From: Acidobacteriota bacterium
Lineage (GTDB): Bacteria > Acidobacteriota > Thermoanaerobaculia > Multivoradales > UBA5704
Direction of reading: 5' to 3'
Assembly (NCBI GenBank): GCA_040005235.1
Contig: JBDTZG010000008.1
Span: 71,096 to 135,095, forward strand
Length of the DNA: 64,000 nt
Shown here: positions 1-64,000 of the stretch, piece by piece
How positions within the stretch are numbered: position 1 is the first letter of the stretch
Layout: each line of letters starts with the position of its first letter
Made by a program: the position numbers and the translations under genes
Notes under the pieces: generated by a model
Seen by the model: only the letters and a program-made list of their open reading frames with translations
Databases searched by the model: none
What the model was told of the DNA's origin: nothing

Positions 1-1596
1 GCGGCGAAAGGTCGAGAACGAAGGAACGGGCGCGAGATCCTCGACCCGTGCCTCGACCGCGACCGCCGCCACCAACTCCGCCCAGGGCCGATCGATCGGC
101 AGCCCTTCCCAGCCGGGGGAAAACATCTGGAGGATGCAGGTGCCCCCGGCAAATAGAAGCGTAGCCTTGGCGGCGCCGCGGGAGAGGTGGATCGCGCCCT
201 CGAACCCTTCTGCGCGCAGCTTTTCGCCCAGCGCCGGAAGGTTCACGAACGTCGAGTCGAGCCCCGCGTGGCGCACACGCCCGGGATGGAGCAGCCCTGC
301 CAGGGCGCGCACGCGCGCTGCGCCCCCCGGCTCGGGGGCGGCGTAGAGGATTGCCGCCGACTTGGCCGGCAAGGCCTCGACCGCCGCATCGCCGGTCGCG
401 TGCTTCCCCTCCACCGGGCCGATCGCCCCGACCACCAGGCCGTCAGCGATCAGCAGCCAGGCCGGCCCGAACGCCACCGCCCCGGCAAACGGCGCCGCAT
501 GGAGCGGCCGGTCGAGGAGCCTTTCGAGCAGGCCCTGGCGCTCCTGCACCCCCAGGTCCCGGCCCGGCCAGCTCGCCGCGACCGCCGGGACCGCAACCAG
601 CGGCTCGACCGAAGCCCCGGTGTAGGTGGGCACGGTCGCCGCAGCTTCTATCGGGCTCGGCGCCGCCGTCCCGTTCGCCTCTGTTCTTTCAATCATCGAA
701 ATCCCGGCGACCCTTTGGGTCCTTTCCGTCTTTTCCGCCGCCGTTCCCAGGCCCATCGCCGCCAACAGCGCTTCCCGCATCTCCCCCGCGCTGGCGTACC
801 TGTTGTCCGGCTCCACCTCGAGCGCACGCTCGATCGCCGCGGCCAGTCGGGCCGGAACGTGTGGCGCCAAGGTCCGCAACGGGCGTGGCGCCTCGGTGAG
901 AATCGCCGTCGCGATCTGTAGGAAGTCGTCACCGCGGAACGGATAGGCGGCCGAGATCAGGAAGTAGAGGACGACGCCGGCCGAGAACAGGTCGGAGCGG
1001 CCGTCCACCTCCTGCCCGCGCAGCTGCTCGGGGGAGGCGAAGCGGGGGGTGGCAAGCAGGTAACCAGCCTGGGTCTTCACCAGGTCGGAGCCGCGCAAGC
1101 GGGCGATGCCGAAATCGGTCACCTTCAACCGGCCGTCGGCGAGCAGCATCAGGTTCGCCGGCTTGATGTCGCGGTGGACCACGCCTGCTTTATGCGCCGC
1201 GTCGAGCGCCGCGAGCAGCTCTGCACCAAGCTGGGCCACCCGCTCGGGCGCCATCGGACCGTCCTCGCGGACGACCGCGTCGAGCGTGCGCCCTTCGAGC
1301 CACTCCATGGCGATCCACGGATTGCCCCCCTCGTCGCCGATCCGATAGAGCGTCGCCGAGCCCGGATGCGAGAGCGCCGCGGCGGCGCGCGCCTCCTGGA
1401 GGAATCGGCGGTGGTACTCGTCCGTGGTCCTCTCGTCTCGCCCTTCGAGGGTTTTCGCGCGCAGCACCTTGATCGCCACGGTCCGTTCGAGCGCGGGCTC
1501 GAACGCGCGGAAGACGACCCCCATCGCCCCCTCGCCCACGCGCCGGTCGATGCGATAGGGAAAGGTGGCGGTCGGCTCGGGAGGAGGAAAGCTCAT
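1..1596 (-). CDS. Ser/Thr protein kinase (Hanks type); 3' end runs off the window
   Basis: Translated by hand (absent from the ORF track because it is open at the edge): ATG at 1596, MSFPPPEPTATFPYRIDRRVGEGAMGVVF..VAIKVL..HRDIKPANLML..KVTDFGIA..SPEQ..DGRSDLFSAG. The C-terminal part may be DUF4388-like (weak). Confidence 0.93.
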   Translation of the reverse strand, partial: MSFPPPEPTATFPYRIDRRVGEGAMGVVFRAFEPALERTVAIKVLRAKTLEGRDERTTDEYHRRFLQEARAAAALSHPGSATLYRIGDEGGNPWIAMEWLEGRTLDAVVREDGPMAPERVAQLGAELLAALDAAHKAGVVHRDIKPANLMLLADGRLKVTDFGIARLRGSDLVKTQAGYLLATPRFASPEQLRGQEVDGRSDLFSAGVVLYFLISAAYPFRGDDFLQIATAILTEAPRPLRTLAPHVPARLAAAIERALEVEPDNRYASAGEMREALLAAMGLGTAAEKTERTQRVAGISMIERTEANGTAAPSPIEAAATVPTYTGASVEPLVAVPAVAASWPGRDLGVQERQGLLERLLDRPLHAAPFAGAVAFGPAWLLIADGLVVGAIGPVEGKHATGDAAVEALPAKSAAILYAAPEPGGAARVRALAGLLHPGRVRHAGLDSTFVNLPALGEKLRAEGFEGAIHLSRGAAKATLLFAGGTCILQMFSPGWEGLPIDRPWAELVAAVAVEARVEDLAPVPSFSTFRR

Positions 1597-1722
1597 CGGA
1601 TCGATCCCTCGGGCATTCAGAAGACGGCGGTGTCGGGCACACCCTGCACTACGCCATTTGCCGGATTTCAGATCGCGGTTACCGATCGCATAGAGTTCTC
1701 TTCTGGCGGAGGAGGAATCGCA

Positions 1723-2010
1723 ATGGTCAGTGCCGTGATCCTGCTGGTGGTGGAGAAGAACAAGATCAACGAGGTGGCCGAGCGCCTGGTCGAGTTGGAC
1801 GGAATCACCGAGGTCTACTCGGTAGCCGGCCAGTACGACCTGGTGGCGATCGCCCGGGTGCGCGACAACGAGCAGATCGCCGAGGCGGTGACCCGTCAGA
1901 TGCTCAAGATTGAGGGCATCCTGCGCTCCGAGACTCTGATGGCGTTCCGCGCCTTCTCGCGCTACAACCTGGAGCGGATGTTCTCGGTCGGTCTGGAAGA
2001 AGGTGCCTGA
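1723..2010 (+). CDS. Lrp/AsnC ligand-binding-domain protein (stand-alone, no HTH)
   Basis: GGAGG SD before ATG 1723; MVSAVILLVVE..VYSVAGQYDLVAIARV..IEGILRSETL matches the AsnC C-terminal domain pattern. Confidence 0.85.
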   Translation: MVSAVILLVVEKNKINEVAERLVELDGITEVYSVAGQYDLVAIARVRDNEQIAEAVTRQMLKIEGILRSETLMAFRAFSRYNLERMFSVGLEEGA

Positions 2011-2416
2011 GGTCCCCGGAGCCGTGCTGTTCTTCGACGGCGGCTGCGGCCTCTGTCACAACAGCGTGCGCATCCTGATCGCGCTCGACCGCAAGGGCAA
2101 ACTGACCTTCGCCCCGCTCGGCGGCGAGCTGTTCGGCAAGCGCGTCCCGCCCGAAATCCGCGCCGGCCTGCCGGACAGCCTCGTGCTTTCGACTCCGGAC
2201 GGCAAGCTTCACGTCCGCTCGAACGCCGTGCTGCGTGCTCTCGAAGTGATCGGCGGCCTCTGGACCTTTGAAGCCAAGATCGGCCGGCTGATCCCCGCCT
2301 TCCTCCGCGACCGCCTCTACGACGCGATCGCCCGCGCGCGCCACCGCTGGTTCGAGAAGCCCAAGACGGTCTGTCCCCTGATGCCGCCCGAGCTGCGGAC
2401 GCGGTTCCGGGACTGA
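2003..2416 (+). CDS. DCC1-like thiol-disulfide oxidoreductase (DUF393)
   Basis: N-terminal FFDGGCGLC (DxxCxxC) and C-terminal LRDRLYDAIARARHRWF; overlaps the upstream stop. Confidence 0.88.
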   Translation: MPEVPGAVLFFDGGCGLCHNSVRILIALDRKGKLTFAPLGGELFGKRVPPEIRAGLPDSLVLSTPDGKLHVRSNAVLRALEVIGGLWTFEAKIGRLIPAFLRDRLYDAIARARHRWFEKPKTVCPLMPPELRTRFRD

Positions 2417-2514
2417 AAGTCTCGGCTTTTTCCCCGGGACCGCCGAGCACCAGCTCGGCACCGAGGCGGCCGGGATCGCCGGAGCGGCCGAGAGATTGCC
2501 CGGCGCGCCCAACC

Positions 2515-2871
2515 GAAGCCGTCTCCGCCTTCTCCGAAGGGCTCTTCCGACGAACCGAAGGCGACTCCCGTCCGACCGAAGAGAACTCCGGACCGACCGG
2601 AAGGGTCCCGGGTGTTCGGGAATCCTCTTCCGTCCATCCGGAGCTGACTCCGGAACGACCGTGAGCCTCTCCGGAAGGCCGGGAGCTCTCTTCGGTCGGT
2701 GCGGAGCGCCCTTCTGACTTCCGGGAGTCTTCTTCCGCGTCCGCGGAGGCGTGCGGTTCCCTCCGGTGAACGCTCCCGGCCGGCCGTGAGGTTCTCCGGA
2801 CGAGCCGGGAAGCTTCTTCGGGCGGTCGGAAGATCTCTTCGGACGGCCCGGAGATGTCTTCCGATGGCCCC
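2515..2871. repeat. Degenerate 21-bp-period tandem repeat, about 17 units, non-coding
   Basis: Units start at 2515, 2536, 2557, 2578 ... 2830, 2851, e.g. gaagggctcttccgacgaacc / gagctctcttcggtcggtgcg / gaagcttcttcgggcggtcgg / aagatctcttcggacggcccg. Confidence 0.7.
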
Positions 2872-2960
2872 CGGTCGCTCGCCGATGTCCTATCCCCGGG
2901 TGTGCTCGTCCTGGGACCGCCGCCGTCTCGGCGGCGCTTTTCGCCGAGCTTCGCGCGAGC

Positions 2961-3106
2961 CCCGCGAGCGGTTGAAACCGCTCGCTACGTTACGACGTCC
3001 CTGGCGGGACGTTGACCGCCTCACCACACCAACCGTGGCCATATCACTGGGCGTATCGTCCCGGAGGGGGGACGTAACGTAGCGAGGAATTTCAATTCCT
3101 CGCGGG
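2961..3106. repeat. Inverted pair of GTAG-tagged REP-like palindromes (REPIN/BIME-like)
   Basis: Left copy (minus strand) cgtcccgccagggacgtcgtaacGTAGcgagcggtttcaaccgctcgc; right copy (plus strand) cgtcccggaggggggacgtaacGTAGcgaggaatttcaattcctcgc. Same TTTCAA loop, compensatory stem changes. Confidence 0.75.
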
Positions 3107-3189
3107 CGCCCGGCACGCCGCCAATCCCTACCGGCCCGCGTTCTCCAGCTTAGCGCCGTGGTCCGCGTTCAGCGCGCGCTCGACGAGTT

Positions 3190-3399
3190 TCACGGCGTCT
3201 TCACGGTCGAGCCGGAAAAGCTGACCGCAACGGCTGAAGATCCTTCGATCGCCTGCTGGATTTCCGGCCACGGCGGATCACCTGCGCGCAACTCGCGCGA
3301 ATCGATCCACGCGTCCTGCTTGAGGTCGGCGAGCGTCCAACGCAGGTCGCGCACCAAGGCATCGTCATTCGAGCTGTGGGAGATGAAGAGCTTGCTCAC
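3190..3399 (-). pseudogene. Truncated TIR-domain gene remnant (69 aa)
   Basis: VSKLFISHSSNDDALVRDLR..AWIDSRELRAGDPPWPEIQQAIE matches the first half of TIR_2 domains; it stops at about half domain length. Confidence 0.7.
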
Positions 3400-3409
3400 G
3401 GCGAAGACT

Positions 3410-6400
3410 TTACCTGCTGCGCGAATGCCCCACCATCTCCTTTTCGAACGCTTTCCCCACCGACCCGTGCAGCTCGCGCCATTTGGCGAGCGCCTTGTCG
3501 AGACGGCCGCGCATCTCCTCGAAAACCTTGCGCTGGGGAGCGGTGGGGGCGGAATCGGCCCCTTCGAGATCGGATTCGAGGCCGGAGAGGACGGCGCCGA
3601 CGACCGAGAGGTCGAGGTCGCCGCCGCCGCTGTTGAGCTTCGCGAGGTCATCGCGGGTCGCTTTCGCGCCCTCGGCCAGACGTTTCGCTGCTTTGCGCTC
3701 GCCGGTGGCGAGTGGCGCGAGGCCCTTGTCGAAGGCGTCGATTTCTTCGAGCGCGTCCACCGTTTGGCCGAGGGCGTGGACGACCTCACCTGAGAATGCG
3801 TTGCCGGCCGCGAGGTCTTCTTCCGTCGCCGGGCTCCTCGGATCTTTCTTCACGAACAGCGGTTGTTCGAGCGTTGCGCCGTCTACGGTCAGGCGCAGGC
3901 GATAGCGGCCGGGGAGCACGAGCATTCCTTGCGGCAGGGTCGCCGTGTCGCGGTCGGGCACCGCGGCGATCGTGAAGTCGTAGTCGGTCGCCTTGGGCTG
4001 CGGGCCGCGCAGGTCCCACCAAAACCGGTTGTGCCCCACGTTCCTGGTGGGGACCGCGGGCGGCAGCAGCCAGCGGTCGGCGAAGTACTGCCGTGCGTCC
4101 GGCCTCCTGGGTGCCTCCGCGCTTGAAAATTTGCGGATGAGAATCCCTCCGGCGTCGAAGATCTCGATCTCGACCGGGCCTTTCGGGGTGCTCGGCAGAA
4201 AGTAATCGATCGCCACTCCGGCCGGCGGGTTCGGCGTGGTTGGAAATTCGGGCGGCAACGGCGTGTCGCGGTTCTCGTTCGGCGTGAGCCGAATCGCCAC
4301 GCTGGGCAGCGCGAGCGCCAGCCCCTGCTTGGCGCCGAACCCCGCACGCACCGCCGCGACGTCGTCGAGCACCCAGAGAGCCCGCCCCTGGGTGGCGATG
4401 ACCAGGTCGTCGCCCTTGACCAGCAGGTCGTTAACCCCCGTGCGTGGCAGGTTCAACTGAAGGGGGGACCAGTGCGTGCCGTCGTCGAACGAGACGAAAA
4501 CGCCTTGCCGGGTGCCGGCATACAGCAAGCCGGGGTGCTTCGGGTCGACGCGCACCACGTTCACCCAGGCCTCGGCGGGCAGGCCCGCCTCGGCGCGCCG
4601 CCAGTGGACGCCGAAATCGTGCGTCACGTAGAGCCAGGGCGAACGGTCGTCCAGACGGTGGCGGTCGATCGCCACGTAGGCGCTGCCGGGCTCGGAGCCG
4701 GCGTCGATCTGCGCCACCGCGCTCCAGGCAGGGAGGTCCTTGGGCGTCACGTCGGTCCAGTGCGCGCCGCCGTCTTGCGTCACGTGGATGCGCCCGTTGT
4801 CGGTGCCGACCCAAATCAAGCCGGAGGCGACGCGCGACGGGGCGATCGAGAAGATCGTGCCGTAGCCGCAGGCGGTGGTGCGCTCGATCGGCGGATCGAC
4901 CCGACCGGGCTCAGGCGTGCATCCCGGGGCGTTCGCCACCGCGCCGGTCAGGTCGGGGCTGATCGCCTCCCAGGTCTGTCCCTTGTCGAGCGAGCGGGAT
5001 AGCACCTGGGTCCCCTGATACAGCGCGTGCTGGGGGAGCCTCCAGAGGGCTTCGTCGGAGCCCAGTGCGTAATTTAGGGTGGACTGGGACTCTTCCGGCA
5101 GGACCGGCGGGCGCGGATCAATCGCGATCGGGGTGATCCAGGTGGTCCGGTTCGGCACTGTCGGCGGCCGGGTGCCGTAGGAAGAGACCGGCCAAGGGGA
5201 GACGTTCGCGACCCGGCCGGTGCGCGCGTCCCAGCGGCTGATCTTGCCGCCCAAACCGCTGCCGTAGACGATATTCGGATCGACCGGGTCCGGCAGATCG
5301 CCGTCGCGCTCGTCGCCGCCCACCGAATGCCAATCGCGGTAGGTGAGCTGGCCGTAGTTGCTGCGGGACGAGACCGAGACGGTGCCGCTGTCCTGCTGGC
5401 CGCTGTAGACGCGATAGGGGAATTGGTTGTCGATCCCCAGGCGATAGAACTGGCCCGTCGGCTGGTTGTACCAGGGGCTCCAGGTCTTTCCGCCGTTGAC
5501 CGAGACGGTGGTCCCCTGGTCGCTCGCGAGGATCATCCGCTCGGTGTGCGCGGGGTTGATCCATAAGTAATGGTAGTCGTCGCCGCCGGGCGAGCCCTTG
5601 ATGTAGACGAAGGTCTTCCCGCCGTCGGTCGATTTGCGGAACGACTGGCCGGGAAAATAGACCACGTTCGGATCGCTGGGATCGGCGAAGATGCGCCCGA
5701 AGTAGCTGCTCGGGATCGAGCGGCTCGCCATTTCGAGCGCCCAGGTGGCGCCGCCGTCGTCCGACCGGTAGAGTCCCGCGCCTTTTTGCGCGTCGACCGC
5801 GGCGTAGACGCGCCGGCCGTTGGTGGTCGGCGCCACAGCGAGGCCGATCTTGCCGAGCGGCTCGTCGGGAAGGCCGGTGCGCGGCGCCGCGGCCCAGCTC
5901 TTCCCTCCGTCGGTCGAGCGCCAGATTCCGCTGCCCGGGCCGACCTGCGGTACGTGATAGCCCTGCCAGGGATAGAGCCGGGTCTGCCAGAACGCGGCGT
6001 AGAGGACATCCGGCACTTCTCGGTCGGCGGAGATCTCGACCGCGCCGGTGTTCTCGTCGACGAACGCCACCCGGGACCAATTCTTGCCGCCGTCCTCGCT
6101 GCGATAGATGCCGCGTTCCGGATTCGGCCCGAACAGATGGCCGAGGGCGGCCACCAGCAGCACGTTCGGATTGCGCGGATCGACCCAGATCCGGCCGATG
6201 TGACGCGTGTCGGCGAGCCCCATCGAGACCCAGGTTTCCCCTTCGTCGTCGCTCTTCCAGACGCCGTTGCCGTCCATCACGTCGAAGCGGGTCTGAGTTT
6301 GGCCGCTGCCGACCCAGAGAGTCCGGTTAGCCGAAGGTCCGGGAACGACCGCGAGGGCTCCTACGGAAGAAAACGGCGCACGGTCCGAGAGCGGACGCCA

Positions 6401-6649
6401 GGTGACCCCGGAGTCGTCGGTCTTCCAGACTCCGCCGTCGGCGGCACCGAAGTAGTACGTGTCGATCTCGTCCGGCACCCCCGCAGCGATCACCGACCAG
6501 CCGGCGCGTAGGGGACCGAGCAGGCGCCAGCGGAGATCCTGATAGGCGGCGCCCGAGCTCGGATCAAGGGCGCGCGCAGAGGGCGGCGTGAGAGCGACCC
6601 AGGCTGCGAGGAGCATCAGGGCGGGGGCGAAGGCGCGGGCTCGTTTCAT
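3410..6649 (-). CDS. Secreted BNR/Asp-box (sortilin/VPS10-like) beta-propeller glycosyl-hydrolase-like protein
   Basis: 1079 aa, signal peptide, many SxDGGxTW Asp-boxes (SEDGGKNW, STDGGKSW, SDDGGATW, TQDGGAHW, SFDDGTHW), helical C-terminal tail. Confidence 0.88.
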   Translation of the reverse strand: MKRARAFAPALMLLAAWVALTPPSARALDPSSGAAYQDLRWRLLGPLRAGWSVIAAGVPDEIDTYYFGAADGGVWKTDDSGVTWRPLSDRAPFSSVGALAVVPGPSANRTLWVGSGQTQTRFDVMDGNGVWKSDDEGETWVSMGLADTRHIGRIWVDPRNPNVLLVAALGHLFGPNPERGIYRSEDGGKNWSRVAFVDENTGAVEISADREVPDVLYAAFWQTRLYPWQGYHVPQVGPGSGIWRSTDGGKSWAAAPRTGLPDEPLGKIGLAVAPTTNGRRVYAAVDAQKGAGLYRSDDGGATWALEMASRSIPSSYFGRIFADPSDPNVVYFPGQSFRKSTDGGKTFVYIKGSPGGDDYHYLWINPAHTERMILASDQGTTVSVNGGKTWSPWYNQPTGQFYRLGIDNQFPYRVYSGQQDSGTVSVSSRSNYGQLTYRDWHSVGGDERDGDLPDPVDPNIVYGSGLGGKISRWDARTGRVANVSPWPVSSYGTRPPTVPNRTTWITPIAIDPRPPVLPEESQSTLNYALGSDEALWRLPQHALYQGTQVLSRSLDKGQTWEAISPDLTGAVANAPGCTPEPGRVDPPIERTTACGYGTIFSIAPSRVASGLIWVGTDNGRIHVTQDGGAHWTDVTPKDLPAWSAVAQIDAGSEPGSAYVAIDRHRLDDRSPWLYVTHDFGVHWRRAEAGLPAEAWVNVVRVDPKHPGLLYAGTRQGVFVSFDDGTHWSPLQLNLPRTGVNDLLVKGDDLVIATQGRALWVLDDVAAVRAGFGAKQGLALALPSVAIRLTPNENRDTPLPPEFPTTPNPPAGVAIDYFLPSTPKGPVEIEIFDAGGILIRKFSSAEAPRRPDARQYFADRWLLPPAVPTRNVGHNRFWWDLRGPQPKATDYDFTIAAVPDRDTATLPQGMLVLPGRYRLRLTVDGATLEQPLFVKKDPRSPATEEDLAAGNAFSGEVVHALGQTVDALEEIDAFDKGLAPLATGERKAAKRLAEGAKATRDDLAKLNSGGGDLDLSVVGAVLSGLESDLEGADSAPTAPQRKVFEEMRGRLDKALAKWRELHGSVGKAFEKEMVGHSRSR

Positions 6650-6744
6650 GCGATCGATCTCCGGAAGGTACTCTGGCAGCCGGACGATACAGGACGGCGA
6701 GCGCGTGAGGTACTCTTGCTCCCTCGTTCTGTGGTTCTCATCTC

Positions 6745-9027
6745 ATGAAACCTGGCGATCGCATCGGCCATATCCAAATCTCGGAGCTACTGGGCCGAGG
6801 AGGCATGGGCGACGTCTACGCCGGATTCGATGAAAAGCTCCAGCGCGACGTGGCGATCAAGATCCTGCGCGAGGGTCGTTGGCAGCGGGTCGCGCGCGCG
6901 CGTCTGCTACGCGAGGCGCGGGCGCTCTCCCGGCTCGACCATCCCCACATCTGCGCCATCTACGATCTGATCGAGACGCCGGAAGGCGATGCCCTGGTGC
7001 TCGAGCGGATCGTCGGTAAGAACCTGCGCCAAGCGGTGCGTGCCGGCCTCGACCGGGCCTCGCGGCTGCGCATCGCCGAAGAGATAGCCGACGTGCTGGT
7101 CGCCGCGCACGCCCACGGCATCGTCCATCGGGACCTCAAACCGACCAACGTCCTGCTGACGGAAGCAGGCGCGGTGAAGGTGCTCGATTTCGGCCTCGCC
7201 TATTCGCCCGAGGATGGGGATTTGCCGCAGGTGCGCTTGCCGCGGCTGAGCGGGGACCTTTCGGAGGCGGGAACGCCGGGTGACGAGGAAGAGGCCAGTG
7301 AGCTGGACACTGCGGCGCTCGCTCCATCGCCTTGGCCGGCGGACGATTCGTCGAGCGGCGTCGATTCGACCGAGACCTACCGCACCCAGTTCGGCGAGGT
7401 GGTGGGCACCCTGCCGTCGATGAGCCCCGAGCAGGCGCGCGGCGAGCCGGTGACGTTCGCGAGCGACATGTACGCATTCGGCCTGTTGCTCCAGAAACTG
7501 TTCACCGGCCGGCCGGCCTACGACTCGACTCTGCCGACCCCGCGCCTGTTGTACGAAGTCCAAGAGGGGCGACGGCGGCCACTTCTCGGAGTCGGAGGCG
7601 GGCATTCCGAGCTGATCCAGGCGCTTTGTTCTCTTGCTCCCGAAGAGCGCCCGACAGCCGCGGCGGCGCTCGCCCGGCTACGCCGAATCCGCGAGGCGCC
7701 GAAGCGCCGGGCGCTGCGCGCCGCGCTCGCGATGGCGGGGCTGCTGGCGCTAGGCGGCGTCGCGAAATACACCTTCGACCTGAAACGTGAACGGGACGGA
7801 GCGATCTTCGCTGAAATGCGGGCCGAACGGGCAGGTGGCGAAGCCGAGGCGGTGGTCGATTTTCTGGTCGGGATGTTCCGGGTCGCCGATCCGGGTGAAT
7901 CGCTGGGCAACCGAATCACCGCCCGCGAGCTGCTCGACCGGGGCGCCGAACGCTTGAAGACCGAGCTGGCGAAACAGCCGACCCGCCGCGCCCGTTTGGC
8001 GGACGCGATCGGCCAGACCTACCAGCGCCTCGGCCTCTACACTCAAGCGGAAGCGCTGCTCTCCGAGGCGCTCGAATTGAACCGTCGGCAGTTGGGAAAC
8101 GACAGCGCGGAGGTCGGCATCAGTCTCTATCACCTGGGCGCTCTCCGGTTGGTGACGTTCGGCGAGTGCGAGCCGCTGCTCGTCGAAGCGGTGCGCATCC
8201 TGGAAAAAACCGAAGGGCCGCTCGATCCCGAGCTTGCCGGGGCGCTGAACGGTCTTGGGACGTTCTACGGCCGCAAAGGGGACGCCGTGCGGGCCGAGCC
8301 GGTGCTTCGACGCGCGCTCGCGATCCGCGAGAAGGTGCTCGGCCCCGACGATCCCTCGGTCGCCGCGACGCTCAACAACCTGGCGATCGTCGAATCGCGC
8401 AAGGGGCGCAACGACGAGGCCGAGAAGCTGTTTCGTCGCGGCCTCGCGATCCGCGAGAGAGTCCTGCCGGCCGACCACCCCGATCTCGCCGTGAACCTGG
8501 AGGCCTTGGCGGTCCTGTACGAAAACGTGAACCGGCCGAAGGAAGCCGAGGTGCTGCACCGCCGGGCGCTGGCGATCTGGGAAAAGGTGCTCGGCCCGAC
8601 GCATCCGCGGCTCGGCTTGCTCCTCTCGAACCTCGCCAACACCGAAGACGCCCTCGGTTTTCCCACGGAGGCCGAGGCGCTGCACCGCCGCGCACTCGCG
8701 ATCCGCGAGGCGGCGCACGGCCCGAACCATCCGGAGGTCGCGGTTTCGCTCCACGGGCTCGCGAACGTCCTATGGGGCGAGGGACGCAGGGCCGAGGCCG
8801 AAGCCGCGCTCCGCCGCGCCCTGGCGATACAGGAGCGCTATCCGGAAGGCGATGCCGAAGAGCATCGAAGCGCTGTCAAGGATCTCGCCGCGATGTTGCG
8901 CGCGACCGGCCGGGGGGCCGAGGCGGTGGCGCTTGAAGCGACGGCGCCGCCCGCCGCCGCGAAGGCGCCGAGCCCGCCCGCGTCGGTCGCCAACGCGAAA
9001 CCCCGCCCGCCGGCGGCCGCCGGATGA
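6745..9027 (+). CDS. Ser/Thr protein kinase with C-terminal TPR repeats
   Basis: LGRGGMGDVY, VAIK, HRDLKPTN, DFGLA, SPEQ, then a hydrophobic segment and repeated 'ALAIREKVLGPxxP' TPR units. Confidence 0.95.
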   Translation: MKPGDRIGHIQISELLGRGGMGDVYAGFDEKLQRDVAIKILREGRWQRVARARLLREARALSRLDHPHICAIYDLIETPEGDALVLERIVGKNLRQAVRAGLDRASRLRIAEEIADVLVAAHAHGIVHRDLKPTNVLLTEAGAVKVLDFGLAYSPEDGDLPQVRLPRLSGDLSEAGTPGDEEEASELDTAALAPSPWPADDSSSGVDSTETYRTQFGEVVGTLPSMSPEQARGEPVTFASDMYAFGLLLQKLFTGRPAYDSTLPTPRLLYEVQEGRRRPLLGVGGGHSELIQALCSLAPEERPTAAAALARLRRIREAPKRRALRAALAMAGLLALGGVAKYTFDLKRERDGAIFAEMRAERAGGEAEAVVDFLVGMFRVADPGESLGNRITARELLDRGAERLKTELAKQPTRRARLADAIGQTYQRLGLYTQAEALLSEALELNRRQLGNDSAEVGISLYHLGALRLVTFGECEPLLVEAVRILEKTEGPLDPELAGALNGLGTFYGRKGDAVRAEPVLRRALAIREKVLGPDDPSVAATLNNLAIVESRKGRNDEAEKLFRRGLAIRERVLPADHPDLAVNLEALAVLYENVNRPKEAEVLHRRALAIWEKVLGPTHPRLGLLLSNLANTEDALGFPTEAEALHRRALAIREAAHGPNHPEVAVSLHGLANVLWGEGRRAEAEAALRRALAIQERYPEGDAEEHRSAVKDLAAMLRATGRGAEAVALEATAPPAAAKAPSPPASVANAKPRPPAAAG

Positions 9028-9875
9028 GCGCCGCGCTCGATCCGGTTCGGCCGATCGAGGTCGCCGATCGATTCGCCGGCCTCGGCCGCGAGTTGCTCGC
9101 CCTGCTGCGGTCGCTTTCCCCGTCCGACTGGGAGGCGCCGACCGTCTGCCCGGCCTGGAGCGTCCGCGACGTCGCGGCCCACCTGCTCGACACCGCTCTG
9201 CGGCGCCTCTCGTTCGGCCGGGACCGCCTGCCGATGGTGGCGCCCGAGGAACCGATCGATTCCTACGCCGGTCTGCTGAGCTTCCTGAACCGGCTGAACC
9301 ACGATTGGGTCCACGCGTTTCGCCGGGTGAGCCCGGAGCTGCTGATCGACCTTCTCGCGACGGTCGAGCCGCAGCTGGCCGCCTATTTCGAAACGCTCGA
9401 TCCGCGGGCTCCGGCGCTCGGCGTGGCGTGGGCGGGGGAGAGCACCTCGGAACAGTGGTTCGACCTCGCCCGCGAGCTGACCGAACGCTGGCACCACCAG
9501 CAGCAGATCCGCCTCGCCGTGGGCGCGCCGCCGCTCGACGATCCGTTCTACGTCGCCCCCGTGCTCGATACCTTCCTGCGCGCTCTTCCGCACCGCTATC
9601 GCGAGGTGTCGGCGCCCGCGGGAACCGCGATCGGCTTCTCGTTCTCCGGCCGGGAGGAGTACCGGTTCACGCTGCGCCGGGAAAGCGAGAGCTGGGAGCT
9701 GCTCTACGGCCGGGAGCCGGAGGGAGAGACCGCGTCCGTCGCGATGGCCGACGAGGCCGCTTGGCTGCTGTTGACCAAGGGCCTCGCCGGTGCGGCGGCG
9801 CGCGATCGCTCGCGAGTGGCGGGGGATGGGAAGTGGCTCGATCCGTTCTTCTCTACATTGGCGGTGATGGCGTAA
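9024..9875 (+). CDS. DinB-superfamily / maleylpyruvate isomerase N-terminal-domain protein
   Basis: WEAPTVCPAWSVRDVAAHL and ERWHHQQQIR metal-site motifs; ATGA overlap with the kinase. Confidence 0.82.
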   Translation: MSAALDPVRPIEVADRFAGLGRELLALLRSLSPSDWEAPTVCPAWSVRDVAAHLLDTALRRLSFGRDRLPMVAPEEPIDSYAGLLSFLNRLNHDWVHAFRRVSPELLIDLLATVEPQLAAYFETLDPRAPALGVAWAGESTSEQWFDLARELTERWHHQQQIRLAVGAPPLDDPFYVAPVLDTFLRALPHRYREVSAPAGTAIGFSFSGREEYRFTLRRESESWELLYGREPEGETASVAMADEAAWLLLTKGLAGAAARDRSRVAGDGKWLDPFFSTLAVMA

Positions 9876-9880
9876 CCCGC

Positions 9881-10468
9881 TTATCGCCCTTCGCGGTCGT
9901 CCACCCAGATCCGCACCGTGTCGCGATCCTCGGTGACGGCGACCAGCTCGCCGCGGCCGTTGCGGGCCAGGGCGTCGATCGCGGCGGAAAAATCAAGCTC
10001 GCCCGGATCTCCGGAAAGGAGGGCGTCGACCACCGGAGCCGGGATGCGGACGACCGCTTCGCCGTTGCCGTCGCCAGGATGGCTCGCGCGGAAGACCAGA
10101 TGGCCGCCGGCTTTGCTCACCGAGAGCCGACCTTCATGGTCCTCGAACGTGGCGATCTTCGCCTCCGGCAGGTTGCGGACTTCGCGCCAGATCTTGCGCA
10201 GCTGGGCCGGCGGGATCTCGTGGTCGTCGATGACGATCCGGCTGCCCGAGTGAATACCGTCGGGAATCAGCGCCGCGAGGGCCTGGACGAAGCTCACCGG
10301 CACGTCGATCGAGACGTGGCCGCTGCCGTCGCCGTGCTGACGGGCCGCATGCCCCTCGGAACCGCTTTGAATGTCGAGGTGAAAATAGGGGCCCGCGGCG
10401 GCCGCCGGCAGGGAGAGGGCAACGAGCAGGGCGGGCAGGAGGATGAGGGAAAGCACGTGTCGTTTCAT
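9881..10468 (-). CDS. Secreted hypothetical protein (195 aa)
   Basis: The real start is probably MKRHVLSLILLPALLVALSLPAAAAG (signal peptide, GGAG SD) inside the longer ORF-track call. Confidence 0.75.
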   Translation of the reverse strand: MKRHVLSLILLPALLVALSLPAAAAGPYFHLDIQSGSEGHAARQHGDGSGHVSIDVPVSFVQALAALIPDGIHSGSRIVIDDHEIPPAQLRKIWREVRNLPEAKIATFEDHEGRLSVSKAGGHLVFRASHPGDGNGEAVVRIPAPVVDALLSGDPGELDFSAAIDALARNGRGELVAVTEDRDTVRIWVDDREGR

Positions 10469-10558
10469 GATCGAGTTCTCCAGGTGATGTCTATCCAGAC
10501 GAGCGCGGAGGGGCCGATGTTTCAAACCGCCAAGTCCGCCGCGGTCTAGAATCGGCCG

Positions 10559-12802
10559 ATGAACGAACCCGGAGGCTCGCCGCCTGCGGTCTCGCTGGAA
10601 CCGCGGGCGGTGGTCGCGACGATCCCTGCGATCACGGCGGTCGCGGCGTGGAGCCTGCTCGCGGCGCTCTGGCTGCTCTCCGTCGGTGCGCGCTTCGGCG
10701 GGGCGGTGTCGCTGGCGAGAGTGATTTTCCCTCTGGCGCTCGCGGCGACGGGGGGCTGGGCCTTCCTCTGGCTGCGAACCCACGTTCGAACCCGCCAATG
10801 GCTGATCCCGACGCTTCTCGCGCTGTCGCTCGTCGTCCGCCTGATCGGCGCCGATCACGAGGTCTCCGGCCGTTATTGGGGCGATGAAGGGACCTACTAC
10901 CAGCATGCGACGCAGATCAACGAGGGAAAGCTCCTCACCCGCTCGTTCGTTTACCCGCACCTCACCTACGACCTTTACGCCTTTGTGCTCTGGCTCGCCG
11001 GGCTGTTTCCGAGCGCGACGGCCGGTGCGGTGCGCGCACTTTGGGGGGTGACCGAACCGCTCGAACGGGAGTGGCTGATCCTGCGCCTGGTGGCGGCCTT
11101 GCTCGGCGCGTTCACGGTCGTCCCTGTGGCGCTCCTGGCACGAAGGATCGCGTCGAAGGCGGCATCCCGCCTCAATCTGGGAACCTTGGCCGGGGCGTTC
11201 GCCGGCCTGCTGCTGATCGCGAACCCGCATTTCAACATGGGATCGCACTTGTTCATCTGCGACGCCCCCTCCGCGTTCTTCGCCGCCGTCTCGCTCGCGT
11301 TCGCGGGGCGGTTGCTCGACGCCGAGAAGAATCGCGACTACGTGGCGGCGGGAATCTGGGCCGGGCTCGCCGCGGCGGCGAAGTACCCCGCCGGGGTGGT
11401 CGCGGTGGCGATCGTGGCGCTTTGGGCGAGTTGGCGCTTCGCCCAGTATCGCCTACCCCAGGGTTTGGTTTCGTGGGTCCCGCAGCGACTGGCTGCTGCC
11501 GAAGGCGCCCGAAGGAGCGAGGAGGCCCACGAAACCAATACCCGGCCCGGAGCGAAACCGAGGCGCTGGAGCTGGGGCCTCCTCTGGGCGGGGCTCGCCG
11601 CGATCTCCGCCTTCGTCGCGGTGATGCCGAGCCTCGCGGTCTATCCGGACATCGCCCTGTTCGGCCAGCGCGGAATGCTGTTCGGCGCCCGACAGTACGC
11701 GCTCCACGGCTGGATCGGCGTCACCCCGCATAGCAACGCGGCGTTCTACCTGCAACTGTTGGTCGAATCGTTCGGTCCGGCGACGCTGGTCATCGGACTG
11801 CCCGGCCTGTTCGCGCTCGACCGACCGACGCGCGGCCGGTGGCTGCGGATGGCGGTCTTTCCCGCGCTGTTCCTCGGACTGCTGTTCTCGATGGCGATGG
11901 TGGTCAAGCGCAATCTCTACCCGGCGATGCCGCCGCTCGCCGCCCTTCTCGGAGTCGGCCTCGCGGCGGCGGCGGTTTGGGCGCTCGGTCGAATCGCCGA
12001 GAAAAAGCCAAGGTTACGTTTCGCGGTCGTGCCGCTGCTCGCCGCACTCTGCCTGGCTCCGCCGGCCTGGCGGACGACGATCGAGACGATCGGCTACGCC
12101 CGCGCTTCGACCCGCGAGCTGGCGGCGGCCTGGGTCTACGCGAACCTGCCGCCCGGCGCGCGGATCGTCAAGGAGCAGTACACGCCAAACTTTCCCGACG
12201 GCACGTTCGAGATCGTCCCCACCCGCTTCGCCGGCCGGCTGGCCGAGCCCGAAATGCGCGAAGCGGGCAACGACTACCTGCTGCTCGCAAGCGACGCCTA
12301 CAAGCGCTTTCTTGACCCCGAGCTGCTGACCAAAGAGCACCACAAGGGGATCGCCCAGAACTATTCGACGATCCTCGCCAGCTACCCGAAAATCGGCGAA
12401 TGGATCCCCAACCGCATCCGCCTCGGGCCGATCGTCCAGCTCTACCGCCTGGAACCCCTCCCCGCCGACTGCCGCACCGGCGGACCGATCTCCGCCCGCG
12501 ACGCCCACGTCCCCGATCTGCGCATGCGCACCGGGCCGAACGTGGCCTATCAACTGCCGGGCCAGTGGGTGCTCTTCAAGGGCTGCTTCGCCGCGGGCAA
12601 GTACTCTTTCCATCTCGACGGAACAATCGCTGGTCCCGGCTCGCTCCGCGGGGTCGACGCGGCGAATCGCAAGGTCGCGGACACGCCGTTGGGGGGCGAA
12701 CCGGTTGCGGTGGATCTGCCGTCACAGGGCAAGTATTTCTTCTACGTGTCGCTGCCGGAGGGGAGCCGGCTGCGGGGGGTGGTGCTCGAACCTGCCGGAT
12801 GA
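10559..12802 (+). CDS. ArnT/PMT-like (GT-C fold) membrane glycosyltransferase
   Basis: Multi-TM protein; early DE motif (YWGDEGTY), AGLAAAAKYP, RNLYPAMP, periplasmic C-terminal domain. Confidence 0.82.
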   Translation: MNEPGGSPPAVSLEPRAVVATIPAITAVAAWSLLAALWLLSVGARFGGAVSLARVIFPLALAATGGWAFLWLRTHVRTRQWLIPTLLALSLVVRLIGADHEVSGRYWGDEGTYYQHATQINEGKLLTRSFVYPHLTYDLYAFVLWLAGLFPSATAGAVRALWGVTEPLEREWLILRLVAALLGAFTVVPVALLARRIASKAASRLNLGTLAGAFAGLLLIANPHFNMGSHLFICDAPSAFFAAVSLAFAGRLLDAEKNRDYVAAGIWAGLAAAAKYPAGVVAVAIVALWASWRFAQYRLPQGLVSWVPQRLAAAEGARRSEEAHETNTRPGAKPRRWSWGLLWAGLAAISAFVAVMPSLAVYPDIALFGQRGMLFGARQYALHGWIGVTPHSNAAFYLQLLVESFGPATLVIGLPGLFALDRPTRGRWLRMAVFPALFLGLLFSMAMVVKRNLYPAMPPLAALLGVGLAAAAVWALGRIAEKKPRLRFAVVPLLAALCLAPPAWRTTIETIGYARASTRELAAAWVYANLPPGARIVKEQYTPNFPDGTFEIVPTRFAGRLAEPEMREAGNDYLLLASDAYKRFLDPELLTKEHHKGIAQNYSTILASYPKIGEWIPNRIRLGPIVQLYRLEPLPADCRTGGPISARDAHVPDLRMRTGPNVAYQLPGQWVLFKGCFAAGKYSFHLDGTIAGPGSLRGVDAANRKVADTPLGGEPVAVDLPSQGKYFFYVSLPEGSRLRGVVLEPAG

Positions 12803-12945
12803 GCGTCTGAAATGCGCGCCCGGAAGCTTTGGGAGGCTACCCGAGGAGGTCGGGGAAGCCTCCTGGGGCGCAGGGGAAGGGATCCGAGCAAGCGCCGGCA
12901 GTGGAGTATTGGAGTTAATCCTGGAAGACGATGCAGTTGTTGTTG

Positions 12946-13431
12946 CTACGAGAAGAGCGTCCGCATCCTGCGCGGCATAGCTCGTGCGTCTATAAAATTC
13001 CTCGCCAGCTTACACAAATCCAAATCTTGCGAAACGATCCGAGCGGGGCTCCTGCTCAGCGCCGTGCCAATTATCTGACAATCGGCCCTGATCGCCGCCC
13101 TGCTCCGCGTCCCATCTTCTAGAATTTCGTCGATGATTCGTGACTCTTTGTTTGACCGCCAGACATTCGCAGCTGCAATCGCGGCAGGGGCGTCGTACGG
13201 GATGACAATGAAGTCCCGGAGTATCTGTGCTCCCGCCGCGGCATGCTCTGCCGTCGGAACTCGAAGCAGCAGCTCTCCAAAGACGACCGCGGAAATCGCC
13301 ACGCGATCACCTCCTCCGCGGAGGCTGTCGATGAAAGCTCCAGCTTCTGCTACCATTTCCTCCTGACCTTCAGTGAACTCTTTCTTGACTCCCCAAACTA
13401 AAATCTGTGTATCAAGGAAGACTAGGCTCAT
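12946..13431 (-). CDS. PIN-domain (VapC-like) ribonuclease
   Basis: FLDTQILVW, ISAVVFGELL, ADCQIIGTA, IVSQDLDL give the four acidic PIN positions; AT-richer than the flanks. Confidence 0.85.
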   Translation of the reverse strand: MSLVFLDTQILVWGVKKEFTEGQEEMVAEAGAFIDSLRGGGDRVAISAVVFGELLLRVPTAEHAAAGAQILRDFIVIPYDAPAAIAAANVWRSNKESRIIDEILEDGTRSRAAIRADCQIIGTALSRSPARIVSQDLDLCKLARNFIDARAMPRRMRTLFS

Positions 13432-14210
13432 AAATCGCCGTCCTCTCGGATGCTCGATAACAGAAGTCCTACTTCTATCTCTTCGTCCCAGTACTTGCCG
13501 ATTGAATCGCTGAGGCGGTCAATCGCTTCCTTTAGATCGACATCCACATAGGGAGATATCGAAGTTGCTCGGAATTCAAGGATATCGCCGGTCACTGAAT
13601 CCCACCTTGCAACACCAGAGATTCCAACCCATGTGTAGAGCCGTGGGCTCAGGGCCTTTGCGTCTTCAGCGCTGATATCTCCATAAATAGTTACATCTTC
13701 AGAGATTTTCAATGCAAAACTTGGCTCGGCGCCGCCGATTCTCTGCAGGTAGCCGTACAAGGAGGTTTCACCTTCGATGGAGGATAAGGAGGCGACCTGG
13801 GTGACAGGGGTGATTATCGTTTTGAAGTCGTCATTGTCCCGAGGAGTGGTTAGCTCTGCGATGCAGTCATATTTACGGGTTATTGCAGATAGAACCTTGA
13901 CAAATTCGATTGATGATTTATCAACGCCGATATAGTTTTGCCCCTCAATCGCCCTACCAAGGACATAGAACGACTGTGCTGCGAGGTCAGGAACGAGCGA
14001 GTCGAAGCCGTAACCAGCGCTCGCGTTCGCCACCGAGCTAAGAGACACAAGGATCTTATCTTTTGGCAGGCCCGGGCAATGCGTGCTTATATGCCGGGAA
14101 ACGTAGTCCTCCAGTTTTTTTAGGACACGCGCCAAGTCGCCGGCTCCTATCCGCGCAAGCGAAATACCGCCGCCCTGGAATCGCACCTGAATAGGGTCTG
14201 GGAGCATCAT
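13428..14210 (-). CDS. Hypothetical protein (about 260 aa) coupled to the PIN gene; possible C-terminal OB-like beta domain
   Basis: ATG 14210 after GAAAGGGG (the ORF track extends to 14279); ATGA overlap with the PIN start; AT-richer codon usage. Confidence 0.75.
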   Translation of the reverse strand: MMLPDPIQVRFQGGGISLARIGAGDLARVLKKLEDYVSRHISTHCPGLPKDKILVSLSSVANASAGYGFDSLVPDLAAQSFYVLGRAIEGQNYIGVDKSSIEFVKVLSAITRKYDCIAELTTPRDNDDFKTIITPVTQVASLSSIEGETSLYGYLQRIGGAEPSFALKISEDVTIYGDISAEDAKALSPRLYTWVGISGVARWDSVTGDILEFRATSISPYVDVDLKEAIDRLSDSIGKYWDEEIEVGLLLSSIREDGDL

Positions 14211-14329
14211 GTCGGACCCCCTTTCGGCAGAGAAGGACTTTTGCGACTCAATTATACCCTGCACCAAAGGAGTGTGCAAAATGCGGGCCTCGCCGGGATC
14301 ATTCTGCCCCCCTCCTCGCAGAAGTCAAG

Positions 14330-14755
14330 CTAACTCCCCGTCTTCCCCGCCAACCGCTCGAACGACTCGCGGAACGCCTCCGGCATGCGGCAGGGCCGGC
14401 CGGTCGATTTGTCGATCCAGAGGTGCTCGGAGTTGCCGGTCACCAGCAGCTCGCCGTTCTTGTGGACTTCGTAGGCGAAGTGGATGCCGCGGCTGCCCAG
14501 GTGCTCGCCCCAGCAGGTGACCTGTACCGTGTCGCCGTAGCGGGCCGGGCGGCGGTAGCGGGCGGAGATTCCGGTCACCATCAGCAGGTAGCCCATGTTC
14601 TCGATTTCGGCGTAGTGGAAGCCGGACATCTCGCAGATCCGGGTGCGGGCGAGCTCGAACCAGATGATGTAGTTGGCATGATGGACGACCGCCATCTGGT
14701 CGGTCTCGGCGTAGCGGACTTCGATGTCGATCGTGGAGCGGACGGGCTCGGGCAT
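14330..14755 (-). CDS. Acyl-CoA thioesterase (YbgC/FadM, hot-dog fold)
   Basis: VRYAETDQMAVVHHANYIIWFELAR signature. Confidence 0.92.
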   Translation of the reverse strand: MPEPVRSTIDIEVRYAETDQMAVVHHANYIIWFELARTRICEMSGFHYAEIENMGYLLMVTGISARYRRPARYGDTVQVTCWGEHLGSRGIHFAYEVHKNGELLVTGNSEHLWIDKSTGRPCRMPEAFRESFERLAGKTGS

Positions 14756-14782
14756 GCGTCATTCTCCAAGAAAGAGGGTGCT

Positions 14783-15496
14783 TCACGCCCGGTCGAGCGG
14801 GCCCCGGCTGTAGCGCAGGACGGTCCAGAGGATTTTGTAGCCGGCGGCGATCGTGCCGCGGATCGTGCCGGTGATTTTGGAGACTCCTACCCGCTTTCGG
14901 TACGACACCGGCACTTCGACCACCCGCAATCCGGCGCGCAGGGCTTTGACCTGAAGCTCCGCGGTCCAGCCGAAGTTGGGGTCGGACATGCCGACGCGCT
15001 CGAGAGCGTCCCAGCGGGCGGCGCGAAACGGCCCCAGGTCGGTGTAGCGGTGGCCGTAGAGCAGGCGGATCAACAGGCATGCGACGAGGTTGCCGGCGCG
15101 CGCCTGGGGGAGCAGCGCGCCGCGCTCGCGGCGGCCGAGCACGCGGGAGCCGATCACCACGTCGGCGGTTCCGGCGAGGATCGGCGCGACCACCTCCGGC
15201 AGCTCCTCCGGGTGATCGGAAAAGTCGGCGTCGATGAAGACCACGATGTCCGGCGGATCGTGCTTCCGCAGGTGGGCGAGTCCCGCCAGGCAGGCGCTGC
15301 CGTAGCCGCGGCGCGCGGCGGGAACGACCACCGCGCCCCCGGCGACCGCCACTTGGGCGGTCGCGTCGGTCGAGCCGTTGTCGGCGACCACGATGCGCCG
15401 AACCGGCGGACGGGGGAGACCCGCGAGCACCAGAGGCAGCGAAGCCTCTTCGTTGAGCGCGGGGATGACGACGTCGATCGCGGCGGTTGCATTCAT
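14783..15496 (-). CDS. Glycosyltransferase family 2 (DPM1-like)
   Basis: VVIPALNEE, ADNGSTD, GYGSAC, FIDADFSD, TDLGPFRA. Confidence 0.92.
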   Translation of the reverse strand: MNATAAIDVVIPALNEEASLPLVLAGLPRPPVRRIVVADNGSTDATAQVAVAGGAVVVPAARRGYGSACLAGLAHLRKHDPPDIVVFIDADFSDHPEELPEVVAPILAGTADVVIGSRVLGRRERGALLPQARAGNLVACLLIRLLYGHRYTDLGPFRAARWDALERVGMSDPNFGWTAELQVKALRAGLRVVEVPVSYRKRVGVSKITGTIRGTIAAGYKILWTVLRYSRGPLDRA

Positions 15497-15667
15497 CTGG
15501 AGAGGCTCGTTCGAGTCCGTCCGCGTTGGACGGCGCCGGATTTTATGCCATGCTCGCCGTCATCCGCGGGATCCTTTCCGGCCGCGGGAACACCGGCCCT
15601 CTCCGGGCGGGCATCGGACGGCTTGGTTGCTCGGACGCTTCCGCCCCCAGGGTCATCGAGGAGCTTC

Positions 15668-16291
15668 ATGTCGCGCGTTCCTTCTTATCTCGCCTTCCTC
15701 GCCGCAGCAACCGTCTGCGGGATATCCGCGACCGCCGCCGCATCGGCGGCCGCTGCGCTGCCGGGCAAATTCCATCGTCTCACCCTGCCGAGCGCGAGCC
15801 CGAAGTTTCCGTTCCCCTACACGATCGAGGTCCCCGAAGGGTGGACCGCTCGCCAGGTGCTGAACGATCCGGGTCTTTGGATCGGCCCGCCGGACGCCAA
15901 GCCGAACGTCGATCCGCGGTTCATCTACGTGCGGATCTCCACCGTCTCGCTCGCAGATCCGAATTCGGTCGTCGCGGCGATCCGCGAGAACGACGCCAAG
16001 GACGATACTTGGAAAGCGGTCGTCGCGGTCAAAGAGGTCCACGGCGCGCGCGGCGTGCTGGTGCAGATCGATCGGGGCAAGGACGCCGAAGCGCGCTCCA
16101 GCCTGACGCTCAAGCTGCCGCTGCCCAAGACCAGCGTCGATTTCGTCGGCCAGGCCGGCAAGGCCGACTTCGCCAAGCAGCGTCCGCTCTACGAGCGAAT
16201 CCTGTTCTCGGCCCAGCCGGTCCCCATGCCGGCGGCGCCCGCGACGCCGGCAGCCGCCAAGCCGGCGCCGGCCACCAAGCCCGGCGGGTAG
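15668..16291 (+). CDS. Secreted hypothetical protein (207 aa)
   Basis: GAGGAG SD then MSRVPSYLAFLAAATVCGISATAAA signal peptide and a Pro/Ala tail; only the 3' part of the 14423..16291 ORF looks real. Confidence 0.72.
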   Translation: MSRVPSYLAFLAAATVCGISATAAASAAAALPGKFHRLTLPSASPKFPFPYTIEVPEGWTARQVLNDPGLWIGPPDAKPNVDPRFIYVRISTVSLADPNSVVAAIRENDAKDDTWKAVVAVKEVHGARGVLVQIDRGKDAEARSSLTLKLPLPKTSVDFVGQAGKADFAKQRPLYERILFSAQPVPMPAAPATPAAAKPAPATKPGG

Positions 16292-16297
16292 GCGGCG

Positions 16298-16864
16298 ATG
16301 CCGATCCATCCGTTCGAAGGGCGCCGGCCCCGGCTCGGCGCACGGGTCTGGCTCGCCCCGTCGGCCCATGTGGCGGGCGACGTGACGCTCGGCGACGACG
16401 TCTCTTTCTGGTTCCATACGATCGCCCGCGGCGACGTTCATTGGATTCGGATCGGTGCGCGAACCAACGTCCAGGATGGTTCGGTGCTCCACGTCACCCA
16501 CGAACGGTTTCCGCTCTCGATCGGCGCAGACGTGGTGATCGGCCATCAGGCGACGGTCCACGGCTGCACGGTCGAAGACGGCGCGTTGATCGGCATTGGG
16601 GCCAGAGTGTTGGACGGCGCGGTGGTCGAAACCGGGGCGCAGATCGGGGCCGGCGCCGTGGTGGCCCCCGGGCATCGCATCCCGGCGGGAATGCTCGCGC
16701 TGGGCATACCGGCGCGGCCGGTGCGCGAGTTGTCGGAGGCGGAGCGAGCGGAAATCCGCGCCATCGCCGCTCGCTATGCGGCGCTCAAGGAGCGGTACCG
16801 GTTGGAGCTCGCGGCAACTCCGGACGTTCTCGATCCCGAGGCGACGCCGGATTCCCAAAATTAG
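16298..16864 (+). CDS. Gamma-carbonic-anhydrase family protein (YrdA/CaiE-like, hexapeptide repeats)
   Basis: ARGDVHWIRIGARTNVQDGSVLH..IGHQATVHGC. Confidence 0.93.
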   Translation: MPIHPFEGRRPRLGARVWLAPSAHVAGDVTLGDDVSFWFHTIARGDVHWIRIGARTNVQDGSVLHVTHERFPLSIGADVVIGHQATVHGCTVEDGALIGIGARVLDGAVVETGAQIGAGAVVAPGHRIPAGMLALGIPARPVRELSEAERAEIRAIAARYAALKERYRLELAATPDVLDPEATPDSQN

Positions 16865-16889
16865 CGGTTTGCATGCGAGGTCTCTACCA

Positions 16890-18671
16890 GTGAATACCCG
16901 GCGCGGCGCAGGAACGATTGGACCAGACGACATCGGGAGCTCGGTGCTCCTCAAAGCTTGGGTACAGCGACGCCGCGATCACGGCGGCGTGATTTTTCTC
17001 GATCTGCGCGATCGCAGCGGCGTGGTCCAAGTGGTGATCAAGCCCGATCTCCAGCCGGAAGCGGCCTCGGCGCTCGGGGCGGTTCGCTCCGAATGGGTGA
17101 TCGAGGTCGAGGGCCGGGTGGTGGCGCGGACTCCCGAGAACGTGAATCCGGAGGTCGCGACCGGCACGCTTGAGGTTCTCGCGGACCGCGGCGTGGTGCT
17201 CACCCGCGCCGAGCCGCTGCCGATCCCGCTCGACGGGCGGGTCGAGGCGGGCGAGGATCTTCGCCTGCGCTACCGCTATCTCGACCTGCGCGGCGCGGAG
17301 CTGCAGAAGAATCTGATGCTTCGCCATCGGGTGGTCCACGAGGCGCGCAATTATTTTCACGACGCCGAGTTCATCGACGTCGAGACGCCGATTCTCACCC
17401 GTTCGACCCCGGAAGGGGCGCGCGACTACCTGGTCCCCAGCCGCGTCCACCGCGGCTCGTTCTACGCCCTGCCGCAGTCGCCGCAGCTGTTCAAACAGCT
17501 GTTGATGGTCGCCGGTTTCGAGCGCTACGTGCAGTTCGCCCGCTGTTTCCGCGACGAGGACCTGCGCGCCGACCGCCAGCCGGAATTCACCCAGATCGAC
17601 CTCGAAATGTCCTTCCCGACCGAGGAGGAGATCTACGAGCTGATCGAGGGACTGTTCCGGCGCATCTTCCCGCTCTCGCCGCTCGGCATCGAGCTGCCGC
17701 AGCCGTTCCCGCGCCTCACCTATGCCGACGCGGTCGCGCGTTACGGCAGCGACCGGCCCGACCTGCGCTTCGAATTGGAGATCCGCGATCTCACCGAGCG
17801 GCTCGGGGGGACCGGCTTCCGGGGATTCTCCGAAGCGGCGGCGAGCGGCGGCGCGATTCGCGGCTTCGCGATCCCGGGCGCCGCGGAGGCGAGCCGCAAG
17901 CAGGTCGACGGCTGGATCGAAATCGCCCGCCGCACCGGCGCGGCCGGCGTGCTGACCTTGAAGCGCAAAGCGGGCGAGACGATCTTCCAGGTGAAAGGTG
18001 CGCTCACCGAAGGCGAGGTCGCGGGCGCAGCCGACGCGCTCGGTCTCGAAGAAGGGGCGCTCGCGCTCCTGGTTGCCGGACCGGCCAAGACCGTGGCCGC
18101 GGCGCTCGGAGCTCTGCGGCTGGAGCTGGCGAAAACCTACGGATTGATTCCCGCCGGGCGCCACGCGTTCCTTTGGGTGACCGACTTTCCGCTGTTCGAA
18201 CGGAATTCGGAAGGCAACCGCTGGGACGCTATGCACCACCCGTTCACCAGCCCCGACCCGCGCGACTTCGAGCTGCTGGCGACCGACCCGGGGCGCGTTC
18301 GCGCGCGGGCCTACGACGTGGTGATGGACGGTATCGAGCTGGGCGGCGGATCGATCCGGATTCACGATCCGGAGGTCCAAGCGCAAATGTTCCGGCTGCT
18401 CGGAATCGACGACGCCGAAGCCGAGGCGCGTTTCGGCTGGTTCCGCGAGGCGCTGCGCTACGGCACGCCGCCGCACGGCGGGATCGCGCTCGGTCTCGAT
18501 CGGATGGTCATGCTGCTCGCGGGAGCTTCATCGATTCGCGACGTGATCGCGTTTCCGAAGACCGCTTCGGCGACCGACCTGCTCACCGAAGCCCCCTCCA
18601 CGGTCGATGCCCGCCAGCTGGCCGAGCTGGGAATCCAGCTCGCGCGGCCGGCACGCCCGGCCGAGGCCTGA
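16890..18671 (+). CDS. aspS: Aspartate--tRNA ligase
   Basis: GTG 16890 after GAGG; RRRDHGGVIFLDLRD, STPEGARDYLVPSR, LPQSPQLFKQ, FRDEDLRADRQPEFTQID, PPHGGIALGLDR. Confidence 0.97.
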   Translation: MNTRRGAGTIGPDDIGSSVLLKAWVQRRRDHGGVIFLDLRDRSGVVQVVIKPDLQPEAASALGAVRSEWVIEVEGRVVARTPENVNPEVATGTLEVLADRGVVLTRAEPLPIPLDGRVEAGEDLRLRYRYLDLRGAELQKNLMLRHRVVHEARNYFHDAEFIDVETPILTRSTPEGARDYLVPSRVHRGSFYALPQSPQLFKQLLMVAGFERYVQFARCFRDEDLRADRQPEFTQIDLEMSFPTEEEIYELIEGLFRRIFPLSPLGIELPQPFPRLTYADAVARYGSDRPDLRFELEIRDLTERLGGTGFRGFSEAAASGGAIRGFAIPGAAEASRKQVDGWIEIARRTGAAGVLTLKRKAGETIFQVKGALTEGEVAGAADALGLEEGALALLVAGPAKTVAAALGALRLELAKTYGLIPAGRHAFLWVTDFPLFERNSEGNRWDAMHHPFTSPDPRDFELLATDPGRVRARAYDVVMDGIELGGGSIRIHDPEVQAQMFRLLGIDDAEAEARFGWFREALRYGTPPHGGIALGLDRMVMLLAGASSIRDVIAFPKTASATDLLTEAPSTVDARQLAELGIQLARPARPAEA

Positions 18672-18681
18672 TTCGAGCCGC

Positions 18682-20055
18682 ATGGCCTGGACCGAGGACC
18701 TGCTGGCCAACCACGCCGCGCTGTCGGAGGTGGACATTCGCTTTCGCGATTTTGCGATGGCCACCCCCAACTGCCTGGACATGGACTACCTGTTGAAGTT
18801 TGGGTTCCAGGAGCCCGAGTCCGTCTACTACACCGGCGGGCTTCACCCTTGGCCGTTCTTCGTCGGCCGCCAGATGCGCTCCGAGCTGGAGCGCGTGACC
18901 CTCGGCCTGTCGCGCCTGCATCGCCTGATCCCGGAACGGATCTTCGACAACGATCCGGAGCGGATCGCGGCCTACTACGGACTCGATCCGCTGTTCACCG
19001 AGCTTCTGGTCGAGCCGCCGAACGGGCTCGATTCGGCGCTCGCGCGGGCCGACCTGGTGGGATCGAGCGATGGCTTGAAGTGCGTCGAATTCAACTTCGG
19101 TTCCCGCCTGGGCGGCACCGAGGCGAGATACCGCACGGGGATCTATCGCCAAGTGCCCGAGTTTCAGGAATTCCTGGCACGAGAGGGGCTCTCCTGGGCG
19201 CATCGCGACACGGTGCGCGAGATGTTCGCGCATTTCTTCGACGAGGCGCTGCGGCTCGGGCTGGGCAAGGAAGGGACGCTGAACCTCGGCCTGCTGATCG
19301 ATCAGCCGTTGCTGTTCGGAATGGGCGAGCGCTTTGCCCGCGAATTTGACGCCGCGCTACGCGACTCCGGCCTGCCGCTCGGCGGCCGCCTGCACGTCTG
19401 TTGGCAGCACCAATTGCGAGAGGAGGAGGGCGCCCTTCGCCTCGCCGGCGCCCGTCTCCATGGCCTGGTCGAAATGACCGTTCGCGGTACCCATCCCGCC
19501 GTCTATCCGCTCGCCGCCGCGGGCGAGCTCGTGCTGTTCAACGGGCCGATCCACGCGATCCTCGCGGGCAAGCAGAATCTCGCGTTGCTCTCGGAGTACC
19601 AGGACTCGGAGTGCTTCACCGCCGAAGAGCGGGAGCTGCTCCGCGGCCACCTGCCGTGGACCCGTGTGGTGGAGCGGAAAGACGTGCGCTTCGACGGCCG
19701 CGATTGGGATCTGCCGACCCTGCTCGCGGAGCGTCGGGGTGACCTGGTTTTGAAGTCCTGCCGGTCGCTCGGGGGTAAGGACGTGGCGATCGGCCGGGCC
19801 TCGACCGACGCGGAGTGGCAGGCGGCGATCGACACCGCGCTGTCGGGCGATCTTTGGATCGTTCAGGAGTTCGTGGTCTCCAAAAGCTATCTGGCGCTTT
19901 CCGACGCCGGGGTCGAGCGCCACGATCTGATCTGGGGTCCGTTCGCCTTCGGCTCCCGCTTCGGCGGCAACTTCCTTCGCCTGCAGCCGACGCGGGTCGG
20001 CGGGGCGATCAACGCCAGCCGGACCGGCTCGGCAAGCAGCATGTACGAAGTCTGA
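18682..20055 (+). CDS. Circularly permuted ATP-grasp / glutathionylspermidine-synthase-like ligase, copy 1
   Basis: ARADLV..LKCVEFN..GG, KQNLALLSE, HLPWTR, LVLK..GGKDV, WIVQEFV in the circularly permuted order. Start ATG 18682 chosen by alignment with copy 2. Confidence 0.78.
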   Translation: MAWTEDLLANHAALSEVDIRFRDFAMATPNCLDMDYLLKFGFQEPESVYYTGGLHPWPFFVGRQMRSELERVTLGLSRLHRLIPERIFDNDPERIAAYYGLDPLFTELLVEPPNGLDSALARADLVGSSDGLKCVEFNFGSRLGGTEARYRTGIYRQVPEFQEFLAREGLSWAHRDTVREMFAHFFDEALRLGLGKEGTLNLGLLIDQPLLFGMGERFAREFDAALRDSGLPLGGRLHVCWQHQLREEEGALRLAGARLHGLVEMTVRGTHPAVYPLAAAGELVLFNGPIHAILAGKQNLALLSEYQDSECFTAEERELLRGHLPWTRVVERKDVRFDGRDWDLPTLLAERRGDLVLKSCRSLGGKDVAIGRASTDAEWQAAIDTALSGDLWIVQEFVVSKSYLALSDAGVERHDLIWGPFAFGSRFGGNFLRLQPTRVGGAINASRTGSASSMYEV

Positions 20056-20064
20056 GGACCGCCC

Positions 20065-21444
20065 ATGGCCTGGACCCAAGAGCTGCTCGACAACCACCGG
20101 GCGCTGTCCGAAACCGACGTCCGCTTCCGTGACTTCGCGATGGCCAACCCGAAATGTCTCGATCTGGAATACCTCATGGGGTTCGGCTTCCGCGAGGACG
20201 AGGTGCTCTATTACACGGGCATCCTGCATCCGTGGCCGTTCTTCGCCGGTCCGGACGTGCTCGCCGAGATCGAGCGGGTGACGATGGGGCTCTCGCGACT
20301 GCACCGCCGGATTCCGGAGCGGATCTTCGACAACGACCCGGAACGGATCGCCGAACATTTCGGGCTCGATCCGCTCTACGCAGAGCTGCTGCTCGAACCC
20401 CCGAACGGCCTCGATTCCGCGCTCGGCCGCGCCGACCTGGCCTGGTCGGAGGGCGGCGGGTTCAAGTGCCTGGAGTTCAACTTCGGCGCCCGCATCGGCG
20501 GCGGAGAATCGAGGTTTCGCGCCGAGCGTTACGAGCGGGTGCCCGAGCTGCGCGAGTTCTTCGAGCGCGAGGGAATCCCCTGGACGGCGCAGAAGAACAC
20601 CACGCGCGAGATCTTCCACCACTTTCTCGACGAGGCGTTGAAGCTGGGCCTCGGCCGGGAGGGATATTTGAACCTCTCGATGCTGCTCCACCAGAAGCTC
20701 GATTTCGGACTGGCAGAGCGGTTCAAGGGCGAATTCGATCTCGCGCTCGCCGAGCGCGGCCTGCCGCTCGGCGGTCGCCTTTACCTCTCTCAGCTCGAAG
20801 AGCTGTACGAGAAGGACGGCGCGCTCTACTCGGGAGACCGGCGGATTCACGGCATGATCGAGATGACCCCGAAATGGACCCATCCGGCCGCCTATCCGCT
20901 CGCAGCGGCCGGCGAGCTGGTGCTGTTCAACGGGCCGATCCATTGGATTCTGTCGGGCAAGAATAATCTGGCGCTCCTATCCGAGAACCAGGATTCGGAT
21001 CGGTTCACGCCGGAGGAGCGCGAGCTGCTTTCCGCCCATCTTCCCTGGACCCGCATAGTCAACCGGCGCGAGGTGAGGTTCGACGGTAAAGATTGGGACC
21101 TAAAGACGCTGCTGGCCGAGCGCCGCGGCGATCTGGTGCTCAAATCGTGCCGCTCGCTCGGGGGCAAGGACGTGGTGGTCGGCCGCGCCAGCACGGACGA
21201 ACGCTGGCAGGAGGCGATCGACACCGCCTTTTCGGGCGACCTTTGGATCGTCCAGGAGTTCGTTCCTTCGCGGGGTTTCCTGGCGCTCTCGGCCGAGGGG
21301 GTCGAGCCCCACGACCTGATCTGGGGGCCGTTCGCCTTCGGCGACCGCTTCGGCGGGACCTTCCTACGCCTGCAACCGGCCCGGATCGGCGGGCCGATCA
21401 ACGTCAAGCGCGCGGGCTCCGCCGCCAGCTTGTTCGAACCTTGA
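20065..21444 (+). CDS. Circularly permuted ATP-grasp / glutathionylspermidine-synthase-like ligase, copy 2
   Basis: Collinear paralogue of the upstream gene: GRADLA..FKCLEFN, KNNLALLSE, HLPWTR, LVLKSCRSLGGKDV, WIVQEFV. Confidence 0.78.
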   Translation: MAWTQELLDNHRALSETDVRFRDFAMANPKCLDLEYLMGFGFREDEVLYYTGILHPWPFFAGPDVLAEIERVTMGLSRLHRRIPERIFDNDPERIAEHFGLDPLYAELLLEPPNGLDSALGRADLAWSEGGGFKCLEFNFGARIGGGESRFRAERYERVPELREFFEREGIPWTAQKNTTREIFHHFLDEALKLGLGREGYLNLSMLLHQKLDFGLAERFKGEFDLALAERGLPLGGRLYLSQLEELYEKDGALYSGDRRIHGMIEMTPKWTHPAAYPLAAAGELVLFNGPIHWILSGKNNLALLSENQDSDRFTPEERELLSAHLPWTRIVNRREVRFDGKDWDLKTLLAERRGDLVLKSCRSLGGKDVVVGRASTDERWQEAIDTAFSGDLWIVQEFVPSRGFLALSAEGVEPHDLIWGPFAFGDRFGGTFLRLQPARIGGPINVKRAGSAASLFEP

Positions 21445-21468
21445 GGCCCCCTTCGTGAGCCAACTTCC

Positions 21469-22578
21469 GTGAGCGAAATTTTTCGATCTACCTTGGCGCA
21501 CGGCCGCGGCGGCTCGGGGGTGACCTCGATCCTGATCGGGCCGGGCGCGCTTTCGGCCGGCGCCGAGTTGGCCTCCTCGTTCGTCGCAGACCGCACCGTC
21601 TTCCTGATCTCCAGCCGGCCCCTGTTGGAGCTTCATGGCTACCGGCTCGGACCGCTCTGCGGCCGGGCGCGGCGCTGTGAAGTGCTGGAGATCCCCGACG
21701 GCGAAGCGGCGAAATCGACCGAGGTGCTCGACGGTCTTTGGCGGCGGATGGCTCTCTCCGGCGGCAAGCGCGACAGCCGGGTGCTGGCGTTCGGCGGCGG
21801 CAGCGTCGGCGACCTCGCCGGCTTTGCGGCGGGCTGCTTCCTGCGTGGCCTGGATTTCGCGCAGCTGCCGACCACGCTGCTCGCCCAGGTGGATGCCTCG
21901 ATCGGCGGCAAGACCGGCATCGACCTGCCCGAGGGCAAGAACCTGGTCGGCCTGTTCCATCATCCCGAGCTGGTGATCGCCGACACCGACGTGCTTGGGA
22001 CTCTGCCGCCCGCGGAGCTGCGCTCCGGCCTGGTCGAGGCGATCAAGATGGCGGCGTTGCTCGATCTCGACCTGTTCGGGCGGATCGAGCGCGACCTGCC
22101 CGCGCTGCTGTCCGCCGAGCCCGGAGCGCTCGCTCCGGTGGTCGCGGCGGCGGCGGCGGCGAAGGTGGCGGTGGTCGAACGCGATCCGGCCGAGGAGGGC
22201 GACCGGCGGCTGCTCAATTTCGGCCACACGCTCGGCCACGCGATCGAGGCGGCGCTTGGGTTTACCGGCCTGCGCCACGGCGAGGCGGTGGCCTATGGCC
22301 TGCTGTTCGCGCTACGCCTGTCGCGCAAGCGTGGACTGCCGGCGGAGGACGCGGAGCGTCTCCGCTCGCTGCTTTTCCGCTTGGAGCTACCGGCCCTGCC
22401 GCCGGTCGCTGGGCCTGAATTGTTGGCGGGGATTGCGCGCGACAAGAAGGCGGTCGAGGCGGGCCTTGCCTGGGTGCTTGCCGCCCGGCTGGGCCAAGGA
22501 CGGATCGAGCCGCGGGTCGACCCGGCGGAGATCGAAACGGAGCTCGTGGCGTTCCTCGCGAGCCCTTGGGCTTCGTGA
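21469..22578 (+). CDS. aroB: 3-dehydroquinate synthase
   Basis: GGGSVGDLAGF, PTTLLAQVDASIGGKTG, KNLVGLF, LLNFGHTLGHAIE, HGEAVA. Confidence 0.95.
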   Translation: MSEIFRSTLAHGRGGSGVTSILIGPGALSAGAELASSFVADRTVFLISSRPLLELHGYRLGPLCGRARRCEVLEIPDGEAAKSTEVLDGLWRRMALSGGKRDSRVLAFGGGSVGDLAGFAAGCFLRGLDFAQLPTTLLAQVDASIGGKTGIDLPEGKNLVGLFHHPELVIADTDVLGTLPPAELRSGLVEAIKMAALLDLDLFGRIERDLPALLSAEPGALAPVVAAAAAAKVAVVERDPAEEGDRRLLNFGHTLGHAIEAALGFTGLRHGEAVAYGLLFALRLSRKRGLPAEDAERLRSLLFRLELPALPPVAGPELLAGIARDKKAVEAGLAWVLAARLGQGRIEPRVDPAEIETELVAFLASPWAS

Positions 22579-22602
22579 ACCGTTCCGGAGCGGCAAGTCG
22601 TC

Positions 22603-22608
22603 TATAAT
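22603..22608 (+). promoter_or_regulatory. Putative sigma70 -10 box (TATAAT) for the HD-GYP operon
   Basis: Perfect TATAAT in high-GC intergenic DNA 42 nt before ATG 22651. Confidence 0.55.
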
Positions 22609-22650
22609 GCGAGCTTTGGAACTTAGGTCAAAATCCCGTCCAGAGCGCTC

Positions 22651-24405
22651 ATGACGAATCCTCGCAGCCTATTCCGTCGCCTTTCGCTGCGTTCGGTCCT
22701 GTTTTTCGTCCTGCTCCTCTCGGGCATCCTCCCTCTGGTGCTCTCCGGCGCGCTGCTGCTGCTGCAAAATCGCGGGCTGCTGCAAAACGCCGAGCGCGAC
22801 GTGCTGATCCGCGAGGTCGGCGCGCTCTCCCGCCAGGTGGACGCCGATCTGGTGGCGACCCGCCGGGAGCTGACCCTGGTGGGTCAGGTTCTGCTCGCCA
22901 CCCCCGGATCGGAGGACGTCCTCACGCGGCTCGACCAGCCGTGGGTGGCGCCCTATCTGAGCGAGGTCACCCGCACCTCGGCGGCGCGCGTGATCGGCGT
23001 CTTCGACATCGCCGGCCACGCTTTGCTGCCGCCTTTGAGCCGCGAGCGCGGCGAAGCGGTCGACACGGCGTTTCGCATGTCGCTCTCCCACCTCGCGCCG
23101 ACCTACGTTTTCGTCCGCGGCGAGCAGAAGAATCCGCTGGCGGCGCTCGCGGTGCCGGTGCCGCCCAAGGCGCCGCGGCTCGTGGTGGTCGCCCTGTTCG
23201 CATTCACTCCGGCCGCCGACCTCTACCGCGAGGAGGCGGGCAAGGAAGGGGCGATCGCTCTGATCGACGAACGGGGCGAGATCCTCTGGCAGCGCGGCTT
23301 CAGCCCCGAGACCACCCGCGCGTTGATCGCCTCGAAGGTGCTGGTCGACTTCAAGAACCGGCCGCTCGACCTGACCAAGGAATACGTCGTCGCCACCGCC
23401 GGCCGGCCGCAGCGCTATCTCGCCCAGGTGAGCAGCGTGCGCGAGAGCGGCTGGGGGGTGGTGGTGCAGAAGCCGGCCCGGCTGGCGTTCGAGATGGTGC
23501 GGAAGATGCTGTGGAACACCATCGCCTCGACCGTCGTGCTGATCGGCGTGGCGCTCGGCGTCGCGTTCTTCGCCGCCCGGCGCGCCAGCCGGCCGATTCA
23601 GACCTTGGCCCAGCGCACCCACGAGATCGCCGAGGGGCATTTCGAACGGCGATTGGAATCCGAAGGGGTCGGCCGCGAGCTCGGCGATCTGGCCGAAGAC
23701 TTCAATCGCATGAGCGGCCAGCTCGAAAGTTTCGTCGAGCAGCTGCGCGCCGCGGCGCAGGCGAACCGCGATCTGTTCATCGGCTCGTTGCGCGCGTTCG
23801 CCGCCGCGATCGACGCCAAGGACCCTTACACCCGCGGCCATTCGGAGCGGGTGGCGACGTTCGCTCGCGCGATCGCCGGAAGGCTCGGTTTTTCCGATGA
23901 CTTGATCGAAAAGATTTGGATCGGCGCGCTGCTCCACGACGTGGGCAAGATCGGCGTCGACGACCGGATCTTGAAGAAAGTCGGCGTGCTCACTCCGGAC
24001 GAGTACGATCAAATGAAGCTGCACACCGTGATCGGCGCCGAAATCCTGTCGCCGATCGAGCAGCTCAAAGACGTCCTGCCCGCCGTTCGCTGGCACCATG
24101 AAAGCTGGAACGGCCGAGGCTATCCGGACGGTTTGCGCGGCGATCAGATCCCGCTTTTCGCGCGGATCGTGGCGGTCGCCGACACGTTCGATGCGGTGAC
24201 CACGAACCGACCGTATCAGCAGGCGTACGATCTTCGTTTTGCGGTCGATACGATCACCAAGCTCGCCGGCAGCCGGTTCGACGCCAAAGTGGTGACGGCG
24301 TTCCTGCGCGCCTACGACGCCGGAGAGATCCATCCGGCCGAAGACCGCGCGGCCGGCCCGCACGGTGCCGTTCAGCCCTTCGAATTAATGGTGGCCCGAG
24401 GTTAG
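22651..24405 (+). CDS. Membrane HD-GYP cyclic-dinucleotide phosphodiesterase with periplasmic (Cache-like) and HAMP domains
   Basis: Two TM helices, HAMP (ELGDLAEDFNRM), DPYTRGHSERV, LLHDVGKIG, HHESWNGRGYP. Confidence 0.93.
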   Translation: MTNPRSLFRRLSLRSVLFFVLLLSGILPLVLSGALLLLQNRGLLQNAERDVLIREVGALSRQVDADLVATRRELTLVGQVLLATPGSEDVLTRLDQPWVAPYLSEVTRTSAARVIGVFDIAGHALLPPLSRERGEAVDTAFRMSLSHLAPTYVFVRGEQKNPLAALAVPVPPKAPRLVVVALFAFTPAADLYREEAGKEGAIALIDERGEILWQRGFSPETTRALIASKVLVDFKNRPLDLTKEYVVATAGRPQRYLAQVSSVRESGWGVVVQKPARLAFEMVRKMLWNTIASTVVLIGVALGVAFFAARRASRPIQTLAQRTHEIAEGHFERRLESEGVGRELGDLAEDFNRMSGQLESFVEQLRAAAQANRDLFIGSLRAFAAAIDAKDPYTRGHSERVATFARAIAGRLGFSDDLIEKIWIGALLHDVGKIGVDDRILKKVGVLTPDEYDQMKLHTVIGAEILSPIEQLKDVLPAVRWHHESWNGRGYPDGLRGDQIPLFARIVAVADTFDAVTTNRPYQQAYDLRFAVDTITKLAGSRFDAKVVTAFLRAYDAGEIHPAEDRAAGPHGAVQPFELMVARG

Positions 24406-24408
24406 CGC

Positions 24409-24771
24409 ATGGCATTTGAAGACACCCTGGCTCGATTGCTCGCCGCGCAGCAAGATGCCGTCGGCGTTCTGTTCCTCGACTCGACCGGCGAGACCGTTCA
24501 CCTCGCCTGCGCCGAGATCTCGAAGTACGACCTGCAGGTGATCGGCGCCTATATCGGGATCTACATGCGCCATCTCGACAAGGTGATGACGCTCAATCAT
24601 CTCGGCAAGACTCAGCTGATCCACATCGAGAAGCGCAAGGTCCACATCCACGTGATGATGCTGCCGGACGGCTACTGCCTGGCACTCGTGCAGCGCCATC
24701 CGGGGCAGGTGGCGCGTGCCCGCGCCCGGCTGAGGGCGGCGGGCGCCGAATTGGTGCGCGAGCTGTTCTAG
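24409..24771 (+). CDS. Roadblock/LC7 (MglB-like) protein
   Basis: 120 aa; helix then AVGVLFLDSTGE and a C-terminal G..RARLR..A.EL pattern. Confidence 0.65.
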   Translation: MAFEDTLARLLAAQQDAVGVLFLDSTGETVHLACAEISKYDLQVIGAYIGIYMRHLDKVMTLNHLGKTQLIHIEKRKVHIHVMMLPDGYCLALVQRHPGQVARARARLRAAGAELVRELF

Positions 24772-24794
24772 CTTCGCAACAAGCCAACTCTTCG

Positions 24795-25838
24795 ATGCGC
24801 GCCGTTTTGTTCGAGGGAGTCCGCCGACTCGTCTGCCAAGAGGTCCCCGACCCGGGAATCCTCGATCCGGGAGACGCGATCGTCGCCGTGCGCGCGGCAG
24901 GAGTCTGCGGCTCCGACCTTCACGTCTACCGCGGCGCCGAGGCGGGCCTCGACCTTGGGACCCCGATGGGGCACGAGCTGGCCGGAGAGGTGGTGGCGGT
25001 TGGGTCCGGGGTGCGCGGCTTTGCTCCCGGCGCCCGGGTGGCGAGCCCGTTTTCGACCAGCTGCGGTATCTGCCCGGCCTGTCGCCGCGGCTTGACCGCA
25101 CGCTGCGTCCGCGGCCAGCTGTTCGGCTGGGTCCACGAGGGCAAAGGCCTGGCAGGCGCACAGGCGGAGCTAGTGCGCGTGCCGCTCGCGGATTCGACCC
25201 TGGTGTCGATCGGGGACGAGTTGCCCTACGAGATCGCGGTGCTCGCGGGCGACGTGCTCGCGACCGGCGCTTTCGGTGCCGAGCAGGCGGGAGCCGGCCC
25301 GGGCGCGGTGATCGCCGTGGTCGGCTGCGGCCCGGTGGGTCTGATGGCGATCCTCGGCGCGCGCGAGCTGGGGGCCGAGCGGGTCTTTGCGCTCGACACG
25401 GTGGCGGAACGTCTGGCGCTTGCCGAAGGCTACGGCGCCGAGCCGGTGCCGCTCGATGCGCATCCGGTCGAATGGATTTTGGCAGCCACCGGCGGCCAGG
25501 GGGTCGACGGCGTCGCCGAGGCGGTGGGCAGCACCTCGGCGCTCCAGCTGGCCTACGACCTGGTGCGGCCGGGAGGCGCGATCTCGGCTCTCGGCGTCCA
25601 CAACGAGCCGACGTTCGCGCTCGCGCCGGCCCATCTCTACGACAAGAACCTGACCTATCGCACCGGCCGCTGCCCCGCTCGCGCGTACATGGACCGGTTG
25701 CTGCCGATTGCCACCCGCAGGGCCGGCGACCTTGCGCGGATGATCTCCCACCGGCTGCCGTTGGCCGATGGGCCGCACGGCTACGACCTGTTCGACCGCC
25801 GGGCCGAAGGCTGCACCAAAGTCATACTTTTGCCATGA
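24795..25838 (+). CDS. Zn-dependent alcohol dehydrogenase (MDR family)
   Basis: CGSDLH, GHELAG, CGICPAC..C, VGCGPVG. Confidence 0.93.
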   Translation: MRAVLFEGVRRLVCQEVPDPGILDPGDAIVAVRAAGVCGSDLHVYRGAEAGLDLGTPMGHELAGEVVAVGSGVRGFAPGARVASPFSTSCGICPACRRGLTARCVRGQLFGWVHEGKGLAGAQAELVRVPLADSTLVSIGDELPYEIAVLAGDVLATGAFGAEQAGAGPGAVIAVVGCGPVGLMAILGARELGAERVFALDTVAERLALAEGYGAEPVPLDAHPVEWILAATGGQGVDGVAEAVGSTSALQLAYDLVRPGGAISALGVHNEPTFALAPAHLYDKNLTYRTGRCPARAYMDRLLPIATRRAGDLARMISHRLPLADGPHGYDLFDRRAEGCTKVILLP

Positions 25839-26794
25839 TCGCCCGGCGCCGCTATTCGCTTTTGCCTTTTGTCCTTGCCGTCCCTTGCGTCCTCTTCTCT
25901 GCGTCAACGCCCCCCTCAAATACTCTCATCGCCTTGGGCACCGCCCAGGATGGCGGCTACCCGCAGGTCGCCTGCTCTTGCGATCGTTGCGAGCTGGCGC
26001 GCCATAATCCCAAGCTCGCCCGGCGGGTGGCGAGCCTGGCCCTTCGCGCGGCGTCGGGCAAGACCTACCTGATCGACGCCGGACCGGATCTGCCCGCGCA
26101 GATCGAAGCGATCCATCGCTGGCGCGCCCATCCGACCGACCGTACCGACCGGCAGCCGGTCGACGGCATCCTGCTCACCCACGCGCACATCGGCCACTAC
26201 CTGGGCCTCGCCTGGCTCGGCTTCGAAACGCTCGCCAGCCGCGAGATTCCCGTCTGGGCCTCGCCGCGGATGGCCGGCTACCTGCGCGCGAACGGTCCCT
26301 GGAGCCAGCTGGTGGGACAGAAGAACATCGTCCTTCACGAGTTTGCCCCCGAATCGTGGTTCGAGTTGGAGCCGGGCTTGTCGATCAAGCCGATCCAAGT
26401 TCCGCACCGCGACGAGCTGTCGGACACGTTCGGCTTCGTGATCCGCGGCCCGCGCAACTCCGTCCTCTACGTGCCGGACACGGACTCCTGGCGCGCCTGG
26501 AAGAAACCGCTGCCCGACGTCCTCGCGGATGAAAAGATCGACATCGCGCTGCTCGACGGCACGTTTTATTCGCGCGCCGAGCTGCCCGATCGCGATCCGG
26601 CGAAGATCGGCCATCCGCTGATCACCGACACGATGGATCTGCTGGGGGAGCGGGTGAAGTCGGGCAAGCTGGAAGTCCGGTTCACCCACCTGAACCATTC
26701 GAATGTCGCCCTGGAAAAGAAGGACGCAGCGAGGAAGGACATCGCGGCGCACGGTTTCCGGGTGCTCGCCGACGGCGACGAGATCGGTCTCTAG
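25835..26794 (+). CDS. PqqB-like metallo-beta-lactamase-fold protein with N-terminal signal/anchor
   Basis: LGTAQDGGYPQ..C.C..C, THAHIGHYLGL, VPHRDE, LDGTF, THLNHSN; ATGA overlap with the ADH gene. Confidence 0.82.
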   Translation: MIARRRYSLLPFVLAVPCVLFSASTPPSNTLIALGTAQDGGYPQVACSCDRCELARHNPKLARRVASLALRAASGKTYLIDAGPDLPAQIEAIHRWRAHPTDRTDRQPVDGILLTHAHIGHYLGLAWLGFETLASREIPVWASPRMAGYLRANGPWSQLVGQKNIVLHEFAPESWFELEPGLSIKPIQVPHRDELSDTFGFVIRGPRNSVLYVPDTDSWRAWKKPLPDVLADEKIDIALLDGTFYSRAELPDRDPAKIGHPLITDTMDLLGERVKSGKLEVRFTHLNHSNVALEKKDAARKDIAAHGFRVLADGDEIGL

Positions 26795-26842
26795 CCCCTC
26801 GCCCCGCTCAGCGATCCGGAGCCTCGGGGCTTCCCGTTCGGA

Positions 26843-27148
26843 TCACTTATTCGCGTCGGACGGCCGCTGATACTGCTCGATCAGCTCGCGGATGCGGCGC
26901 GCGTCACGCTTGGTGTGGCCGTGGCTGGTGAGCGGGTTGCTCCCGCCGGTCGAATCGATGCGGATTTCGGAGAACATCAGCCCCGTGTTGATCTCGACCG
27001 AGGCCACGTTCGAAATTCCGATGCTCTCCTCGGTGCGGCCGAATAGGCGCGGCTTGATCCGCGCGACCCGCTCCGGGGTCACCTCGATGCGCGTCGGGAA
27101 GAAGAAATTGCCTTTGGTGAAGCGGCTGGCGGAGAACGATTCGCTCAT
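26843..27148 (-). CDS. Small hypothetical protein, possible bacterial PH domain
   Basis: GGAGG SD, 101 aa, beta-rich EESIGISNVASVEINTGLMFSEIRI followed by a C-terminal helix. Confidence 0.7.
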   Translation of the reverse strand: MSESFSASRFTKGNFFFPTRIEVTPERVARIKPRLFGRTEESIGISNVASVEINTGLMFSEIRIDSTGGSNPLTSHGHTKRDARRIRELIEQYQRPSDANK

Positions 27149-27275
27149 GTTTCCTCCCACCCTTCCATCCTATCCGAGCAGCGCCCGTGCCGGCGGAGAA
27201 ATCACGAGGGCCGCCGCCCGCTCTCCGCGGCCTGAGGGCCGGTTCAGAATGAGCGCGACCGTGTCCGTTCTGCGG

Positions 27276-29174
27276 TCAGCAGTCGGAGAGGGTGCGCGGT
27301 GGCCAGGCGGCGCGCAGCGCCTGAAGGACCGCCGCGACGTCGATCGCCTCCTGGGCGATCGCGCCTGCGACGGGGGAGAGCCAGCCGGCTGCCGCGAGCG
27401 CCATGCCGATCACCGAGAAGGCCATTCCGCCCACCGCGCTGATCAGGGCGATCGAGCGCATTCGCCGGCCGATGTGCAGCAGCTCATCGACCCGTCCGAG
27501 GGAGCTGTCGAGGATCACGGCGCCCGCGGCTTCCGCGGTCACGTCGCTGTTTTGGCCGAACGCGATTCCGACGGTCGCGGTCGCGAGCGCCGGGGCGTCG
27601 TTGATGCCGTCTCCCAGGAACAGTGTCGGCGCCCGTTCGGTCTCGGCGCGGGTGATCGCCACCTTCTGCTCCGGGGTCTGCGAGGAATACACCTCGGCAA
27701 TCCCCACCTGGGCGGCAAGATGGCGCACCTCGTCCTCGCGGTCGCCGGAGACCAACAGGATGCGGTCGAAGCGATGCCGCGGTATGAGGTGGCGGATGAA
27801 GCTCGCGCCGTCCTGCCGCGGGACGTCGCGGAAACGAAACAGCGCTGCTGGCCGGCCGTCGCTACGGATCACGCATTCGAGGCCGCTCTCCGCCGCGGGG
27901 AGCATGGCCGCGAGGTCCGCGCTCTCTTTGGCGAGGCCGCTCCGGCTGCCGACCTGGATTTTACGGCCCCCGACCGTGCCGACCAGCCCTTCGCCCGCCC
28001 GTTCGCCGATCGCGGTGGCGGGGGAGAGCGCAAGCGCCTTGGTCTTGGCGGCGTCCAGAATCGCCCCGGACAGCGGATGGCGCGAATAGCGTTCCAGGCT
28101 CGCCACGTCGGCGAGCACGCGGTCGGCCGAAAATCCGGCGAGAGGAACCACCTCGGTGAGCTTGGGCTGGCCGTAGGTGAGCGTGCCGGTCTTGTCGAAG
28201 ATCGCCGTCCGGCAAGTGGAGATCCGTTCGAGCACCGCGGGGTCTTTGATGATGATGCCCCGCTTGGCGGCGAGCGAGATCGAGCCGATGATCGCGACCG
28301 GAATCGCGATCAAAAGCGGGCAGGGGGTGGCGACGACCAGCACGGCGAGAAAGCGAATCCGTTCGCCAGAGATCGCCCAGGCCGCGACCGCGAGCCCGAC
28401 CGCGAGCGGCGTGTAGATCGCCCCGAGCTGGTCGCCGAGGCGCCGCAGTTGAGGACGCTGCTGCTCGGAAGACCGCATGACCTCCATGATCTTCGTGTAG
28501 CGGGAATCGACCGCCCGCTTTGTCGCCCGCACGACCAGCACGCTGTCGCCGTTGACCGCGCCCGACAGCACGCTCGACCCGGGCGCCTTTTCGATCCCGT
28601 ACGGTTCGCCGGTCAGATACGACTCATCCATCGAGCCGTGCCCTTCTTCGACCTCGCCGTCCACCGGGCAGATCTCATGCGGGAAGACGACCAGCCGATC
28701 ACCCACCGCCACCTCGCCGAGGGGAATGTCCGCGATCTCCTGCCCGGCTCTCCGGTGGGCGATCGCGGGCATGCGCTTGGCCAGAGCTTCGAGCACCGAA
28801 GAGGCGCTCCGCACCGCAAACGCTTCAAGCGCCTGGCCGCCGGAGAGCATCAGGACGACAAGAGTGCCCGCGAGGTATTCGCCGAGCAGGATTGCGGTGA
28901 CGATCGAAATCCCGGCGAGCAAGTCAGAGCCGAATTCGCGCCGGAGCGCCTGGCGGAGAAGCGTCCAGACGAGCGGCGCTCCACCCAGGACCAATCCGGC
29001 CAAGAGCGGCAGATCGAAAAGCGGCAGGCCGCCCAGCCCGGCGATCTCGCCCCACTGAGGGAGGGCGTAGCGCAGCAAGAGGTGGAGGGTGATCGCGGCG
29101 AGCGCAAGCACCGCGATCCGAGCCTCGCGCGAGCTCAAAATGGACTGGCGGATCTGGCGGCCCGTCATCGGCAT
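27276..29174 (-). CDS. Heavy-metal P-type ATPase, P1B-5-like
   Basis: [34 protein letters not shown] and QEAID in the last TM; start probably ATG 29174 or 29168. Confidence 0.92.
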
Positions 29175-29300
29175 GCCTGGAGTATGCTGGAATCGCCGTC
29201 CGAACGCCGCCACCCCGAAGGAGGGGACTTCCCGTCGGTGCGGCGCCCGCGCGGCCCCTGATGGCGGCGATCGGTTCCCGAACTCGGCGGTCCTCGCCAG

Positions 29301-29600
29301 GAAGCGGCTTGCCATTCCCGGAAGCGGCGATCGGGCCCCGGAAGCGGCTTGCGGTCCCAGGAAGCGGCTATCCGTCCCAGGAAGCGGAAGAAAGTCCCAG
29401 GAAGCGGAAGAAAGTCCCGGGAAGCGGCTATCCGTCTCAGGAAGCGGGAGAAAGTCTCAGGAAGCGGCTATCCGTCCCAGGAAGCGGGAGAAAGTCCCAG
29501 GAAGCGGCTTGCGGTCCCAGAAAGCGGCTTGCCGTTCCAGGAAGCGGCGCTCGGAACCAGGAAACGGCTCTCGAACTCAGAAAGCGGCTTCCGGCCGCGG
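29301..29600. repeat. 20-bp tandem array: 15 core units GAAGCGG-N6-GTCCCAG with degenerate flanking units (about 29261-29700)
   Basis: GAAGCGG or a one-mismatch variant recurs exactly every 20 nt from 29301 to 29581. Confidence 0.92.
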
Positions 29601-29807
29601 AACACCGCGATCGGCGGCGGCTAGCGGCTTGCGGCGCCCGAACACCGCTATCCCTCCCGGAATGCACCGATACGGCTCGGAAAGCCGCGATCGGCAGACG
29701 CCAGCGCGCAACGGATCCAGATCTCGACCCGGCGCGCTGGAGGTTCGCTATCCGGTGCGGCAAGCGAGGTATCGCGCCACAAAAGCCACGTGCCCGCCCA
29801 ACCCCCG

Positions 29808-29834
29808 GATCCCTCGCTTTCGCTCGGGATGACG
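29808..29834 (-). repeat. CGTC-tagged REP-like palindrome
   Basis: Minus strand CGTCATCCCGAGCGAAAGCGAGGGATC, an imperfect hairpin ATCCC..GC-loop-GC..GGGAT just downstream of the TonB receptor stop. Confidence 0.6.
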
Positions 29835-29872
29835 GAGGTGGGCGGTCTTGCTACTTGCTTCGGTTGCTTACC

Positions 29873-32008
29873 CTAGAACCGGCTCTGCCAGCTCAACAGG
29901 TAGCTGCGCGCCGGGAGGCGGTAGTACTGCGCGTCGCCCAGCTCGCTTTCGGAGACCGGCGGGCGCTCGTCGGAGAGGTTCTCGCCGTCGAGACGCAGCT
30001 CGCCGCGACCGAAGCGGTAGCCGACGCCCGCGCCCCAGGTGCTGTAGGCCTTGGCGAGTGCGGTGTTGCGCTTGTTCAAGAAGCGGTCTCCCGTGGAGTT
30101 GCCGATAACGTAGGCGTTGAAGCCGGTCTTCGGGCTGTAGAGCAGGCCATAGGAGGCGAGTTTCTCCGGCGTCGTCTCCAGCCGCTTGCCGGCCAACTGG
30201 GTGAGCGTGCCGTCGAAGTCCTGGACGAAGTCGACGAACTTCGAGCTGTGATGGGCGTAGGTCACGGTTGCGCGGAGATCCGGGAACAGGCGGTAGCGCA
30301 CTTCGATCTCTTCGCCCTTGAACCGCTGCTTGCCGCCGTTGCCGAGGCCCGGCTGGCCGTCTTCGTTGATCGAGATGATCAGGTTCTCGAAGTCCATCTT
30401 GAACGCCGAGATGTCGAAGTCGAGCCGGCCGTCGAGCAGGTGGCCCTTGGCGCCGAGCTCGTAGCTCTTCGCCGTTTCGGGCTCCAGGATGTCGGCCTCG
30501 GCCTCGGGACCGAAGTCGAGCGCCGCCGGCTTATAGGCGTCGCGCGCGTCGGCATAGAGCCACACGCCGTCGCCGTTGTCCTGGCTCCAGGCGAGGAAGT
30601 TCACCCCCACCGTGCCGCTACCGCGGGTGGTGGTGCGACTGTCGCTGCCGTGCTCTTCTTCTCCTTCGTCACCCGCATCCATGTCGAGCTCTTCTTCGCC
30701 GGCTTCGATGTCCTCGGCGGTGCGGTTCAACCGGCCGCCGAGAGTGAAGCGCCAGCGCGGCGCGGGGTTCCATTCGAAGTTGGCGTAAAGGCCGGTGAAG
30801 TTGCGCTCGTCTTCCGAGTCGAACCCCATCTCGTGCTCGACGTGGTTGCTGCTCTCGGCGCCCGAGCCGTCGATGTTCACGTGGTAGCCGAACGTCTCGG
30901 AATCGGCCTTCCCCTTGCCGTACAAATGGTCGAGACCGGCCACCACCTGGAACGCCGAGCCGATCTTTGCCTCCCAATGGGTGTCGAGATAGATGTCGGT
31001 GAGGGTCAGATCCTGCTCGAAGCCCTCGGCGTCGTCGCCCTCGCCTCCGAGGTCGGCCAGGAAGCCGCGGACGGTCTCTTTCTTGGTATGGGTGAACGCC
31101 ACGGTGGTGGACCATTGGCCGTTGCCGAGCTTCTTGTCGTAGCCGCCGGAGAGTTGAAAACGATCCTCGTCGATCTTGGCGTTGCTCGGGTTGTAGTTGG
31201 CGTCGAGCGGGGTGATCGAAGAGAGAACGCGGCCTTCGCGCACGTGCGGGCTCGCCGGATCCTGGTTGACCACCGAGCCGTCGAAGTCGAGGTGGAAGCC
31301 GCTATCGGTGCGACCGCGGTAGAGGACGTGGCCGCGATCGAAGCCGGTGTCGTCGTCCTTGAATCCGCGCCGCTCTCCGTTCACGGTCAGCGACTGCTGG
31401 TAGCTGCCGAGGGCGGGAAGGTCGAGGGAGACCGCGGCGAGGCCGCTGCCGTAGTTGCCTACCCCGAGACGATAATCGCCGGCCGCCCCGTCTGTCCGGC
31501 TGCCGGGCTGGCGGTGGAGGACCTGGATGACGCCGACGAACGAGGTGGCGCCGTACATCACGGGCGCTGCGCCGCGCAGGACTTCGATCCGATCGACGTT
31601 GGTGAGATCGAGCGAGATGAGCGCGGGGTTGAACGCTCCCCCGGCCGGCACGCCGTCGACCACCAGCAGGAAAGCGTCGAACTCGCGGAGGCCCCAGATT
31701 TCCGGCACCGAACCGGCCGGGCCGCCGTCGCCGCCTTGCGGGATCGCCACTCCGGCGACCAGCGCCAGGGCACCGGTCAGATTGGTGATGCCGCGCTCGG
31801 CCAGCTCTTCGCCCGAGACGACGGTGACCGAAGCCGGGACGGTTTCAACGTCTTCGGGCACGCGCGTTGCGGTGACCTGAAGCGTTTCTTCAAGGGTGGG
31901 CGGGGTCGAATCGTCCTGTGCGGCGAGCTGGAAGGATCCGGCGAAAGCGAAGACGGTAGACAAAGCGAGCGACAGGGCGGTCCCGCCGCGATGGGATTTG
32001 AAACTCAT
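29873..32008 (-). CDS. TonB-dependent outer-membrane receptor
   Basis: AGGAG SD, signal peptide, ETLQVTATR TonB box, plug motif DRIEVLRGAAPVMYG, LEPE...SYELGAK, C-terminal WQSRF. Confidence 0.94.
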   Translation of the reverse strand: MSFKSHRGGTALSLALSTVFAFAGSFQLAAQDDSTPPTLEETLQVTATRVPEDVETVPASVTVVSGEELAERGITNLTGALALVAGVAIPQGGDGGPAGSVPEIWGLREFDAFLLVVDGVPAGGAFNPALISLDLTNVDRIEVLRGAAPVMYGATSFVGVIQVLHRQPGSRTDGAAGDYRLGVGNYGSGLAAVSLDLPALGSYQQSLTVNGERRGFKDDDTGFDRGHVLYRGRTDSGFHLDFDGSVVNQDPASPHVREGRVLSSITPLDANYNPSNAKIDEDRFQLSGGYDKKLGNGQWSTTVAFTHTKKETVRGFLADLGGEGDDAEGFEQDLTLTDIYLDTHWEAKIGSAFQVVAGLDHLYGKGKADSETFGYHVNIDGSGAESSNHVEHEMGFDSEDERNFTGLYANFEWNPAPRWRFTLGGRLNRTAEDIEAGEEELDMDAGDEGEEEHGSDSRTTTRGSGTVGVNFLAWSQDNGDGVWLYADARDAYKPAALDFGPEAEADILEPETAKSYELGAKGHLLDGRLDFDISAFKMDFENLIISINEDGQPGLGNGGKQRFKGEEIEVRYRLFPDLRATVTYAHHSSKFVDFVQDFDGTLTQLAGKRLETTPEKLASYGLLYSPKTGFNAYVIGNSTGDRFLNKRNTALAKAYSTWGAGVGYRFGRGELRLDGENLSDERPPVSESELGDAQYYRLPARSYLLSWQSRF

Positions 32009-32030
32009 GGAGCTTCTCCTTTTAGAACCT

Positions 32031-32046
32031 GCGATGAATTCATCGC
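32031..32046. promoter_or_regulatory. Perfect 16-bp palindrome GCGATGAATTCATCGC upstream of the TonB receptor; candidate operator
   Basis: Self-complementary and 22 nt upstream of the start codon. Confidence 0.45.
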
Positions 32047-32136
32047 GCACATGGTTTCCAAGTTCCGAACGGCGGATCTTGGGGCCGAAGTGGCGTTTCG
32101 AACGAGGGACGGAGCGCGGAAGATTTCCGCGCCGTC

Positions 32137-32904
32137 TCACTGGTTCGAACGCAGGGTCTGAAGGAGAGGGGAGAGCGGATGGAATGCCGCGCGCACGGGC
32201 TCCGCCTGAAGCGCGCGCGAGGGTATCGGCACGAAAGCGGGGGTCGACGCGGCGGCCGCCAGGCGCATCTTCGCGCCGGATTCCGGAGCCTCCGCGGCGC
32301 CCGGATCGATCGATTCGAGAGCGAAAGGACCGTGCAGGTGCTCGCTGGCATCGGGCGCGGCCGACTCAACGCGGACCAGGTCGCCGCCGCGGCGGGAACC
32401 TTCGACCCAGAGGACGACGCCCGGATCGCCCGGCCGTGCCGGTTCGCCGAGCCCGTAGGACTCGACCGTCAGGCTCCGGGTCGCCGCGATCCGCGAAGCT
32501 CCCGCGAGGCCAGGCAGGATCACGAACCGATGGGGGATTTCGATCGAAGTCTCGCGCTGCTCGTCGCCGAAGCGGAGCAGCAGGCGGGCGGTGCGCGACG
32601 GAAACTCCGGCACCTGCCAGGAGATCCGGTGCAGGTCGCGATCGAGGTGAGGCGTGATGCGGATCGGGTAGGTGGCGCCGTCGTCGAGCGACAGAAAGGC
32701 CTCCCACTCCTCGACGTTCGGAAGATCCAGGAACGAGGCGAGCGGCCCCCATTCCAGCTCCGCGGTCTCTCCCGCGACCATCGGGATCGCCGCCGAAGGG
32801 GCGATCAGTAGCAGCGGGCGCGCCGAATCTGCCCCGACCGAAGCGGTGGCGGAGTGTGCCGCAAACAGGGCGGCGACGACGAGCCCGGTAGTTCGAATAC
32901 GCAT
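32137..32904 (-). CDS. Secreted hypothetical protein with Pro/Ala-rich tail
   Basis: 255 aa, signal peptide, Ig-like beta core (EEWEAFLSLDDGATYPIRITPHLD); hairpin 32108-32136 abuts the stop. Confidence 0.72.
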   Translation of the reverse strand: MRIRTTGLVVAALFAAHSATASVGADSARPLLLIAPSAAIPMVAGETAELEWGPLASFLDLPNVEEWEAFLSLDDGATYPIRITPHLDRDLHRISWQVPEFPSRTARLLLRFGDEQRETSIEIPHRFVILPGLAGASRIAATRSLTVESYGLGEPARPGDPGVVLWVEGSRRGGDLVRVESAAPDASEHLHGPFALESIDPGAAEAPESGAKMRLAAAASTPAFVPIPSRALQAEPVRAAFHPLSPLLQTLRSNQ

Positions 32905-32972
32905 GAGCGCCCGATAGAATAACCCGACCGGGCACCCCGCGCCAAGGGCGGGCCGTCAGTCAGGGTGGGCCG

Positions 32973-33500
32973 TCAGGGCGGCCCGTCAGAGTCACTGCGC
33001 GACTCCGCCTTCGCCAACAGCTCTTCTAGGGGCCGGCCGGAGACGTCGATCTCCACCCGGTCGAGGTCGCGAAATTGAAGCGCCGTCCGTTCGAGCTGCA
33101 GGCGCACCCGCGCGGCGTCGCAGGCATCGCCCAATTCCAAGTAGCCGTCGAGGTGAAGCCGCGCGGTCTTTCCGCTCCGCTCGACTCCGCGCAGGCGGAG
33201 CGGCGAGGTGTAGAGCGCATGGAGAAGGCCGCTCCGGGTATCGAAGCGATCCTTCTTCCCCAGCAGCACCGCGAGCGCCCCTTCGAGCGCGGGCTGGCGG
33301 CGTGGCAGGACGATCTCGATCGGCATCGGCCGGTCGTTTCGGCAGTCGCCGACGGCGCCATCCGGCGCGATCAGGAAGATCTTCACCCGCTCCACTCCGT
33401 CCGTCGAGCGTGGTCCGCGGAGGCCGCAACCCGCGAGAGTGAAAGCCAGCAGCACGACAGGGAGGAACCCTCGAATCAAGCGGGCTCCCGCCGTTCCCAA
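32973..33500 (-). CDS. GerMN-domain lipoprotein
   Basis: Lipobox LAGC; ALAVLL..., QLERTALQF..LDRVEIDVSG pattern; start codon uncertain. Confidence 0.7.
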   Translation of the reverse strand: MGTAGARLIRGFLPVVLLAFTLAGCGLRGPRSTDGVERVKIFLIAPDGAVGDCRNDRPMPIEIVLPRRQPALEGALAVLLGKKDRFDTRSGLLHALYTSPLRLRGVERSGKTARLHLDGYLELGDACDAARVRLQLERTALQFRDLDRVEIDVSGRPLEELLAKAESRSDSDGPP

Positions 33501-33988
33501 AGGGTGAAGGCGAACGCGGGCAGGTCACCCTCGGGCTCCCGCCGATCGTTCTCGAGCCGGCGCCAATGGTTCCAATCGACTTCCGGAAAGAAGGTGTCCC
33601 CCGGGTACTCGCGTTCGATGAGCGTGAGGTCGAGGCGATCGACCTGCCTCAAGGCTGCGGCGTAGACTACGGCGCCGCCGACCACGAACAGTTCGTCGTC
33701 GCCCCGCTCCCGGCCGATCTCGAAGGCAGATTCGAGCGTTGTCACGACCTGCGCTCCGGGCGCACGGAACCCCGGGTTCCTCGTCAGCACCAGGTTGGTC
33801 CGGCCGGGCAACGGCTTGCCGCCGATCGACTTCCAGGTCGCGCGGCCCATCACCACCGTGTGGCCGAGAGTCCGGCGCTTGAACCGGCGAAGGTCCTCCG
33901 GCAGGCGCCAGGGCACATCCGCTTTGCCCTCTTTGGTGATTCCGATCGTCCGATTGGCGGCGACCGCCGCGATGATCGTGGTCTTCAT
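33476..33988 (-). CDS. folA: Dihydrofolate reductase
   Basis: IIAAVAANRTIG, VPWRLPEDLRRFK, MGRATW, PLPGRTN, VGGAVVY, GDTFFP; directly downstream of thyA. Confidence 0.95.
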   Translation of the reverse strand: MKTTIIAAVAANRTIGITKEGKADVPWRLPEDLRRFKRRTLGHTVVMGRATWKSIGGKPLPGRTNLVLTRNPGFRAPGAQVVTTLESAFEIGRERGDDELFVVGGAVVYAAALRQVDRLDLTLIEREYPGDTFFPEVDWNHWRRLENDRREPEGDLPAFAFTLWERREPA

Positions 33989-34005
33989 GCAGGGGGCCGG
34001 GCCGG

Positions 34006-34800
34006 TCAGATCGCGATCGGCGCCGGGATCGAGGGGTAAGGGTCGTAGCCTTCGATCGCGATGTCCTCGAAGCGGAAATCGAACAGCGAGCGGACTTCTT
34101 GGTTGAGCAGGAGCCGGGGCGCCGGTCGCGGCGTCCGGGAGAGCTGAAGCCGCGCGGCGTCGAGATGGTTCAAGTACAGATGCGCGTCGCCTAAGGTATG
34201 GACGAATTCCCCGGGCGCCAGATCGCAGACCTGCGCCACCATCGAAGTCAAGAGCGCATAGGACGCAATGTTGAACGGCACGCCGAGAAACAGGTCGGCG
34301 CTTCGCTGGTAGAGCTGGCAGGAGAGCTTTCCGCCGCCGACCCAGAACTGGAACAGGGCATGGCAGGGGGCGAGCTGCATCCGATCCAGCTCGCCGACGT
34401 TCCAGGCCGAGACGATGTGGCGGCGCGAGCTGGGGTTTTTGCGGATCTGTTCGACCACGCCTGCGATCTGGTCGATCGTCGTGCCGTCCGGCGCCGGCCA
34501 CGATCGCCACTGCCGGCCGTAGATCGGCCCCAGGTGGCCGTGCTCGTCCGCCCACTCATCCCAGATCGAGACCCCTCGCTCGTGAAGCCAGGCGACGTCG
34601 GTACGGCCGGCGAGGAACCAGAGCAGCTCGTGGACGATCGATTTCAGGTGCAGTTTCTTGGTCGTTACCAGCGGGAAGCCGGCGGCCAGGTCGAACCGCA
34701 TCTGGTAGCCGAACACCGAGAGCGTACCGGTGCCCGTGCGGTCGTCTTTCTGGACCCCGTGGTCGAGGACGTGGCGGAGGAGGTCGAGGTAGTTCTGCAC
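34006..34800 (-). CDS. thyA: Thymidylate synthase
   Basis: [45 protein letters not shown]; 264 aa. Confidence 0.98.
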
Positions 34801-34900
34801 GGCTCGGGGTGAGCATATCGCCGATCGGCACTGAGTTTCGGCTCGCGATAGTATCGAGGCGGCAGAGATTCTGCGGCATCACTTTCGGAGGAGATCGAAG

Positions 34901-35515
34901 ATGGGTAAGGCCGGTTGCGTCATCATCGGGATTATCGTGGCAGTTCTCGCCCTGGGGGCCCTATGGGGCGTCGGCCAATACAACGGGCTCGTGGGTTCGC
35001 AGCAGGAAGTCGATACGCAGTGGGCGCAGGTCGAGAACGCCTACCAGCGGCGGGCGGATCTGATTCCGAACCTCGTGGCCACCGTCAAAGGCTCGGCCCA
35101 GTTCGAGCAGGACACCTTGACGAAGGTGATCGAGGCGCGCAGCCGCGTCGGCCAGATCTCGGCCCAGGCGACCAGTGAGATCCTTAACGATCCGGCTAAG
35201 TTCCAGCAGTTCCAGCAGGCTCAGGACGGCCTCTCCTCGGCCCTGTCGCGACTCATGGTAGTGGTCGAGCAGTACCCGCAACTCCGCTCGACCGAGGCAT
35301 TCACCAACCTCATGGCCTCGATCGAAGGCTCGGAGAACCGGATCAACGTCGAGCGCAACCGCTTCAACGAAGTCGCCAAGGGCTACAACACCCGGGTCCG
35401 GCAGTTCCCGGCCAGCCTGTTCATCAGCCTCCTCGGCTGGCACTTCCCGCCCAAGCCCTACTTCGCCGCTACCCCCGGCGCCGAGACGGCTCCGAAGGTC
35501 GATTTCGGGAAGTAG
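34901..35515 (+). CDS. lemA: LemA family protein
   Basis: N-terminal TM, YQRRADLIPNLV.TVK, EQYPQL, ENRI.VER.RFN. Confidence 0.94.
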   Translation: MGKAGCVIIGIIVAVLALGALWGVGQYNGLVGSQQEVDTQWAQVENAYQRRADLIPNLVATVKGSAQFEQDTLTKVIEARSRVGQISAQATSEILNDPAKFQQFQQAQDGLSSALSRLMVVVEQYPQLRSTEAFTNLMASIEGSENRINVERNRFNEVAKGYNTRVRQFPASLFISLLGWHFPPKPYFAATPGAETAPKVDFGK

Positions 35516-35540
35516 AAGGCAGGGGACGGGTGAAAACCAA

Positions 35541-35580
35541 CGCCGCCGCGGGCCGAAGGCCCCGGCGGCGATTTAATTTT
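35541..35580 (+). terminator. Rho-independent terminator after lemA
   Basis: cgccgccg-cgggcc-gaa-ggccc-cggcggcg hairpin followed by atttaatttt. Confidence 0.75.
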
Positions 35581-35629
35581 CCTGGATTCCCCTAGACGTT
35601 TTCCCTCGGATGTCGTAGAAGTTCTAAGA

Positions 35630-36853
35630 ATGCGCGCAGCCCGCCGGAGCCTGGCGCTCCTCGCCCTCTCCTTCCCCCTCTTCATTTCGGCCCTCGGCTG
35701 CCAGGGGGCCGTGGGATCGGCGGCCGTCGATTCCGCTCCTTCGGACCTCGTCGTCCGACAAGGCGAGGTGCGCCCTTGCCAGCTGCTCACGGGCGAGCTG
35801 GTTGCGGAGCGGGCGGAGGTGCTGTCCGTGCCGCCGGTTCCGGGTTGGCAGGCGCAGATCCGGTGGCTGGCCAAGGACGGGTCGGAGGTGAAGGCGGGGG
35901 ACCCGGTGGCGATCTTCGACAGCGGGTCGCTGGCCTCGGATGTCGAGGAGAAAAAGCTCAAAGCGACCGAAGCGGAGCGGGCGCTGGAGCAGAAGACGGC
36001 GGAGGCGGAGACCAGCGCGGCCGAGAAGCGCTATGCGATCGAGGAGAAGCGGACCGCTTTGGGCAAGGCTCGGACGAAGGCAGAGGTGCCGCCTGAGCTC
36101 CTTCCGCAGGCGGAATATCAGGAGCGGCAGCGGGCGCTCGCCCGGGCGGAGGGGGAGCTGGCGAAAGCCGAGCGGGCTCTAGCCACCCAAGCGGCCACCA
36201 GCCAAGCGGATCTCGCCGTCGACCGGATCTCGCTCGCCGCGTCGCGGCGGGAGATCGAAACCGCGGAGCGAGGGCGCTCGGCGCTGTCGCTTTCGGCGCC
36301 GCGCGCCGGGCTGGTGCTGATCGGTAAACACCCTTGGGAGGATCGCGAGCTGCGCGAAGGGGACTCCGTCTGGGTCGGGATGGCGATTGCCAGCCTGCCG
36401 GATCTTTCGACCCTTGGCGTGCGCGCGCGTCTGGCCGACGTCGACGACGGCCGGATCGCCCCCGGCATGGCGGCGACCTGCACGCTCGACGCCTATCCGC
36501 GCGAGACGCTGCCCTGCCGGATCGAGGAGATCTCGGCTCTCGCGGGCGAGGCGGCCAAGGGCGCGCGCCTCCGGCGGGCATTCGCCGTGCGGGTCGCCCT
36601 TGCCAAGGCCGATCCGAAGCGCATGCTGCCGGGGATGTCGGTTCGGGTGGAAGCCTGCGGCGCGCCGCAGATGGGCCTGCTTGCTCCTCGCACGGGGCTC
36701 GATCTTGCAGCGAATCCGCCGCGGGCGCGCCTCGCAGCGGGCGGATTCGCCGCGGTACGCCTCGGCGCCTGCGGCCCCCTCGATTGCCGGGTCCTGGCGG
36801 GGTTGGCGGTCGGTCAGCGGTTGCGGGTTGAGGGCGGGGGTGAAGCGCGATGA
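35630..36853 (+). CDS. Periplasmic adaptor (HlyD/MFP) subunit 1
   Basis: Lipobox-like ALGC, lipoyl halves (DGSEVKAGDPV / LSAPRAGLV), coiled-coil hairpin, MLPGMSV. Confidence 0.85.
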   Translation: MRAARRSLALLALSFPLFISALGCQGAVGSAAVDSAPSDLVVRQGEVRPCQLLTGELVAERAEVLSVPPVPGWQAQIRWLAKDGSEVKAGDPVAIFDSGSLASDVEEKKLKATEAERALEQKTAEAETSAAEKRYAIEEKRTALGKARTKAEVPPELLPQAEYQERQRALARAEGELAKAERALATQAATSQADLAVDRISLAASRREIETAERGRSALSLSAPRAGLVLIGKHPWEDRELREGDSVWVGMAIASLPDLSTLGVRARLADVDDGRIAPGMAATCTLDAYPRETLPCRIEEISALAGEAAKGARLRRAFAVRVALAKADPKRMLPGMSVRVEACGAPQMGLLAPRTGLDLAANPPRARLAAGGFAAVRLGACGPLDCRVLAGLAVGQRLRVEGGGEAR

Positions 36854-38226
36854 CGGAAAAGACCCAAAGGGCGGCAAGGACCGTAAGGACGGAGGACGCG
36901 CCGGAGGTGCAGGTGTCGGCGCGCGAGCGGAAGGGCCGCAGAAAGCTGGGGCTGCGCATCGCCCTGGCAATCATCGGGGCGCTGGTGATTCTGGGCGGCC
37001 TCGCCTGGGCTTCACGGTCGGGCAGGGTTACCGCGTCGCCGCGCGACTGGGCGGTGGTCGAACGGGGCGACCTGGTCACCACCGTTCCGGTCTCGGGCGA
37101 GCTTGAAGCCGTGACTTCCGTGATGCTGGGTCCGCCTCAGATTCCGGAAACCTGGGAGTACAAAATCGCCGAGCTGGCCCCCGAAGGGCGGAGCGTTCCG
37201 GCCGGCGCTCCGGTGGTCCGCTTCGACACCGCCGAGCTGGAGCGGCAGTTGGTCGAAAAGTCCGCCGAGCGCGATTCGGCCGAGCAAGAGATCGCGAAGA
37301 AACGTACCGAGCTGGCGCTCGCCCGCGGCGAGGCGGAAGTCGCCCTCGCCGAAGCCGAAGCGCGGCAGCGGAAGGCATCGCTCCAAGCGCAGGTTCCTCC
37401 GGATCTGTCGTCGCGGATTGAGCTCCTCGGGGCGAAAGCCGACCTCGCGTTGGCCGAAAAGGAAGTCGCCTACCGGAGCGAGCGGCTGCGTCAGGAGGCC
37501 CGAAGCGGCGCCGCCGCGCTGGGTGCGCTCTCCGACAAGCGCGATCGCGCGGCGGCCCGCCTGCGCGAGGTGCAGGAGTCGATCGAGAAGATGACCGTCC
37601 GCGCGCCGCGCGCCGGGACCGTGATTTACGTTGCCGATCGCAACGGCCAGAAGAAGCGGATCGGCGATTCCTGCTGGCAGATGCAAAAGGTGGTCGAGCT
37701 GCCGGATCTCGGCCGGATGAGCGCGCGCGGCGAGGTGAGCGAGGCCGACGTCGGCCGTTTGGCGATCGGACAGAAGGTGCGGATCGCGCTCGACGCGCTG
37801 CCCGATCTGCCGGTGGTCGGCCGGCTCGATGCCGTCGATCGCGCGGTGCGCGAAGAGCGCGGCAAGGAACGCTCGGAAGGCAAGGTGATCGCGCTCGACG
37901 TCTCCCTGCCCGGCGCGCTTCCGGGTACCTCCGGCGCGGCGACCGAGGGATCTCCTGCGGCCTCCGCGCTCGCCGGGCGGTTGCGCCCCGGCATGCGTTT
38001 CCGCGGCACGGTCGAGATCTCGCGGGTGACCGGTCTGCTGCTGGTACCGGCCGAGTCGGTCTTTCCCTCCGCCGAGGGACCCAGGGTTCTGCGGCGGACG
38101 ACGTGGGGGTTCGAAGAGGTCTACCCGAAGCTCGGCCGGCGCACGCCCGAGGCGTTCGAGGTGCTCGCCGGCCTCAAACCTGGCGATGCCGTGGCAAGGC
38201 GCGACCTGGCGGAGGAGGCGAAGTGA
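36850..38226 (+). CDS. Periplasmic adaptor (HlyD/MFP) subunit 2
   Basis: TM anchor, EGRSVPAGAPV, VRAPRAGTV, LRPGMRF, GLKPGD; ATGA overlap. Confidence 0.87.
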   Translation: MTEKTQRAARTVRTEDAPEVQVSARERKGRRKLGLRIALAIIGALVILGGLAWASRSGRVTASPRDWAVVERGDLVTTVPVSGELEAVTSVMLGPPQIPETWEYKIAELAPEGRSVPAGAPVVRFDTAELERQLVEKSAERDSAEQEIAKKRTELALARGEAEVALAEAEARQRKASLQAQVPPDLSSRIELLGAKADLALAEKEVAYRSERLRQEARSGAAALGALSDKRDRAAARLREVQESIEKMTVRAPRAGTVIYVADRNGQKKRIGDSCWQMQKVVELPDLGRMSARGEVSEADVGRLAIGQKVRIALDALPDLPVVGRLDAVDRAVREERGKERSEGKVIALDVSLPGALPGTSGAATEGSPAASALAGRLRPGMRFRGTVEISRVTGLLLVPAESVFPSAEGPRVLRRTTWGFEEVYPKLGRRTPEAFEVLAGLKPGDAVARRDLAEEAK

Positions 38227-39536
38227 GGTTGCCGCCGTGGGCGAGGGGGGCCGGCGCCCTCCTCTTCTGGGCATGGCTTGCCGGTTGCGGTACAGACGAC
38301 GTCGCGGTGCCGACCGTCACGGTGCGAATGGAGCCGCTGGTGCGGCGGGTGGCGGCCGAAGGTAACCTCGAAGCGGCGCAGGCGACGCCGCTCTCCGTGC
38401 CGGTCGAAGCGCCCGGACCGATGCGCATCGCCTGGCTCGCCCCGGACGGCGCGCGGGTCCATGCCGGCGACGTGATCGCAACCTTCGATCCGACGGAGCT
38501 CGACAAGGCGCTCGACACCGCGCGCGGCGACCTCGCCAAGACCCGCGAGCAGAGGAAGAAATCGGGCGCCACTTCGAGCGCCGCGCTCGCCGATCTCGAC
38601 GTCGACGCCGATCTGGCGCGCGGGGATCTCGAAGCGGCCGACAAGTTCCAGAAGCGCGACGCCGAGGTTTTTTCGCGCAACGAAATTTTGGCATCGGCGG
38701 CCGACCGCGAGCTGGCCCAGGCGCGAGAGAAGAACGCTCGCAAGGCGCGCGGGCTACGCGCCGCGCAGTCTGCGGCCGAGCGGGCGCTGATCGAGATCGA
38801 CGCGCGCAAAGCCGAAGTTTCGATCGGCCGGTCCGAGCGCGGGCTCGCCGCGATCGAGATGCGCGCGCCGCACGACGGCCTGTTCGTCCCCAAGCGCGAT
38901 TTCCGGAACGATCCCGTGCGCCCGGGCGATACGGTGTTCGCCGGCCAGCCGATCGGCGAGCTGCCCGAGTTGAACACGATGCGTGCGGAGGTCTACGTGC
39001 TCGAAGCCGACGCGGACGGGCTGGAGGTCGGCAAGGCGGCGACCGTGATCCTCGAATCCCGGCCGGACCGGCCGGTGGCGGCGAAGGTGGCCCGCGTCGA
39101 TACGCTGGCCAAGCCCCGCTTCCGCGGTTCGCCGGTGCAGTATTTTGCAGTCGACCTCGATCTCGCCCAAACCGATCCGAGCGTCGCCAAGCCCGGCGCC
39201 CGCGTGCGCGCCGAGCTGGTTCTGGAACGGCGCGCCCAGGCGCTCTCGATTCCGCGCCAGGCGCTGTTCGAGCGAGGAGGCAAAAGCGTGGTGTTCCGGC
39301 GCGAGAAGGGCAAGGCCGGCGGGCGCTTCGAGGCCGTGCCGGTCGTCACCTCGCCGGCGGGTCCGGGGCGGCTGGTGGTCGAATCGGGGCTCGCGGCCGG
39401 AGACGTCATCGCCTTGATCGACCCCGAGCTGGGGAGCGCGCCCGCGACCTCCGAACCCAAAGCCGGGCCAGCGGGCCTGCCGGGAACGCCCGCCCAATCG
39501 GCCCGGCCCGCGGGACCCGAGGGAGGAGCGCCGTGA
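38223..39536 (+). CDS. Periplasmic adaptor (HlyD/MFP) subunit 3
   Basis: GTG 38223 overlapping the upstream TGA; lipobox LAGC, DGARVHAGDV, MRAPHDGL, SGLAAGD. Confidence 0.85.
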   Translation: MRLPPWARGAGALLFWAWLAGCGTDDVAVPTVTVRMEPLVRRVAAEGNLEAAQATPLSVPVEAPGPMRIAWLAPDGARVHAGDVIATFDPTELDKALDTARGDLAKTREQRKKSGATSSAALADLDVDADLARGDLEAADKFQKRDAEVFSRNEILASAADRELAQAREKNARKARGLRAAQSAAERALIEIDARKAEVSIGRSERGLAAIEMRAPHDGLFVPKRDFRNDPVRPGDTVFAGQPIGELPELNTMRAEVYVLEADADGLEVGKAATVILESRPDRPVAAKVARVDTLAKPRFRGSPVQYFAVDLDLAQTDPSVAKPGARVRAELVLERRAQALSIPRQALFERGGKSVVFRREKGKAGGRFEAVPVVTSPAGPGRLVVESGLAAGDVIALIDPELGSAPATSEPKAGPAGLPGTPAQSARPAGPEGGAP

Positions 39537-40765
39537 TCCCGCGCGAAGCGTTGCGTGCCGGGCTCGACAGCCTCGCCGCCCACAAGCTGCGCGCGGCTCT
39601 CGCGACGCTCGGGGTGATTTTCGGCGTCGGCGCGGTGATCGCCATGCTTTCGATCGGCAAGGGGGCCGAAAAGCAGGCGCTCGCCCTGGTCGAGCGGCTC
39701 GGGCTCCGCAATCTGGTGGTGCGCGGTCGCGATCTCGACGACGATGCGGCCAAAGAGATCCGCAAGAAATCGCTCGGCGTCTCGATGCGCGATCTCGCGG
39801 CGATCCGCGATGCGATCCCCGGCGTCGAGCTCGCGGTGCCGCGGATCAAGCTCGACGCGACCAAGGTCGAAGCGGCCGGCGCGCGTGCCGACGCGGTGAT
39901 CTGGGGCGCGGCGCCCGAGCAGGCGCAGCTCGCCCGGCTCGACCTCGCGGAGGGGCGCTATCTCGACGCGCTCGACCAGGCGACCTCGGCGCAGGTCTGC
40001 GTTCTGGGGCCGTCGGTGCGCCGCGACCTGTTCGGCCAGGAGCCCGCGCTCGGCCGGCCGGTGAAGATCGGCGACGTCTGGCTGACGGTGGTGGGCGTGC
40101 TCGCCGCGTCGGCGGGCGGCGACAGCTTCGAAGGGGTTTCGATCGGCTCGACTTCGCGCGAGGTCTATCTGCCGGTCGCGACCGCGGAGCGCAAATTCGA
40201 GCGCGAGCCGCTCGCGGCGCCGCTCGACGAGATCGCCGTGCGGTTGGCTCCGGGCATCGACATCCCCCCGGCCGCCGCGGCGCTTTCCGCGCTGCTCGCC
40301 CGGCTCCACGGCGGCGCCGAGGACTACGACTTGGTGGTGCCTGAAACCTTGCTCGAACAGAACCGCCGCACCCAGCGGCTGTTCAACATCGTAATGGGGG
40401 CGATCGCCGGGATCTCGCTTCTCGTGGGCGGCATCGGGATCATGAACATCATGCTCGCCTCGGTGCTCGAACGGACGCGCGAGATCGGCCTCCGCCGTGC
40501 GGTTGGCGCCCGACGCCAGGACATCCGGACCCAATTCCTCGCCGAGGCGTTCGCGATCAGCGGCTTGGGGGGCATCGCCGGGGTGGTTCTGGGGGTGGCG
40601 ATCGCCAAAGGAGTATCGCTCGGCGCCGGTTGGGCTACGGTGGTGACCCTGCCTTCGATCCTTCTCGCGACCGGCGTGGCATTGGCCGTTGGCCTCGCCT
40701 CCGGCTTCTATCCGGCGGCCCGCGCCGCGGAGCTAGATCCGATCGAAGCCCTGCGCTACGAGTAA
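39533..40765 (+). CDS. ABC transporter permease, MacB/FtsX family (no NBD)
   Basis: HKLRAALATLGVIFGV, ISLLVGGIGIMNIMLASVLERTREIG, LDPIEALRYE. Confidence 0.93.
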   Translation: MIPREALRAGLDSLAAHKLRAALATLGVIFGVGAVIAMLSIGKGAEKQALALVERLGLRNLVVRGRDLDDDAAKEIRKKSLGVSMRDLAAIRDAIPGVELAVPRIKLDATKVEAAGARADAVIWGAAPEQAQLARLDLAEGRYLDALDQATSAQVCVLGPSVRRDLFGQEPALGRPVKIGDVWLTVVGVLAASAGGDSFEGVSIGSTSREVYLPVATAERKFEREPLAAPLDEIAVRLAPGIDIPPAAAALSALLARLHGGAEDYDLVVPETLLEQNRRTQRLFNIVMGAIAGISLLVGGIGIMNIMLASVLERTREIGLRRAVGARRQDIRTQFLAEAFAISGLGGIAGVVLGVAIAKGVSLGAGWATVVTLPSILLATGVALAVGLASGFYPAARAAELDPIEALRYE

Positions 40766-40787
40766 ATGCTACGAGTAAGAACCGGCC

Positions 40788-42266
40788 TCAGCCTACCGGC
40801 GTGCCGAGGCGCTCGCCCCAGACGGCTTCGGATCCGATCGTCTGAATCAGCACCGCCGCGGCCGCCGGATCGGTGCCGGGCGGGAGCGCGATTTCACGAT
40901 GCAGCGGCTTGTCTCCTGCAGCGGGGCCTAGGACCAGGTCGTGATGGGTCTCGTCGGCGGCTCCGGCGTGCCGAATCGTCCAGGAGATCCGCAACGGCCC
41001 GAGCGGCGGGGCGTCTTCGGCGGAGGCGGGGAGGTCGATCAAAAGCTTTCCATCGGCGAGCTTCGCCGTTACGGGCAGGTCCTTCCGCGGCGGATCGCCC
41101 TCGAGGAGCCCGGCGAGCAAGAGATCGGCGAGGTCTTGACTCGCCCCCGTGCGGGCGAAGTGCGGCGAGACCGCGGGTGAGGAGCCGCGGGCGCTGGTTA
41201 CGGCGACGGAGACGATTTCGCCGGTTTTGGGTTCCGCGCTCACTTCATAACCGAGTACGTAGCGGTGGCCGAGAGCTTCGAGGGTCGGCCGGATCTGCTC
41301 GCTTCGATCGATCGGGATGCCGCCGGTGGCCTCGGCGAGCCCACGGGCGGCGCCGAAACCGGGGAGGGTCTCGGCCTCGATCGTCACCCGGGCGCGCGGC
41401 GGCGGCACGGCTCGCTTGCCGCGCAGCCAGCGAAGGATGCCGAGCACGTCGACGCCGCGGCCGACGAACGAGGTGTCGTTCCAATGGTCATAGGCGCTGA
41501 CGCCCGGGCCGTCGAGCCCGAACGTGGTTCGCGCGTCGAGACCCAAGGGTAGAAGCGTCCAGCCGTAGGAAGCGAGCAGCCGAGAGGTGGCGGCAATGTC
41601 CCCGGTCGGAACGCCGAAGTCGGTTGGATTCGAGCTCGCGATCGGATCGAGCGGCAGGGCGAGAGCGCGGGGACCGCCGCCGCCGTCGGCGAGCAGGAAG
41701 CGGGCGATCGCGGCCAAGTGGCCCGCCGCCACCGCCGGGGATATCTCGCGGTGCGGATCGTTCCGCCGCCGGTCGGAGCGCGCCCGGCCGGCCGCCTCGG
41801 CGAGCGTGAGCTCGATCGATTGCGCGCCGCTCAAGTTGCGCCCGATCCAGCCGATCTTGGAGTTTAGAGAATCGAAGGTCGCGAGGTCGACCGTGCCGAA
41901 GGAAGCGACGGCGTCCGATTCGCTCGCGAGCGAGAGCAGGCTCGCGACGATCGTGTCGGGATGGGCGAGGGCGGGATCGACCACCACGACCAGACGCCAG
42001 GGCGATCGCTCGCCGCCGAGCGGCAGGAGCCGGAGGACCTTGTGCGGCTCGCCGTCGATGCGGACGACGAAATCCTCCGGGCGGAGCGAACGGTCCCGCT
42101 CGGCCTGAAGCGCCGGAGGCAGGCCCACGACGATCTCCGCCTCGCGCACCGCGAGCTGATCGCGGAACGTCTCGGGCGGAGCGGCGGCGGACGAGAGGGC
42201 AGGAAAGAAAAGCGAAAGGAGCACCGCGGCAGAAAGGGCGCGAGGACGAAGGAGGCGACCGCTCAT
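40788..42266 (-). CDS. Secreted hypothetical protein, distantly VWA-like (acidobacterial type)
   Basis: Signal peptide, LRPEDFVVRIDGEP, LAEATGG..., YVLGY; start uncertain (42266-42287). Confidence 0.65.
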   Translation of the reverse strand: MSGRLLRPRALSAAVLLSLFFPALSSAAAPPETFRDQLAVREAEIVVGLPPALQAERDRSLRPEDFVVRIDGEPHKVLRLLPLGGERSPWRLVVVVDPALAHPDTIVASLLSLASESDAVASFGTVDLATFDSLNSKIGWIGRNLSGAQSIELTLAEAAGRARSDRRRNDPHREISPAVAAGHLAAIARFLLADGGGGPRALALPLDPIASSNPTDFGVPTGDIAATSRLLASYGWTLLPLGLDARTTFGLDGPGVSAYDHWNDTSFVGRGVDVLGILRWLRGKRAVPPPRARVTIEAETLPGFGAARGLAEATGGIPIDRSEQIRPTLEALGHRYVLGYEVSAEPKTGEIVSVAVTSARGSSPAVSPHFARTGASQDLADLLLAGLLEGDPPRKDLPVTAKLADGKLLIDLPASAEDAPPLGPLRISWTIRHAGAADETHHDLVLGPAAGDKPLHREIALPPGTDPAAAAVLIQTIGSEAVWGERLGTPVG

Positions 42267-42369
42267 ATCTTGCATTCTATGAGCCAATGCCAGACGGGTT
42301 GGCGGACCTGGGACGAACGGTCAGGCCGGCCGGGTGATGGTAGAGTTCGCGGAACTTCAGGAGGTAGCC

Positions 42370-43275
42370 ATGTCTTCAGGTTTCGCACTGAACTTGCCCC
42401 GCTTCGCGGCCGCCGCGACGCTCGCACTCGTCGTTCTTTCGCCGTCCGCCCAGGCCCAGGATCGCGATTTCTCCAAGATCGAGATCAAAGTCACGCCGGT
42501 CGCCGGCAAGATCTTCATGCTGGAGGGCGCCGGAGGCAACATCGGCGTTTCGGTGGGCGCCGACGGTCTCCTGATCGTCGACGATCAGTACGCACCCCTC
42601 TCGGACAAAATCCACGCCGCTTTGAAGGGCCTGTCCGAAGGCAAGCTCAAATTCATCCTCAATACCCATTGGCACGGCGATCACACCGGCGGCAACGAGA
42701 AGTTTGGTGCCGAGGCGCCGATCTTCGCCCAGACCAACGTCAGGAAGCGGATGGCGGTCGATCAGACGGTGTTCGATGAGAAGGTTCCCGCCTCGCCGGA
42801 AAAGGCGCTGCCGGTCGTCACCTTCGACGATTCTCTCGCGATCCATTTCAACGGCGAGGAGATCCAGGCGATCCACTTTCCCAACGGCCATACCGACGGC
42901 GACTCGGTGATCTTCTTCACCGGCTCGAACGTCGTCCACATGGGCGACGAGTTCTTCAACGGCATGTTTCCCTTCGTCGACATCGGCAGCGGCGGCAGCG
43001 TCGAGGGGCTCACCCGGAACGTCGGCAAAATCCTCGATCGCCTACCGGCGGACGTGAAGGTCATCCCCGGCCACGGGGCGCTCTCGAACAAAGACGGCTT
43101 GGCGAAGTTCCATCGCATGCTGGTCGAGACCTCGCGAATCGTCCACGAAGGGCTGGCGGCAGGCAAGACCGTGGATCAGATCAAAGCGGCCGGTTTCCCG
43201 GAGGAGTGGAAGCCTTGGGGCGAGGGTTTCATCAAGACCGACCAGTGGATCGAGACGATCGCGGCCAGCCATTGA
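42370..43275 (+). CDS. Secreted MBL-fold metallo-hydrolase (cyclase/glyoxylase-like)
   Basis: GGAGG SD, signal peptide, NTHWHGDHTGGN, GHTDGD, HMGD, IPGHG. Confidence 0.9.
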   Translation: MSSGFALNLPRFAAAATLALVVLSPSAQAQDRDFSKIEIKVTPVAGKIFMLEGAGGNIGVSVGADGLLIVDDQYAPLSDKIHAALKGLSEGKLKFILNTHWHGDHTGGNEKFGAEAPIFAQTNVRKRMAVDQTVFDEKVPASPEKALPVVTFDDSLAIHFNGEEIQAIHFPNGHTDGDSVIFFTGSNVVHMGDEFFNGMFPFVDIGSGGSVEGLTRNVGKILDRLPADVKVIPGHGALSNKDGLAKFHRMLVETSRIVHEGLAAGKTVDQIKAAGFPEEWKPWGEGFIKTDQWIETIAASH

Positions 43276-43354
43276 GCCGGGGGCTCGCGGTCAGGGCTCT
43301 AAAGGCTTATGATCAAGTCTAAATACAAGCCCAATCGCCCGAGGTAACGCCGCC

Positions 43355-43972
43355 ATGCGCAGACATCGAAACCACCCCATGCTCTCGGTTCGTTCGCGCG
43401 GGTTCACGATGATCGAGCTGTTGATGGTGCTGGCGCTGATGTTGATTCTGGCGCTATTCGGCTATCCGACCCTGATCAAGTACATCCACAAGAGCAGGTT
43501 GATCACGATCGCCCGCCAGACCACCAGCTTGATGAGCCTGTCGCGGTTCGAGGCGGTGAAGCGCAATCGACCGGTGCGGGTGGAGGCGGATTTTACCGGG
43601 AACCGGATGATCGCCTTCGCCGACTTGAACGCCAACGGTACGTTCGAAGAAGCGACCGACAAACTGGTCAACCGCTTTCCCCTCCCCCAAGACGTCAAAT
43701 TCTGGGGGCCGGCGGACTCCGCGCCGAACGGCGCGGACGCCATCGACAATTTTTCCGAGAATTCGTCCAAAGGGTGGGCGGTGTATCAGCCCGACGGTTC
43801 GATCGAACGGACCGGCGCGATCCGCTTTGGCGACAACGTCGGAAACTTTCTCGAAGTGCGGGTCCAAGACATCGCCGGAGCCCGCACCCGCCTGCTCAAG
43901 TGGACCACCTCGGTCTCGCCGAACGCCTGGGTCGCCGAAGGGACCGCGGGCAAGACCTGGGTCTTCAACTAA
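43355..43972 (+). CDS. GspH/FimT-family prepilin-type protein
   Basis: Class III signal RG/FTMIELLMVL, then SRFEAVKRN.PV and DLNANG; start may be 43379. Confidence 0.88.
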   Translation: MRRHRNHPMLSVRSRGFTMIELLMVLALMLILALFGYPTLIKYIHKSRLITIARQTTSLMSLSRFEAVKRNRPVRVEADFTGNRMIAFADLNANGTFEEATDKLVNRFPLPQDVKFWGPADSAPNGADAIDNFSENSSKGWAVYQPDGSIERTGAIRFGDNVGNFLEVRVQDIAGARTRLLKWTTSVSPNAWVAEGTAGKTWVFN

Positions 43973-43981
43973 AGGTTGGGG

Positions 43982-45031
43982 CTACCCTCGTAGACCTTTG
44001 ACCGTCTCGACGAAAGCCTGCGCGTTCTCCACCGGAGTGTTCGGAAAGATGCCGTGACCTAAGTTCGCGATGTGCGGCCCGCCCGCGGCGTCGCCGAGCA
44101 GCGCGCGGGTCCGCCGTTCGATCTCTTTAGGAGAAGCCAGCAGCGCCGCTGGGTCGAGATTTCCTTGGAGCACCTTGTTCGGTCCGACGATCCGGCGCAC
44201 CTCGGAGAGCGGCGTCCGCCAATCGACTGACAGGATCTGCACCGGCAGCTCGGCGAGCCCGGGCAGCAGGTGGCTCCCTCCCTGGACGTAATAGATCAAG
44301 GGCACCCGGGTCCCCAGCGCCTCGGCGATCGCGAGGATCGACGGCAGAGAGATCCGCCGCCAACGCTCCAGGTCGAGCAGGCCCCCCCAGGAGTCGAACA
44401 GTTGAATCCCCTGGGCGCCCGCGTCGATCTGGCCGAGGAGATAGTCGATCGACACCTCGGCGAGGCGGTCGAGGAGGAGCTTCAATCCATCCGGATCTTC
44501 CCAGCTCCAGCCGAGCAGATGGGTGAATTGCTTGGAGGTCCCCCCCTCGACCAGGTAGGAGGCGAGCGTCCAGGGCGTGCCGCCGAACCCGAGCACGGGC
44601 ACCCTCCCGGCCAGCTCGCGGCGGACGGTCCGCAGCGCCTCGAAGACATAGCCGAGCGTGCCCCTCACGTCGGGCCGGGCGAGATCGGCGATCCGGTCGC
44701 GATGGCGGATGGGGGAGGGAAAGACCGGTCCGTCGCCTTTCTCGAAGCGCAGCTCGGCGCCCATCGCTTCGAGCGGCAACAGGATGTCCGCGAACAAAAT
44801 CGCCGCGTCGACGCCTAAGCGGTCGATCGGTTGGATCGTCACCTTCGCCGCCAGCTCCGGGGTCTTGCACAGGGTCAGAAAATCGACCTGCGCGCGCACC
44901 TCGCGGTATTCCGGTAGGTAGCGGCCGGCCTGGCGCATCATCCAGACCGGCGGGCGCTCCACCGCTTCGCCGCGGGCGGCGCGCAGGAACAGGTCGTTGG
45001 CGGGAGCTGGGGGCGAATTCGAGGCGGACAT
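43982..45031 (-). CDS. hemE: Uroporphyrinogen decarboxylase
   Basis: PVWMMRQAGRYLPEY, DAAILFADIL, QLFDSW, LQGNLDP, NLGHG. Confidence 0.97.
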   Translation of the reverse strand: MSASNSPPAPANDLFLRAARGEAVERPPVWMMRQAGRYLPEYREVRAQVDFLTLCKTPELAAKVTIQPIDRLGVDAAILFADILLPLEAMGAELRFEKGDGPVFPSPIRHRDRIADLARPDVRGTLGYVFEALRTVRRELAGRVPVLGFGGTPWTLASYLVEGGTSKQFTHLLGWSWEDPDGLKLLLDRLAEVSIDYLLGQIDAGAQGIQLFDSWGGLLDLERWRRISLPSILAIAEALGTRVPLIYYVQGGSHLLPGLAELPVQILSVDWRTPLSEVRRIVGPNKVLQGNLDPAALLASPKEIERRTRALLGDAAGGPHIANLGHGIFPNTPVENAQAFVETVKGLRG

Positions 45032-45091
45032 GAAGGCGGAGGATACCTTCCTTCTTCAGAATCCGGCGCATGGCGTATGCTCCCAACTCCC

Positions 45092-46864
45092 ATGCTGCGA
45101 TTGGTCGCCTACGCTCCCGACGGCGTGCATCGCTATCCGCTGCACCGCTCCGAGCTCCTGATCGGGAGCCATCCCAACTGTGACATCGCCCTGGATTACG
45201 TCGGGGTCGCTCAGCAGCACGCCCGGCTCCGATACGAGGCCGGTGTGCTCAAGATCGAGGACCTCGGCAGCCGCCGCGGCACCCTGGTCTCGGGCAAGCG
45301 CGTGAAGGAAGCCGAGCTCGAAGTGCTGGACGAGATCCGGGTGGGCACCGTCACGCTGCTGGTCGAGGACGTCGCCGCCGAGAGCCCCCGGCCGCCCACG
45401 GCCGCGCCGGTCGAAGATCTGGTGCCGCGGATCACCGCCGAAGGCATGCTCGGCCACCTCTCCCGCTTGAGCGACTGGACGCTTGCCGACACCCAGAGCC
45501 GGGTGACTTCGGAGTCACTGGTGCGCGAGCTGCTGCGCGATTTCGGCGGCGGCGTGCTGTTCCTGCTGGTCGGCGAAGGGGAGCGCTCGGCGATCCGCCT
45601 CGCGGTTGCGACCGACCAGGCCTGGCTGTCGAGCGGCGAGGCGCTGCTCGATCAAGTCGTGGCGCGCGGGGGTCGCGGCGGCGGTTTCTTGGGCGCCCTC
45701 GACGGCAAGGAGGCGTGGATCGGCCACCATGCGTTCCAGGCGGTCGAGCGGTCGTACCGGCTGATCGCGGCGCTGCCGCGCTTTTCGCCCACCGAGTCGC
45801 CGTCGATCTCCGAGGCGCTGCGCGCGGTCGGCCACCTGATCGCCCTCGGGCTGATCCACCACGTCGGCGCGTTCGAGCCGATCCTGCCCGGTTCGCTCGG
45901 CCAGCAGGACCTGGTGCTCGACGCCGGACTGGTGATCGGCGAATCGCCCGCGATGAAACGGATGCTCGACGAGCTGCGCGCCGCGGTCGACCCGTCGATT
46001 CCGGTCCTGCTGCGCGGCGAGGCGGGCCTGGGCAAGCAACTGCTCGCCCATTCGCTCCACCGGTCGGGACCGCGGAGCCAGGGGCCGTTCGTGGTCGCGA
46101 TTGCGGCCGGAGCGCGCCCCGCGGCGATCGAGGCCGACCTGTTCGGCTCAGAGCTGGTCGGCCGCGACGGGACGATCCGGCGCGAGGGCAAGCTCCTGCT
46201 CGCCAACGGCGGCACGCTGTTCCTGGACGACGTCGACCACCTGCCGCTCGAAGTGCAGGCGCGCCTGGTTCGCTTCCTGCGCACCGGAGAGGTCGAGCTG
46301 GCGGACGGTCTTGAGGCCACCACGGTTGACGTCCGTCTGATCGCCGGGAGCAAAGCGCCGCTTGAAGAGGCCGTGGCGCGCGACCAGTTCCGGGTCGATC
46401 TCGCCTATCGGCTCTCCCGCACGACGGTCGACGTACCCCCCCTTCGCGATCGGAAGGAAGATCTGCCGCTCCTGATCCAGAGCTTTGTCAACCGGTTCTG
46501 CCACGATACCGGCACCCGCCTCGCCGGCATCACGGTCAAGGCGATGACCGCGCTGCTGGCCTACGACTACCCGGGCAACCTGGACGAGCTGGAAGGGATC
46601 GCGCGGCAGATGGTCTACCTCTGCCCGGCCGGCCGGCCCGTCGAGCTGAGCTCGCTGCCGGAGAAGGTGCGCAAGGGGCGCCTGCAGACCGCGCGGGTCG
46701 ACGGTACCACCGACCTCGACCTCGACCGCTTGGTAGGGATCACCGAACAGGCGGCGATCCGCGAGGCGCTGCGGCGCTCGCACGGCAACAAATCGCTCGC
46801 GGCGCGCATGCTCGGCCTGTCGCGCAACGGCCTGGCGATCAAGATGGAGCGCTTCGGCATTTAG
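45092..46864 (+). CDS. FHA-domain NtrC/Fis-family AAA+ regulator with degenerate sigma54 motifs
   Basis: FHA (IGS..CDI, HARL, DLGSRRGT), AAA+ core (GEAGLGK, GGTLFLDDV, FRVDLAYRL, YPGN), Fis HTH; start 45092 or 45077. Confidence 0.87.
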   Translation: MLRLVAYAPDGVHRYPLHRSELLIGSHPNCDIALDYVGVAQQHARLRYEAGVLKIEDLGSRRGTLVSGKRVKEAELEVLDEIRVGTVTLLVEDVAAESPRPPTAAPVEDLVPRITAEGMLGHLSRLSDWTLADTQSRVTSESLVRELLRDFGGGVLFLLVGEGERSAIRLAVATDQAWLSSGEALLDQVVARGGRGGGFLGALDGKEAWIGHHAFQAVERSYRLIAALPRFSPTESPSISEALRAVGHLIALGLIHHVGAFEPILPGSLGQQDLVLDAGLVIGESPAMKRMLDELRAAVDPSIPVLLRGEAGLGKQLLAHSLHRSGPRSQGPFVVAIAAGARPAAIEADLFGSELVGRDGTIRREGKLLLANGGTLFLDDVDHLPLEVQARLVRFLRTGEVELADGLEATTVDVRLIAGSKAPLEEAVARDQFRVDLAYRLSRTTVDVPPLRDRKEDLPLLIQSFVNRFCHDTGTRLAGITVKAMTALLAYDYPGNLDELEGIARQMVYLCPAGRPVELSSLPEKVRKGRLQTARVDGTTDLDLDRLVGITEQAAIREALRRSHGNKSLAARMLGLSRNGLAIKMERFGI

Positions 46865-48289
46865 ATGGGTTCGTCGCCCTACCTGCTCGCTCTGCTGGGT
46901 CTCGGAATCGGGGCGCTCCTCGCCTGGGGGATCGCGCGCTTGCTTGCCCGGGCGGAGCGCTCCACCCTCACCGAACGGCTGGCCGGGCGCGACCGCGAGG
47001 CGCTGGACCTGCGCGCCGAGCGGGACGAGCTGCGCCGGACCTCCTATGGCCTGCGCACGCGGGTGGCCGAGGCCGAGACCGCCCTCGAGCTGGAGCGCGA
47101 GAATGCGGGCGAGAAGCTGCGCCTGCTCGAAGGCGCGCGCGAGCAGCTCGGTCAGGCGTTTTCCGCCGCGTCGGCAGAAGCGCTGGCGAAGAACAACGAG
47201 GCGTTCCTTCATCTCGCGAAACAAAACCTGGAGGTCTTCCAGGAGCGGGCGCGCGGCGACCTGGCCGCGCGGGAGAAGGCGATCGGCGAGCTGGTCCGGC
47301 CGCTCTCCGATTCGCTCGGCAAGGTGGACGAGAAGATCCGCGAGCTGGAGGTGAGCCGCGCTCAGGCCAACACCAGCCTGACCGACCAGCTGCAACGCCT
47401 CGCGACCACTCAAGCGAGCCTGCATGTCGAGACCTCCCGCCTGGTCCAAGCGCTGCGCCAGCCGGCCACCCGCGGGCGCTGGGGGGAGATCCAGCTGCGC
47501 CGCGTGGTCGAGATGGCCGGCATGATCGAGCACTGCGACTTCGAGCAGCAGCCGGTCGGCGGCTCGATCGAAGAGGGGCGGGTGCGTCCCGATCTGACCA
47601 TCAAGCTGCCGAACGAGAAGACCATCGTGGTCGATTCCAAAGCGCCTTTGGAATCGTATCTGGCGGCGATCGAGACCGTCGATGAAGAGGCCCGCCGTCT
47701 CCATCTGGTGAGGCACGCGGCGCAGGTGCGCGCTCATCTCAACAAACTTTCGGCCAAGTCGTACTGGAGCCAGTTCGAGCCGGCGCCCGAATTCGTCGTC
47801 TTGTTTCTCCCTAGCGAAGCCTTTTTTTCGGCGGCGCTCGAGCAAGACCCGAGCTTGATCGAGGCGGGGGTGGAGCAGAAGGTGATCCTTGCCACCCCCA
47901 CGACCCTGATCGCGCTTCTGCGCGCCGTGGCCTACGGCTGGCGCCAGGAGCAGATGACCAAGAACGCGCTCGAAATCAGCAAGCTGGGCCGGGTGCTCCA
48001 CGACCGGCTGCGGACGCTCGCCGGACACTTCGGCGCGCTTTCCGGCGGCCTTGAAAGGGCGATCGACGCCTACAACAAAGCCGTCGGCTCGCTCGAAACC
48101 CGGGTGATGCCGGCGGCGCGGAAATTGAAAGAGTACGGCGCTACCTCCGGCGAAGAGATCGAGGAGCTGGCGCCGATCGACCGGATTCCGCGGGCGCTGC
48201 AAACGCAGCTGCATTTCTTTCCGCCGTCGGACGCCGACGATGCGGAGGCGGACGAGCTCGGAGAGCCGGAAGACAAGGAAACGCGATGA
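46865..48289 (+). CDS. rmuC: DNA recombination protein RmuC
   Basis: TM + coiled coil, RGRWGEIQL, RPD..I.LP, VDSKAP, EFVVLFLPSE, ATPTTLIALL. Confidence 0.95.
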   Translation: MGSSPYLLALLGLGIGALLAWGIARLLARAERSTLTERLAGRDREALDLRAERDELRRTSYGLRTRVAEAETALELERENAGEKLRLLEGAREQLGQAFSAASAEALAKNNEAFLHLAKQNLEVFQERARGDLAAREKAIGELVRPLSDSLGKVDEKIRELEVSRAQANTSLTDQLQRLATTQASLHVETSRLVQALRQPATRGRWGEIQLRRVVEMAGMIEHCDFEQQPVGGSIEEGRVRPDLTIKLPNEKTIVVDSKAPLESYLAAIETVDEEARRLHLVRHAAQVRAHLNKLSAKSYWSQFEPAPEFVVLFLPSEAFFSAALEQDPSLIEAGVEQKVILATPTTLIALLRAVAYGWRQEQMTKNALEISKLGRVLHDRLRTLAGHFGALSGGLERAIDAYNKAVGSLETRVMPAARKLKEYGATSGEEIEELAPIDRIPRALQTQLHFFPPSDADDAEADELGEPEDKETR

Positions 48290-49578
48290 ACCGAGATGAG
48301 CTGCTCGCCGCATTCCACGAGGTCCGCGGATTGTCCCGGGAGCTGGTGCAACCGCTCGCGCCGGAGGTCTGGCGCATTCAGTCGATGCCTGATGTAAGCC
48401 CTCCCTGGTGGAACCTCGGACATACGAGCTGGTTTTTCGCCCGCAACGTCCTCGCCTCTTGGGGGCGCGAGGTGGCGGAAGACGGCCGGCTCGAATTCGT
48501 CCTCAACTCCTATTACGAATCGGTCGGGCCGCGGATCGAGCGCCACCGCCGCGGCTCGCTCACCCGGCCGGGCAACGACGAGGTGCTCGCTTACCGGGCT
48601 TCCGTCGACGGCCGGATGGAGACGCTGATCGCCGACGTGCCGGAGAGCGATTGGGAGAGCTTCGAGTTCCTGGTGAGGACCGGCCTGGAGCACGAGCAGC
48701 AACACCAGGAGCTGCTGCTCACGGAGGTCAAGAACATCCTCGCGAACGATCCTCCCGAGCTGCGGGCGATCTATGCGCCGCTCACGCCGGAAGCCGCACC
48801 GGGAGGCGGAAACTCCACCTGGATCGGCTTCGAGGGCGGCCTGGTCGAGATCGGCAACGTCGAAGGGGGCTGGTGCTGGGACAACGAGCTGCCGGTCCAT
48901 AAGAGCTGGCTCGAACCGTTCGCCCTGGCGAACCGCCTGGTGACGGCCGGCGAGTACATCGAGTTCATCGAAGACGGCGGCTACGAAAAGCCGCTGCTCT
49001 GGCTGGCGAACGGCTGGGGCCAGGCGAAGCAGCAGGGCTGGCACGCGCCGCTCTATTGGCGGACCTGCTGGGACACGGGGGATGAGTGGGCGGCGTGGAC
49101 GTTGTCCGGCGAGCGGAGGGTCGACCGGAAAGAGCCGGTCTCCCACCTCAGTTTCTACGAAGCCGACGCCTATGCGCGCTGGAAAGGGGAGACTGATACA
49201 GCCTGGAAGGGCGCCCGCCTGCCCACCGAGCGCGAATGGGAGCACGGCGCGCGCCTCGGCGGATTCGACCCCGCCGTTGGCAATCATTTGGAGAATCGGG
49301 CATTTCATCCGCTCCCCGCGCCCGCGGGCGAGGGCCTGTCCCAAATGGCCGGCGATCTCTGGGAATGGACGACCAATCATTACGAGCCCTATCCGGGCTA
49401 CGCACCGTTCGACGGCAACCTGATGGAGTACAACGGGAAGTTCATGGACAACCAGCGCGTGCTGCGCGGCGGCTCGTGCGCGACTCCGCGCTCGCACATC
49501 CGGCCCAGCTACCGCAATTTCTGGCCGGCCGACACCCGGTTTCAGCTCACCGGGATTCGGCTCGCCAAGGGAACATAA
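48286..49578 (+). CDS. egtB: Ergothioneine-pathway sulfoxide synthase (DinB + FGE-sulfatase domains)
   Basis: QSMPDVSPP, GHTSWFF, NSYYE, HEQQHQELL, RLPTE.EWE, EYNGKFM, VLRGGS, YRNF. Confidence 0.9.
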   Translation: MNRDELLAAFHEVRGLSRELVQPLAPEVWRIQSMPDVSPPWWNLGHTSWFFARNVLASWGREVAEDGRLEFVLNSYYESVGPRIERHRRGSLTRPGNDEVLAYRASVDGRMETLIADVPESDWESFEFLVRTGLEHEQQHQELLLTEVKNILANDPPELRAIYAPLTPEAAPGGGNSTWIGFEGGLVEIGNVEGGWCWDNELPVHKSWLEPFALANRLVTAGEYIEFIEDGGYEKPLLWLANGWGQAKQQGWHAPLYWRTCWDTGDEWAAWTLSGERRVDRKEPVSHLSFYEADAYARWKGETDTAWKGARLPTEREWEHGARLGGFDPAVGNHLENRAFHPLPAPAGEGLSQMAGDLWEWTTNHYEPYPGYAPFDGNLMEYNGKFMDNQRVLRGGSCATPRSHIRPSYRNFWPADTRFQLTGIRLAKGT

Positions 49579-49581
49579 GGT

Positions 49582-50502
49582 TTACGGCGGCGTGGTGGTG
49601 ACGAGCGCCGCGGCATAGGCGACCGCCTCTCCGGCGAGCGACAGGACATGCCCTCCGAGGACGATCGGCAGCCCCCCGACGAACGCGCCGAGCTGCGCCG
49701 ATCGGTAGGCGTCGCGGGCGACGAACGCAGATATCCGGGCCATCCGAACCGGCAGAACCGTGGCCAGCAGGTAGCGCAGCAGCGGCGTCGTGCGGTGACC
49801 GAGCCAACCGGCACGCAGCTGGCCGTAACGCCTGCCGCGGACGAATCGCTCGCGGGCGAAGCTCGCCAGCGTCTGCTCATGGTGGTGGGCGACCGCCGCC
49901 GCCGGCTCGAACCAGAGCGTCCGCCCATTCGCGAGCAGGTTGCGCGACAGCTCGACGTCGCCCATCAGAGAATCGCTCACCGCCAGATCTCCTGCCGCAC
50001 GGAGGTGCTCGCGGTCGATCAAGAGGTTTGCGGTCGGCGCCATGTCGACCGGCCTTGCGACGCCGCGCGGCAGCCATTTGCTGAATTTGCACAGATGGAC
50101 CGCGCGATCCCACAGCCGGCCGCCGTGGCAGGCGAGCGCGCCGACCACCACCTCGCCGGTGGCCCGGTGCCGCGCGAGCAGGCGCCCCAGCCATTCACGG
50201 TCGGCATAGCAGTCGGGGTCGGTGAACACGATCACCGGCGCGAGCGAATGACCGACTCCGACCCGGCGCGCGGCCTGCGGCAGCAGGCGGCTCGCGCTGC
50301 GCAGGAAGCGAACGCGAGGGAAGCGCTCGCGCACCAGCCGCTCCGACGTGCCGTCCGGGCCGCTGTCGATCACGATCGTCTCGAAATCCGTGAAAGTCTG
50401 CCGCTCCAACGCTTCCAGGCAGGCGAGAATCGTCGAGTGCGAGTCGTAGGCGGGAATGACGACCGAGAGCGCGGGGATATGCCCCGAAGAACGCCCGGTC
50501 AT
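49582..50502 (-). CDS. Glycosyltransferase family 2
   Basis: SVVIPAY, VIDSGPD, FTDPDC, C-terminal hydrophobic helices. Confidence 0.85.
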   Translation of the reverse strand: MTGRSSGHIPALSVVIPAYDSHSTILACLEALERQTFTDFETIVIDSGPDGTSERLVRERFPRVRFLRSASRLLPQAARRVGVGHSLAPVIVFTDPDCYADREWLGRLLARHRATGEVVVGALACHGGRLWDRAVHLCKFSKWLPRGVARPVDMAPTANLLIDREHLRAAGDLAVSDSLMGDVELSRNLLANGRTLWFEPAAAVAHHHEQTLASFARERFVRGRRYGQLRAGWLGHRTTPLLRYLLATVLPVRMARISAFVARDAYRSAQLGAFVGGLPIVLGGHVLSLAGEAVAYAAALVTTTPP

Positions 50503-51443
50503 GCCGGCCCCGGGGCGCGGCGCTCGTTCATCTCGAACCAGGTGAAACGGGCCTCGGCATCGCCCGGTCCGAGCAGCAGGCCCGCCGAATGGCCGAGCGC
50601 CGCCACGACCGCGACCGCGGCGATCCGCGGCAGGCCCCGGGCCGCTATCCCGAGCAGGTCGGGCCGCTCCTTGGCGAGCCAGTGCATCAGACGGATCACC
50701 GAATAGATCGGGATGATCGGGGTCGCCGCGAGATACCCCCAGCGACGCGCGGACGACCAGCCGAACGCCTTGGCGCGTTCATGGGCATAGATCCGATTCC
50801 ACAGATAGCGCCCGCGGGAGGCGCTCCTTAGGTCGCTTTCGTTCAAGTGCGCGAGCTTCGCCGCCGGTTCGAGCAGCAGGCGATGGCCGTCCGCGGTCAA
50901 CTTTAAGTGGAGCACGATCTCCGCCCGCAGATACTCTTCCAGCCGGTCGCCGTAGGCCAGCAGCGCCTCTCGCTTCCACGAGCTGTTGTGCCCCGGCAGC
51001 ATGACGCGCTCGCCGCGCGCCGCGCCGGGATAAAACATCTGGTAGTTGACGACGTGGATCGATCGGCTGAACGGCACGTTCGCATTGCCGTTGTGGACCT
51101 CCGGCCCGACCCCCGCGTGGGACCCGCGATGTGCCTCGATCAGCGCCGCCGCCCATCCGGGGAAGGCTCGGCAATGCTCCTCGACGAACGTCACGACGGG
51201 AGCCCGCGCCTCTTCGACACCCCGTGCCTTGACCACCGAAAACAGCGTTTCGGGGGGCAGGCGTTTGATGATCACGCTCGGGTGATCGCTGCCTCGGATC
51301 GGCTCCGGTTCCCCCGGAGCCAGGTCATAGAGCAGGATCTCGATCCGCTCGATCCCCTCCTGCGCAAGCAGAGAGGCCAGGCAGGCGGGCGCACGGTCGC
51401 GCCGCTCGCCGACGGCGAGGATCACGGAGAGATCTGGCGTCAT
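50499..51443 (-). CDS. GT2-like glycosyltransferase
   Basis: MTPDLSVILAV, VVTFVEEHC (variant of the DxD motif), GHNSSWKR, C-terminal helices; ATGA overlap with the next GT2. Confidence 0.75.
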   Translation of the reverse strand: MTPDLSVILAVGERRDRAPACLASLLAQEGIERIEILLYDLAPGEPEPIRGSDHPSVIIKRLPPETLFSVVKARGVEEARAPVVTFVEEHCRAFPGWAAALIEAHRGSHAGVGPEVHNGNANVPFSRSIHVVNYQMFYPGAARGERVMLPGHNSSWKREALLAYGDRLEEYLRAEIVLHLKLTADGHRLLLEPAAKLAHLNESDLRSASRGRYLWNRIYAHERAKAFGWSSARRWGYLAATPIIPIYSVIRLMHWLAKERPDLLGIAARGLPRIAAVAVVAALGHSAGLLLGPGDAEARFTWFEMNERRAPGPA

Positions 51444-51527
51444 GATGGCGGCGGACTCTAACAGAGCGGCGGCGCGGATTTCGGCTTCCTTCGAACCCCC
51501 CACCCCGCTACACTACGCGCCCAAGAT

Positions 51528-52610
51528 ATGAAGACCTGGCTTCGCCCTTCGCTCTCCTGGCTGCTGATCTGCGTGCCGATCGCCGCGGTGTTGGAGCATT
51601 CCATGCCCGAGCGACAGGTGCTGATCTTCTTCTTCGCCTGCGCCGCGGTGATTCCGCTCGCCGGCTGGATGGGCCGGGCGACCGAGCATCTCGCCGAACA
51701 TGCGGGCGAAGGGGTCGGCGGCCTCTTAAACGCCACGTTCGGCAACGCGGCCGAGATGATCATCGCGATCATGGCCCTCCGCAAAGGGCTCTACCCGGTG
51801 GTGAAGGCGTCGCTCACCGGCTCGATCATCGGCAACATCCTGCTCGTGCTCGGCGCCGCGGTCCTCTCGGGCGGGTTGAAATACAAAGCGCAGCGCTTCA
51901 ACGCCACGGCGGCTCGTTCGCAATCGACCATGCTCCTTTTGGCCGCGGTGGGGCTGATCGCGCCGGCCGCGTTTCACCACATGGCGGGCAAGAACGCCCA
52001 GCTGATCGAGGGGCGGCTGTCGTTCGACATCTCGTGGGTTTTGCTCGCCACCTACGTCTGCGGCCTGATCTTCGCGCTGGTCACCCACAAGAGCCTGTTC
52101 GCCGGCGAGGGCGGGCACAGCCAGTCGGCGGAAGGCGGCCCGCCCTGGAGCATCAAGAAAGCGCTCGGCATCCTCGCGGTCGCAACCGGGCTGGTTGCCT
52201 GGATGAGCGAGATCCTGGTCGGCGCGGTCGAAGAGGCGGCGCGATCGCTCGGCATGACCGAGGTCTTCATCGGCGTAGTGGTCGTCGCGATCATCGGCAA
52301 CGCCGCGGAGCATTCGACCGCCGTGGTAGCGGCGCGGCGCAACCGGATGGACCTGTCGATCGGCATCGCCATCGGTTCGAGCGTGCAGATCGCGATCTTC
52401 GTGGCGCCGCTCCTGGTCCTGCTCTCCTACTTGATGGGGCCCCGGCCGATGGACCTCGTGTTCACCCTGCCGGAGGTGCTCGCGGTCACGGTGGCGATCG
52501 TCGTCGCGACCCAGATCGCGAGCGACGGCGAGTCGAACTGGCTCGAAGGGGCGCAGCTGCTCGCCGTCTATCTGATCCTCGGAATGGTGTTCTTCTTCCT
52601 GCCCGGCTGA
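51528..52610 (+). CDS. Ca2+/H+ antiporter (CaCA/CAX family)
   Basis: Alpha repeats [10 protein letters not shown] and [27 protein letters not shown]. Confidence 0.95.
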
Positions 52611-52638
52611 TCTCGGACGGCCGCCCCAGGGAAGAATC

Positions 52639-53508
52639 ATGAAACCGCGGGCGCCCGTTCCCTTCGCCGGACTGTTTCTCGCCGCTTTGCTCGGCGCGGC
52701 CTGCGGCAAGAACGGCGGCTCGCCGACGAGTCCGCCGCCACCGAACCCGGCGATCACGCGAGCGAACGTCATCGCGGCGCTCTTCTTGGGCGAAGGTCCG
52801 CTCCGGGCGGCCCAAGGAGCCACCTGCCTCGACACCGGCATTTGGCGCGCCTTTCCACGCGGCAGCCGCATCCGGGTTCGGCTGAGCACTGCGCTTTCAA
52901 ATGGCGAGAGAAACAACATCGACGGCTTCCTTGCCGATTTTCGCGGCCTGATCGCCGGAGCCTACCAACTGGTGATCGAGACCACGCCGGAAGAAGATCC
53001 GATCCCCGGCTTGCTCGAAGTGACCAATACCTCGCTCAACGACGCAGGCGTCGACGCCTTCTGCCGCCCCGGCACGGGAGGGTGCGCCAAATACGTCTTT
53101 CAAGCGCCCGGCATCCTCGCCGGTTCGCGAACCGTCGCGCGCCATCAGTTCGGCGGCAACGTCCACAACCACGAGCTGGTCCACGGCATCCTGGGTGTCT
53201 GCCACTTGGACGGGTTCCAGATGCCCGACGCTTTGATGACCAACCCCAACAGTTCGAGCGTCGGCACCTTGAACGGCGCAGAGCGGCAGGCGATTCAGGC
53301 GGTGATGCGCTCGGGGCTCTCGGGAGGCGCCACCCGTGCCGACTTCGAGCGGCTCGGCCTGATCGATCCGGCCGGCACGAGCGGAACGAGCGGAACGCTG
53401 TCGAGCCCGGGTTTTGGAGCGGGCGGCGGAGCCGACGACCCGCCGATCCTGCGCAAGAATCGACGCGAAGGAGGAGGAGCGGCGGTGCGCGAGAGAGAGC
53501 GGCAATAA
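52639..53508 (+). CDS. Lipoprotein with zincin metallopeptidase motif
   Basis: Lipobox-like GAAC, Pro linker, HELVHGILGVCH, downstream Met-turn-like DALM. Confidence 0.7.
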   Translation: MKPRAPVPFAGLFLAALLGAACGKNGGSPTSPPPPNPAITRANVIAALFLGEGPLRAAQGATCLDTGIWRAFPRGSRIRVRLSTALSNGERNNIDGFLADFRGLIAGAYQLVIETTPEEDPIPGLLEVTNTSLNDAGVDAFCRPGTGGCAKYVFQAPGILAGSRTVARHQFGGNVHNHELVHGILGVCHLDGFQMPDALMTNPNSSSVGTLNGAERQAIQAVMRSGLSGGATRADFERLGLIDPAGTSGTSGTLSSPGFGAGGGADDPPILRKNRREGGGAAVRERERQ

Positions 53509-53544
53509 GGGCTCGCCCTACCCGTTCGGGCGGTTCCAGCTCGC

Positions 53545-53981
53545 AGCACGCCACCTTACAGTAGGACTCCGATCCCGAGGAGTCGCGATGCCTGAGGAAA
53601 CGAGCTCGAACGGCCGGCATGTCTTGTTGAGTACCCTCTCCTTCGCGGTCTGTTTTGCCGCCTGGGGCTTGATCTCGGCCTTCGCGCCCCGGTTTCGCGA
53701 GCAGTTCGGCCTCTCGGCGACACAGACCGCCTTCCTGGTCGCCGTGCCGGTGTTGCTCGGGGCGCTTGCGCGCATTCCGGTCGGTCTGCTCGCCGATCGC
53801 TTTGGCGGGCGGTGGGTGTTCTCGATCCTGATGCTCGTGGTCGCCGTGCCGGCGTGGCTCGTGCCGGGTGCGACGACCTACCGGTCGCTCCTGGTCGTCG
53901 CGTTCTTCTTAGGTCTCGCCGGTTCGTCGTTTCCGGTCGGGGTCGGCTACGTGTCGCGCTGGACGCCGCCCGCCCGCCAGG
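53545..53981 (+). repeat. Direct repeat copy 1 (437 bp): narK upstream region and 5' end, truncated
   Basis: Reads as identical to 60583-61019 (offset 7038); a further 33 bp upstream (53512-53544) matches with 6 mismatches. Confidence 0.93.
53588..53981 (+). pseudogene. 5' fragment of the narK-like MFS gene (about 131 codons)
   Basis: MPEETSSNGRHVLL...SRWTPPARQ, the same as the start of 60626..62899, then a switch to unrelated sequence. Confidence 0.88.
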
Positions 53982-54345
53982 CCGCCACCGCCCCCCGCCT
54001 GCGCCCCTCCGAGACCCGCGCCTGCCTGCATAGCGGCCGGTTCGGCGTCGAACTGACCTGGAAGAAGGGGAACGGCGAGACCGGCCCCGGCATCGTCGCC
54101 GTGCCGACCTCCGCCTCGGCAAGCCTGTTCTCGCTGATTGTGCCCGACAACTGGTCGGCGCTGGTGAAGCTGCAAGACGGTTGCGCCGCGACGGCCAAAT
54201 GCTGGGTCTACAGCGCACGAGCGACCTCGAAGTCGAGATCCGCGTTCGTGACTCTCTGACCGGCATCGAAAGGACCTACCGCAAACCGCCAGGTGCCGCA
54301 CCGTTCGGACTGCGCGACAGGTTGGCGCTTCCCTGCGCGCCGTAG
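53982..54345 (+). pseudogene. Frameshifted 3' remnant of a secreted-protein gene carrying a Cys-containing module
   Basis: CLHSGRFGVELTW..G..G.G..NWSALVKLQDGC..WVYSA, then in another frame TSDLEVEIRVRDSLTGIERTYRKPPG..DRLALPC* (TAG 54343-54345). Family recalled from memory, not searched. Confidence 0.6.
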
Positions 54346-54549
54346 GATCTGCGCGGCGGGTAGTTGTGTCGGCAGGAGGCTCGATTCTGCCCGTCTCAAC
54401 TACTCTATTTGTCAAGCCGATACTCGAAGAGTACGATCTCGATCGTACACCTGACCTGAGTGGCGGTTAATTCTCGCGTTTCCTTTTGGGGCTCTCTAGA
54501 GAAGTTCTAGCTATTTCCAATAGCGGGCTCGAGCTTAAAGGGGACAGGC

Positions 54550-57500
54550 ATGCCTGGATCGAAGCAGCTTTTTCGACGGACCTACGCCGCACCCTTTGGC
54601 CGCTATGTCGCCGGCTCGGAGGCCGAGCCGCCGGCCAACGAGGTTCTGATCGGGCGTGCAGGCCAGCGTGCCTACTTCATCGAAATCCTCCTTCGTGCAG
54701 GAAAACGCGGCGCCTTTCTCGTGACCGGCAACCGCGGCGTCGGTAAGACTAGTTTCGTTCGTTACTGTCTTGGTGAGTACGACGAGGAGGTCTTCGAGCG
54801 CTTCTTGCGTAGCGACGTAGGGAGAGCTGTCTTCTGGGACCGACTGTTTGTCGCGCTACTCGGCGTGGTCGGGCTGTGTATCGCGTTGATGGTCTCAGAG
54901 CTGCTCGAGATCCTCGTCCTCGCCGGCAACCGACAGGGCGGCTCCGGTGCGAACACCCCCTCTCTACTCGGCTGGATCATGATCGCTCCTGTCGTGGTGG
55001 CCTGCCTCTATCCGATGCTCTATGCCTGGGAGCTCTTCTCGGAGCTTTTCCGCTATGCACGACCCACATGGTTGAAGCACCACTCGTCGATCATCAGCGC
55101 ACTGCTCACGCTCACTCTCGCGGCGCTCATCTGGCGATTTCCCCCGTTCGGTGCGCCCGCGCTCTCGATCGGTATCCTGTTTCATGTACTTGGGGGAACG
55201 TTCCTGCTTATGACGATCAAGAGGTACGGCTCGATAAATTGGCTTTGGTTCGCGCCTTTAATTCTGCTGCTGCTCACTCCTTGCATCGCGCTACCCATCG
55301 ATAGGTCAGGGAGCCCGGAACCAAATTTTCTTGCCCTCCTTGGATTCGGATTCTCTTTTGCCGCAGTCGCGGCGTGGATCACAGGCGCTGAGCACAAAAA
55401 AAAGAAAAATCAACTGGACGAAGATCCGAAGGCTCACCAGACTTACTTCGCGATCGCTATCGGATCCACTTTCGTCGCTTTTCTTTGCATCTTTTATTCC
55501 GTTCGGAACAGCTCTCTAACCGTCTTGGTCTCGTCGATCATATTTATCCTCGGTAGCTTCTTTAGTCACAAATATCACTCCGATAAACTAGTCGGCGATG
55601 GAGCGCTTAAGCCATCGACTGGCAACCCGAAAGCCATTGTTCTCCTCAGTTTCAAGGCTGTCCTCTCGATTGTCGTATGCCTGCATCTTCTCCACCCTGT
55701 GATTTCGCTATTTTCTCCGGTCAGGACAGTTGACGATTTAACATCCTCAATCCGCCCTGCGGGTTCTCTCTGGTACGTTTCAGGACGTCACGAGCACATA
55801 TTGGGGGGGAATGTAGGGCCGTGCTGGTCCCGGAGCGATCTCGGGGCGATGGATGCGCCAAAAGAAGAGCAACTCTGGATCCTCGCTCTGTGGCTGACCG
55901 CATTTTTTCTCTATCACATCGAGTACCAGTGGATCGTCCGGCCATTCCTGGCGGCGCGATCCAGCCTACCGATCGTTACACACCGACCTCCGGGCGAGGG
56001 CGAAGGGAACGGCGGCCCCGACGATCGTCGGAGGCTCCGAGGTCTGGCCCGCATGACAATCCCCTGGGTTCTCTATCGGGCGTGGCTGCCTGCAATCACG
56101 GTTTCGGTCAACCTCGGGTTCGAAACGCTCGATCACCGTCGGGTGATTCAGGCCATGCTGGTGGGACTTCAAGCGCGCTATCGCCGACTATTTCTCTCGT
56201 GGAATAGTGCCCTTGCAAACCTGGCCAGGACGATCGGCTTGCTTCTGCTGCTTACTCTGGTCGGCCTCGTTGGGGGCCGTTGCTTCAAGCTCCCAGAGTT
56301 GCCACGTCCCGCCTATACAGCCCAGCTTGATATCGCCGAGCGAGACAACTACCGACATCTCTGCGAGCTTCTCGAAGGTGCTCAGACCGGGCCGGGAGTG
56401 ACCAATCTCGTCTGCACACTTCCCTGGGGCGACGCCGCGGTGCGAGTTCTCTACTTCAATATCACAGAAGGCTTAATTTGGAAAGACTATCCTGCGCTTA
56501 GGAACCACCTGCTCCTCAAAGTCCTCCCCCTACAGATACACCCTTGGCCAGAAGCCGATCGTCCGTTTCTGACAGAAGGCATGAGCTTTCGCGTCTACCA
56601 CTTACTCATCTTCGTAGTTTTATTCATCGGTTCACGTTGGATTCTCCGTCGACTGCCCTTCCTGCCTTATCGAGATGTTCAGCGAAAGATCGACGCAATT
56701 CTGGATAGTTTGACAGCTAGCACCAGCGTCACCTCCCGGGTCGGGCGGTGGCAACCTGCACAGTGGCTCGAGGGCTTCATGATCGGCGAAAGAGTCCGTC
56801 AGATCAACCAGGAGCCTTTTGATCCTCGCTCGGTAGAATTCCTCTTTCTTCACATCCTTGAAGAGATTCAAGAAGCCGCCATCCGGCTTCCAGGTGCGCG
56901 CAATCAGCGCTTCAGTCTTCCGGTACCCGAGATTACGTTCGTCTTCGATGAACTTGACAAGCTCGGCACACGAGTCGGGTTAACCGACGAGATCAGCGTA
57001 GAGCCGCAGCAGTCCGAGATTCTCAACGCGGAGCGACGACGCTCGCTTGAACTTCACAAATTATTGGCTGATTTAAAAAATTTACTCGCTTCGGCCCCTG
57101 CCAAATTCATTTTCGTGGGTGGCCGAAATCTCCACGATGAGTGGCTCGCCGATCAGACCTCACGCTTGCCACTTCTCACGAACATATTTAGCGCTGAGGT
57201 CTACCTGCCGACCTTGCTCACCGACCGAAGTGAGCGCGAGGAACCTACAACTCTTGACCACAATATATTTCGTTTCGTTGAAGCTTCAATGGATCGTGCG
57301 CAACGGATTTACAAGCTCTCTTCGCACCGCCGACGTCAGCCGGCATTTAGTCTTCAGCTCGACCAGTGTGAGCCTGACACTTTTAATGATGACCGTTCAC
57401 CTGAGACGAGATTCGAGAGAGGAGTAAAAGGCCTGAATATTTTAACGCTGGAAGGAACGCCGGCTCCTGGCACTGACGATCTCGCGAGCGACTTCATCGA

Positions 57501-60495
57501 GTTTCTGGCATACCGGAGCATGGGTAACCCAAAACGCCTTCGCGAGCTTCTTGGCACGTTCGTTCGACCATTATGGCGTGTGGTGCCTCATAAGAAGGAA
57601 GCTTTTCGCTGCGATCACGTTCTTGTCTTTGAAGACGACGAACGTTTTCGGATTCAGCTGATCTCCCGGGTCTACCGGCACTTGCACCGAACGTTCGCAC
57701 GCGGGTTTACCCGTCGCGATGACAAGATGACTGTCTCGGTCTTTTACCTGTCGGATTTTCTTTTCAAGTTCCACCGCCGTGCTTTCTCCTGGGCGAACCT
57801 TGAGCGGGTAGAAGACATGGTACATATCCACCGGGCGCCCGATCTGCGTGAGGTTCTAGAGACTATGGTGGAGCAGTGGTCAGAGCGCTTCCTGCACCCA
57901 ATTCGCAACGGAATGTACGACTTCCGATTCCGGAGCGAGGTAGCCAGAGAAGTAGATTACATCTCGCGCCATTCCCCGGCCGAGATGGCAGCGTTCAACT
58001 TCACGCTCGATGAGTCGCAGGCGCTCAAGTCGGTTTATGAAACCTCGATCAAGAGACTTAGGGAGGGTAACGGAAAAGAAATTCAAGATCTCGTCTCAGG
58101 CTTGGGAGAGCTCTATGAATTCGACCAAGAGTACGAGACGGCTCGGCTCTATTATCGCCAGGCGACATCTCTGCTCGACCTCGAACTACGAGCAGTCACT
58201 GGTGGTAGCGAGTTCCTCGAGAGACAATCGCCGATGCTTCAGATTGTGGGCGGAGCACCGCCCGGTCCGGCCAACGCTCGCCGGTACCTCACATGGGGAA
58301 TTGCTCGGTTGCGCTTGATCCTTCAGGTCGGAATGACCTTTGAGTTGTCTCGGAACTACGAGCGCGCCGGTGTAGAGTACGGAAACGCATCGTCGCTCGC
58401 TCGCTCACTATTGCTGGCACTCCTCGACGAGGAGGGACGATTCGAGGCTGTTCATTTCGGGATCGCTCATGACCAGCAAAAAACACCCGAGAATCGGCTT
58501 CACGTGCTCAAACACCTAAACCTCGTATTTCAGCCGGTCTTTGCGGAAGCTTGGGTCTCGGAGAAGCTCGCTGGAGCCGTCGACACAAGCGTGACTTTGG
58601 TTGAGAGCGAGCTTTGGCAACTGCGGCGGATTCTGCCGTTCGTTAGGGACGCCCGGGTTGAAGAGGCCGAGAGCGCGGTCGTTGTTCGGCACAGCAACTT
58701 CGCACTCATCGCCGCGGAGTTGCACGGTAAAGCCGGCGACCTACTGTTCTTTAAGGGCCGTAGTCTTGTCTCGAAGGCGAACATCATTCACTGGGCGGAG
58801 AAGTACGACCCGCAGTCTCCGCGCCATGGTGCTGAAGGCTATCTCTTGAGGGCACATTACCATTACGCTGTGGCGCTCCACGAGTTGAGGCGTTTTACCG
58901 CGTACCGATTGACCAGCTCGAAGAGAAAGCTCAACATTCTAGAGGAAAGCCCAGAACGGCCGCTTTGGGACACCTTCGAGCCGGGCTCCTGGCCCGACTA
59001 TGTTCTCCGATCATTGGGCGGTACTCTGAACGACTTCGCCGAGGTGATGTTGGGTCGAGTCTCCCTCTTTGGCCTTCTACAATGCCTTAAAGAACGTACA
59101 CCCCTTCGCAGGGCTTTGGATACAGTCGAAGGGGATACCAGACCGAAGCACGATGCCTCGGCGGACCTTATTCTCAGTTCTGAGGTTCCTCCCAAGACAG
59201 ATGCATCGGGAAACCCTGTCAAGGATCCGCGTGCGATTGACGAATTGTTTGCGGCCTTTTCACGTTGGATGGAGCAGCTCTCGGACAAGCGAGGCGCCGA
59301 GGACAAGGTCGGCGGTTACCAGATCCGAATTCCTCTCGGGGAGTGGATTCTGGAGGCAGGAACACTCAGTGGGTGGCTCGGTCGCTGGAACGAAGAGTGG
59401 TCGGGCTCGGACGATAGAGTGCGGCTCGTCAAGTTCGAGGCGGAAGGTGGTCGGCCGCGGCACGACGATCTAGATCGCATTTGTGTTTCCCTAAGCATAA
59501 TGCTCATTGGTGCGCGCTGCCTGGAACTGGCAGGCTACGTTGAGGATTCCGCACGGGAGTTCCTCAAGATCGCGGACACAGCAGCAACCTACCTGTGGTG
59601 GTTCCGTTCGGTTCAAGAATTGGCTGAGTGGAATTCGAAGAGGCCCAGCGGTGTTCGTAACGTAGTCTTGAGTATAGACCAGGAACTCCTCACCGCGGAG
59701 GTCTGCGGTCACGGCTTCTGGCTTTACCTCGGGAATGTCGCACTCTACGCACTTGAGCGAGCCGATCGGCTCTTCCGTCGTGGCCGAAAGGCGGCGGAGC
59801 GCAGAGAGTATCTTGTCGGTGACCGGATTCCAGTCGATGCGCTGGTTGTGGCTTGCTCGCTAGGGCTCGTCTCGGCTCGGCCAACCAAGAGCAATGCCAG
59901 AACTGCCGCCCGACTAAGAAGACTGATTCGGTCTTGGGTGGGTCGTGTCGAGGGCAAGAAACTTGATGGTAGCCCCAACTCACATCGCGAGCTGCTCGAG
60001 AATTGCCTCCAACGTCACAGCTACCCGATGCTCGCGCGGTTAAAAGGGCTCAAGATCTTGATCGACCACGAGATCCTCAATCCGTCCGACAAAACGGTTC
60101 CGCGAGCCTTCGACGTTCCGGCGGTGACCGAACGCCTCGTTGAGCTATCCGAGAGTTTCAATTCCTCGCTTCACTTTACTCCTGCGCAGGTTGGCACCAC
60201 GGCGGCCCTGGCTTATCTACTTAGCGATGGGGACGAGAAGAAACGCGAATATCTTCGCCGAGTAGCACAACGAGAGTTGATGCGCAGCGAGGAGATGTAT
60301 ACCCTTCGGAGAGGGTTCTATGAGAATATCTCGGACCTCTACTATCTATTCGACGACCTCAACGATCGCCAGATGCACTTCGGCCACGCCTTGCAGATGG
60401 CATCGAGCGAACTGGTCTCGCTTCTTCTCAGCCTGGTCCAAGAGCCCGACAGGAAGCGGATCGGTTCGACGCCGCTGGTCCTGAGAGAGGTATAG
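54550..60495 (+). CDS. Giant (1981 aa) membrane-embedded KAP-like P-loop NTPase with TPR-like C-terminus
   Basis: LIGR (aa 33-36), Walker A GNRGVGKT (aa 60-67), about 12 hydrophobic helices, Walker B ITFVFDELDK (D800), KFIFVGGR, GNP (aa 992), then helical TPR-like repeats; AT-richer than the flanks. Confidence 0.8.
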   Translation: MPGSKQLFRRTYAAPFGRYVAGSEAEPPANEVLIGRAGQRAYFIEILLRAGKRGAFLVTGNRGVGKTSFVRYCLGEYDEEVFERFLRSDVGRAVFWDRLFVALLGVVGLCIALMVSELLEILVLAGNRQGGSGANTPSLLGWIMIAPVVVACLYPMLYAWELFSELFRYARPTWLKHHSSIISALLTLTLAALIWRFPPFGAPALSIGILFHVLGGTFLLMTIKRYGSINWLWFAPLILLLLTPCIALPIDRSGSPEPNFLALLGFGFSFAAVAAWITGAEHKKKKNQLDEDPKAHQTYFAIAIGSTFVAFLCIFYSVRNSSLTVLVSSIIFILGSFFSHKYHSDKLVGDGALKPSTGNPKAIVLLSFKAVLSIVVCLHLLHPVISLFSPVRTVDDLTSSIRPAGSLWYVSGRHEHILGGNVGPCWSRSDLGAMDAPKEEQLWILALWLTAFFLYHIEYQWIVRPFLAARSSLPIVTHRPPGEGEGNGGPDDRRRLRGLARMTIPWVLYRAWLPAITVSVNLGFETLDHRRVIQAMLVGLQARYRRLFLSWNSALANLARTIGLLLLLTLVGLVGGRCFKLPELPRPAYTAQLDIAERDNYRHLCELLEGAQTGPGVTNLVCTLPWGDAAVRVLYFNITEGLIWKDYPALRNHLLLKVLPLQIHPWPEADRPFLTEGMSFRVYHLLIFVVLFIGSRWILRRLPFLPYRDVQRKIDAILDSLTASTSVTSRVGRWQPAQWLEGFMIGERVRQINQEPFDPRSVEFLFLHILEEIQEAAIRLPGARNQRFSLPVPEITFVFDELDKLGTRVGLTDEISVEPQQSEILNAERRRSLELHKLLADLKNLLASAPAKFIFVGGRNLHDEWLADQTSRLPLLTNIFSAEVYLPTLLTDRSEREEPTTLDHNIFRFVEASMDRAQRIYKLSSHRRRQPAFSLQLDQCEPDTFNDDRSPETRFERGVKGLNILTLEGTPAPGTDDLASDFIEFLAYRSMGNPKRLRELLGTFVRPLWRVVPHKKEAFRCDHVLVFEDDERFRIQLISRVYRHLHRTFARGFTRRDDKMTVSVFYLSDFLFKFHRRAFSWANLERVEDMVHIHRAPDLREVLETMVEQWSERFLHPIRNGMYDFRFRSEVAREVDYISRHSPAEMAAFNFTLDESQALKSVYETSIKRLREGNGKEIQDLVSGLGELYEFDQEYETARLYYRQATSLLDLELRAVTGGSEFLERQSPMLQIVGGAPPGPANARRYLTWGIARLRLILQVGMTFELSRNYERAGVEYGNASSLARSLLLALLDEEGRFEAVHFGIAHDQQKTPENRLHVLKHLNLVFQPVFAEAWVSEKLAGAVDTSVTLVESELWQLRRILPFVRDARVEEAESAVVVRHSNFALIAAELHGKAGDLLFFKGRSLVSKANIIHWAEKYDPQSPRHGAEGYLLRAHYHYAVALHELRRFTAYRLTSSKRKLNILEESPERPLWDTFEPGSWPDYVLRSLGGTLNDFAEVMLGRVSLFGLLQCLKERTPLRRALDTVEGDTRPKHDASADLILSSEVPPKTDASGNPVKDPRAIDELFAAFSRWMEQLSDKRGAEDKVGGYQIRIPLGEWILEAGTLSGWLGRWNEEWSGSDDRVRLVKFEAEGGRPRHDDLDRICVSLSIMLIGARCLELAGYVEDSAREFLKIADTAATYLWWFRSVQELAEWNSKRPSGVRNVVLSIDQELLTAEVCGHGFWLYLGNVALYALERADRLFRRGRKAAERREYLVGDRIPVDALVVACSLGLVSARPTKSNARTAARLRRLIRSWVGRVEGKKLDGSPNSHRELLENCLQRHSYPMLARLKGLKILIDHEILNPSDKTVPRAFDVPAVTERLVELSESFNSSLHFTPAQVGTTAALAYLLSDGDEKKREYLRRVAQRELMRSEEMYTLRRGFYENISDLYYLFDDLNDRQMHFGHALQMASSELVSLLLSLVQEPDRKRIGSTPLVLREV

Positions 60496-60582
60496 GGAAG
60501 GCCGCTCACAGCAGGGATCTCGGGTCAGAACCTCCCTTGCGCACGCCGCCTCGCCCCACCCGTTGGGGCGGTTCCATGTCAG

Positions 60583-61019
60583 AGCACGCCACCTTACAGT
60601 AGGACTCCGATCCCGAGGAGTCGCGATGCCTGAGGAAACGAGCTCGAACGGCCGGCATGTCTTGTTGAGTACCCTCTCCTTCGCGGTCTGTTTTGCCGCC
60701 TGGGGCTTGATCTCGGCCTTCGCGCCCCGGTTTCGCGAGCAGTTCGGCCTCTCGGCGACACAGACCGCCTTCCTGGTCGCCGTGCCGGTGTTGCTCGGGG
60801 CGCTTGCGCGCATTCCGGTCGGTCTGCTCGCCGATCGCTTTGGCGGGCGGTGGGTGTTCTCGATCCTGATGCTCGTGGTCGCCGTGCCGGCGTGGCTCGT
60901 GCCGGGTGCGACGACCTACCGGTCGCTCCTGGTCGTCGCGTTCTTCTTAGGTCTCGCCGGTTCGTCGTTTCCGGTCGGGGTCGGCTACGTGTCGCGCTGG
61001 ACGCCGCCCGCCCGCCAGG
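60583..61019 (+). repeat. Direct repeat copy 2 (437 bp), part of the intact narK-like gene
   Basis: Matches 53545-53981. Confidence 0.93.
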
Positions 61020-62899
61020 GCTCCGCGCTGGGGATCTACGGCCTGGGCAACATCGGCCAATCGGCCGCCGTGTTCCTGGGGCCGCTGGTCGCCGCCGCCT
61101 GGGGCTGGCAGCCGGTATTCAAAGGGATGGCGGTCGTGCTGGTCGTCTGGGGGATCGCGTTCGGCCTGCTGGCCAAAGACGCGCCCGCCAAGGCCGCGCC
61201 GAAGGGGCTGGGTGCGATGCTTTCGTTGCTCGCCCGCGAGCGGCTCGCCTGGGTGCTCTCGCTATTTTATTTCCTCACCTTCGGCGGCTTCGTCGCCTTC
61301 TCGATCTACCTGCCGTCGCTGCTCAAAGACCAGTTCCGCCTGACTCCGGCCGATGCCGGTTTTCGCGCCGCCGGTTTCGTCGTGCTCGCAACTCTGATGC
61401 GGCCGGTCGGCGGCTGGTTGGCGGATCGGATCGGCGGCGCGCGGGTGCTCTCGTGGGTGTTTGCCGGGGTCGCGCCGTTCGCCCTGCTGCTCGCCTGGCC
61501 AAGAATGGTGCCTTTTACCGTCGGCGCGCTCGGCTGTTCGTTCCTGCTCGGCCTCGGCAACGGGGCGGTGTTCAAGCTGGTGCCGCAGTATTTCCCGGCC
61601 GACACCGCGACCGTCACCGGCCTGGTCGGCGCGATGGGCGGCCTCGGCGGCTTCTTCCCTCCGCTCTTGCTGGGCGTCTTCCGCGACCGGCTGGGTGCCC
61701 TCTGGCCGGGATTCTTGCTGCTTGCGCTCACCGCGCTCCTTCTCGGCTGGCTCAATCGGCGGGTGTTTCTCTCCAAGGAAGACGACCGGACCCTGCCGCC
61801 CGGGCTCGCGCGCGCGGCGGATCGCCTGAAGGCCGGCTCGGTCGCAACGTTGATCACCGGCTTTCTCGTCGCCGGAATCGTCGTCGGCTCGCGCAATCTC
61901 CAGCATTTCGATCCGGCGCTTGTGGTCTACACCTTCGCGACGGTCTTTGCGACCTGGGGTGTCGCCTATCACTACGCGGTCTGGTTGCAAAAACCGCCGA
62001 CCCAAATGTACTGGCGCCGCGGCTGGCAACTGCTCCGGAGCCGCGGCGTCTTCCGCTCGCTCGCCGGCCTGTCGCGGACGGCGGCCACCCACCTGGTCGG
62101 CCAGACCTTCCTGCGCAAGCGGTCGAAACTCCGCTGGTGGATGCACCAGCTGCTGTTCTGGGGCTGCCTGCTCGCGGCGGGAGTGACCTTTCCGCTCGTC
62201 TTCGGCTGGATTCACTTCGAGAGCGCCGCGGGCGATCTGAGCCTCGCGAGCGAGACCGGCCGCTACGTCACGTACCTGTTCGGCTTTCCCGCCTTCTCGT
62301 TCGCGCTCGGAACGCCGCTCGCCTGGCTGATCTTCCATGCGCTCGACGTCGCGGCGATCCTCGTCCTCGCCGGAATCGCGCTCGCGCTGTGGCGGAGGCT
62401 GGGCGACCGGGGGGCGCTCGCGGTGCAGTCGTTCGCGATGGATTTTTTGCCGCTGATCCTCCTCTTCGCGATCTCGGTGACCGGCCTGGCGCTTACCGTT
62501 TCCACCCTCTTCTTACGTGGCGGTTTGTACCCGTTTCTCGCGCTGCTCCATGCGATCACGGTGATCGCCGCGCTCCTCTATCTGCCGTTCGGCAAGCTGT
62601 TCCACGTCTTCCAGCGCCCGGCGCAGCTGGGGGTGAAGCTCTACCAGCAGGCGGGAGAGGAAGGGGAGGGGGTAGCTTGCGCCCGCTGCGGCGAGCGCTT
62701 TGCCTCGCGGATGCACCTCGACGATCTCGCCCAGGTTCTGAGCGAGCTGGGTTTCGACTATCGGATCGACGGGCGAACCGAAGGCAAGAGCGAGCCGCCC
62801 GGGCACTGGCAGGCGCTCTGTCCGGTCTGCAAACGGATCTCGCTGGGCCAAGCGCAGATGGCGGCTTTTTCGGTCGCCCGCGGAGAGTTTCGTGGCTGA
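60626..62899 (+). CDS. narK: NarK/NasA-family nitrate/nitrite MFS transporter fused to a NarI-like membrane domain with C-terminal CxxC..CxxC
   Basis: GAGGAG SD; GALARIPVG, GIYGLGNIG, YFLTFGGFVAF, MRPVGG.LAD, GNGAVFKLVP, GGLGGFF; then HQLLFWG, LHAITV..LPFGKLFH, CARC...CPVC. Confidence 0.85.
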   Translation: MPEETSSNGRHVLLSTLSFAVCFAAWGLISAFAPRFREQFGLSATQTAFLVAVPVLLGALARIPVGLLADRFGGRWVFSILMLVVAVPAWLVPGATTYRSLLVVAFFLGLAGSSFPVGVGYVSRWTPPARQGSALGIYGLGNIGQSAAVFLGPLVAAAWGWQPVFKGMAVVLVVWGIAFGLLAKDAPAKAAPKGLGAMLSLLARERLAWVLSLFYFLTFGGFVAFSIYLPSLLKDQFRLTPADAGFRAAGFVVLATLMRPVGGWLADRIGGARVLSWVFAGVAPFALLLAWPRMVPFTVGALGCSFLLGLGNGAVFKLVPQYFPADTATVTGLVGAMGGLGGFFPPLLLGVFRDRLGALWPGFLLLALTALLLGWLNRRVFLSKEDDRTLPPGLARAADRLKAGSVATLITGFLVAGIVVGSRNLQHFDPALVVYTFATVFATWGVAYHYAVWLQKPPTQMYWRRGWQLLRSRGVFRSLAGLSRTAATHLVGQTFLRKRSKLRWWMHQLLFWGCLLAAGVTFPLVFGWIHFESAAGDLSLASETGRYVTYLFGFPAFSFALGTPLAWLIFHALDVAAILVLAGIALALWRRLGDRGALAVQSFAMDFLPLILLFAISVTGLALTVSTLFLRGGLYPFLALLHAITVIAALLYLPFGKLFHVFQRPAQLGVKLYQQAGEEGEGVACARCGERFASRMHLDDLAQVLSELGFDYRIDGRTEGKSEPPGHWQALCPVCKRISLGQAQMAAFSVARGEFRG

Positions 62900-64000
62900 G
62901 ATTCCGACCACCCCCGAGGCGCTTGCCGAGATCTACGGCCCGCACCTCGCGTACGCCCCGCCCGGGGGCTGGCAGGCCGGGGCGGGTGCCGCCCCCGACC
63001 GTCTGGTAGAGACCCACTGCTGCTTCTGCGGTCAGCAGTGCGGCATCCGCCTGGCGGTCAAGGACAATCAGGTGGTCGGTTTCGAGCCGTGGGAGGAGTT
63101 CCCGTTCAACCGGGGGATGCTTTGCCCGAAAGGGGTGAAGCGCTACCTGCAAGGGAGCCACCCCGACCGGCTGCTCGATCCGCTGATTCGCGTTCCCGGC
63201 GAGGGCTTTCGCAAGGCGACTTGGGACGAGGCTCTCGGCCAGGTCACGGGGCGCCTCCAGGAGATTCAAGGAAGCCACGGCAAGGACGCCGTGGCAATCT
63301 ACGGCGGCGCGTCGCTCACCACCGAGAAGTCCTATCTGCTCGGCAAGTTCGCCCGCGTGGCGCTCGGCACCCGGCACATCGACTACAACGGCCGGCTCTG
63401 CATGGTCTCGGCCGGCACGGCGTACAAGATGGCGCTCGGGGTCGACCGTTCGCCGAACCCGTGGGAGGACATCGCGACAGCGCAGGTCGCCCTGGTCTGC
63501 GGCGCCAACATCGGCGAGTGCGCGCCGATCACCACCAGCTACCTCTGGCGGATGCGCGATCAAGGCGGCCGGCTGATCGTCGCGGACCCGCGGATGACGC
63601 CGATCAGCCGCAACGCCGATCTCTATCTGCCGCTGCGCCCCGGCACCGACATTGCGCTTTATCTCGGGTTGCTCCATGTGATCGTGCGCGAAGGGTTGCT
63701 CGACCGCGACTTCATCGACGCGCACACCACCGGGTTCGACGCGGTCGCCGCCTCGGCCGAGCCCTGGACCCCGAAGCGCACCGCGGAACTCACCGGAGTT
63801 CCCCCGGCGGCGATCGAAAAAGCAGCAATCTGGTACGGCGAGGCGGAGCGGGCGGTGACGCTCCACGCGCGTGGGGTGGAGCACCAGTCGAAAGGGGTCG
63901 AAAACGTCCTCGGCCTGATCAACCTGGCGCTCGCCACCGGCAACTTCGGCCGCGAGGGGGCCGGCTGCATGATGGTCACCGGCCAGGGGAACGGCCAGGG
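62892..64000 (+). CDS. Molybdopterin oxidoreductase, assimilatory nitrate reductase/FdhF-like catalytic subunit (partial)
   Basis: Translated by hand from GTG 62892: THCCFCGQQCG..LCPKG (4Fe-4S), DYNGRLCMVSA (Mo-ligand Cys), DPR, PGTD, TGQGNGQG at the window edge; no Tat signal. Confidence 0.9.
   Translation, partial: MAEIPTTPEALAEIYGPHLAYAPPGGWQAGAGAAPDRLVETHCCFCGQQCGIRLAVKDNQVVGFEPWEEFPFNRGMLCPKGVKRYLQGSHPDRLLDPLIRVPGEGFRKATWDEALGQVTGRLQEIQGSHGKDAVAIYGGASLTTEKSYLLGKFARVALGTRHIDYNGRLCMVSAGTAYKMALGVDRSPNPWEDIATAQVALVCGANIGECAPITTSYLWRMRDQGGRLIVADPRMTPISRNADLYLPLRPGTDIALYLGLLHVIVREGLLDRDFIDAHTTGFDAVAASAEPWTPKRTAELTGVPPAAIEKAAIWYGEAERAVTLHARGVEHQSKGVENVLGLINLALATGNFGREGAGCMMVTGQGNGQ

Follow-up and report, generated by a model that had tools for sequence, protein, structure and literature searches.

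Nucleotides 54550 to 60495 of the window, the 64,000-nucleotide stretch of Acidobacteriota DNA analysed here, form one intact open reading frame of 1981 residues on the forward strand, a stand-alone gene whose product is, as judged from its predicted structure, a signalling ATPase of the inner membrane that acts on its own and belongs to an undescribed family. Its nucleotide-binding core is very probably of the AAA+/STAND type and is composed of three cytoplasmic pieces through which a 10-helix membrane block and a two-helix hairpin are threaded, with a lid, a helical module and a solenoid following (Table 1). Present as a single copy in its own genome, this giant frame is a real gene and did not arise by chance. 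Searches returned 91 relatives, of which about 80 are full length, with identities of 28-55% and some matches at E = 0.

Much of this anatomy had been proposed in an earlier note on the same DNA, made from the letters alone, and it has held up well. The frame is of the length then given and, with Walker A at residues 60-67 and Walker B at residues 797-804, K66 and D800 lie 734 residues apart, close to the spacing of about 730 that had been read from the motifs. The model and hydropathy agree with the succession of roughly ten helices after Walker A, the strand ITVSVNLG, two further helices and Walker B, and the FIFVGGR strand, the GNP motif and a long helical-repeat tail are likewise present. 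The note's proposed check, whether the split halves form one P-loop fold, is answered by the AlphaFold model, in which the three cytoplasmic pieces come together as an AAA+/STAND fold.

Table 1. Features of the giant ATPase gene and its locus, in positions of the window
Feature	Nucleotides	Strand	Residues	Basis
470-bp direct repeat, upstream copy, comprising 76 leader nt and the first 131 codons of a narK-like MFS gene	53512-53981	+		repeat comparison
Low-GC foreign insert, 6568 bp, giant ORF its only substantial gene	53982-60549	+		composition, empty site
Candidate sigma-70-like promoter, about 110 nt 5' of start codon	54409-54437	+		consensus match only; 3 sites found in region vs 1.8 expected
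P-loop piece 1 (VLIGRAGQ helix, strand 1, Walker A, helix 1)	54646-54831	+	33-94	AAA_16 match below cut-off; model strand 54-59, helix 66-79
Walker A GNRGVGKT	54727-54750	+	60-67	
Membrane block 1, 10 predicted TM helices between helix 1 and strand 2	54832-55965	+	95-472	hydropathy and model
P-loop piece 2: strand 2 ITVSVNLG (515-521) and helix 2	56014-56208	+	489-553	model, conservation
Membrane hairpin: TM11 (554-578), TM12 (681-702), predicted outside loop 579-680 with C605 and C622	56209-56655	+		hydropathy, model
P-loop piece 3: Walker B, strand 4 FIFVGGR (nt 57106-57126) with invariant R859, strand 5	56656-57249	+	703-900	motifs, model
Walker B FVFDELDK	56938-56961	+	797-804	
Helical lid with GNP, and strongly conserved helical or winged-helix-like module (residues 1041-1175)	57250-58074	+		conservation, structural alignments
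GNP motif	57523-57531	+	992-994	
TPR-like alpha-solenoid with variable insert (residues 1521-1640)	58075-60492	+	1176-1981	model, TPR-type matches only
C-terminal signature LYYLFDDLNDRQMHF	60334-60378	+	1929-1943	conservation
Downstream repeat copy, start of intact narK-like gene (778-aa frame 60563-62899)	60550-61019	+		repeat comparison

The model of residues 1-1180 (pTM 0.76) places strands 1, 2, 3 and 4 at pLDDT 86-92. It contains 10 long helices within residues 95-471, a strand at 515-521 and helices at 554-578 and 682-701, followed by the Walker B strand at 794-800, the FIFVGGR strand at 852-856 and lid helices at 975-1002, while hydropathy marks 9 strong hydrophobic segments within residues 101-381 and two more at 558-576 and 681-699. 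The charges of the predicted loops obey the positive-inside rule and the TM counts of both insertions are even (10 and 2); the N terminus, residues 489-553 and everything from residue 703 onward are accordingly predicted to face the cytoplasm. As the block is predicted to lie between helix 1 and strand 2, and the hairpin between helix 2 and the Walker B strand, the helices flanking the nucleotide site would run directly into the membrane.

Comparison of the model with known structures by VIA-align superimposed 145-188 residues of Orc1/Cdc6, TnsC, RdrA, MalT, NRC2/ZAR1, CED-4, Avs3 and BrxC on model residues 36 to 887, the best match to the core being the Orc1/Cdc6 protein 2qby_A (Z 13.4, rmsd 3.2 Å, 164 residues aligned). 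Foldseek returned no match for the N-terminal model in the PDB at E<=0.001 because the domain is split, a condition under which VIA-align did recover the fold; the family profile found nothing below E 0.26 among PDB sequences. Beyond the lid, the model displays helices and short strands at 1005-1027, and the alignments to Avs3, CED-4, TnsC and 2fna extend to residues 1035-1096, at an rmsd of 8-9 Å, those to the first three ending at 1035-1066. The C-terminal 942 residues were modelled as an all-helical solenoid (pLDDT 85.4, pTM 0.91) that matches the TPR domain of KLC2 (Z 12.0), RapH (Z 11.6) and other TPR proteins, at Z scores that are common among helical repeats. The membrane block gave no channel or transporter match among known folds and families, the structure matches listed being to P-loop proteins only, and a search of the ESM Atlas with residues 90-480 gave no usable match. 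Internal duplication was sought with hhalign between TM helices 1-5 and 6-10 and between the two halves of the solenoid, and none was detected.

STAND proteins are recognised by a Walker A motif of the form GxxxxGK[ST], a Walker B motif of the form hhhhD[DE], an arginine after strand 4 at the sensor 1 position, a GxP motif in the lid, a winged helix and C-terminal repeats that form a superstructure. The present protein contains both Walker motifs, the arginine after strand 4, the GxP lid and, as predicted, the C-terminal repeats in the form of its solenoid. The STAND-like GxP and TPR-like tail described in the earlier note find agreement both in the conservation of G992 and P994 and in the model.

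An alignment of 44 homologues reveals where the protein is constrained. Walker B (D800-E801-L802-D803-K804) is invariant in all 44 sequences, and G60, R62, G63, G65 and K66 of Walker A are conserved in at least 90% of them; N521, L522, G523 and F524 of strand 2 are invariant or nearly so, as are R859 and G992 without exception, with P994 kept in at least 90%. At the far C-terminus, Y1932, L1933, D1935, D1936, D1939 and H1943 are found in 44 of 44 sequences, and the signature to which they belong is also kept in a distant clade. Mean pairwise identity is highest in the module at 1041-1175 (0.62), is 0.50 in P-loop piece 2, whose length is constant at 65 residues, and is 0.36-0.44 in the solenoid, so that the ATPase and tail together range over 0.36-0.62. 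Membrane block 1 has an identity of 0.25 and a length of 236-494 residues, and the outside loop an identity of 0.21 and a length of 49-277 residues, with C605 and C622 both present in 37 of the 44. Ten is the modal TM count of block 1 (56 of 125 usable proteins) and the hairpin has two TM helices in 100 of the 125; across the superfamily the number of inserted helices varies from 2 to about 12.

This family of membrane-integrated STAND-like ATPases is real and undescribed. Its members at E<=1e-30 fall into 951 clusters of 50% identity, with about 202 matching stretches among 185,579 species genomes, and they occur in the Acidobacteriota, Myxococcota, Alpha- and Gammaproteobacteria, Nitrospirota and Bacteroidota, all of them unannotated. 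No Pfam model matched the protein except the first part of AAA_16 (E 1.9e-4; 22.4 bits against a cut-off of 32.6; profile positions 2-78 only), and AAA_16 is also the closest Pfam family for each of the 15 members scanned. AAA_16 was found in each of the 14 relatives scanned, above the cut-off in 2, together with weak matches to nSTAND1 and NACHT; with the domain split, these AAA_16 matches never extend beyond its N-terminal part. The accessible parts of the literature searched describe no STAND-type core split by membrane helices besides KAP and YobI, and no known STAND family whose core is interrupted in this manner; the supplementary tables of the STAND survey, which lay outside the search, could list the clade.

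The giant gene was acquired horizontally and recently, and it is an accessory gene. It lies within a low-GC insert between the two copies of the repeat, and a genome of the same genus (G001) presents the empty site, with X-NarK-NarG contiguous and without the insert. The earlier remark that the frame is AT-richer than its neighbours is borne out by a GC content of 0.53-0.58 inside the gene against 0.66-0.70 outside, and by a GC3 of 0.63 against 0.79-0.91 in eight neighbouring genes; a GC content lower than the flanks was seen at 28 of 29 homologous loci, by a mean of -7.4 points. Within 41 related genomes, its own counted, only four have a homologue, and these are merely 49-58% identical. In two read runs, the depth of the repeat unitig is about double that of the flanks. 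One contig of 6661 nt from run X1 spans the whole insert with no differences and at the depth of the flanks, and run X2 covers the insert as well, in three contigs.

As to its function, there is a little less than an even chance that the protein serves as a one-protein conflict switch, directed against phages or mobile elements, in which the membrane block would be the effector. At rest, the solenoid would keep the ATPase off until a cytoplasmic trigger is bound by it; nucleotide exchange and oligomerisation of the ATPase cores would ensue, and the membrane blocks would thereby be gathered or re-packed as an ion-conducting or membrane-disturbing assembly that arrests the infected cell. The proposed outcome would be akin to that of Tmn or PifA and, in concept, to plant resistosomes. 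The pattern of conservation, in which the ATPase and tail are kept and the putative output module varies as in antiviral STANDs, suggests such a role. Against an arms-race sensor, the invariant polar residues of the tail and the deep C-terminal signature fit a fixed partner, a catalytic site or a latch site at least as well. It is also conceivable, though we think it rather doubtful, that the gene is the founding example of a widespread superfamily of 'membrane-threaded STANDs', in which a multi-helix membrane domain has an NLR-like core spliced into it, oligomerisation on a trigger directly builds or gates a membrane conduit as a bacterial one-polypeptide counterpart of the resistosome channel, and the deeply conserved C-terminal D-D-x-N-D...H signature acts as a latch or metal site.

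No model of PADLOC 2.0.0, which we take to include one for Tmn, was matched by the protein (E<=0.01), or by 14 relatives beyond P-loop noise. Clustering of neighbours at 60 loci revealed no conserved partner gene, the largest flanking cluster being a generic family present at 9 of the 60. At 31 homologous loci, 25 of 207 neighbouring ORFs match a PADLOC model at E<=1e-5, and by Pfam these are mostly generic housekeeping domains (TopA, DprA, ABC ATPases, sigma-54 activators, amylase); conflict- or mobile-type neighbours occur at only about 6 of the 31. Homologues were not detected among 72,556 plasmid and 50,697 phage records, or among IMG/VR contigs as scanned by two peptide patterns only. Only about 32 residues precede the NTPase core, and neither Pfam, PADLOC nor fold searches detected an effector domain fused to it, in keeping with the statement of the earlier note that no nuclease or other enzymatic effector could be recognised. 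The defence reading offered in that note is still an inference: the gene was gained horizontally, is accessory and has a patchy occurrence, but it has no PADLOC match and no conserved partner, and its neighbours are mostly housekeeping genes. With neighbours so unconserved and so largely housekeeping, a defence role is plausible at slightly less than even odds.

The same neighbourhoods, mostly metabolic or housekeeping, bear on a different explanation, which we regard as possible though unlikely, namely that the protein is an accessory, non-immune membrane machine: an ATP-regulated channel, transporter or remodelling ATPase whose 12-helix domain is gated by a cytoplasmic metabolite or protein bound to the solenoid. 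In bacteria of soil and sediment it might, with similarly limited probability, contribute to ion homeostasis or to the upkeep of the envelope. The lack of PADLOC matches and of homologues in the phages, plasmids and viral contigs searched would suit such a machine, as would the strong conservation of the tail and C-terminal signature, which extends to relatives of 22-28% identity, and the STAND survey, in its accessible parts, has non-immune clades interspersed with defence clades. What such a machine leaves poorly accounted for is the patchy occurrence among relatives, with divergent copies within one genus, and the foreign composition in nearly all hosts; moreover, it has no conserved operon partner, no transporter family or fold was detected, and no internal duplication of the sort common in transporters was detected.

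A reversed flow of information is rather improbable. Here, a signal from the envelope or the cell exterior (a phage adsorbing or injecting, damage to the membrane, or the toxin of a neighbour) would be detected by the outside loop and membrane block and relayed inward by the ATPase, and the solenoid would be the output scaffold to which a conserved cytoplasmic partner is recruited or from which it is released. The most variable parts of the protein are precisely the loop and the block, the solenoid is conserved and carries invariant polar residues, and the frequent retention of both C605 and C622 is consistent with a periplasmic disulphide. In the model, helix 2 enters TM11 after only 4 residues, so that events outside could reach the nucleotide site. 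However, no conserved partner gene lies nearby, the sensor of known STANDs is their C-terminal repeats according to the accessible text of the sources consulted, and a loop of 49 residues, as found in some members, is small for a sensor domain.

It is very unlikely that the protein is a divergent member of a described family of membrane NTPases, either KAP (PifA, Kidins220) or YobI (Tmn), using the mechanism of that family. TM helices do lie between Walker A and Walker B, as in KAP and, from the accessible portion of the Tmn preprint, in YobI. The Walker B motif hhhhD-E-L-D-K resembles the D-D-L-D-R of KAP, GNPKRL resembles the KAP motif NPRxxKRF and is the best local hhalign match, though an insignificant one, and two relatives have weak KAP_NTPase matches (17.5 and 15.9 bits; cut-off 20). 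The profiles themselves argue otherwise: neither KAP_NTPase (PF07693) nor YobI-ATPase (PF20693) matched the protein at E<=1, and neither family was found in its own genome (at 1e-10 for KAP and E<=0.01 for YobI), AAA_16 being the nearest Pfam relation. Alignment of the family with a KAP alignment of 11 sequences by hhalign covered 56 columns around Walker A with a probability of 6.8%, and by piece the values were 74% for piece 1 alone and 0.2% for pieces 2 and 3, from Walker B to the lid. By sequence the protein does not belong to KAP, the profile being unmatched and the profile-profile likeness limited to the Walker A region, nor does it belong to YobI/Tmn, PF20693 and PADLOC being without match. 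That the gene is a mis-assembled or decaying artefact of a metagenome-assembled genome is hardly credible, for even though the genome apparently derives from soil metagenome data and the insert is bounded by a repeat beyond the resolution of short-read unitigs, the frame is open over 5.9 kb, full-length relatives match it at E = 0 and contigs of both read runs cover the insert.

Membrane-integrated P-loop switches are only now coming to be understood, and Tmn is, by the accessible text of its 2026 preprint, the first with a proposed mechanism. The present family is a more extreme form of the same idea, combining two membrane insertions and 12 helices with one AAA+/STAND core and a conserved 800-residue solenoid. 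Should the family prove to be an immune sensor, it would give NLR-like immunity in bacteria a new effector logic and would escape current defence finders; should it not, it would constitute a new type of ATP-coupled membrane device. In either case, the natural variants, whose inserted helices number from 2 to about 12, are material for the study of how nucleotide state and membrane domain are coupled.

With respect to known systems, the reassembled core is matched best in structure by Orc1/Cdc6 and TnsC (Z 12.4-12.7 for the latter), but these are soluble, DNA-binding proteins and the likeness is at the level of the fold only (13-18% identity), uninformative on function. STANDs with TPR sensors are closer in architecture, as seen in the matches to MalT (Z 11.1), the NLRs (Z 10.6), Avs3 (Z 10.5, over 213 residues up to model residue 1066) and the STAND-TPR protein 6mfv, which matches both the core (Z 10.3) and the tail (Z 9.1). 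Unlike the Avs and other STAND proteins, the giant protein has no N-terminal effector domain and no PADLOC match to Avs.

The KAP proteins (PifA, Kidins220/ARMS) share a TM pair in the same topological place as TM11 and TM12, along with similar Walker B (D-[DE]-L-D-[KR]) and NP[KR] lid motifs, but no block of 10 helices separates their helix 1 from strand 2. The earlier note had spoken of a KAP-type insertion with an extra block; this stands for the position of the pair, after strand 2 and before Walker B, and not for membership in KAP by sequence. Among KAP proteins drawn from genomes, the TM centres fall 95-120 residues past Walker A and before DDLDR, as in one (L081) that has Walker A at 89 and Walker B at 264, with TM helices at 189 and 210 between them. 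The Tmn preprint, in its accessible portion, relates that PifA excludes phage T7 and places the KAP helices outside the P-loop domain, a placement that differs from the motif order in these genome-derived proteins.

Tmn/YobI, as described in the accessible portion of that preprint, is likewise a membrane P-loop NTPase encoded by a single gene; its P-loop domain contains TM helices, its long cytosolic arms of helical repeats sense a phage protein, and its decamer exports Mg2+. Its core resembles AAA+ proteins such as NSF, the D2 domain of which matches the present model at a Z of about 10. The two differ in that 12 helices are arranged here in two separate insertions compared to only 2 in Tmn, and in that the present core, in a protein of about 2000 residues, bears motifs of the STAND/AAA_16 type: the GRxxQ helix, the arginine after strand 4 and the GxP lid.

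The giant gene is real, a single open frame at 54550-60495 (+) that encodes 1981 aa according to the ORF listing and translation, and its product carries the motifs where the earlier note had placed them. The claimed AT-richness is equally evident, with GC of 0.53-0.58 within the gene against 0.66-0.70 in the flanks, and GC3 of 0.63 against 0.79-0.91 in eight neighbouring genes. Searching 5.8 billion clustered proteins turned up 91 relatives, of which about 80 have a length near 2000 aa and 28-55% identity. The names attached to some of them are 'hypothetical', 'ATP-binding protein' or 'ATPase domain protein', with a single entry labelled as a TPR repeat protein. Residues D800-E801-L802-D803-K804 (Walker B), R859, G992 and many others are invariant in an alignment of 44 relatives.

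Features of the giant gene and its site (aa, residues of the giant protein; nt, window positions; identity, mean pairwise identity)
Feature	Position	Remark
Walker A GNRGVGKT	aa 60-67	
ITVSVNLG	aa 514-521	
Walker B FVFDELDK	aa 797-804	
FIFVGGR	aa 853-859	
GNP	aa 992-994	
Model strand 1	aa 54-59	
Model strand 2	aa 515-521	
Model strand 3	aa 794-800	
Model strand 4	aa 852-856	
Model strand 5	aa 882-885	
Insert 1 helices 1-5 (model)	aa 95-128, 139-170, 179-196, 203-224, 231-247	
Insert 1 helices 6-10 (model)	aa 256-289, 294-317, 322-346, 360-388, 437-471	
P-loop piece 1		identity 0.53
P-loop piece 2		identity 0.50
P-loop piece 3, Walker B region	aa 791-900	identity 0.61
Module	aa 1041-1175	identity 0.62
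Solenoid, first half		identity 0.44
Solenoid, second half		identity 0.36
Membrane block (insert 1)		identity 0.25; length 236-494 aa
Outside loop		identity 0.21; length 49-277 aa
Insert in solenoid region	aa 1521-1640	identity 0.19
Direct repeat, 470 bp	nt 53512-53981 and 60550-61019	flanks giant gene; last 437 nt identical
Low-GC insert	between repeat copies	6568 bp

The 44-sequence alignment was used to model aa 1-1180 with AlphaFold2 (mean pLDDT 73.8, pTM 0.76). The model shows a P-loop core of the ASCE type, with five parallel strands of which the first four have pLDDT 86-92. A Foldseek search with this model found no match in the PDB, as is expected of a domain broken into three pieces. 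VIA-align against 48,161 PDB representatives, run twice, superposed whole NTPase domains on model residues 36..887, namely Orc1/Cdc6 (2qby_A; Z 13.4, rmsd 3.2 Å over 164 residues), TnsC (Z 12.4), RdrA (Z 12.1), MalT (Z 11.1), NRC2 and ZAR1 (Z 10.7 and 10.6), CED-4 (Z 10.5), Avs3 (Z 10.5 over 213 residues, reaching model residue 1066), BrxC (Z 10.5) and the STAND-TPR protein 6mfv (Z 10.3). On these matches, Walker A and Walker B are predicted to share one AAA+/STAND-type fold, in a model whose co-variation comes from only 44 sequences; the earlier note had proposed to test whether the split halves form one P-loop fold.

Between core helix 1 and strand 2, the model places the ten helices of insert 1, and core helix 2 (529-549) leads into TM11 (554-578) with four residues between, followed by a loop of about 100 residues and TM12 (682-701) back to the Walker B piece. 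A Kyte-Doolittle scan gives nine strong hydrophobic segments in aa 101-381, then 558-576 and 681-699. The predicted topology is self-consistent, with all three core pieces cytoplasmic, because both inserts have even helix counts and Lys/Arg residues cluster on the predicted cytoplasmic loops (171-178, 224-230, 280-296, 340-359, 472-514 and after 702). Among 201 family proteins, the 125 with all three motifs in order were surveyed by a crude hydropathy count (76 truncated or motif-variant proteins were skipped), and the modal counts were 10 helices for insert 1 (56 of 125) and 2 for insert 2 (100 of 125). The predicted outside loop carries C605 and C622, both retained by 37 of the 44 sequences, which would fit a periplasmic disulphide.

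The tail had been described as TPR-like, and the model of aa 1040-1981 (pLDDT 85.4, pTM 0.91) agrees, being all-helical save one small beta insert. Its Foldseek and VIA-align matches are TPR or solenoid proteins only (Ctr9, Ski3 and IFT-A at E about 3e-4 by Foldseek; KLC2 TPR, Z 12.0, RapH, Z 11.6, and 6mfv, Z 9.1, by VIA-align), with no enzyme fold among them; as such scores are common among helical repeats, the tail is read no further than a predicted TPR-like solenoid. Within the last 50 residues lies a C-terminal signature in which Y1932, L1933, D1935, D1936, D1939 and H1943 are invariant across the 44 sequences; its pattern, Y-L-x-D-D-F-N-D-x3-H-F (aa 1929-1943; window 60334-60378), is invariant in 44/44 close relatives. 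By regex the signature is found in 116 of 159 full-length family proteins, and it is recognisable in distant relatives (P0083-P0090) at 22-28% overall identity. It may be a latch, a metal site or a catalytic site.

When 1.84 billion representatives were searched with a family profile (aa 703-1400), 1534 proteins matched at E<=0.001, 951 of them at E<=1e-30; among the 150 matches listed, most are 1500-2600 aa and the shorter ones look like fragments. Contigs from one genome per species yielded 202 stretches encoding a relative. Named carriers include Thermoanaerobaculia, Holophagales, Sorangium cellulosum So ce56, Plesiocystis, Enhygromyxa, Tateyamaria, Tropicimonas, Methylococcales, Thiotrichaceae, Marinicella and Thalassomonas, and a distant form occurs in Magnetobacterium, Nitrospinota, Bacteroidota, KSB1 and Caldithrix. 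The core of this distant clade is split in the same way: Walker A lies near residue 65, hhhFDELDK follows 230-560 residues further on, and 2 to about 10 hydrophobic segments intervene, a natural series of insertion sizes within the superfamily; P0088 (1648 aa), P0091 and P0085 have only 2, 4 or about 10 such segments.

The giant gene is accessory and imported. A homologue is present in 4 of 41 genomes (its own and 40 relatives), the relatives' matches being only 49-58% identical, and in 28 of 29 homologous loci the gene lies below its flanks in GC (mean -7.4 points). Across loci L002-L038 the deficit reaches 17 points, and host flanking GC ranges from 35% to 71%. The flanking repeat comprises a 76 nt leader and the first 131 codons of a narK-like MFS gene, and the empty site in a same-genus genome (G001) runs uninterrupted from the Na/Ca exchanger through gene X and a full-length NarK to NarG. 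In two sequencing runs (public contigs, one study) the insert has the depth of its flanks (14.4 and about 9.8) and the repeat unitig roughly double (35.1 and 21.1), in favour of a genome with two copies of the repeat and a single insert. An intact chromosomal site accompanied by a 7038-bp circle with the giant gene and narK fragment may fit instead; on the unitig graph (window 53545-60612: flank, 2x repeat, insert, 2x repeat, flank), integrated form and circle fit equally. The insert holds no integrase or replication gene, and searches of plasmid, phage and IMG/VR collections turned up no homologue. One homologue, P0082 (1508 aa), has precomputed Pfam matches to the rve integrase core (PF00665, PF13683), which may reflect a fusion or an inserted transposase.

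A 281-aa chimeric frame (53414-54259) runs through the upstream repeat copy into the insert. Of the DNA originally upstream of the intact narK-narG, only 76 nt remain, and regulation of these nitrate-respiration genes may therefore have been altered by the insertion. The intergenic site between gene X (52639-53508; no Pfam match) and narK varies within the genus; in same-genus genome G003 (L072, C58:1500-9500), a 910-aa MacB/FtsX-type permease (3521-6253) stands between gene X and a narK remnant. In the window, RmuC and a DinB_2-FGE-sulfatase protein (46865-49578) lie 5-8 kb upstream of the giant gene, followed by two GT2 glycosyltransferases and the Na/Ca exchanger.

When 2521 flanking ORFs from 60 loci were clustered all against all, no neighbour proved conserved; the largest flank cluster occurs in 9 loci. 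The earlier note had proposed scoring such neighbourhoods with DefenseFinder/PADLOC. Within 4.5 kb, 25 of 207 ORFs in 31 loci matched a PADLOC model at E<=1e-5. Pfam, applied to 93 ORFs from the first 17 loci and to the 32 closest neighbours in the other 16 (L018 in both sets), shows most of these matches to be generic domains of housekeeping proteins such as topoisomerase I, DprA, ABC transporters, sigma-54 activators and amylase. Neighbours of conflict or mobile type were seen at about 6 of the 31 loci: a Z1 domain, ISL3 transposase and integrase (L015), caspase-FGE-sulfatase (L016), nSTAND1-ankyrin (L028), AAA_14-DUF4143 / PDC-S01 (L036), PDC-S70 (L014) and AAA_27 (L004). The caspase-FGE-sulfatase (L016:19904-21625) and nSTAND1-ankyrin (L028:4517-8683) proteins, of kinds typical of conflict systems, lie 1.5-3.5 kb from two homologues.

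A role for the giant protein in conflict, judged by analogy, is tentatively put a little below an even chance. The parts available to it are a single predicted nucleotide-binding core, conserved catalytic-type motifs, a conserved solenoid, and core helices predicted to be continuous with TM helices, in a gene that moves horizontally. By analogy with STAND proteins and with what the preprint text offers on Tmn, a YobI-type membrane NTPase, the solenoid would sense a cytoplasmic trigger, which would promote nucleotide-dependent oligomerisation; the membrane blocks would thereby re-pack to form a channel or leak that stops the infected cell. The membrane module varies and the ATPase and tail are conserved, a pattern that fits the membrane block as an exchangeable output. 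The wiring may also be the opposite, with the outside loop and membrane sensing and the solenoid as output, or the protein may have a non-immune, ATP-gated membrane function.

In Pfam the giant protein resembles AAA_16 alone, over the first part of that model and below threshold (22.4 bits; cut-off 32.6). The 14 relatives scanned all matched AAA_16, two above cut-off, along with weak nSTAND1, NACHT, ATPase_2 and KAP matches, and NCBIfam and PADLOC searches gave nothing meaningful. The profiles of KAP_NTPase (PF07693) and YobI-ATPase (PF20693) were matched neither by the giant protein nor within its genome. The KAP-type insertion claimed earlier holds for position and fails for sequence: insert 2 is KAP-like in place, as the KAP proteins examined carry a TM pair after the FNAW strand and before DDLDR, where TM11/TM12 sit, whereas hhalign against 11 KAP sequences from same-phylum genomes (G088 left out) aligned the Walker A region only (probability 6.8% at full length, 74% for piece 1 alone), and the Walker B-to-lid piece gave an insignificant pairing of GNPKRL with KAP's NPRxxKRF. 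No counterpart of the ten-helix insert 1 was found. Hallmarks of STAND proteins are a GR-x-x-Q helix before strand 1, an R after strand 4, a GxP lid and repeats, and the core motifs of the giant protein are STAND-like in these respects. No description of the family turned up in full-text literature searches or in passages of a 2026 STAND survey and of the Tmn preprint. It is a new, large family without annotation, and one akin to two kinds already known, the membrane-inserted P-loop switches and the STAND-TPR sensors.
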